This document shows, piece by piece, positions 1 through 33,198 of a DNA stretch of 33,198 nucleotides (position 1 is its first letter; the number at the start of each line of letters is the position of its first letter). Below the pieces are notes generated by a model, which saw only the letters and a list, made by a program, of their open reading frames with translations, did no database searches and was not told where the DNA came from. Source of the DNA: a virus; the IMG/VR virus record IMGVR_UViG_3300022539_000562; one strand, 5' to 3'. Made by a program: the position numbers and the translations under genes.

Positions 1-16
1 TTTATTTTTCTCCTTT

Positions 17-280
17 TTAATTTTTACCTCTTTCTTTTTTAGAATACCTTTTGTAATATATATTATTAAAATAATCTTTTATTGCCCCCAATTGTCTATC
101 TATAAAAGTTAAACTTCCTTTTATATTTATTAATTCTTGTTCTTCTATCCAATTCTGATTTTTAATTGCGTTCCTTTTTAATTCTGTAATTCGTTTATTT
201 GTCATTCCTTGTTTTATCTGCATATTACATAAATTATTTACTATAATAGCAACCATTAATTCTATTTCTTTTTTAGTCAT
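17..280 (-). CDS. hypothetical protein
   Basis: 87-aa ORF overlapping the stop of the upstream gene, GAGG SD; no recognisable motif. Confidence 0.7.
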   Translation of the reverse strand: MTKKEIELMVAIIVNNLCNMQIKQGMTNKRITELKRNAIKNQNWIEEQELINIKGSLTFIDRQLGAIKDYFNNIYYKRYSKKERGKN

Positions 281-645
281 TTTATATCTACCTCTTTTAT
301 TTTATCTACTTTTTTAACAAATTTATCACTTACTTCTTTTGTATATTTATATGCTTCTTTATCAGTTTCAAATTTTATTTTTCTATGTGTGAATTTTCTC
401 ATTTCCTTTAAAAATTCTCTACCTACTAAATGAAGTCTGATTGCTTTTACTATTCCAAATCTTGATATTAATTTAAAAAAAGATTTTATTTCTCTCCACA
501 TCATTATCATTCTAAATACAAATATATTTTTCTCTTCTATATTATCTATTTTTTTCATTTTTCTATGATGAGAATAAAGTTTCAATCCCTTTATTATTCC
601 ATATTTTTTTATTAAATTAAGCAAAACTCTTGTATATATTTTCAT
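277..645 (-). CDS. basic hypothetical protein with internal duplication
   Basis: AGGTGA SD; LIKKYGIIKGLKLY resembles LISRFGIVKAIRLH. Confidence 0.7.
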   Translation of the reverse strand: MKIYTRVLLNLIKKYGIIKGLKLYSHHRKMKKIDNIEEKNIFVFRMIMMWREIKSFFKLISRFGIVKAIRLHLVGREFLKEMRKFTHRKIKFETDKEAYKYTKEVSDKFVKKVDKIKEVDIK

Positions 646-848
646 ATACTCACCTTTTTTTACTATTATAATATAGTATAATTATATTAAGATATAATAA
701 TATATATACTTATATTATAATATATTTTTATCCTTTTTCTTTTTAGATATTTTAAAAGATTTTATAATTAATACTAACCATCCTATGAATACTAATATGC
801 TAATTAATATACTAAAAAATAAAAAAGATAATTGTAATATACCTATTG

Positions 849-1406
849 TTATGGGCAATATTTTTCACCTCTTTCCATTTTTAAAAGTTGAATTATTAAA
901 TCAGGATGTTCTGTGGTATTTAAGTAGTAGTGTACTTGAAAATATTTTTCTAAAATCTCAACAGTCTCTCTATTTAATGATTCTGGTATTGTTTGCATTT
1001 TTCCTCTACCTTTTGATGTTATCATTTGTATATAAATATTTTTTCCCCTAAATAATTTTATTGCTAAATCTTTTTCAAAATCGTGTATTGATTTATTCAT
1101 AGAATATCTAACTATATTTATTTTTTCAGGTTTTAATAAAATGAATTCTATAAAATTTTTTATTCGTTGTTTTTGATTTTCACCAGATATTTGGGCTACA
1201 TCAAATATATTTTCAACTGAAATAAATAAATAATGAGTATTTGATTTTTCATGTTTAAAAATATATATTATATCATTTTCAAATGATGTCATGAGTTCTT
1301 GATAATGTTGCTTGTGCATATCCCAAAATGCTTCAATAAACTTTAATTCATATGGTATATCTTTAAATTTTACATAGTCAAATAAACTTTTAAATGTCAA
1401 TGCCAT
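849..1406 (-). CDS. hypothetical protein
   Basis: 185-aa ORF with AAGGA SD, packed in the minus-strand operon. Confidence 0.75.
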   Translation of the reverse strand: MALTFKSLFDYVKFKDIPYELKFIEAFWDMHKQHYQELMTSFENDIIYIFKHEKSNTHYLFISVENIFDVAQISGENQKQRIKNFIEFILLKPEKINIVRYSMNKSIHDFEKDLAIKLFRGKNIYIQMITSKGRGKMQTIPESLNRETVEILEKYFQVHYYLNTTEHPDLIIQLLKMERGEKYCP

Positions 1407-1648
1407 TTTCCTTTCTCATCTTTTAATAAAAAACCTATATTTTGTGTTTTAAATATTTCTTCTAAAATTATTTCTAATTTTCTCAATTTTGTTGAATCTT
1501 TTTCTTGCCCAAAATATACATGAACATAATAATCATATTTGTTATTTATGTTATCCTTTTTATTAATTATTGTTCTGCTTATAGGCAAATAAAATGATAT
1601 TATTTTTAATATATTATTTATATATTCTTTAATATTTTTTTCATCCAT
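1397..1648 (-). CDS. hypothetical protein, probable paralog of 10801..11055
   Basis: YDYYVHVYF...LEIILEEIFKTQNIGFLL versus FDYYIYLYF...FEMFLQDLFFKNERVAFMI. Confidence 0.65.
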   Translation of the reverse strand: MDEKNIKEYINNILKIISFYLPISRTIINKKDNINNKYDYYVHVYFGQEKDSTKLRKLEIILEEIFKTQNIGFLLKDEKGKWH

Positions 1649-2135
1649 TTTTATTTTTTAAATTAAAATATTTTTTTATAGTGCTAATACTGTAAAAATC
1701 TGAATCAGTTATTTTGAGACCAATCCAACTGTAAAATCCTTTTTTTCCTGTATCAAAGTAAGTATAAGTCAATGATTGTAATAAGTCAAATTTTTCTGTA
1801 TTTATTTCGTTGTAATTACCTTGAAATTTTTTACTACATATTTGTGTAAATTGGGATTTTTTATTTTTAACTATTTCTATAAATAATGGATTAGATTGTT
1901 TAGAATGTAAAGGATGAAAACATGTACACATTCTTATTGTATCTATTTCTATAAATCTAGGAGGACACTTTGGATATTCACCATCAATACCATTGTATAT
2001 ATCAACATAATTATCTGTTAGAATATTTCCATATTCTACAATACAAAAACGTGTTTCATCTTTATATTTAAAAATATAAAAACTACGTTTTGTATTTGGT
2101 TTTATGTATCCTTTATAAAAATATACATCCTTCAT
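1641..2135 (-). CDS. hypothetical protein, paralog family A
   Basis: N-terminal YFYKGYIKP...YIFK shared with the two neighbouring genes. Confidence 0.75.
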   Translation of the reverse strand: MKDVYFYKGYIKPNTKRSFYIFKYKDETRFCIVEYGNILTDNYVDIYNGIDGEYPKCPPRFIEIDTIRMCTCFHPLHSKQSNPLFIEIVKNKKSQFTQICSKKFQGNYNEINTEKFDLLQSLTYTYFDTGKKGFYSWIGLKITDSDFYSISTIKKYFNLKNKNG

Positions 2136-2136
2136 A

Positions 2137-2604
2137 TTATTTCTCAGATTTGAAATTAAAAAGGTCTTTTAAATCATCTAAAATATATTTTGTTTTGCCA
2201 AATATACTAAACAAATGGTAAAAAATTTTTCGTAGTTTATAAACTTTTTCTTTATTTATTTTTTTATATTTTTCACAGAATTGTTTGCTATACATTTGTA
2301 GAAAATATGTTTTATCAGATGTTTCTATTATTTCTATCATAAATTTTACATTTGAAAAAATACTATTAAATGCATAAAAATCAATTCTTTTAATTTCTAC
2401 AAGATTAGGATGTTCATTTGCTGTAATGTGTCCTAACCACGAATCTATATACATTTCATCCATTGCTTTTACATCAGTCAATTTATATTGTTTATCTCTA
2501 TATTCAGCAACTAATAAATATGCTTTGTTTGTATGTTTAAAAATATAACAGTTATAATTTTCATTTGGTGCTATATATCCTTTATAAAAATACAAATTTT
2601 TCAT
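2137..2604 (-). CDS. hypothetical protein, paralog family A
   Basis: YFYKGYIAP...YIFK. Confidence 0.75.
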   Translation of the reverse strand: MKNLYFYKGYIAPNENYNCYIFKHTNKAYLLVAEYRDKQYKLTDVKAMDEMYIDSWLGHITANEHPNLVEIKRIDFYAFNSIFSNVKFMIEIIETSDKTYFLQMYSKQFCEKYKKINKEKVYKLRKIFYHLFSIFGKTKYILDDLKDLFNFKSEK

Positions 2605-3107
2605 AATGAATCCTTTTTGTCTAATATTCTTCTTATAAAAAAACTATCAATTTTGTGTGGATATTTACTATCATTCATAGTAAGATATGTTTTGAAATTA
2701 ATTATCAAATCATGATGTTGTTTAGAAGTAATTTTTTTAATTCCATTTATTATTTTATTACGACTATATACTGTTGCATATAAATTGTTCTTTTCTGTTA
2801 TTAAGGTTTCTATTATAATACTTTTTATATCCACAATACTTAATTCAGAATTTGCCAACATAAAAGAACATTTTTTTATATACATAAAATTTGTATCGTG
2901 TTTACACTTTGCTTCAAAAAATGCTTCAGAATACTTACTATTTTTTAGTTCATAAAATATAAGTAATTTATTTTCATATAACTCAAATATATATTTATTT
3001 TTTTTACCACTTCTAAATACATAATATATTAAATTATGTTTTGGAGAAATATATCCTCTATCAAAATATAATCCTTGTGGCAAATCATATAAAGTAATTT
3101 CTTTCAT
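2601..3107 (-). CDS. hypothetical protein, paralog family A
   Basis: YFDRGYISP...YVFR; ATGA overlap with neighbours. Confidence 0.75.
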   Translation of the reverse strand: MKEITLYDLPQGLYFDRGYISPKHNLIYYVFRSGKKNKYIFELYENKLLIFYELKNSKYSEAFFEAKCKHDTNFMYIKKCSFMLANSELSIVDIKSIIIETLITEKNNLYATVYSRNKIINGIKKITSKQHHDLIINFKTYLTMNDSKYPHKIDSFFIRRILDKKDSL

Positions 3108-3580
3108 ATTTTTTCTACAATCTTTTTAATATTTGATACTTTAGCAGTATATATATTATTAAATACATGTTGTCTACCAGTATCTATTAATAATTTGATT
3201 AAATCATTATGTTTTTTACTACCATTAAGTTTTGTTATTGTTTTTGTTGTTTTTGTTTTATTATTTTTTGTAATTGCTTGTATGTATGTTTGTCCATTTG
3301 ATTCGTCTATAAATACTCTAACTTTTATATAATTTTTTTTAATATTACCTAATATAAAAACATTTGTCATTGTAGATATTAAGTATCCTTTTTTAATTAA
3401 AGAATTAGATTTGTTTTCATAATATTTTGAAGTACGCAATGTGTTTTTAAAATTTGATTCATCTTCCATTTCTAAACCTATATAGAATTCATTAGAATAT
3501 TCTATATATTGGAGTTCATCTAAAAATATTATTGTTAATAATGTTGTTCTTGGTTTAAAATATATTTTACAACTAAACAT
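3104..3580 (-). CDS. hypothetical protein (possible distant family A member)
   Basis: Similar size; KKHNDLI resembles KQHHDLI of 2601..3107; abuts the VWA gene. Confidence 0.65.
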   Translation of the reverse strand: MFSCKIYFKPRTTLLTIIFLDELQYIEYSNEFYIGLEMEDESNFKNTLRTSKYYENKSNSLIKKGYLISTMTNVFILGNIKKNYIKVRVFIDESNGQTYIQAITKNNKTKTTKTITKLNGSKKHNDLIKLLIDTGRQHVFNNIYTAKVSNIKKIVEKI

Positions 3581-5269
3581 TTATTTTCTAATCCTAAATA
3601 CTTTTTTAAATAAATTAATTAATGCTTGTCCTAATTCATTTATTTTCCTAATTAGAGTAAAATTCTGTCCAAAACTTTCTTTTAATGTATCTACATTTGT
3701 ATCATCTCCTACACCAATTGCTGTATATAGAATTTTAGGGTATTTGTGAATATATTCTCTCATAGCAATTCTACCTGTATCTCCTGTATCGTTTTCGCCA
3801 TCTGTTATTAATACAAAAATTTTATCTTTTTCTGGTCTTTTTTCTAATAAATGACTTCCATAAACAAAAGCAGGATATGTAGGAGTACTACCATGTGAAG
3901 TTATACTAACAATTTGTTTTTTAACTTTTGGAGATAACAATTCATGAAATTTTTTAATTGGTATAATAATACAAATGCCTCCCATATCATAGTATCCTAT
4001 AATATTAAATTTAATTTTTAGATTTTCTAATAATTTCCCAAACAGTATCATAGTATGTCGTTCAGTTTCTAATTTATCTTGTGTAATACTACCTGATAAA
4101 TCTATTAAAAAAGACCATACCATATTATATTTTTTCGGTTCTAATCTTCTTTCAAAAATTCTGTCGTGTTCCAAACTTCCTGTTATCCATCTACCAACTA
4201 CTCTTATATTTATTCTACTGCCACTCCTTTGATTATTTTCAAATGTATCTCTTTTACTTTTTTGTAGAAGTTGTTTTAAGATAGTCAATAATTTAATATA
4301 ATTACCACCCATTTTCTTTTCATATTGTTGATAATTATCAATATCTGATGATGGTCGAATTATTTGATATTCCAATTCTTCTATTTCTTTTGGAGATTTT
4401 CTTATGGTTATAGAATAATATTCATCATATTTTTGTTGACTGTAATTATCTTTTTGGGCAATATTGCCTTTTTTAATTTCTTTTAAAATAGCAGGTAATA
4501 AAATTTCTGTTAGAACTTTCATTACTTCTTCATCCATTTCAAAAGTGCCTTGACTACCCTTTTTACCTTTCCCTTTCCCTTGACCACTACCTTTTCTTTT
4601 TAATTCACTTTGGAAATAACCTTCTTTTTCAAGTGTTTTAAAGAATGGAAAAGATTTATCAACTAAATCAATTATACTATTTAATTTCGCAAACTTTTCT
4701 ATTTTATTTTTATATTTTCTTAAAGTCTTAATAACTCTTTTGCTATAATTTGGAAGTATAATACCATAAGGAAGAGAATACATACCTAATGCCAAATCAA
4801 GGTCATCTTTAAATTGTTGTTTTTTCTTTGGTAATTTTTTGTGAACTTTTTTTCTAATTGTTTTTACTACTTCTAAAATATTGCCTTGTATATAAGGCAC
4901 AGTTCCTATATATGTGTTAGTTAGTATTCGTTCTACTCGTACATCTTCTATTGGATTAATAAAGAAAGGAAACCATGGATTTTTTTCAAGATTTTCCATA
5001 TATTCAAATATAGTTTTATCTCCTACATGCATTTGAGTTAATAAAGCATGAGCACATTCATGAAGTAAAAATCCTTTTATATCCTTTATTTTTCCACTCA
5101 TTAATCTGTCTAATGGCAAATAAATATTTTTACCATCATATGCTGGTGTACCAAATTTAATACGGATTTCACTTTCAGAAAAGATACTTGCAAAATTTTC
5201 AATTATTGGAAGTATTTTCTTTAATTTTTTTATATCTTGTTTATTCACTTTCCATAAACTCCCTACCAT
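3581..5269 (-). CDS. VWA-domain protein with N-terminal HExxH domain (CobT/NorD/CbbO-like MoxR partner)
   Basis: LHECAH plus IEDVRVE; G/K-rich linker; MIDAS elements IDLSGS, GSTPT and ITDG; overlaps the AAA+ gene. Confidence 0.9.
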   Translation of the reverse strand: MVGSLWKVNKQDIKKLKKILPIIENFASIFSESEIRIKFGTPAYDGKNIYLPLDRLMSGKIKDIKGFLLHECAHALLTQMHVGDKTIFEYMENLEKNPWFPFFINPIEDVRVERILTNTYIGTVPYIQGNILEVVKTIRKKVHKKLPKKKQQFKDDLDLALGMYSLPYGIILPNYSKRVIKTLRKYKNKIEKFAKLNSIIDLVDKSFPFFKTLEKEGYFQSELKRKGSGQGKGKGKKGSQGTFEMDEEVMKVLTEILLPAILKEIKKGNIAQKDNYSQQKYDEYYSITIRKSPKEIEELEYQIIRPSSDIDNYQQYEKKMGGNYIKLLTILKQLLQKSKRDTFENNQRSGSRINIRVVGRWITGSLEHDRIFERRLEPKKYNMVWSFLIDLSGSITQDKLETERHTMILFGKLLENLKIKFNIIGYYDMGGICIIIPIKKFHELLSPKVKKQIVSITSHGSTPTYPAFVYGSHLLEKRPEKDKIFVLITDGENDTGDTGRIAMREYIHKYPKILYTAIGVGDDTNVDTLKESFGQNFTLIRKINELGQALINLFKKVFRIRK

Positions 5270-6344
5270 AAACTGCTTCTAATATCTCATAAGCAGTAAC
5301 TTTACTTTCTTTACTTAATTTATCTAATATACTTAATTCTAATGCAGATTTTAATCCTACATCCAATAAATTAAGTACATTTAGTAAACTACGTGTCCCT
5401 ATTACTAAATTGATTTTACCTTCCCCAAGAGCATATCTCATCTTTTGGGCAAATAATATTAATCTTTCTATTAATGCCTTTTTTATTTTTGGAAAATGAG
5501 TTTTTAATATTTTGTATTCTTCTTTTTTGTCTGGAAAACCCATTTTAATCCAAACTAATCTGCTTTTATCTGCCTGATTTAACATTTCAATTCCACCATA
5601 AAGATGAGTATGTTCTGCAGGATTCATAGTTGCAAATATTAATATATTGTTTGGCAGTATTAATACTTCATGATTTTCATCATCTAATTGGAGATTCTTT
5701 CTTTTATCAAAAAGACTTCTTGTACTTAATTGGATAGATTTGCTCGCGGCATTCCATTCGTCTAAACAAAATACAAAATAACTATTTGGATATTTTTTTG
5801 CTTGTCGTATATAGTGTGGTAGAATACCATCCCACCATACCAATTTTCCATCAAGTGGTTGTGGATAACCTAAAATACTATCAGGTATTCTTGCTCCATT
5901 AAATTGTACAAATATAAATGGAGCATTTAAGAGTTGTGCTATGTGTCTAACCATTTCAGTTTTTCCTATACCAGTATGTCCTTCGAGAGCAATTGATTTA
6001 TTTTTCACAATAGCCATCCAAACTTTTTTCATTCTTTTTTTATTCTCTATATATACAATATCTTTTGGAACTAAATGTTCAAATTCTTTTGGTACTTTTC
6101 CTATAGAAATTTTATGTTTTCCAATTGTAATATATTTATCTGTTTTTGTATATTTTATTTTTTTCTTAATTACCTTTTTTTCAGGTTCTGTAAATTGTTC
6201 TGCTCCACTTTCAAAACCTTCACACCCATTCAAGATTCCTTGCAATTTACCATGATTTTCGGAGATAGGAATCTCATATTGCTTACAGTATTTTTGTTTT
6301 CTATCATAATTTTTACACTTTAAGCAAAGATTTTCTTCTCCCAT
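5241..6344 (-). CDS. MoxR-family (CbbQ/NorQ/CobS-like) AAA+ ATPase
   Basis: Walker A LEGHTGIGKT, Walker B FCLDEWN, sensor ATMNP, GTRSL; Cys-rich N-terminus (CLKC...C...C). Confidence 0.92.
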   Translation of the reverse strand: MGEENLCLKCKNYDRKQKYCKQYEIPISENHGKLQGILNGCEGFESGAEQFTEPEKKVIKKKIKYTKTDKYITIGKHKISIGKVPKEFEHLVPKDIVYIENKKRMKKVWMAIVKNKSIALEGHTGIGKTEMVRHIAQLLNAPFIFVQFNGARIPDSILGYPQPLDGKLVWWDGILPHYIRQAKKYPNSYFVFCLDEWNAASKSIQLSTRSLFDKRKNLQLDDENHEVLILPNNILIFATMNPAEHTHLYGGIEMLNQADKSRLVWIKMGFPDKKEEYKILKTHFPKIKKALIERLILFAQKMRYALGEGKINLVIGTRSLLNVLNLLDVGLKSALELSILDKLSKESKVTAYEILEAVYGREFMESE

Positions 6345-6363
6345 AATTTACTCCTTTTAATTT

Positions 6364-6492
6364 TTATAATTTTCCTTTAATAATATCTATTACTACTTTG
6401 CCTATAAATAATACAGACAATGTCATAAGTATTGCAAGAATAAATAAAAAATATATTACAAAAATTGCATAAATACTTAATATTATTTTCAT
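6364..6492 (-). CDS. small membrane protein (not in ORF track)
   Basis: Manual translation MKIILSIYAIFVIYFLFILAILMTLSVLFIGKVVIDIIKGKL; AAGGAG SD directly after a promoter. Confidence 0.6.
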   Translation of the reverse strand: MKIILSIYAIFVIYFLFILAILMTLSVLFIGKVVIDIIKGKL

Positions 6493-6509
6493 TTTTCTCC
6501 TTCAATATA

Positions 6510-6538
6510 ATTATACTACATATTTATATAAAAGTAAA
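6510..6538 (-). promoter_or_regulatory. sigma70/sigmaA-type promoter
   Basis: TTTACT-17 nt-TATAAT followed by TATATTGAAGGAG. Confidence 0.75.
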
Positions 6539-6540
6539 AT

Positions 6541-6723
6541 TTATTTTTTTAAATATTGTATAATTTCTGTAATTGTAGAAGTAAGATAACCAATTGCTAT
6601 TCCTATTAATACTAATTCAAAAAAAGGTACATTTATAAGAATATTTTTTCTAATCACAGTGTATAAAATAATTATAGTAATTGTTAAGATTATGTCAAAA
6701 AATTTCATTTTATAACCTTTCAT
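6541..6723 (-). CDS. small two-TM membrane protein
   Basis: Two hydrophobic stretches, AAGGAG SD. Confidence 0.65.
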   Translation of the reverse strand: MKGYKMKFFDIILTITIIILYTVIRKNILINVPFFELVLIGIAIGYLTSTITEIIQYLKK

Positions 6724-6919
6724 TTATTTCTCCTTTTTATTAATTATTTTTTTTACTTAATTTCTTTTTAATTAGTGCAATTATAAATATAGGGATAATA
6801 CAAATAAAAAATATACTTGCTATTACAAAAAAGACCAATGTTACAGGAAATAAAAGTATTTGTAATAGTACTTTTTCTGTTTTACTTAATTTTTCCATTC
6901 CTTGTATTTCTATACTCAT

Positions 6920-7282
6920 TTATCCTCCTTTATTAAAATCTTTATCTAAAAAATAACAAATAGTTTTTTTATCCATTTTGTAATCCTTACTAAAAACTGT
7001 TCTTAATTTATCTGTATAATCTATTTGTTTTTCATTTTTTGGGTTGTATATAAAATCTACAAATATATTATTTTTATTTTTAATTCCTACCCAAATTAAA
7101 TCCTTTCGATTAGCATATAAATAAGTATCAAATGCATATTTATTTACATCATATGTATTTGCTGGTTCTGTAGTCTTTATATCAAGTTTAAAAATATATC
7201 TATCTTTGTATTCTACAAATATTGTATAAAAATTTCTTTTAGAAGTGTGATTTTGTCCAAAATGAAATACATATATTGTCAT
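6920..7282 (-). CDS. hypothetical protein
   Basis: 120-aa ORF coupled to the upstream stop. Confidence 0.7.
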   Translation of the reverse strand: MTIYVFHFGQNHTSKRNFYTIFVEYKDRYIFKLDIKTTEPANTYDVNKYAFDTYLYANRKDLIWVGIKNKNNIFVDFIYNPKNEKQIDYTDKLRTVFSKDYKMDKKTICYFLDKDFNKGG

Positions 7283-7755
7283 TATAAATCCTTTAACATT
7301 GAAAATAAATTAAAATCACGAATATATTGTGAAGTTTTTATATTTTTAAAAATTGTATTGTTAAATTCTTTACTTATATTTAGCATATCTTTGGTTTCCA
7401 TATTAAAAACATCTTTAGATTTCATATTTTTTCCTGTTATTTCTTGAAAATAAATAACTCTTGTTCCTGTTGTATTTAATATTTGTCTATAATATTTGTT
7501 TCTAAAAGAAAATATTCTTCTTTTTTCACCTTGATAATTTAGCATAATTAAATTACTTGTTCGCATCCAATTATTATCCAATTGTGTTTTTATATATTGT
7601 GTAATTGGAATGACTGAATACCCAAACTGTAAACTCAAAGGTTGCATTTTATTTTTAGATTGGCTATATATTTCTAAAAAATCATTTTTCCAATCACAAT
7701 ATATTATTATTAAGTCTCCTGTTTTTTTATTTATAAATATTCTATTTATTATCAT
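7282..7755 (-). CDS. hypothetical protein, paralog family B
   Basis: IFINKKTGDLII ... YIKTQLDNNW ... RIFSFRNKYYRQ. Confidence 0.8.
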   Translation of the reverse strand: MIINRIFINKKTGDLIIIYCDWKNDFLEIYSQSKNKMQPLSLQFGYSVIPITQYIKTQLDNNWMRTSNLIMLNYQGEKRRIFSFRNKYYRQILNTTGTRVIYFQEITGKNMKSKDVFNMETKDMLNISKEFNNTIFKNIKTSQYIRDFNLFSMLKDL

Positions 7756-7756
7756 T

Positions 7757-8236
7757 TTATAAATCCCATAATATTTTTAATAAATCAGAATTGTAAGTAT
7801 GTCCTGCGGTTTGGACATTTATAATTTTATTTTTTCTATTTTGAATTTCATCCTCATAATCCACTTTTGAAATTCTTACAAACCAAATATCATTTGGATA
7901 TCTATGTAGTACTTGCTTGTAATATTTATCTTTAAAAGAAAATACTCTTATTTTATAATGTTCATGTTCGAATATAGTTAATTTACTTGCTTGTAGCCAA
8001 TTCTGGTCTAATTGTGCTTTTATATAATTTGTATAAAATACAAAAGTGTATCTTATATTATTATCTATTAGAACAATCTTTTTTTTATGTTGATTGAATA
8101 TGTGTGCTTCTCTTACAATTAAATTTTTCCAACCACCTTTTGAAAATCCACCTATAATATTTTGATTTTTATATTTGTAATATACTACAATTAAATTACC
8201 TGTTTTTTTATTTATAAATATTTTGCTTATATTCAT
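7757..8236 (-). CDS. hypothetical protein, paralog family B
   Basis: IFINKKTGNLIV ... YIKAQLDQNW ... RVFSFKDKYYKQ. Confidence 0.8.
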   Translation of the reverse strand: MNISKIFINKKTGNLIVVYYKYKNQNIIGGFSKGGWKNLIVREAHIFNQHKKKIVLIDNNIRYTFVFYTNYIKAQLDQNWLQASKLTIFEHEHYKIRVFSFKDKYYKQVLHRYPNDIWFVRISKVDYEDEIQNRKNKIINVQTAGHTYNSDLLKILWDL

Positions 8237-8245
8237 CTTCTTTTT

Positions 8246-8653
8246 TTAAAATAATTCTAAAAATCCTGATGTAGACCAAATATCCCATCTATTAGATATT
8301 CTATAATAATGATTATAATTTTTTTTGTTTAATTGATAATATAAATAATTATATTGCTTACCTGTAAGCGAAATTGTTTCAAGAGAATTTGATATACAAT
8401 CTAATTTTTGTACATAATATTTATTTCTAAAACTAAAAAGTCTAATTTTAAATGTTTTTTCTTTATCACTAAAAGTAGTTAAACAAGTTGCTGGAATATG
8501 AATATTGTAATTTAGTGCATCTATACTATCTAAATAAAAAAAGTGTTTTTCTTCAACATTGTATATTTGATAAGGTCGTGTAGAATTATTTATTTTGTAT
8601 ATAAAATAAATATTATTTCTTTTTTTATTTATAAGAATTTTATATAAATACAT
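8246..8653 (-). CDS. hypothetical protein, paralog family B
   Basis: ILINKKRNNIYF ... RLFSFRNKYYVQ. Confidence 0.8.
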   Translation of the reverse strand: MYLYKILINKKRNNIYFIYKINNSTRPYQIYNVEEKHFFYLDSIDALNYNIHIPATCLTTFSDKEKTFKIRLFSFRNKYYVQKLDCISNSLETISLTGKQYNYLYYQLNKKNYNHYYRISNRWDIWSTSGFLELF

Positions 8654-8660
8654 ATTTCTC

Positions 8661-9083
8661 CTAAAAATTTTTTAAAAAATCTTCTATATTATACATTGTT
8701 AATTTATCACCTTTTCGTATTTTAAATTTTATATAAGGTTGATGACCTTCAAGATACTTTTTATACTCATTGTATGAAATTAATGTAGTATTACTTTCAT
8801 TAGATTGTGTGTATTTTTTATTAACATAACATTGGTCAGTCATTGTTAGTATATATCTTTGTTTATGTGTATTGTGTATAATTGTGTGTATATCTTGTAT
8901 TTCCATTATTTTTTTATTTTTTTTGATTTGCTGTGCTTTAAAAAATTTCTTGTAATTACGGATTTCTGAATGAGCAACTAATCTAATTAATTGATTATCC
9001 TTGAAATAATGCAAACCATACTTATTTTCTATAATAAAATAAATATTGCTTTTTTTATCCATAAGAATATCATGTACTAACAT
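8661..9083 (-). CDS. hypothetical protein, probable family B
   Basis: ILMDKKSNIYFI N-terminus; NKKYTQ. Confidence 0.7.
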   Translation of the reverse strand: MLVHDILMDKKSNIYFIIENKYGLHYFKDNQLIRLVAHSEIRNYKKFFKAQQIKKNKKIMEIQDIHTIIHNTHKQRYILTMTDQCYVNKKYTQSNESNTTLISYNEYKKYLEGHQPYIKFKIRKGDKLTMYNIEDFLKNF

Positions 9084-9092
9084 TTTATTCCT

Positions 9093-9464
9093 TTATATTA
9101 TTTGTTTGCCATTTATAAATTTTATAAATTCTGATTGTCGTACAGTACCATTTGTATATTCTGTGTATTGATTTCTATATATAGGAACATAACCTTTTTG
9201 TAATTTTTCATATATTTTTTCTGATAGTATTTTGAAAACTTCATCTTTTTTTAAATCCATTTTCATTACAGTTCTTAATTTTTTAATATCTTTCATAATT
9301 TTGCTCCAGTAGAATAAAATATTATAATATGGTTCTCCCATATTATAATGCACTTGTACTTCAAATCCCCACATTTTGAAATGACCATCCCAAATATGAA
9401 AATAAAGTATTCTATTTAAACTCCAGTCTCTTTTTAATTTTATCTCTATATCTAATTTATTCAT
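9093..9464 (-). CDS. hypothetical protein, possible divergent WGR-like domain
   Basis: YNILFYWSKI ... EKLQKGY resembles the WGR pattern (WGRIG ... EKxKKGY), without the G and R. Confidence 0.45.
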   Translation of the reverse strand: MNKLDIEIKLKRDWSLNRILYFHIWDGHFKMWGFEVQVHYNMGEPYYNILFYWSKIMKDIKKLRTVMKMDLKKDEVFKILSEKIYEKLQKGYVPIYRNQYTEYTNGTVRQSEFIKFINGKQII

Positions 9465-9925
9465 CTCAAAAAATACTCCATAAATTTTTTACTTATTGCA
9501 ACTGTATCATTTTTTAAATTTAAAAATACTTCTTGTTTACTATAATCTGAGTTTTCTCGTACCTCTTTTATTATATTATCATATTCTTTTTTATTATAAT
9601 TATATTTTTTCTTTGTTTTCCCATCAATTGTAAAATAGTGTCCAAAATATTTTCCATTTTTTGTTTTAAAAACTCTTGCCATATTAATTGGTAGAATTTC
9701 ATGTTTCCATGTATACATTTCTGTTAATTCTAAATATTTTTTTATTTGATGTTTTACATAATGCAAAGTACTATTGATTTCTTCACTTAAAGTATGAATA
9801 CTATATTTTTTATCACCATTCGTTATACACAACTTATGTGTTTCTACATTGTATATTATACTCAGAAAATCATCTTTTTTTTCATTATAAAAAATGCTAA
9901 ATATAATATATGGGTGTTTTTTCAT
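9461..9925 (-). CDS. hypothetical protein, distant family B
   Basis: IFYNEKKDDFLSI ... RVFKTKNGKYF. Confidence 0.7.
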   Translation of the reverse strand: MKKHPYIIFSIFYNEKKDDFLSIIYNVETHKLCITNGDKKYSIHTLSEEINSTLHYVKHQIKKYLELTEMYTWKHEILPINMARVFKTKNGKYFGHYFTIDGKTKKKYNYNKKEYDNIIKEVRENSDYSKQEVFLNLKNDTVAISKKFMEYFLR

Positions 9926-9932
9926 TATACTC

Positions 9933-10424
9933 CTATTGAGTTATATTTATAAAATCTTTTTGTATTCTTGTAGAAAGTGTTTTAAAAAATATATTATTCA
10001 GATAACTCACAATACTTTTATCTGTAATATTTGAATCCAAATCCATTTCCCAATAACTACTACACAACTGAAAAATATCAGTACATTGTTTAACAGTTGT
10101 TTGATTTATTTTATTTAAAACTTTTCCACCTTTTATAAAATTATAAAAATACTTATTTTTTATTCTCATTAATCTTATAGAGATATGTTTAAAATAACAT
10201 ATTCGCATATTATTTACTATTTCGTATCCTGTTTTTTTATAATATGCTATGTTTAAATTTTTTTGTTTTTCTTTTATTAAATTATGTATAGGCAATATAT
10301 TACCTATTATATCTATTTTTTTTATATCAAATCGTTTTTTTTGATATACGCCATAAGATAAATATATCAAAAAATCGTTAGTTTGCTTATTAAATAATAT
10401 TTTTTCTATTTGATATGTTATCAT
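9933..10424 (-). CDS. hypothetical protein, distant family B
   Basis: ILFNKQTNDFLIY ... RLMRIKNKYF. Confidence 0.7.
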   Translation of the reverse strand: MITYQIEKILFNKQTNDFLIYLSYGVYQKKRFDIKKIDIIGNILPIHNLIKEKQKNLNIAYYKKTGYEIVNNMRICYFKHISIRLMRIKNKYFYNFIKGGKVLNKINQTTVKQCTDIFQLCSSYWEMDLDSNITDKSIVSYLNNIFFKTLSTRIQKDFINITQ

Positions 10425-10426
10425 AG

Positions 10427-10437
10427 GTTTACAGTTT
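10427..10437 (-). repeat. AAACTGTAAAC intergenic motif copy
   Basis: Exact 11-mer between the stop at 10442 and the ATG at 10424. Confidence 0.85.
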
Positions 10438-10441
10438 CAGG

Positions 10442-10804
10442 TTATCTTCTTTTAAATTTTAATTTCTTAATTTCATCTTTTAATTCTGGAATTACATAAT
10501 TTATAAATACATAAATAAAAATCATTCCCCATTCTTCTGGTAAAATATGTATCATAATATCATTGTTTAAATCTCTTTTATAAAGTCTTTTATAAACTTC
10601 ATCAGTAATAAATGTTTTATCTTTCATAATTGCTATTTCACTATCTTGACAAAATACTCTTTTCATTCCATCTTTTTGAATTTCATCATAATTTTTACAA
10701 TAAGTTCCAGGTGCAAATTGAGTAGAAATTGTTATACCATTTTTAAACTCTATAAAAAAACCAGCATTGTGATATGATATTTTAAAACATCCTTCTTTTT
10801 TCAT
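10442..10804 (-). CDS. hypothetical protein
   Basis: 120-aa ORF (FKNGITISTQFAPGTYCKN ... SEIAI), GGAG SD. Confidence 0.75.
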   Translation of the reverse strand: MKKEGCFKISYHNAGFFIEFKNGITISTQFAPGTYCKNYDEIQKDGMKRVFCQDSEIAIMKDKTFITDEVYKRLYKRDLNNDIMIHILPEEWGMIFIYVFINYVIPELKDEIKKLKFKRR

Positions 10805-11055
10805 TCTATTTCTCCAATCATAAAAGCAACTCTTTCATTTTTAAAAAATAAATCTTGCAAAAACATTTCAAACTCATGATATTGTCCTGTTTCCCCTTTA
10901 AAATAGTTGAGAACATTTGCTAATCTTTTTGGAGAAAAATATAAATAAATATAGTAATCGAACATAGAATCTCCTTTGTATATTTTTGAACTTATTCTAT
11001 ATTCATTAGGATTTAATAATTTAATTACTTTTTTAATTTTTTTTTCTCTATTCAT
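10801..11055 (-). CDS. hypothetical protein, probable paralog of 1397..1648
   Basis: Shared DYYxxxYF and E.FL..LF...V.F pattern. Confidence 0.65.
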   Translation of the reverse strand: MNREKKIKKVIKLLNPNEYRISSKIYKGDSMFDYYIYLYFSPKRLANVLNYFKGETGQYHEFEMFLQDLFFKNERVAFMIGEIE

Positions 11056-11067
11056 TATTTTGCTTTT

Positions 11068-11292
11068 TTAATTTATTTTTATACCCATTTCTTTACATAC
11101 TTCTTCTAATTCTTTTTCTCGTCTCATATATTCTTTAATATGTTCAATCCATATATTTTCTATTTCATTAAGTTCTTCGTATAGTTTTATCAATTTTTTT
11201 ACACTTTTTAAATATCCTGTAGGAAATGTGCTACCATTACGCATTTCACATTGTATTTTATTGATTTCTTCTAATATTTTTTCTTTTTTCAT
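11068..11292 (-). CDS. hypothetical protein
   Basis: 74-aa ORF with GGGAG SD. Confidence 0.7.
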   Translation of the reverse strand: MKKEKILEEINKIQCEMRNGSTFPTGYLKSVKKLIKLYEELNEIENIWIEHIKEYMRREKELEEVCKEMGIKIN

Positions 11293-11349
11293 TTTATCTC
11301 CCTTTTAGCCATAGTACTTTTTAAACTATGGGATTTTTAAAATTCGTTT

Positions 11350-11871
11350 TTATATTGCTCTCTCAGTATTTTTCAATGGACAATTAGGACATTCTTTTTC
11401 ATGTAATAGACGTATCTCTTTTGCATAAATACCTCTTATTTCATAATAAGCATTACACAACCTGCTGAAAATCTCTGCTCCTGGGTTAAAATAAGTATCT
11501 TTTGCCTTCTCATAAAGATTTTTTATTTCTATCGCAAGACTTTTATTAGAATGTTCACTATCATAAAGAATGTTGCGTACATTAGAAAAAATGTCTTGAA
11601 CTTTCAAAAATTCCTTCCATTGTTTTTCATGACGCAAAACCCACGCTTCATCATATAGTTTATGAGCATCAACAAGTGCTTTTGGAAATTCTCCTTTAAC
11701 AGGTTTAATTAATTTCAATCTTAATTCTGCTTTTGGAACATCTTGTGGATAATGTTCATTTGGTTCAGTTGCAATTCTTTGATGATGACAAATAGCATCT
11801 TTATATTCTTCATCACTCAAGTATTCAGCAAGCATTAAATAATAAGTGTGCCAATACCATTTTTTACTCAT
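11350..11871 (-). CDS. hypothetical phage protein with C-terminal H-x3-CPNC
   Basis: WYWH N-terminus, LHEKECPNCP C-terminus; AAGGAG SD. Confidence 0.75.
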   Translation of the reverse strand: MSKKWYWHTYYLMLAEYLSDEEYKDAICHHQRIATEPNEHYPQDVPKAELRLKLIKPVKGEFPKALVDAHKLYDEAWVLRHEKQWKEFLKVQDIFSNVRNILYDSEHSNKSLAIEIKNLYEKAKDTYFNPGAEIFSRLCNAYYEIRGIYAKEIRLLHEKECPNCPLKNTERAI

Positions 11872-12428
11872 TTCTCTCCTTCTTGTAAAAGTTTATATGT
11901 ATATTTTTCTAATAATTTTTTATTTTTTAAAACATTTGAATAAATTATTTCAAGAGTAAACCAAAATCTTTTTGGATGTTTAGAAATTTTAAAGTGTAAA
12001 ATTTCATGTGCTATTACATATTCTAATAGATTTCGTGGAACATATTGTAATTTTGTATTTAAAGCAATTAAATTTTTACTAATATAACATCTGCCCCAAT
12101 TATTTTTATTAGTGAAAAATTCATAATTTGGTTTCTTTAATGCTAATTTTTTTGAATACTTTTTAATAAAAAATCTAATATCTTTATTAAAATTTCCATT
12201 AGAATATTCTGGTAGTTTTTTACAAGTGTTTATATATTCATTATTTTTTAAAACCCATTCTGTATTTTTTTTAATAAAATCTATACCATTTCCTAAAATT
12301 TTTTTACTACCACTAATTATAAAAACACCATTCCATTTCATACTTATTTGTTTTTTAGTGGGATTTTTATAATTTTTATAAACAACTCTATATTCAATTT
12401 CTTGTCCATTAAGTATTATTGTTTTCAT
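11868..12428 (-). CDS. YgjP/DUF45-like zincin metallopeptidase-fold protein
   Basis: WGRC...IALN..L...P..LLEYVIAHEILH...H...FW signature. Confidence 0.88.
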   Translation of the reverse strand: MKTIILNGQEIEYRVVYKNYKNPTKKQISMKWNGVFIISGSKKILGNGIDFIKKNTEWVLKNNEYINTCKKLPEYSNGNFNKDIRFFIKKYSKKLALKKPNYEFFTNKNNWGRCYISKNLIALNTKLQYVPRNLLEYVIAHEILHFKISKHPKRFWFTLEIIYSNVLKNKKLLEKYTYKLLQEGEK

Positions 12429-12541
12429 TTATCTGGTTGTATAGAAAATTATAAATACAATTAATCCTATTAAAATTGTACCAATTCCAAATGCAAGATA
12501 AATTATTTTTTCTGTTCCCATTTATTTCACCCCTTAATACA

Positions 12542-12570
12542 ATTATAAACTATTTTTGAGAGAAAGTCAA
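12542..12570 (-). promoter_or_regulatory. sigma70/sigmaA-type promoter
   Basis: TTGACT-17 nt-TATAAT; 12536..12570 is identical to 22369..22403. Confidence 0.9.
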
Positions 12571-12581
12571 GTTTACAGTTT
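12571..12581 (-). repeat. AAACTGTAAAC motif copy
   Basis: Exact copy directly abutting the -35 hexamer. Confidence 0.85.
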
Positions 12582-12600
12582 AAGGTTTTTTTGATATATT

Positions 12601-12999
12601 TTATTCGTCTTTTTCATCTATTATATTTTCTAAATTACTAATTTCTTTTTCTAAATCACAAGTTTCATCAATTAATTTGTCATTTTCTCTTTCTAAATTA
12701 TCATTTTCTATTTCTAAATTCTCATTGTTTTTTTCTAAATCTACAATTTCATCTTCTAATTCTTCAACTTTATATTCTAAATCATTTCTTTCGCCTTCTA
12801 ATTCATCTTTCATTTCTTCCATTTCATCTCTTTCTGCTACTGTATCACTAACTTTATCTTCTAAATCTTCTTGGTCAATTTCTAAATCATCAATTCTATT
12901 TTGCAAATCAGCATTTGCTTCCATTACTTCATCATATTTCTGTGCTTTCCTTTCCAATTTTGCCAAATATTTTATTTTATCTTTATATTTTTTTTCCAT
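12601..12999 (-). CDS. highly acidic heptad-repeat coiled-coil protein
   Basis: About 13 LE-type heptads (LEIDQED LEDKVSD ... LEKNNEN LEIENDN LERENDK). Confidence 0.8.
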   Translation of the reverse strand: MEKKYKDKIKYLAKLERKAQKYDEVMEANADLQNRIDDLEIDQEDLEDKVSDTVAERDEMEEMKDELEGERNDLEYKVEELEDEIVDLEKNNENLEIENDNLERENDKLIDETCDLEKEISNLENIIDEKDE

Positions 13000-13287
13000 T
13001 TTCTTTTTTTATTTAATTTCTTTTTCTTTTTATATTTCCTATCATAAATACCTCTTTTAATTAAATCTTCTTTAATAAGAAATAGTTCTTTGTTTTTTGG
13101 TATCATTTTACTAATTTCCTTTTTATTTCTTTTAATTTTTCCCTTTCATTAATTCTACAATTTTATCTAATGCTTTTCTAATACCTCTGATATTAGAAGC
13201 AATTGATAGAAATTTTAAGAATAGAGTTATATATACAATTGTTTGTATTAATAAAGCCAATTCCTCAATAGTCATCTTTACCCCTTT

Positions 13288-13689
13288 TTAATTATTTTTA
13301 ATTTTTGATATTATATTTGTGTACATTTTTACAATTTTTTCGTAGTCTTTTGCTCCAAATTCATCAATAATATTTAATACACACATCATTAAATCACTTA
13401 ATTCACCTATATATTTAAGTAATTTATTATATCTTTTATCAGTTTCATTAATTAATTTGTATAATGCTTTTTCTTTACTCAATTTTTTTCCTTTATAAGT
13501 TGTAAAAAGTTTATTTTTCTTTTTATTACATTTTCCACAAAGCCAAGCATCATAAATTTTATCACCATTTTTTAATTTTATTTTATAAGCATCCCAATCA
13601 TTTAAAACATCTCCACAACCTGCACACAAATCATATGTAATAGGATTAAGTTCTATATCTCTAAATTCTTCGTATATTATTTCTTGCAT
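13288..13689 (-). CDS. zinc-finger protein
   Basis: CAGC ... CGKC. Confidence 0.7.
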   Translation of the reverse strand: MQEIIYEEFRDIELNPITYDLCAGCGDVLNDWDAYKIKLKNGDKIYDAWLCGKCNKKKNKLFTTYKGKKLSKEKALYKLINETDKRYNKLLKYIGELSDLMMCVLNIIDEFGAKDYEKIVKMYTNIISKIKNN

Positions 13690-13697
13690 TTTAGATT

Positions 13698-13922
13698 TTA
13701 AGTTCCAGCAATTTGTATTTTTATTATAGCGTCTTTTATACTGATTTCAAGTACAATTTTATTATTTCCTTTTAAATATCCTATAATTTGTTCATCACTT
13801 CTTACAGCATTAAAAATAACTTCTTTTATATTACTAAACATTGTCATTACATTATTCTTTATATCAGGTTCACTTATTTCTGGTACAAAAATTTTTTTCA
13901 ATATATTAATTATTTTACCCAT
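13698..13922 (-). CDS. hypothetical protein
   Basis: AAGGAG SD, 74 aa. Confidence 0.7.
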   Translation of the reverse strand: MGKIINILKKIFVPEISEPDIKNNVMTMFSNIKEVIFNAVRSDEQIIGYLKGNNKIVLEISIKDAIIKIQIAGT

Positions 13923-13936
13923 TTTCTATCTCCTTT

Positions 13937-14263
13937 TTATTTCAATTTATTAATGTAAGAAGAAACAACTAAATTAGAAAGCAAAGCATTTATACTTTTA
14001 ATATTTATTATATCTATATAAGATGGATGAGAGATTTTTAATAATTCAATATTAAATAATAAATTAGTTAATATTTTTATTATTACATCATTATGCTCTA
14101 ATATAAGCATATTTTCTACAGTATTGCAATATTCATCCAAGATTTCATTTCTATTTTGTTTTGTTAAGATTTCTTTTTTAATTTTATTTATTTTTTCTTG
14201 TTCCATACTTATTTTTTCCTTATATAAATAATATAAAATAATATACTTATTAAACTCATCCAA
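13937..14263 (-). CDS. hypothetical protein
   Basis: ORF in operon; true start may be the ATG of MEQEK. Confidence 0.55.
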   Translation of the reverse strand: MDEFNKYIILYYLYKEKISMEQEKINKIKKEILTKQNRNEILDEYCNTVENMLILEHNDVIIKILTNLLFNIELLKISHPSYIDIINIKSINALLSNLVVSSYINKLK

Positions 14264-14617
14264 ATTAATACACCCAAAATTATTAAAATATCTAACATAA
14301 TTTCTCCTTTTTATTTAGCACTAATAATAAATTCCAATTTAACATCTCTATCATAAAATTCTTTTTCAATTTTTTTATACCAAATTTTTAATCCTTCTGG
14401 ACAACCATTTTTATTAATCATTACATTTTGAATTGCCCACAATAATTCTTCATCTGACAATCTTTTAGGATTTGGCAGTTTCATTTATCTCTCTTTCCAT
14501 TTTCTATCTATAAAAAATAATCCAAAAATTATAATTACTATAATCAAACTTATTATTCCCATACCAAGAATAAATCTCATATTGCCACTCATTTTTTCTC
14601 CTTTCATTTATTTTTAA

Positions 14618-14628
14618 GTTTACAGTTT
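14618..14628 (-). repeat. AAACTGTAAAC motif copy
   Basis: Exact copy downstream of the clamp gene stop and upstream of an AAGGAG SD. Confidence 0.85.
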
Positions 14629-14650
14629 GCGTGTTTTTTTCTATTTCATT

Positions 14651-15805
14651 TTAACTTATTCTAATGGGCATTATTATATGCTTAAAATTATCATCTTTAA
14701 TTATTACAGGACTAAGATTATCTTTAATTAAAATTTCAACTGTATCTTTTTCAATTGCTTTTAATGTATCAATTACATATTTAACATTTAATCTTAATTC
14801 TAAACCATCTACTATATTAGAATGTATAGACAATTCATTATTAATTTCTATTTCAGGATTACTTCGAAGAGAATCCTTATATTCTATTTTAAGACTATCA
14901 CAATTCACCATATTAAAAGTAATAAAATCATTACTCCACTTATCAACAAATTTTGACATCTGAATAGCATTAGTTAGTAATTGTTTTCTATTTACTTCAA
15001 TAAATTGCTTATGTTTTTTGTCGCTTGTTACATAATCAGTTTTAGGATAGTTTAAATCTTTAGTTCTGTCTGTTATTTCTACATTATCAAATTTTAAACC
15101 TGCTCCAAAACCAGTTTTAAATATTTGTATATTCGTAATCTTTTTTATATTCTTTACAATATTATTTAAAAATAATCCATCAATTAGATATTCCTTGCTT
15201 GTAATTTTTGCACAATTAGTATCTTTAATTTTAACTAATTTGTATAATCCTATTCTATAACTATCAGTACAACACAATTCTGAAAAATCATTTCCTACTT
15301 TTATTAATGTTTTAGTTAGTACAGGTCTTGTTTCGTCTTTACTAATTGCATAAATTATTTTAGACAATATTGTTTTTAAATCCAATTTGCTAATGTTTAA
15401 AGTATTACTCTTTTTATAATCTAACATAGGATAGTCTTTTTCAGGATAACTTCTAATTTTAAATTCCATTGCAGTTTCAATTATTACAGGTTTATCATTA
15501 TCTACTTCTGTTACTTCTACTGCTTTAATTTTAATAAAATCTGTTGTAGCATTATTTACTATTTTATTAAATTTATTAAATTCAAATACAGCAGAACCTT
15601 TATTAATAATTGTTGCAGGTATATTAATTTTAATAATTTTATCTAAATCGGTAGTATAAATTACAACTTTGTTATTTACAGTTTGAATCCTTAAACATTT
15701 TAATATCGGCAATAATGCTTTGTTACTAATAGCAAATTTAAGCAATTTTAAATTTTCTTTTAATATTTTTTTCTTTAGTATTAATTCCATAGCAGGTTTT
15801 TTCAT
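14651..15805 (-). CDS. dnaN: DNA polymerase III beta sliding clamp-like protein
   Basis: 384 aa; LPILK, TTDLD, YAISKDETRPVL, CTDSYRI, YP, LNVKYVID, C-terminal IIMPIR match bacterial DnaN. Confidence 0.92.
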   Translation of the reverse strand: MKKPAMELILKKKILKENLKLLKFAISNKALLPILKCLRIQTVNNKVVIYTTDLDKIIKINIPATIINKGSAVFEFNKFNKIVNNATTDFIKIKAVEVTEVDNDKPVIIETAMEFKIRSYPEKDYPMLDYKKSNTLNISKLDLKTILSKIIYAISKDETRPVLTKTLIKVGNDFSELCCTDSYRIGLYKLVKIKDTNCAKITSKEYLIDGLFLNNIVKNIKKITNIQIFKTGFGAGLKFDNVEITDRTKDLNYPKTDYVTSDKKHKQFIEVNRKQLLTNAIQMSKFVDKWSNDFITFNMVNCDSLKIEYKDSLRSNPEIEINNELSIHSNIVDGLELRLNVKYVIDTLKAIEKDTVEILIKDNLSPVIIKDDNFKHIIMPIRIS

Positions 15806-15825
15806 TTTTTTACCCCCTCAATATA

Positions 15826-15854
15826 ATTATAAAGGATATTTTCTTAAAAGTCAA
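15826..15854 (-). promoter_or_regulatory. sigma70/sigmaA-type promoter for the clamp gene
   Basis: TTGACT-17 nt-TATAAT then TATATTGAGGGGG. Confidence 0.9.
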
Positions 15855-15873
15855 GATTTTTAGTTATATTTGA

Positions 15874-15884
15874 GTTTACAGTTT
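15874..15884 (-). repeat. AAACTGTAAAC motif copy
   Basis: Exact copy 4 nt after the stop of the RlpA-like gene. Confidence 0.85.
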
Positions 15885-15888
15885 CCAA

Positions 15889-16245
15889 TTAATAAATTAT
15901 TCTCCATTTTACATTTGTTACACCTATTTCTAATAATCCTAACATCTCTGCAACTCTATAAGACAAATCAAATTCTCTACCATATTTATCAAAATCACCT
16001 CTATCATTACATTTTGCTATAACTAATACACTTTTATATTTAAACTCTACCAAAGTTCCAAAAGGCAATTTATTGTGAGCAAATGTTAAATCTGTACTAT
16101 TGTAAATTTCTCCACTGGTAGTTTCTTTGCTAAAAAATGATTCTCCATACCAACTCATTTTACTAACTTGCCAAGGAATTGCCGAAAAAAATTTTGCTCC
16201 TACTAAAAAGAATAATAAAATAATTATTAAATTTTTATTTTTCAT
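15889..16245 (-). CDS. RlpA-like double-psi beta-barrel (septal lytic transglycosylase family) with signal/anchor
   Basis: SWYG, TTSGEIYN, AHNKLPFGT, NDRG, REFDLS..A..LG; hydrophobic N-terminus. Confidence 0.9.
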   Translation of the reverse strand: MKNKNLIIILLFFLVGAKFFSAIPWQVSKMSWYGESFFSKETTSGEIYNSTDLTFAHNKLPFGTLVEFKYKSVLVIAKCNDRGDFDKYGREFDLSYRVAEMLGLLEIGVTNVKWRIIY

Positions 16246-16568
16246 TTTTCTTCTTTTTTAAATTTTATCTTTTGCAAAGGAATACAATTTCTAACTTCCA
16301 TATTGTTTATCCAAAATATATTCTCTTTTAAATTATTAAGATTTTTAATTAAAGCAAATCCATCTGTTGACATTCTACCACTCGGAGATATATCATTCCA
16401 TTTCAAATATTTATAAAGTATTTTATCATCTGGAAAATAAAAATAATCATTTTTTTTTGGTTGCCATAAATATCTGTGCCAATCATAACTATATTTAATT
16501 CCCTTTTTTAAAATAAATTCTTTTGAAATTTTAAAATTAATTTTTTTATCTTTATAAATTGCTTTCAT
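16242..16568 (-). CDS. hypothetical protein
   Basis: 108-aa ORF with SD. Confidence 0.7.
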   Translation of the reverse strand: MKAIYKDKKINFKISKEFILKKGIKYSYDWHRYLWQPKKNDYFYFPDDKILYKYLKWNDISPSGRMSTDGFALIKNLNNLKENIFWINNMEVRNCIPLQKIKFKKEEK

Positions 16569-16785
16569 TTATTCTTCCTTTGTAATAATTAAGTTTACTT
16601 TTTAAGGTTTTTTCTCTTTTTTATATCCTTTGCAACAAATTTTTCTAATCTCTCCAAATATCTTGTTAATTCAGAAAGTTTTAGTCCTAAATTTTTTGCT
16701 AATGCCATTTTTGTTATTTTACCTTTATAATATAATATAAGCCATTTGAATAATTTTTCTCTTAACATTTTTTGCTCCCTTTCGA

Positions 16786-16796
16786 GTTTACAGTTT
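16786..16796 (-). repeat. AAACTGTAAAC motif copy
   Basis: Exact copy between the stop at 16805 and a GGGAG SD. Confidence 0.85.
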
Positions 16797-16804
16797 GAAG
16801 TTTT

Positions 16805-17002
16805 TTAATTTATAATTTTACTTTTTTTATCCATTATTAATAACATCAGAAATGTAATTCTACTGGTCAATTCTAAAACAATTATTTCATTATCTTTAAA
16901 TTGTTCTTTTGTAACAAGTAATCTATTCATTTCTTGCTTTAGAGTTTTTATATCACTTTTTTCATAAATTTCTGTCCAATTCATTTTTTTTCCTTTATCC
17001 AA
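16805..17002 (-). CDS. hypothetical protein
   Basis: Short ORF; likely start is the ATG of MNWTE after AAGGA. Confidence 0.6.
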   Translation of the reverse strand: MDKGKKMNWTEIYEKSDIKTLKQEMNRLLVTKEQFKDNEIIVLELTSRITFLMLLIMDKKSKIIN

Positions 17003-17195
17003 ATATTTTCATATATTTATCTTTATATACAAATTTCCTAATAATTCTTTTAATAATATTGTAATCATACATATAAGCAATACTGGGTAAATTTAAACAT
17101 CTTGGACATATCAAAGAAAAAGAATACTCTGAAAATTTACAACCTTTTATAAAACATATAAATCTTCTTATTTTAAATACAAATTGATTAATCAT
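16995..17195 (-). CDS. hypothetical Cys-containing protein
   Basis: Start moved to the ATG at 17195 after a GAGGA SD (track start lies within the promoter leader); CPRC. Confidence 0.6.
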   Translation of the reverse strand: MINQFVFKIRRFICFIKGCKFSEYSFSLICPRCLNLPSIAYMYDYNIIKRIIRKFVYKDKYMKIFG

Positions 17196-17232
17196 TTTCC
17201 TCTTCGAGTTTAAAAAATATTCCTTCAATATA

Positions 17233-17261
17233 ATTATAATAGATTTTTATATAAAAGTCTA
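17233..17261 (-). promoter_or_regulatory. sigma70/sigmaA-type promoter
   Basis: TAGACT-17 nt-TATAAT then TATATTGAAGG. Confidence 0.8.
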
Positions 17262-17437
17262 ATTTATTTTTTTAAATATGCCCAAAGATACTTAATACAT
17301 TTTATAACAAATATTACAAAAGTTATAATTGTAAGCCAACCCCATATTTGATTTTTTGTTAGGTGATATATTATTTTAAATAGTAATGCAGTTATCAAAA
17401 TATGGTCATTTGCTAATGACTTTGTATACATTCTCAT

Positions 17438-17590
17438 TTATTTCACATCCTTAATTTTAAATAAAAAATAATTAAATTTTCCACAATTTTCACACATAAA
17501 TAGTTCTTTTGGTCTTTCGTTAAAATTACCAAACAAACCATCAATTTGTTCTAAATTGTCCGAGTCACATTCTTTACATTTATGTTTCAT
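17438..17590 (-). CDS. small zinc-ribbon protein (not in ORF track)
   Basis: Manual translation MKHKCKECDS...FMCENCGKF... Confidence 0.7.
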   Translation of the reverse strand: MKHKCKECDSDNLEQIDGLFGNFNERPKELFMCENCGKFNYFLFKIKDVK

Positions 17591-17767
17591 TTATTTCACA
17601 TCTTTTTTTAAATAAATATGGCTTATCTTTTTTTAATTCTTTTAATTTTTTGTTTAAAGCATACTTGCAATTAAACATTCCAAATATTAATATTTCTTGT
17701 AAATCTTTTATATCACTTTTATTTAATTTTTGCATTTATTTTTCTCCCTTTAATAAATTCAATAATT

Positions 17768-18037
17768 TTATAATTTAATTTCTAATTTCTCAATAGGCAA
17801 TTCTTTTATTACTTCTATATAACTATAATTATCGTTTAATTTATTTCTTATTATACTATAATCTTTTCCTCCAAAATCCCAATCACTTTGTAATTTTGAA
17901 ACAATATTTTTTACTATTTTAGTTATTGATTCATTAGTTAGAGTTGTTTTAATTAATAATAGTATTCCTTCCTCATCACATTCTCTATTCTCGTGAAATA
18001 TACTTATTTCTACATATCTACCATTTATCATTCTCAT
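17768..18037 (-). CDS. hypothetical protein, tandem paralog of 18044..18280
   Basis: DEEG...IKTTLT...V..I..K; AAGGAGG SD. Confidence 0.75.
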   Translation of the reverse strand: MRMINGRYVEISIFHENRECDEEGILLLIKTTLTNESITKIVKNIVSKLQSDWDFGGKDYSIIRNKLNDNYSYIEVIKELPIEKLEIKL

Positions 18038-18043
18038 ACCTCC

Positions 18044-18280
18044 TTAAATTCTTACACTATAATTTTTTTTAGTTGGTATAATTTCAATTTCGTCGTCTTT
18101 ATTAAGTTCTTCTATTATTTCATCATCATACCAATCAATATAATCTTCGTCAAGCCATTTATTTATTATGTCGCCAACTTTAAATTGAAACTGTTTTTCA
18201 GTCAATTCTGTCTTAATCATAAAACTACACTTTTCTCCCTCTTCGTCAAAAAAAGTTGCTATTATTATTTCTCTTTCCAT
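18044..18280 (-). CDS. acidic hypothetical protein, tandem paralog of 17768..18037
   Basis: DEEG...IKTELT...V..I..K; AAGGAG SD. Confidence 0.75.
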   Translation of the reverse strand: MEREIIIATFFDEEGEKCSFMIKTELTEKQFQFKVGDIINKWLDEDYIDWYDDEIIEELNKDDEIEIIPTKKNYSVRI

Positions 18281-18313
18281 TATCTATCTCCTTTTTAACA
18301 ATTTATTTCATTT

Positions 18314-18553
18314 TTACAATTTATGTCTTAATTTCCAAAAGAAAAAACTAATATCTTCCCACATTTTACTTTTTCTTTTTTTACCTAAATTATAATTAGT
18401 CCAAGCATAATGTTCTGCCCAATGCTCTAATCTCCAAAGCATCTCTCCAACATTAGGAAAATCATCCCATAACAAAACTAAAATATTATCTTGTCCTGGC
18501 ATAGGAATTTCTATCATTTCTCTTTTTTCCAAATCTTTTTTTGTTTTTTTCAT
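18314..18553 (-). CDS. Trp-rich hypothetical protein
   Basis: First gene after the promoter at 18594. Confidence 0.7.
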   Translation of the reverse strand: MKKTKKDLEKREMIEIPMPGQDNILVLLWDDFPNVGEMLWRLEHWAEHYAWTNYNLGKKRKSKMWEDISFFFWKLRHKL

Positions 18554-18593
18554 TTTGTCTTCCTTTAAGTTTAAAAAACATCTCCTTAATATA

Positions 18594-18622
18594 ATTATAA
18601 CTGATTTTTTAGTAAAAGTCTA
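18594..18622 (-). promoter_or_regulatory. sigma70/sigmaA-type promoter
   Basis: TAGACT-17 nt-TATAAT then TATATTAAGGAG. Confidence 0.82.
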
Positions 18623-18631
18623 ATTTTTCAA

Positions 18632-18642
18632 GTTTACAGTTT
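18632..18642 (-). repeat. AAACTGTAAAC motif copy
   Basis: Exact copy 6 nt after the stop at 18649 and 9 nt before a -35. Confidence 0.85.
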
Positions 18643-18648
18643 GCCTTT

Positions 18649-18870
18649 TTACTCTAAAATTTTATCTATATTTTTTGATACTAAACTGCTCAAATAATTA
18701 TTTATATTTTGGATAATAGTCTCGTGGTCATTTATTTTTTCAAGTTCTTTTAACAATCCTAATGGAAAACTATTTAAATTTTTAATTTGCACAAATAATC
18801 CAATTTCTTTTTTATGCTCTTCATACCATTTATCTAATATTCTTTTTTGTTTCTTATATAAACCTCTCAT
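18649..18870 (-). CDS. hypothetical protein
   Basis: 73 aa, G-rich SD. Confidence 0.7.
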   Translation of the reverse strand: MRGLYKKQKRILDKWYEEHKKEIGLFVQIKNLNSFPLGLLKELEKINDHETIIQNINNYLSSLVSKNIDKILE

Positions 18871-18900
18871 TTCATCCCCCTTAAATTATTTTTTTTATTT

Positions 18901-19113
18901 TTACCAATGCCAGTTTTTCTCAAAATGTTCTATTGCTTTGATAACATCCTCTTTTTTAACTGCTCTTTGCGTTTTCATAATTAACCAATCAACCCAATTT
19001 TGTAATTGATATATACTTATCGGACTTATAAATATATCATTTTTTATTAACAATTTATCTAATTCTTCGCTTAACACTATCATATTGTCATTTTTTTTAT
19101 CGTTGTTACTCAT
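18901..19113 (-). CDS. hypothetical protein
   Basis: 70 aa, AAGGAG SD. Confidence 0.7.
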   Translation of the reverse strand: MSNNDKKNDNMIVLSEELDKLLIKNDIFISPISIYQLQNWVDWLIMKTQRAVKKEDVIKAIEHFEKNWHW

Positions 19114-19136
19114 TTATTTTATCTCCTTTTTTAGTT

Positions 19137-19322
19137 TTATTTAATAATTGAAGCAATGTCCAAATCTGTTATTATTTCACCTTTTATTGTTTCATATTCT
19201 TGCACATAAGGTTTTTGTCCTCCAAGTTCATATTCTACATTTTCTAAAGTTTTTTGTCCACCTTTTAATTCAACCTCTCTCATATCCAAAAGTAATACTT
19301 TTATTATTTTTTCTTTACTCAT
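19137..19322 (-). CDS. hypothetical protein
   Basis: 61 aa, AAGGAG SD; internal ELKGGQK/ELGGQK repeat. Confidence 0.7.
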   Translation of the reverse strand: MSKEKIIKVLLLDMREVELKGGQKTLENVEYELGGQKPYVQEYETIKGEIITDLDIASIIK

Positions 19323-19338
19323 TTTTTCTCCTTTTTGA

Positions 19339-19349
19339 GTTTACACTTT
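19339..19349 (-). repeat. AAAGTGTAAAC single-mismatch motif copy
   Basis: Same position as exact copies: 6 nt after the stop at 19356 and just before an SD. Confidence 0.75.
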
Positions 19350-19355
19350 CCAGTT

Positions 19356-19631
19356 TTATATACTTATTACTCCAGTTAGTACATCATCCATCCATTCCAT
19401 TTCCACATTTGCTTGTTCAGAAGGTTTTAAGTACTCATATAATTGAGTATCATAAAAATTAGGATTTCTCCAGTTTTTTATATATTTTTCAAATGCTTTT
19501 TTGACTTTTTTTATTTGCCAAAAACTTTGACTAATAAGAAAAGTTATTGTATCATAATCCTCTGAGTCTATTGCCGCTTTATATTCTTGTTTCAAAGTTT
19601 TTAATTTATATGCCATTTCCATTTCCTCCAT
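19356..19631 (-). CDS. hypothetical protein
   Basis: 91-aa ORF; a GGAGG near the start suggests a slightly downstream ATG. Confidence 0.7.
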   Translation of the reverse strand: MEEMEMAYKLKTLKQEYKAAIDSEDYDTITFLISQSFWQIKKVKKAFEKYIKNWRNPNFYDTQLYEYLKPSEQANVEMEWMDDVLTGVISI

Positions 19632-19639
19632 TTAATTAT

Positions 19640-19789
19640 TTATTGAAAAGAATTTAATAATTTTTCTTTATTATAACTTTTTGTTTTGTCTCCACATTTT
19701 GGACATTCTTCATAAATATAAATTTTGCCTCTCCATATTTTCTCTTTGGATTTCATTACTATTCCACATTTTCCACAAATAGTCATCAT
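19640..19789 (-). CDS. small zinc-ribbon protein (not in ORF track)
   Basis: Manual translation MMTICGKCG...EECPKCGD... Confidence 0.7.
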   Translation of the reverse strand: MMTICGKCGIVMKSKEKIWRGKIYIYEECPKCGDKTKSYNKEKLLNSFQ

Positions 19790-19810
19790 TTCACCTTCTT
19801 TCCTTTTTAA

Positions 19811-19821
19811 GTTTACAGTTT
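19811..19821 (-). repeat. AAACTGTAAAC motif copy
   Basis: Exact intergenic copy. Confidence 0.85.
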
Positions 19822-19834
19822 CCCAATTATTTAT

Positions 19835-20005
19835 TTATAAACCTGTTTTTAAAATTTTATAACAATTTTCACACAAATAAACTAAATTTTTTGTTCTATA
19901 GAAAGTCTTTTCTAAAAATCTATGTTCGCATTTCAAACATTTAAAATATTCAAAATTTCTTTTTCTTGTTATTTTTCTAAATTCTTTTAAATTTATTTTT
20001 TTCAT
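19835..20005 (-). CDS. small zinc-ribbon protein (not in ORF track)
   Basis: Manual translation contains FKCLKCE...LCENCY. Confidence 0.7.
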   Translation of the reverse strand: MKKINLKEFRKITRKRNFEYFKCLKCEHRFLEKTFYRTKNLVYLCENCYKILKTGL

Positions 20006-20019
20006 TTCTTTCTTTCTAT

Positions 20020-20448
20020 TCAGATTATAATTTTTAAAATTTTATTTTTATACTTGCCACTCAAAGCATTTCCATTTTTAGTTATTTGTTTTAATTCTGC
20101 TTTACTAAAATAATCAGTTGATAAAGCACAACTACCAGAATAAATTTTAACCTTAAATATTTTATGTAATTTTTTAAATAAATTCGCAATTATTTTATAT
20201 AAATGTTCCTCTTTAATTTCAAAACCTGACGCTTTCCAATCTCCTGCTCCTAATTTTTTATAATTTGGACATCCTCGTCCTGTTTCTTTTAGTCTTTTTT
20301 TCTCAATTGCTATATCTTTATTACTCCAAAACCATAAACCTCTTTGATATTTTTTTAATTCTCCTTGTTCCTCTTGTTTAGATATCCAATTTTCTATTTT
20401 GTCAGTTTCTTTTTTATTAACTAATTGATAAAAGATATATGCTCCCAT
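20020..20448 (-). CDS. hypothetical protein
   Basis: 142 aa, AAGGAG SD. Confidence 0.75.
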   Translation of the reverse strand: MGAYIFYQLVNKKETDKIENWISKQEEQGELKKYQRGLWFWSNKDIAIEKKRLKETGRGCPNYKKLGAGDWKASGFEIKEEHLYKIIANLFKKLHKIFKVKIYSGSCALSTDYFSKAELKQITKNGNALSGKYKNKILKIII

Positions 20449-20451
20449 ATT

Positions 20452-20640
20452 TCAAAAATCTCCTTTGTTTATTTGTTTTACAATTTCCTTTCTTACCCAG
20501 TGAGTATCCCGATGTCCGCAAGGAAGAGTCATCATTTTCATTATGCGAAAACATTTTCGGTTTGCTTCTCTCAAATCAGTTTTTTTAATTTCCATCTCAT
20601 ATTTTTTGCCACATCTATTGCATAATACTTTCATTTTCAT
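20452..20640 (-). CDS. small zinc-binding protein
   Basis: CNRC ... PCGH. Confidence 0.65.
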   Translation of the reverse strand: MKMKVLCNRCGKKYEMEIKKTDLREANRKCFRIMKMMTLPCGHRDTHWVRKEIVKQINKGDF

Positions 20641-21015
20641 TTTTCACCTTCTTTTATTTATTTATATCACATTATTCTTTTTCTATTCTTATGTTCATTA
20701 GGTTGACAGTTTCGTCCTTTGTCAAATGTACTAATTTTATAGGAAATAATCCAAATTGAATGCCAAATTTTTCACTATCAGTTAATTTATTGTATATTTT
20801 TGTTAATTCTTTTTTGCTTTTCATTTCTTATTTCTCCTTTTTATTTTTGTAATCTTTTAGTTATTTCACTATCAATTAAATCAATTTGGTCAGTATCAAT
20901 ATTTTCAATTCTGACTATTCTATTTCTTAACTCTACTAATTCAGTAAATTTTTTATTTTTTAAATTTTCTTTTACTATTTTTATATCTTTTTTTTCCACT
21001 TTTTTTCCTCTTTGA

Positions 21016-21026
21016 GTTTACAGTTT
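21016..21026 (-). repeat. AAACTGTAAAC motif copy
   Basis: Exact copy, CGC-flanked, followed by a GAGG SD and GTG. Confidence 0.85.
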
Positions 21027-21219
21027 GCGTTTTTTTAACATAAAATATCATATTTACTTTTTGCTAATTTTAAAATTAATTTTGTTTCTTTAATAGTCAA
21101 TGGATTATATCCAAATCCAATTAAATTATCATTTATCATTCTAATTTCACTTTTTATATGATTTATGTAATCTCTTTTATTTAAAAATTCTTTATAATAA
21201 ATTTCCATTTTTTTCCTTT

Positions 21220-21492
21220 TTATATTAAATCAAAAATTGATACTCTTACAGAATTTATAATTTCATAAATATTATTCCATGTTATTTTTCTTGTAAATTT
21301 TCTAATAAAATATCTTTTTCTGAAAGATATACAAGGTTCTGGATTGCCAAAAACTAATTTTCTTATAGGTTGTTCGTCCAAAGTAATTTCTTCAGGTAGT
21401 TTTTCTTTTAGTTCTTTGTCCCATTTTTCTATATCTTTTTTATTTTTTCCAAATCTGCTATCTGCAATAAAATTAAATGTTAAGGTTCTCAT
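21220..21492 (-). CDS. hypothetical protein
   Basis: 90 aa, AAGGAG SD. Confidence 0.7.
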   Translation of the reverse strand: MRTLTFNFIADSRFGKNKKDIEKWDKELKEKLPEEITLDEQPIRKLVFGNPEPCISFRKRYFIRKFTRKITWNNIYEIINSVRVSIFDLI

Positions 21493-21517
21493 TTTTTAAA
21501 TCTCCTTTTTTATAAAA

Positions 21518-21727
21518 TTATTTAGGATTTATTATATCATCACTATATTTATATTGTTTTTTATGATTTTCCTCATTTAGTCCGCTTCCAAAAAATCCCA
21601 AATTATTGCCATCAAAATCATAATCATAACTACATTTAAAACAATGCTGAATTTTATCCCTAAAATAAATTTTAGTTAATCTCCCACAACATTTTATTCT
21701 TTTTTTAATTCTTTTGTCTATTTTCAT
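21518..21727 (-). CDS. small zinc-ribbon-like protein
   Basis: KCCG ... CFKC. Confidence 0.65.
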   Translation of the reverse strand: MKIDKRIKKRIKCCGRLTKIYFRDKIQHCFKCSYDYDFDGNNLGFFGSGLNEENHKKQYKYSDDIINPK

Positions 21728-21741
21728 TTTTTTCTTCTTTT

Positions 21742-21924
21742 TTATAAAAGATTATCTATCATAGATGTAATTTCTGTTCTCATATAGCGTAATTCTATAA
21801 TGATTTCGTCTAAAAGATATTTTTCTAAATCATCTTTTTTGCTTTCATTAAAAATTATTTTAAGATTTTTCCAAGTTTCATTAATTTTTTGGTCTATTTT
21901 TTTCTCTGTTTTTTCTTTACTCAT
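21742..21924 (-). CDS. hypothetical protein
   Basis: 60 aa, GAGGAG SD. Confidence 0.65.
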   Translation of the reverse strand: MSKEKTEKKIDQKINETWKNLKIIFNESKKDDLEKYLLDEIIIELRYMRTEITSMIDNLL

Positions 21925-22042
21925 TTTGCTCCTCTAACTAAAATTTTTTTACTTTCCTTTTTTCTTTTTTTAATTGCACAATCTACCATTTTATCGATTA
22001 ATTCATTTTTCTCTTTGTTATTCATTTTTCTCCTTTTTAAAA

Positions 22043-22354
22043 TTATTCTTTAAAAATATGCATAACAGAATGCTCTATAAAATCTCCAGCCCAATTATTC
22101 CCCTCAAATAAATTGTCAAATTCTTGTCCTAAATTTTTAAATAATTTATATCCATTTATATAAATTGCTCCATGATAAATTAAATCAGCAAGAATTCCAT
22201 CATAATAAAAAGCGAAATCTCCTTTATAATAATGGTCGTTTTCAAATTTATATGATTCTTTAATTTCAGGAGCATCTGTTTTTTTGGCAACTTTATTAAT
22301 CCACCTTTTTATTTTATTTTTTATTTCAAATCTTTTTAAAATTTTCTTTGTCAT
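22043..22354 (-). CDS. hypothetical protein
   Basis: 103 aa directly after the promoter at 22375. Confidence 0.75.
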   Translation of the reverse strand: MTKKILKRFEIKNKIKRWINKVAKKTDAPEIKESYKFENDHYYKGDFAFYYDGILADLIYHGAIYINGYKLFKNLGQEFDNLFEGNNWAGDFIEHSVMHIFKE

Positions 22355-22374
22355 TTAAATCTCCCCTCAATACA

Positions 22375-22403
22375 ATTATAAACTATTTTTGAGAGAAAGT
22401 CAA
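22375..22403 (-). promoter_or_regulatory. sigma70/sigmaA-type promoter
   Basis: TTGACT-17 nt-TATAAT; identical 35-bp copy at 12536..12570. Confidence 0.9.
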
Positions 22404-22413
22404 TTTTTTTTTT

Positions 22414-22641
22414 TTAACTTAATATTCCGCCAATTGATAAAATTTTATCTATTTTATTTTCTGCTATTGCTTGGGCTTGACTTAAAGCCAATATATTTTT
22501 AGTTTCTTCTTTTTCTTCTGGATGTCCACAAATCCAAGTTTTTAAATTATACTTATCATTTTTTTGTTTTTCAATAGAAATCCAATATTCTCTATACTTA
22601 TATCTAAATTTTCCAGTTTTTAAATAGGTATCATAAGCCAT
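22414..22641 (-). CDS. hypothetical protein
   Basis: 75 aa, AGGAGG SD. Confidence 0.7.
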   Translation of the reverse strand: MAYDTYLKTGKFRYKYREYWISIEKQKNDKYNLKTWICGHPEEKEETKNILALSQAQAIAENKIDKILSIGGILS

Positions 22642-22711
22642 TTTCTACCTCCTAATTCTTTGGGGTATTGATTTTTTAGTAATCATAAGAAAATTTTCCA
22701 GTTTTGTTTTT

Positions 22712-23233
22712 TCAGTTCAAAATTATTTTATTTTTAATAATCCATTTAATAGCAGGATAATTTAATTTTCCTTGTATTAATAAACTGACTGCTATTCTAT
22801 AAATATCCTTCTTGTAATTTTTAATAAATTCTACTACTTCTATTTGCCATTTTTCTGTATTATATTTCCTTTTTAATTTTTTTATAGTTTCTTCTGCGTG
22901 TCTTTTATCTCCTTCACATCCAGAATATCTTTCTATTTTTAAAAAATACCATTCAGAATAAAATCCTACCATATCATTTTTTATACCTTCTATTTCTATA
23001 TCATCAGTAAATAAACTGAATAATTTTCTTAATTGTACTGAATTAGCAATTTCGGTTGTTCCACCATTCCAAGTGAAATATACTTTATTAGGTTTAAAAT
23101 ATTTAGAATACCAACTAAAAACAGTGTGTCCTGCTTCGTGAAATGCCGTTTGTAAGTCTCTTCGTGAATATTGTTTTTCTAATTGTTTTAAGTCAATCAT
23201 TTTTTTTGCAAGAAAGTAATTTTTTGCTCTCAC
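22712..23233 (-). CDS. stand-alone FtsH/M41-like peptidase domain protein
   Basis: TAFHEAGH, GGT, downstream E and GCEGD pattern; no AAA domain. Confidence 0.75.
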   Translation of the reverse strand: MRAKNYFLAKKMIDLKQLEKQYSRRDLQTAFHEAGHTVFSWYSKYFKPNKVYFTWNGGTTEIANSVQLRKLFSLFTDDIEIEGIKNDMVGFYSEWYFLKIERYSGCEGDKRHAEETIKKLKRKYNTEKWQIEVVEFIKNYKKDIYRIAVSLLIQGKLNYPAIKWIIKNKIILN

Positions 23234-23465
23234 AATTTTTTATAATTTCAGAATTTCTAATTAACTTTTCTCAAAAATCAAATATTAAAAATCTGATACT
23301 TATTTCTATTATTTTTTCTTTTTTTATTTTTGGATTTTCCAGTAGAAATTCATCTATCATCATTTTAATATTCATATTTTCTGATACTATTATATTTAAT
23401 TTATATTCTTGCTTATTTTTTAATTTTATATAAACCTCTTTAATAATCATTTTTCTCCTCTTTGA

Positions 23466-23476
23466 GTTTACAGTTT
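23466..23476 (-). repeat. AAACTGTAAAC motif copy
   Basis: Exact copy downstream of the 23517 promoter, just before a GAGGAG SD. Confidence 0.85.
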
Positions 23477-23516
23477 GCGGTTTTTCTTTTTAAATTTTAA
23501 AAGTCCTCCTAATATA

Positions 23517-23545
23517 ATTATAAAGGATTTTCACAAAAAAGTCCA
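23517..23545 (-). promoter_or_regulatory. sigma70/sigmaA-type promoter
   Basis: TGGACT-17 nt-TATAAT then TATATTAGGAGG. Confidence 0.8.
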
Positions 23546-23554
23546 GTTTTTCGA

Positions 23555-23565
23555 GTTTACAGTTT
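23555..23565 (-). repeat. AAACTGTAAAC motif copy
   Basis: Exact copy 9 nt upstream of the -35. Confidence 0.85.
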
Positions 23566-23578
23566 GCGGTTTTTAGAC

Positions 23579-23616
23579 AAAAAAAAATGCTCAATCAGTA
23601 ATTACTGATTGAGCAT
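23579..23616 (-). terminator. intrinsic terminator (perfect 30-bp palindrome plus U-tract)
   Basis: ATGCTCAATCAGTAA|TTACTGATTGAGCAT at 23587..23616, then a T run on the minus strand, just after the stop at 23628. Confidence 0.8.
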
Positions 23617-23627
23617 CTTCTCCTTTT

Positions 23628-23834
23628 TTATTTTTTCCTTGCTTGCAGAATTCCATCAAAAATTGCTTGCCAGGTCTTTTTGTCCCATTTGTATAGTCGA
23701 GTGTCTAATTCTAAATTTCCTAAAGCATCTCCATCGTTCGTTCCCATACTCATAAGGAAATTCTCGACGGCAATCCTTCTTACTCCTGTTCTACCTGAAA
23801 AAACCTCAATTTCCTCAATACTTAATTTTCTCAC
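23628..23834 (-). CDS. hypothetical protein
   Basis: GTG start, AAGGAG SD. Confidence 0.7.
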   Translation of the reverse strand: MRKLSIEEIEVFSGRTGVRRIAVENFLMSMGTNDGDALGNLELDTRLYKWDKKTWQAIFDGILQARKK

Positions 23835-24033
23835 TTTTTATTCTCCTTTTTAATTGTGAATTTCTTTTCTACCATCTTTGAAATGAATTACAAATTCTGT
23901 TAATATTAAATATTTATAATTTGCAGGTTTTTTATATTTTTTAATTATTTTTGTAATTGTATTACTTTCTCCTTTGCGTTTTTTGTAATTAATAATCATA
24001 GGTTTCATTTTTCATTTCTCCATTTTTAAAAAT

Positions 24034-24402
24034 TTAACAGATTCTATGTCCTTTTATCGGCAAGTCGTCTTTAGTGTAGAAAATTTTATTCCAGGTTTTA
24101 TTAAAATCGATTACTATGTCAGCGGACAATTCTCTTTCTATTTTATTAATTCTGTTATAACATCTTTCAGAATGATACAAAAATTTTTCTTCATTTTTTG
24201 TAGTTGCCAGTATCCAATCTTTTTGCAATTCTTTGCCACAAAAATCACAGTTTCCATTTGGTAGTTCTCCAAAAACCGCTTTTTCTGATAGTTTTTGGAG
24301 TTTAGTTTTTAAATGAATTTCTAATTTTTTCCTTAGTTTTCTTGCCACTTTTTTTCCAATTATAGGATATCTTTTTAATACTGTCATGTTTTCTCCTACC
24401 AA
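24034..24402 (-). CDS. hypothetical protein with CxxC...HxxxC motif
   Basis: CDFC ... HSERC; likely start is the ATG of MTVLK after AGGAG. Confidence 0.7.
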   Translation of the reverse strand: MVGENMTVLKRYPIIGKKVARKLRKKLEIHLKTKLQKLSEKAVFGELPNGNCDFCGKELQKDWILATTKNEEKFLYHSERCYNRINKIERELSADIVIDFNKTWNKIFYTKDDLPIKGHRIC

Positions 24403-24764
24403 GTTAAATTATATTTTATTTGTAATCTGTTCAATTCGTCTTCTCCATAAGAAATTAGTGAATTCATATCATTAATAAATTTTTTATAACTATCCATATT
24501 TCCAGAAAAAATATTTGTTCTATAACTATTATTTAAATTAGTTTGATAGTCCCAACACAATATTATTGCCTCTTCGAAAGCAATGTCCAATAAATTTCTT
24601 TCTTTTATAGTTTCAATAAGTAAACTATCCAGTTTATTTTTTTCCTGTTCTAATGTAATTAATTGGAGTTCTAATTCACTAATTTTTTCCTGCTTTTCTA
24701 ATAAAAATATTGTATTAAATATTAGAAAAATTGCTAAGAGAATAATTAGAATTTTCGTAGCCAT
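24396..24764 (-). CDS. membrane-anchored coiled-coil protein
   Basis: N-terminal hydrophobic helix then heptads; GGAGG SD. Confidence 0.7.
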   Translation of the reverse strand: MATKILIILLAIFLIFNTIFLLEKQEKISELELQLITLEQEKNKLDSLLIETIKERNLLDIAFEEAIILCWDYQTNLNNSYRTNIFSGNMDSYKKFINDMNSLISYGEDELNRLQIKYNLTW

Positions 24765-24820
24765 TGTTCCTCCATTTTTAATAAGAATTGAAATTTTAAA
24801 AATTTTATAATTAGAGAATT

Positions 24821-25078
24821 TTAAGAAATAAATTGCTGTAAATTATTTGTAATTTTATTTTTACATCTTTTTATGTTTTTTATTATTTTATGACTAATAG
24901 AATTAGAATTTTCTAATAGAAATTTTATATCTTTATATTGCAAGTCTAATTCTAATTTTATCTGGTCGGCAGTCCATCTTGGATAGAATCCCATTCGTTC
25001 TTTATGTCCTTCGTAATATATTAAAATTTTTTCTAATACATTTGTTCGTCTCTTTATTTCGGCTTTTTTTAATTTCAT
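24821..25078 (-). CDS. hypothetical protein (first leftward gene)
   Basis: GGAG SD, 85 aa. Confidence 0.6.
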   Translation of the reverse strand: MKLKKAEIKRRTNVLEKILIYYEGHKERMGFYPRWTADQIKLELDLQYKDIKFLLENSNSISHKIIKNIKRCKNKITNNLQQFIS

Positions 25079-25407
25079 TTGGTCTCCAATTTTAGAAATT
25101 AAATCGAATAAAAATTTTAGAGTTTGAGAATTGATAGAAGTTCAATTCTTATTTTTTAAAGCACTAAAAATAATTTTCGAAACCTTTTAGAAATTAAACT
25201 TTTTTAGAATACTCCTCATATTCGTTTTTAATTTCTACCATTTTTCTAATTCTTATTTTTTGCCTTCTTATTAAATTTTCAAAGTTCAGGATTTGGTTGG
25301 TCTTTTTTGTTTTAGAATTTGAGAATTGATAGTCTGTTTTGCTATTTTCCCATTTTCCCTTTTATCGAATTTTCAAGGTACTATATACTATTATAACACA
25401 TATCCCT

Positions 25408-26010
25408 ATCAGGTCTTATAATGATTATGATAATACCTGTTCAGATATGATTTCGGCTCGAAATATTAAATTCTTTGTATATAAAACTAATAAATATACT
25501 ACCTTATCAGGTATAATAATAATACCTGTTCAAACGTGTCAAGAGCATTTCATCAGGTATTATTACTATACCTGTTCAGAATAGGTTTGAGCAAAAATAA
25601 TAATACCTGTTCAGGATAGATATCGAAAAAAACTTAAAAGATTTTTTACGATTTTTTCATTTTCGAATATAGTTTGAACAGGTATTATGAAAAAAAACAT
25701 TAAAATCCCTGATAAAACACTATATTATTTGTATCATACCTGATAAGAATAGGTTTCGAAAATCGTGAAAAACCCACCAGATTAGTGTTTAAATTCATTT
25801 TAGGGATTTGTAGAAGTACCTGCTTATCAGGTATTATTAGAATTCTCATATAATACCCCTATTTTTAAATTACAGGGACGAAAAACACTAATCTCGTTGA
25901 TTTGACCTGTTCAGAAGGGGTGGTCTATAATACCTGATGGGAGGGTGTTTGGTTAGAGCAATAGAAAAGTGAAACACTATCTGAACAGGTAATATACTAA
26001 ACAGGGATAT
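25408..26010. repeat. iteron-like TACCTG(T/A)T repeat cluster; candidate origin or packaging/terminus region
   Basis: About 13 copies in both orientations in this span (one more at 26287), at the switch of coding strand. Confidence 0.8.
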
Positions 26011-26656
26011 AGGAAAAAAATTGTTAATAATTAAAAAATAAAAATAAATTAAAAAATATTGCCAAAAACGAACTAATCCTTTGACCAAATTGTTAACAAT
26101 TAAAAAAACAAATGCAATCGGACAAATAATTAATTTGATGTTGTTGTTTATTTTTTGTTTAGAAAACTAATCGGACTAAAAGAGAACATGAAAAGAAAAG
26201 ATTTGTTGCTTTTTAGTTTAGATTTGAGATATGAGAACCAGACTAAAAAAGGAATGGAAAAACTAAACTCAAATAAATTAACAAGATACCTGATGAAATG
26301 GACTAAAAAAAAGAAAGAAAATTATTATCTTTATTTGGTACTTGTGAATTAAGAGGCAAGAGGAACAAACAAAAAGAAACTAATTGACTTGACTACCATC
26401 CAAAAACTATATTAAACCGCCTGCCTGCTCGAACCTGTTGCTGGGAAAAAGAAAAATAAAATCTGTATCACTGCTCAATTGCCTCCTTTTAAAAATAATA
26501 AGGATTAAGGGGTTTGAGTTTTCTAAGAAAATTCGCAGAGTATAGGGGGGGATGGGATTCTCTACTATTTTGAACCTCTTCGAAACTACCCTAAATAACT
26601 CATAATCCCTATAAAATACCCTTGTTTTGTAAAAAAACACTTCTTCTTTTTTTTAT

Positions 26657-26685
26657 TAGACCTCTTTCTCGATTTGTTTTATAAT
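26657..26685 (+). promoter_or_regulatory. promoter of the head operon
   Basis: TAGACC-17 nt-TATAAT about 35 nt before the portal start. Confidence 0.65.
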
Positions 26686-26718
26686 AGTGTCTAATGAATA
26701 ACATTATAAAAAAAGTAG

Positions 26719-28953
26719 GTGGTGATGGCAAAAATTAAAAATTTAGAGATTCCTAAATTGCGACACTTTGTTGGCAACAAGACTTATGACAAGATTATTA
26801 AGTTTGCCAATGAAATAACTCTCCCTGCTCTTCAAAAAAAAGATGTTTTTACTCTTCCAGGAATAACTAGCAGAGCTAGATACATTACACCTGACCCACT
26901 CAAGTACATTCGTACTTATAGTCCAGACAGTATATCTTATAGTACATATGAAAAAATGACAGAAGACTACCAAATTCATGCAGGTCTTTGTATTATCAAA
27001 CTTCCTATTGGTCAGATAACTTGGGACATAAAATGTAAAGACAAAGAAGTTCGTTTATTTGTAAAACAAGAAATCAATAAATTATTACGTGGCTTAGTTA
27101 AAAATATGCTCACAGCAATAGAGTATGGTTTTGCACCACACGAGAAAGTTTGGGAAGTAATTGCTGAATATAATCTTCAGGATGATAAGACAGATAAAAT
27201 TACAACCAAAAAGAATATGGTTATTCTTAAAAAGATTAAATTAGTTAAACCAGATAGTATAACTATAAACAGAGACCAACATCAAGATTACGCAGGACTT
27301 ACACAAGAAGGAGTAGGTACTATCCCAACAGAGAAAACTCTACTCTTCTCGCATGATGTCCAATATGGTAATCTTTATGGAAGACCTCGTATTCGTGGAA
27401 GCTATCAGCCATGGTATTGGAGTCATCTCATAATTGCTTTTTGTAATCGTTTTCATGAAAGATTTTCACAACCACTTATGTTAGGAAGAGCACCTGTAGG
27501 AACAAGTCAGACAGGTGTAGACAAAGATGGAAAACCTATAATGGAATCTAATATACAACTAATGCAGAATGTACTAGAAAGTGCTCAAGAAAGAACTAGT
27601 ATAACTATACCGAGTAGTAGAAAAGAAGAAGCAGGATATGATTTAGAAATGCTTACTAGTGATACAAAGGGACAACAATTCTTGAATTATCTTCGACTTT
27701 TAGATGCTTGGAAACTCAGAGGTATGTTCATACCAGAAACAGTACTAACTCAACCATATGAGAGTGGGGGAAGTTATGGTCTTGCACGTACACATACTAG
27801 TACTTTCATGAAAGGAGAAGAAGACTTAGTAATTAGTATAATAGATTGTATAAATAAACAACTCATACCTCAGTTAGTTGCTTATAACTATGGAAAGAAA
27901 GCACCTAAAGCTACTATGACTTTTTTAGCATTTTCAGATGAACTAAGAAAGTTTCTTCAAAAAGTTTATAATAACATGATTCTCAAAGGAACAGCAATAG
28001 CAGGAGCTGACGAACTAGCAAGTGAACTCGGTATACCTATAAGTACAAAAAAAGCAATAGTACCACAAGAACTACCAGTTCCAGACGTTCCAAAAGGGCG
28101 AGGAGGAGGAAAACCAGAAGAGGTAGTTCCAAAAGCAAAGAAAGAAAAAGAAGAATTAAAAGGACATTATTACAATAATAAAGAATTAAAGGATTATGAA
28201 TTAGTAGTTAATTTTGCAGAAATAGACAATTGGACAGATAAAGCAAAACAAAAATTTATAAATATAACCAAAAGTTTTAGAAAAAAATATGCAAATGCTA
28301 TTTTGAAAGACCTTCAAAATGTTTATACAAAAAAACCTAAAACAATAAAAAATTTCTTTAAAAAATATAAGACACCATATCTTGAAGAATATCAAGTAGC
28401 ACTAGAAAAAATACTCAGAGACCTTTTCAAAAAAGGACGCAAGAGTGTTCGGCAAGAATTAGAAAAACGAATAGAACAAAAAGAATTGCAAGATGATACT
28501 CCACCTGATGAATTAATAGAAGATGAAAGAGTTGCAATGGAAGAACTTGAAGCATCAGCAGTAATAATTGCAATGTTAGATAATGATATACTTAATAGAA
28601 AATTATTCTGGGATATTTGGCAATATAGATTAAAGGGACTTGCTTTTGTTGCTATTATTACTATACTACGTCAAAGAATTTTAGATGAAATTAATAAATC
28701 TTTAATTAGAATGATAGGATATGCTGTACAACAAGCATTTATTTTTGGTAGAACTTTTCAAGCAAAGTTTGATGAAGATTTTTTAACAATAGCATACTAT
28801 ACAGCAATACTAGATAAAAGTACTTGTAGTTCTTGTGAAGGATTAGATGGACAGGAATTTGTAGTAGGTTCAAGTGAATATTTTGCAAATATGCCACCCC
28901 ATATGGATTGTGAAGGTGGAACAAGATGTCGTTGTATGTATATCTATAAATAA
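26719..28953 (+). CDS. Mu gp29/DUF935-type portal protein fused to a C-terminal MuF (gp30-like) domain
   Basis: YEKM..D..I...L...KLPI, LTAIEYGFAPHEKVW, NLYG, ERFSQP, GGSYGL, INKQLIP.L...N portal pattern; C-terminal YTAILDKSTCSSC..LDG...PPH..C....CRC; ATG at 26725 may be the true start. Confidence 0.88.
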   Translation: MVMAKIKNLEIPKLRHFVGNKTYDKIIKFANEITLPALQKKDVFTLPGITSRARYITPDPLKYIRTYSPDSISYSTYEKMTEDYQIHAGLCIIKLPIGQITWDIKCKDKEVRLFVKQEINKLLRGLVKNMLTAIEYGFAPHEKVWEVIAEYNLQDDKTDKITTKKNMVILKKIKLVKPDSITINRDQHQDYAGLTQEGVGTIPTEKTLLFSHDVQYGNLYGRPRIRGSYQPWYWSHLIIAFCNRFHERFSQPLMLGRAPVGTSQTGVDKDGKPIMESNIQLMQNVLESAQERTSITIPSSRKEEAGYDLEMLTSDTKGQQFLNYLRLLDAWKLRGMFIPETVLTQPYESGGSYGLARTHTSTFMKGEEDLVISIIDCINKQLIPQLVAYNYGKKAPKATMTFLAFSDELRKFLQKVYNNMILKGTAIAGADELASELGIPISTKKAIVPQELPVPDVPKGRGGGKPEEVVPKAKKEKEELKGHYYNNKELKDYELVVNFAEIDNWTDKAKQKFINITKSFRKKYANAILKDLQNVYTKKPKTIKNFFKKYKTPYLEEYQVALEKILRDLFKKGRKSVRQELEKRIEQKELQDDTPPDELIEDERVAMEELEASAVIIAMLDNDILNRKLFWDIWQYRLKGLAFVAIITILRQRILDEINKSLIRMIGYAVQQAFIFGRTFQAKFDEDFLTIAYYTAILDKSTCSSCEGLDGQEFVVGSSEYFANMPPHMDCEGGTRCRCMYIYK

Positions 28954-28967
28954 ATAGGAGTTTATGA

Positions 28968-31445
28968 ATGGTTGAAAATTTAAAACAGAAAACTAATTTG
29001 GAATTAAGAACTAAACATCAGCAAATACATAATTTGTATAAACAAAAAGGGGAACAATCTTTTATAAAAACTCATACTTTAATAATAGTAGAAATGGGAA
29101 AAAGAAAAATTAAACATTATGTAGTTTCTGAATTAGATAGACAAACTAATCTATTAAGAAAAAAAGCAACAAGTACAAATATTATAGAAGAAACCTTAAA
29201 AAATAAAAAATTACAATTAGTAAAAGGTGCTTTACTTAAATTTATTCAAGGTAAAAAAATTTTACTTGTGGATTATGAATCATCTTTATATGATACTTTA
29301 CATAAATCAGGATACAATACATATGCTATTGCTTTAGAAAAAGAAGCAATTTCACCTAAAGTAATATTAGCAAGTAATTTGTATAAAATACCTTTTAATG
29401 ATAATAATTTTGATACTGTAATATGTTATAAAAAAATTAAAAATGAACTCGAAGACAAATTAATAGCAAAAGAATTAATTAGAATATCCTCAAATCAAGT
29501 AATCTTTTTACTAGATTTAGATGAAGGTTATTTTGATAGCACAGAAATATTAAAACAATGGTTAAATACAATAATTACTATACCACATAGTTTAGAATCA
29601 ATAGGAGAAAATCAAATTGCTGTTCTTGCTTCAAAACAATTAACTACTATAAAAAATGAATTAATTAATAATTTAGAAAGTTATATTGTTGTTCCAGATT
29701 TTATTCATTTAGTAGGTAGTGCTGTTGATACACCAAATCCTGACAAGATAGATATTCTTTTTAGACAAGATTATAGAAATCCAACTTTAGAATTTCAATT
29801 TAAGAGGTTATTCCCTAAAGAGATAAGGAAAAAATTCCGTTTTATTTATAATCCAGCAGGTGCTGATTCTGGCAATTATATTCCTTTATGTCATCTCGCA
29901 GTTATTAAAAAAAGAAATTATAAAAAAATGCATATAAAACCTGAATCACCTAAATTATTAGTAGGTAAATGGTTTAAACCTTTGAAATCAAAAGGTGGTA
30001 TAAATAAACTAGAATTTTTTGAATTAGAAAATCTTTGGATAAATTGGGCAGAAAGTTTAATTGATAAAGGAATTGCTGTAGAACCTAAATATTATGGATG
30101 TAGAATTCAATTACATAAAAAGGGGAAAAATATTGGTCTTTTTATAGAAAATGATAAACAAAACCTTTTATATAAATTACCCAATATTCAAGAAGAAATT
30201 CTATCGTTTAAAGAAAAAGATTTTATATTAGATGGCAAATTAGTAATTTATAAATCCGAAGAATTGCCAATGAATAAAAATGAAATTATTAATTATTTAT
30301 CACAACAAGCAATAGATGATACAAAAATTAAATTATTTCTTTTTGATTGTTTGAATCACAATGGTGAATATCTAAATAACAAACAATGGGCACAAAGACA
30401 AAGTTATTTAAGTAAAATTTTTATAAAAGATTTTAAATACTTAGAAAAAGTTGCATCAATAATTGTTAGAAGAAAAAGTGATTTATTTGATGCAATTAAT
30501 CAAGTAAAAGAAATAATGAATAGTGAAGGTGCTATTCTTAAATTATTAGACAGTACCTATCCAACAATTGGAAAAACAGATAATTGGGCAGAATTTTCAG
30601 AAATCCATGAAATTAATGTAAAAATTAAAGACATACATAGAATTAAAAAAGATTTATATAATTATTCAATACAGATACTTGGAGAAAGAGGTCAATCAAT
30701 AGATTGTGGTACAACTATGAATTCTTCTATTAGATGTAAAGAAGGGGATATAATTTCAATTGCTGTATTTAAAATTGAAGAAGATAAAGATAAATTTAAT
30801 TTCTTATATCCTGTAATTAGAAAAAAATTATTGAGTAGAACTATTCCTGATACTACTACTCTAGCACGAAGAATTGTTAAAAGAACAATAAATAGAACAG
30901 AAAAAGATGTAAATTATTTTTTATACAAATTAACATACAAATTAGGCACTATTACAATGGAATCAGGAATGAAAGGAAGATATGTTATTCAAACTCATCA
31001 AAAAAGAAAGTTTGTTTATTGTGATTTGAGAATGTTAGTAACATCTCCAAAAGAAAGAACTTATTTAGAAGGACTTACTCTTGATACTCCTGGTAGTGTT
31101 GAAAAAAGAAATAAATTTACTAATCCTAAATTTGATGAAAAGATAGTATGTCAAATTAAAGCAAAGCAATTAAAAGCGTGGATGAGAATAGAAGGTAATT
31201 ACCCAGCAGGAAGTATAGGTGCAACTCGCTATAAATCAGGAATTATTAGAATAATTAATAAGGGTAGTTTTATTTGTGGAGTACAAGATGAACATTACAA
31301 AGAATTTTGGTTTGAAACAAGTGATAAAAAAATAAAAGGTAGATGGATACTACAATACGTACCTATTTCTGAAGGTTGGTCAAAAGTTAAAGGAAAAAGA
31401 ATTTGGATATTAAGCAAGCCAAAAAAACAAAGTATGGAAACATAA
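28968..31445 (+). CDS. multidomain protein: methyltransferase-like + nucleotidyltransferase-like + ATP-dependent DNA ligase-like + LigD phosphoesterase-like, degenerate motifs
   Basis: IPFNDNNFDTV...KELIRI; LVGS...KIDIL; EPKYYGCR, ILDGK, LFDCL, EGAILK; YVIQTH...CDLR...IEG..PAG..GA...KG...KGRWIL...WIL.K. Confidence 0.8.
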   Translation: MVENLKQKTNLELRTKHQQIHNLYKQKGEQSFIKTHTLIIVEMGKRKIKHYVVSELDRQTNLLRKKATSTNIIEETLKNKKLQLVKGALLKFIQGKKILLVDYESSLYDTLHKSGYNTYAIALEKEAISPKVILASNLYKIPFNDNNFDTVICYKKIKNELEDKLIAKELIRISSNQVIFLLDLDEGYFDSTEILKQWLNTIITIPHSLESIGENQIAVLASKQLTTIKNELINNLESYIVVPDFIHLVGSAVDTPNPDKIDILFRQDYRNPTLEFQFKRLFPKEIRKKFRFIYNPAGADSGNYIPLCHLAVIKKRNYKKMHIKPESPKLLVGKWFKPLKSKGGINKLEFFELENLWINWAESLIDKGIAVEPKYYGCRIQLHKKGKNIGLFIENDKQNLLYKLPNIQEEILSFKEKDFILDGKLVIYKSEELPMNKNEIINYLSQQAIDDTKIKLFLFDCLNHNGEYLNNKQWAQRQSYLSKIFIKDFKYLEKVASIIVRRKSDLFDAINQVKEIMNSEGAILKLLDSTYPTIGKTDNWAEFSEIHEINVKIKDIHRIKKDLYNYSIQILGERGQSIDCGTTMNSSIRCKEGDIISIAVFKIEEDKDKFNFLYPVIRKKLLSRTIPDTTTLARRIVKRTINRTEKDVNYFLYKLTYKLGTITMESGMKGRYVIQTHQKRKFVYCDLRMLVTSPKERTYLEGLTLDTPGSVEKRNKFTNPKFDEKIVCQIKAKQLKAWMRIEGNYPAGSIGATRYKSGIIRIINKGSFICGVQDEHYKEFWFETSDKKIKGRWILQYVPISEGWSKVKGKRIWILSKPKKQSMET

Positions 31446-31513
31446 TTATAAAAAAAGCGACGACGACGGCGTTTTTAAACATTTTAAAATACTAACAAAG
31501 GAGGAAAATATAA

Positions 31514-33198
31514 ATGTCATATGATTATTTACAAGAAGATTTCGAATTTGATAATTCTATGAATTCAAATGTCAATGCAATTATTGCATTTAAAGAAACT
31601 CCTTTATATCATTTTTATACTAAAAAATATGAGAAAGGACAATACAAACCATTTGCAATTGAACTTACTGAAGCAAATATGTATGCTCCTATAATGTTAT
31701 TTCCTTATGGAACTTTTAATCATCCTATTTATGGCAAATTGAAATTTAATGATAAATTTTTCACAGAAATAATGGAAAATTTTAGCAATAAAGTACGAAA
31801 AATTCAACCATTTATAGATGAACAACACAATGAAGGAAAAGCATTAGGATGGATAACTTATCTCTACTTAGATGAAAAAGGTATGTGGGCAGATATAGAT
31901 TGGAATGAAGATGGTGTTAATTTAATTAAGAAAGGTAGTTATAAATACATTTCTCCATGGTTCGGAGATTATGTAGATGAAGAATCAGGACAAGAGTACT
32001 CTAATGTACTCTATGGTGCTGCTCTTACTAACAGACCATTCTTGAAAGTAATGCCACCAATACAACTCTCAGAAGATGGTAAGGAACAAGAAAAATGTAA
32101 GATTTTGTATTTTGATGATTTAGAATCACAAGTAAGTGAAAAAATAAATATGAATGAAATTAGATTATTAATAGAATCTTTTAATACTACAAAAGATAAA
32201 GAAATCAAAAATGCACTTAAAATAAAAATTTTAGATTATTTAAACTTCGCCAAGGGAGGTGAAACACAAAAAATGAATACAAAAGAAAAGAAAACTCAAG
32301 TAGAAACAATAGGAAAAACTGACAAAATCATTACTGATGAAGAAAGAGAAGAAACTAGAAAAAGAACTACTGAAGAGGAAAGGGAAGAAACTAGAAAAAG
32401 AGTTGCTGATGGAGAAGTAATAGATGTTAAGAGAAAAGTTATAGAAGAAGAGATATACGAAATCAAAAGAAAAATTACTGAAGAAAGATTAGATGAAAAA
32501 TCATATACAGAACTATATGAAAAATTGAAAGAACTAGATGAAAAGAAATTTCCAGTACCAAAAGGTGTAGATGAAGACAAGGTTAAAAAATGTATTAAAA
32601 AAATAAAAGGAACAAATCCAAGAACTAAAAAACCTTACACAGATTCTGCAAAATGGGCAATCTGTGTGGCAGCACAACAAAAAGCAAAAGCAGAAGAAAC
32701 AGAAAAGGTAGAAGAAAAGATAGAAAAACCTAAGAAAGAAGTAGTAGTAGAAGAAGTAAAAATTGAAAAAACAATTGATATTGAAAAAGTAGCTAAAGAA
32801 TTAGCTAAAAATGTTAAAGAAACAAAAGAAGAAATTATTGAAGTAGAAAAAGTAGAAGTCGTAGCAGGTAAAACAGAAACTGATACTATTATAACTGAAA
32901 AAGTTGTAGAGGAAAAAGAAGTAATAGAAGAAGTAGTAGAAGAAAAATTGGAAGAAGAGGTAGACGAAAAGGATAAACTTCTACAAGCAAAAGATAGAGA
33001 AATCAGAGAATTAAAAGTTGAAAAAATACTAAATAAAAAATTAGTAGATAATAAAGTTCTTTCTGAAGTTGCTAAAAAAATAATAAAAGAAATCCTATTA
33101 GCAGAAAATACTAAAGAAATTAAATTAGAAGAAGGAGAACCTGTAGATTTACTTATTGCTTTTGATAAATTATTAGATGAAATACTAGTAATTGATGT
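31514..33198 (+). CDS. Mu gpI-type prohead protease/scaffold, truncated by window end (not in ORF track)
   Basis: GGAGG SD; manual translation gives IDEQH, ALGWI, DWNEDG, YKYISP, GAALTNRPF, then an E/K-rich tail. Confidence 0.9.
   Translation, partial: MSYDYLQEDFEFDNSMNSNVNAIIAFKETPLYHFYTKKYEKGQYKPFAIELTEANMYAPIMLFPYGTFNHPIYGKLKFNDKFFTEIMENFSNKVRKIQPFIDEQHNEGKALGWITYLYLDEKGMWADIDWNEDGVNLIKKGSYKYISPWFGDYVDEESGQEYSNVLYGAALTNRPFLKVMPPIQLSEDGKEQEKCKILYFDDLESQVSEKINMNEIRLLIESFNTTKDKEIKNALKIKILDYLNFAKGGETQKMNTKEKKTQVETIGKTDKIITDEEREETRKRTTEEEREETRKRVADGEVIDVKRKVIEEEIYEIKRKITEERLDEKSYTELYEKLKELDEKKFPVPKGVDEDKVKKCIKKIKGTNPRTKKPYTDSAKWAICVAAQQKAKAEETEKVEEKIEKPKKEVVVEEVKIEKTIDIEKVAKELAKNVKETKEEIIEVEKVEVVAGKTETDTIITEKVVEEKEVIEEVVEEKLEEEVDEKDKLLQAKDREIRELKVEKILNKKLVDNKVLSEVAKKIIKEILLAENTKEIKLEEGEPVDLLIAFDKLLDEILVID
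32273..33198 (+). CDS. nested in-frame scaffolding protein (Mu gpZ-like), partial
   Basis: GGAGGTGA at 32255..32262 precedes an in-frame ATG at 32273 where the E/K-rich region begins. Confidence 0.7.
   Translation, partial: MNTKEKKTQVETIGKTDKIITDEEREETRKRTTEEEREETRKRVADGEVIDVKRKVIEEEIYEIKRKITEERLDEKSYTELYEKLKELDEKKFPVPKGVDEDKVKKCIKKIKGTNPRTKKPYTDSAKWAICVAAQQKAKAEETEKVEEKIEKPKKEVVVEEVKIEKTIDIEKVAKELAKNVKETKEEIIEVEKVEVVAGKTETDTIITEKVVEEKEVIEEVVEEKLEEEVDEKDKLLQAKDREIRELKVEKILNKKLVDNKVLSEVAKKIIKEILLAENTKEIKLEEGEPVDLLIAFDKLLDEILVID

Follow-up and report, generated by a model that had tools for sequence, protein, structure and literature searches.

We found that the small non-structural genes of an uncultured AT-rich phage are separated by a 21-base one-directional site, which is likely a phage-specific promoter with its transcription start (+1) at the purine three bases past an 11-mer core, as judged from sequence. 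Numbered from this purine, the site would read WAAVYKS (-20 to -14, variable), AAACTGTAAAC (-13 to -3), T, Y and R at +1. It may be recognized, as a single element without a -35 box, by a sigma factor or RNA polymerase of the phage itself and would provide the region with a second set of starts beside seven host-type sigma-70 promoters. From the anatomy of the site we infer its promoter activity, the start position, the protein that reads it and its early or middle timing. This reading is none of the three offered by the earlier note (repressor or roadblock sites, integron-like junctions, and RNA processing or antitermination signals), yet it is the one that best fits this anatomy.

The exact core occurs in ten minus-strand intergenic copies and one plus-strand copy within a gene of the window, i.e., the whole 33,198-nt stretch of DNA that was analysed, which is part of a 117-kb contig. 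The earlier note had placed these ten correctly, together with a copy at 19339 that carries one mismatch; all lie on the minus (coding) strand. Its statement that every copy is co-oriented with transcription holds for 10 of the 11 exact copies, the plus-strand one having been overlooked. When the window was scanned for the core with at most one mismatch, 15 matches were obtained against 1.80 expected, a number reached in none of 100 shuffles, and AAACTGTAAACYYR was found 11 times against 0.01 expected. The strand and position bias for which a motif scan had been proposed was evident in the window: all 11 previously listed sites are wholly intergenic, compared with 7.3% of 11-mer positions in the 10.4–23.6 kb region, and 11 of 12 strong copies of this non-palindromic motif are both sense and intergenic, upstream of starts. 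The window holds no core copy to the right of 23565. The plus-strand full site (7617..7637; core 7624-7634) is positioned inside ORF 7282-7755, has flanks more similar to those of the motif than at 99% of random positions, and would fire antisense. As previously noted, the motif forms no hairpin: local folding is absent at ten of 11 sites, and the eleventh folds because of a terminator upstream of it.

Following transcription along the minus strand, the first full site (23552..23572; core 23555-23565; predicted +1 at 23552) has its core start 13 nt past the U-tract of this terminator and its end 9 nt before the -35 box of promoter P23545. The next one (23463..23483; core 23466; predicted +1 at 23463) would give a 13-nt leader to ATG 23450 and is identical over 24 nt to the site at 21013..21033 (core 21016), with a predicted leader of 14 nt to GTG 20999. 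These are followed by sites at 19808..19828 (core 19811; leader 19 nt) and 19336..19356 (core 19339, one mismatch; leader 14 nt), and by one at 18629..18649 (core 18632) with the -35 box of P18622 lying 9 nt further on. The site at 16783..16803 (core 16786) precedes, with a 15-nt leader, a gene encoding a 57-aa protein resembling helix-turn-helix (HTH) proteins, while that at 15871..15891 (core 15874) is located 19 nt before the -35 box of P15854, the promoter preceding the beta-clamp gene. The last three are found at 14615..14635 (core 14618; leader 23 nt), at 12568..12588 (core 12571), where the last three bases of the site form the TTG of the P12570 -35 box, and at 10424..10444 (core 10427), where the predicted +1 coincides with the A of ATG 10424. 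Cores begin 8, 13, 6, 6, 8, 4, 22, 19 and 4 nt after the upstream stop codon (six of nine within the 4–8 nt reported before) and end 15, 16, 21, 16, 17, 25 and 2 nt before the start codon, and the distances to -35 boxes of 0, 9, 9 and 19 nt were confirmed. Two 3' half-sites, TAAACTYRAA, are present at 18564..18573 and 17203..17212, each 20 nt past the -10 box of a promoter (P18622 and P17261, respectively), with leaders of 13 and 10 nt.

The sigma-70-type promoters of the window are seven related minus-strand copies, each with TATAAT-N5-T|R: P23545 (23517..23545), P22403 (22375..22403), P18622 (18594..18622), P17261 (17233..17261), P15854 (15826..15854), P12570 (12542..12570) and P6538 (6510..6538). 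A full or half site lies no more than 50 bp from five of them; P22403, which shares 91% identity over 56 nt with the P12570 region, and P6538 are devoid of the motif. The portal gene likewise has a promoter of this type, and the motif is absent there. The only terminator found in a scan of 8–27 kb is an intrinsic one (23587..23616, minus strand; 13-bp stem and U-tract) just upstream of the first site. For the 96-nt stretch holding it, a folding energy of -29.6 kcal/mol was computed (z -5.5). Only one of the seven promoters was found to have a hairpin beside it, P6538 lying outside the scanned region.

Several features of the repeat point to a promoter. The base following the core is succeeded by a pyrimidine-purine pair in all 12 full sites and both half-sites, as opposed to 26 of 119 unrelated viral loci holding the core plus T. 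Since both positions vary (C6/T5 and A7/G4), it is the base class that is kept and not the letter. The TYRA described earlier is thus better written as (T/C)-Y-R, the final A being present at 10 of 11 sites only. At the last site, the predicted start falls on the first base of a 163-aa gene (9933..10424, minus strand) that heads a paralogue array, and the message would therefore be leaderless. This gene has no Shine-Dalgarno (SD) sequence, the two other in-frame starts in its first 150 nt (TTG) also lack one, and its paralogues align from ATG 10424, which supports this start. The first site, in turn, lies directly after a strong terminator, a place needing a promoter. The predicted leaders (13, 14, 19, 14, 15, 23 and 0 nt; 13 and 10 nt for the half-sites) are mostly comparable to those of the sigma-70 promoters (14, 14, 14 and 11 nt). 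At four promoters the site precedes the -35 box or just touches it and never falls on the -10 box or +1, as tandem promoters would show. Under the promoter reading, six junctions would have the site directly before the ribosome-binding site, four would carry it in tandem upstream of a sigma-70 promoter and one would have a leaderless start. Finally, in the chosen register A-11 and T-7 are invariant, the interval between -7 and +1 is six bases, the same as for the sigma-70 promoters, and no conserved word is found near -35 at the sites. A-11 and T-7 are bases with a role in promoters. The Y-R, A-11/T-7 and -35 points are partly circular, because the register was chosen after seeing where the conservation ends.

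Other observations argue against a promoter. A scan of 64 proteins of the window yielded neither a sigma factor nor an RNA polymerase, and its six frames contain no DxDGD signature. The coincidence with the ATG concerns a single site, with a chance of about 1 in 7 within its 17-nt gap, and by a crude scan four of 41 genes with a gap of at least 10 nt have no SD word. Similar leader lengths are expected from any SD-abutting element, the arrangement would be dense, with eleven promoters spread over 13 kb and a single terminator detected by the scan, and the two half-sites are unexplained as working promoters. There is also a cautionary precedent: promoters of phage 7-11 called from sequence only (PMC4331800) were not borne out by experiment, as far as the available text of PMC8948821 describes.

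Among known systems, a conserved non-palindromic word without a -35 box upstream of genes is shared with the available descriptions of AR9, of P23-45 (AT-rich vRNAP promoters, by description) and of LUZ19/phiKMV (PMC5312081; PMC10770324; PMC10914365). AR9 has early promoters of the form AAATATATATTAT-(6N)-G and late ones of the form AACA-(6N)-TA/G, with some genes having both kinds and seven promoters being antisense (PMC5312081, excerpted text), and LUZ19 uses a 20-bp promoter with one antisense copy (PMC10914365, excerpted text). As in these accounts of promoters read by phage RNA polymerases, the word ends either on a purine start or 6 nt ahead of it, two promoter kinds stand in tandem and an occasional copy is antisense; unlike in them, the sequence is a different one and the polymerase was not found in the window. 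The gp36-dependent middle/late promoters of phiEco32 are similarly single elements without a -35 box beside sigma-70 early promoters, and AACTGTAAA has six of nine letters in common with their tAATGTAtA (PMC8948821; PMC12276001; the parts available). The likeness is, however, 3 nt out of register: in those parts AATGTA is centred at -11.5 with starts 6–8 bp downstream, whereas ACTGTA here would span -11 to -6 in the chosen register, and if the phiEco32 register were applied, +1 would fall within ATG 10424 or beyond it. We therefore do not assign the site to the gp36 type, and no gp36 homologue was seen in the window.

The class of signal is known; no close relative of the phage was found in the collections searched. 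If the site is a promoter, its consensus, drawn from 12 sites and with one leaderless gene pinning down the predicted start, is unusually clear. Once found, the cognate sigma factor or RNA polymerase would supply both an orthogonal promoter-polymerase pair and a two-tier scheme of early transcription that can be tested. For stoperator- or SAS-like repeats elsewhere, the pyrimidine-purine step and ATG-abutting copies should be checked before naming them operators or cassette junctions.

The main rival, which we regard as unlikely, is that a phage DNA-binding protein on the asymmetric site shuts off the early region by occlusion at promoters and polar roadblocks between genes. Of this proposal of the earlier note, a sequence-specific reader and the L5-like layout fit: like the cluster A operators and stoperators, the sites are asymmetric, co-oriented with transcription, and found in short intergenic spaces and near promoters (PMC9283540, the part available). 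Three degenerate heptads can be read in the site, the first matching AAACTGT at 4.3 of 7 positions (intergenic background, 2.2), and the gaps to -35 boxes are roughly in helical phase. Yet this phasing rests on three values, because both 9-nt gaps come from promoter units that are homologous, with 21 of 25 upstream bases in common. Unlike in cluster A stoperators, the -10 boxes and sigma-70 starts are all free of the site, and one copy abuts an ATG; neither the Y-R pair nor the tight placement of this copy between a stop codon and an ATG without an SD is explained. A binder could be encoded by the 57-aa gene directly behind the site at 16786 (16595..16768, minus strand), contrary to the earlier view that no cognate protein is identifiable. 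Its three-helix HTH-like product is a candidate binder or accessory factor, as yet unproven, with a below-cut-off Pfam HTH_24 match (E 0.002) and a model of pLDDT 86.7 giving no fold match at E≤0.001. An Atlas value of 0.85 to sigma-70 region 4 clusters is a lead only. Apart from this single HTH-like protein, no two-domain repressor (HTH plus Stoperator domain) was recognized in the window. In turn, the start-associated sequences (SAS) of cluster K phages are also asymmetric, of one orientation with a rare reversed copy, and restricted to non-structural genes, but according to the available text they contain the SD and stand 3–7 bp before the start (PMC3203893). The present repeat differs from SAS in that its SD is a distinct element further downstream, its core-to-start gaps span 2–25 nt and a promoter follows four of its sites.

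Improbable, in our estimation, is that the site marks a crossover point, with a left arm after the stop codon and a right arm before the SD. Gene units would be gained, lost or exchanged there, and promoter-proximal half-sites would act as attI. The two half-sites fused to sigma-70 promoters do show some shuffling, as far as sequence comparison can tell. They occupy, 20 nt past the -10 box, the exact position of the ATG in three other promoters, and TAAACTYRAA is intergenic in all 11 minus-strand occurrences. P17261 is a mosaic, similar upstream to P6538 (20/25 and 14/17) and downstream to P18622 (16/22). Left and right flanks vary independently (Mantel r 0.03, of low power) and closer sites are more alike (rho -0.34, the pairs not being independent). 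However, both half-sites possibly stem from one event, and the mosaics are explicable by ordinary homologous exchange between repeated promoters without a dedicated system. Integron attC sites have a GTTRRRY core, and cassettes mostly carry one gene. The integron-like junctions suggested previously fail on these points: GTTRRRY is absent from either strand of the motif, the sites have no hairpin, inverted arms or attC core, and zero to nine genes separate neighbouring sites. Neither IntI among the 64 scanned proteins nor any other recombinase among the window proteins was found. The promoter stem-loop (PeSL) cassettes of T4-type phages resemble the seven sigma-70 promoters in being repeated promoter-SD units with small genes and signs of shuffling, but PeSLs, in the available descriptions (PMC2839356; PMC4122927), carry a stem-loop, which the motif does not form and which a single hairpin beside these promoters in 8–27 kb does not match.

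We give still less credence to an RNA signal, in which a nuclease or RNA-binding factor reads an unstructured word in early messages and either cuts Y|R or modifies the elongating polymerase. The strict co-orientation and single-stranded context are as this idea of the earlier note would have it, the half-sites fall inside predicted sigma-70 transcripts, and a Y|R cut would equally yield a leaderless message at 10427. It is weakened, though, by the position of the first site, which a strong terminator precedes, its U-tract ending 13 nt before the core; there are few terminators to read through, the copy at 7624 is antisense and no Rfam match exists in the window. Recognition would span about 20 nt, all on one side of the cut, which would be unusual for an RNase.

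Quite doubtful is a combination in which the site, besides acting as a promoter, serves as a dedicated crossover point that a phage recombinase cuts internally, each unit bringing its own start and leader and docking behind another unit or a host-type promoter. If true, this would be an integron-like system changing gene timing by swapping promoter halves, with the two half-sites as attI-like products.

Antisense sigma-70 promoters, for which plus-strand TTTACA would be the -35 box and which would transcribe back into the upstream gene, appear very unlikely: a -10 match of at least 5/6 at 16–18 nt accompanies four of nine stop-adjacent sites against 6.6% in matched background (P 0.002, post hoc) but is missing at seven of 11 sites, the spacing ranges from 16 to 18 whereas the clear phage promoters all have 17, and other conserved bases stay unexplained. 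Least probable of all is that XerD of the host, or another of its DNA-organising proteins, docks at the sites: TGTAAACT/C is identical to the XerD arms of Myxococcus xanthus and Syntrophus in the outer 8 of their 11 bases but has AAC for the inner TTA, the most conserved part in the available text of PMC2731167; a dif XerD arm was rejected, with no conserved inner TTAT and no XerC arm 6 bp away (ATAA at its expected end in one of 11 sites only), and the 12-mer has only one or two copies in each of five genomes picked for one match.

Besides the sites discussed above, one-mismatch minus-strand copies were found within coding sequence at 2900, 15674 and 20702, and a decayed copy (16590..16610, minus strand) overlaps the end of the HTH-like gene and precedes ORF 16242-16568.

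The 11-mer AAACTGTAAAC was found as stated in the earlier note, with ten exact copies on the minus strand (cores at 10427, 12571, 14618, 15874, 16786, 18632, 19811, 21016, 23466 and 23555) and a variant at 19339. All 11 of these sites lie wholly in intergenic sequence, as the note had claimed, compared with 7.3% of positions, and the window holds 15 matches with at most one mismatch versus 1.80 expected. The proposed co-orientation holds for the ten exact minus-strand copies, yet not for an exact plus-strand copy at 7624, overlooked at first reading, which lies inside a gene. Since its flanks outscore more than 99% of random positions, this copy is probably a member of the site family. Three further one-mismatch copies lie within coding regions, and their flanks are poor; two of them (20699-20712 and 2897-2910) also finish in a pyrimidine-purine pair, and the former, with the next ATG 59 nt on, could be a weak internal start. 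A hairpin had been denied, and indeed no site folds, the only fold being the terminator upstream of 23555.

The site extends beyond 11 bases. Aligned copies read WAAVYKS-AAACTGTAAAC-T-Y-R, and an A-rich stretch comes next. The letter of the pyrimidine Y (C in six, T in five) and of the purine R (A in seven, G in four) varies, while the base class never does. The Y-R pair is present in 12 of 12 full sites and in both half-sites, which retain the 3' part only (18564..18573 and 17203..17212, minus strand); of the 119 unrelated viral loci carrying the core plus T, 26 have it. The site is real and under strong selection. A candidate decayed site at 22642-22711 was dropped, as its alignment was unconvincing.

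We consider it somewhat probable that the site is a phage-specific promoter with R as the transcription start (+1), a register which was picked after the fact. In this register, every site has A at -11 and T at -7, and six bases lie between that T and +1, just as in the -10 boxes of the phage itself; no conservation is seen around -35. At site 10427, R coincides with the first base of ATG 10424. This gene lacks an SD, as do the two alternative in-frame starts near its 5' end, and the alignment with its paralogues begins at the same ATG; the message would therefore be leaderless. The coincidence with an ATG concerns one site only, and in a crude scan 4 of 41 well-spaced genes are without an SD word. 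From R to the next start, leaders measure 13, 14, 19, 14, 15 and 23 nt. Site 23555 directly follows a terminator (13-bp hairpin and U-tract, 13 nt from the core), a position that suits a promoter but not an RNA signal.

The region also holds seven related sigma-70-type promoters on the minus strand (P6538, P12570, P15854, P17261, P18622, P22403 and P23545). In all of them a spacer of 17 nt precedes TATAAT, and a T|purine step comes seven bases further, at an SD-like word; leaders of 14, 14, 14 and 11 nt were recorded for them. Wherever such a promoter comes after a site, the site is always upstream, the only room for a second promoter, since the first starts at the SD. The half-sites would be phage promoters whose upstream part was swapped for a host-type promoter. 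As the motif is absent from the portal gene, which has a promoter of the sigma-70 type, these phage promoters would act in the early or middle phase, not in the late one. A search of the window proteins revealed neither a sigma factor nor a polymerase. A general role in activating sigma-70 promoters was rejected: at 7 of the 11 sites, no promoter of that type follows. The sigma-70 promoter and SD units form near-identical pairs (92% and 91%; 6498-6556, 12519-12574, 17221-17279 and 22352-22407) ahead of unrelated genes, and one pair also shares the final codons of the upstream membrane-protein genes.

Most likely, the site adds another example to the known class of phage-specific promoters. Comparable promoters that consist of a single element and are used in tandem and antisense have been described in AR9 (PMC5312081), LUZ19 (PMC10914365), P23-45 (PMC10770324) and phiEco32 (PMC8948821, PMC12276001). 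The phiEco32 element shares six of nine letters with the present site, but three bases out of register, and the likeness is probably superficial. In phage 7-11, experiments later arrived at a consensus (PMC8948821) unlike the promoter that had been predicted from sequence only (PMC4331800), which is a warning for calls of this kind. The start-associated sequences of cluster K, as described in PMC3203893, contain the SD, unlike the present sites.

Among the alternatives, an L5-type network of operators and stoperators is unlikely, though the strongest of them. Orientation and position fit the L5 description (PMC9283540), a full or half site lies within 50 bp of five of the seven sigma-70-type promoters, and a 57-aa HTH-like gene stands behind site 16786, the HTH evidence consisting wholly of sub-threshold leads. 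However, none of the sites lies over a -10 or +1, and the network leaves both the ATG-abutting site 10427 and the Y-R pair unexplained. The HTH-like gene (protein P0002) terminates within a decayed site copy (16590-16610), and the C-terminus of a 93%-identical homologue differs at that point. An 85-aa gene (24821-25078) was dropped as a second HTH candidate, with a profile probability of 12%, no Atlas feature match and no fold match.

Recombination joints appear improbable. The two 3' half-sites start exactly at the ATG position of three other promoters and P17261 is a mosaic promoter, but the same traces are expected from ordinary exchange between repeated promoters, as reported for PeSLs (PMC2839356, PMC4122927); moreover, attC features fail and the genes between sites number 0-9. 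A Chi-like signal was rejected on account of the intergenic position of the sites and their length of about 21 bp. Three other rivals are weaker than the stoperator and recombination readings. Cutting of RNA at the site is decidedly improbable, given the position of 23555, and an Rfam search of the window gave no match. That the site serves as promoter and crossover point at once, a reading apart from these three, is likewise very doubtful. Antisense -35 boxes, seen at four of nine sites (P 0.002, post hoc), are a highly improbable explanation, and XerD docking scarcely merits belief: the outer 8 of 11 bases match (PMC2731167), but the match is limited to these, and the available text of PMC3025954 and PMC11894783 gives no XDS consensus.

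Searches by protein (portal, MoxR ATPase and HTH alignment) confirmed no related loci in viral contigs. Pattern scans for the core gave 119 viral loci from 29 of 64 parts of the collection, and further scans 40 loci, 17 metagenome loci, 10 genome loci and 12 loci. Multi-copy matches among the 119 were tandem 7-mer repeats; such (AAACTGT)n runs recur in unrelated viral contigs (L003, L006, L018, L028, L037, L040, L065, L102, L111 and others) and are distinct from the dispersed site. Out of the 79 loci L120-L198, a single one carries two exact, dispersed cores, and no match to the 12 window proteins tested was seen in any. No contig with a dispersed array was found in the viral, metagenome or genome collections scanned, and a literature search for the exact 11-mer met it in ten papers, of which the nine listed are unrelated by title.

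The window (24% G+C) belongs to a phage contig of about 117 kb. Its DNA occurs in one listed run, a marine sediment metagenome, from which it may originate; no RNA run was listed, which speaks neither for nor against any reading. Left of 25.1 kb lie about 73 mostly small genes on the minus strand, including a beta clamp, a MoxR-type ATPase with its vWA partner and a YgjP-like peptidase, as well as arrays of paralogues; beyond 26.7 kb, the plus strand encodes the portal and a ligase-domain protein. With portal homologues at 29-31% identity, the phage is close to a singleton. Phage records gave only about 25% identity for the portal and 22-26% for the clamp, and no DNA match to 16.5-24 kb. Eight of ten window proteins looked up are present in the protein collection, in clusters of 1-2 members. 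Short contigs carry the 93%-identical HTH homologue and an almost identical ATPase.

The phage-encoded clamp gene (14651-15805) stands alone between two sites; the T4 clamp serves transcription, and this one might too. Two divergent paralogue arrays (7282-10424 and 1641-3580; genes of 135-168 aa) have no family match, and the former is flanked by sense site 10427 and antisense site 7624. Between the portal and a probable head protease/scaffold gene, 28968-31445 encodes an 825-aa protein that has an ATP-dependent-ligase domain and a weak methyltransferase-like match. A second repeat family, TGAACAGGTATTAT/TTATCAGGTATTAT-like, occupies 25434-26292, where 13 CAGGTA copies on both strands lie within about 860 bp of the non-coding gap in which gene strand and skew switch; this looks like an origin or packaging region. 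The non-coding strand-switch gap also carries a 15-base direct repeat in two minus-strand copies (25123-25137 and 25318-25332).
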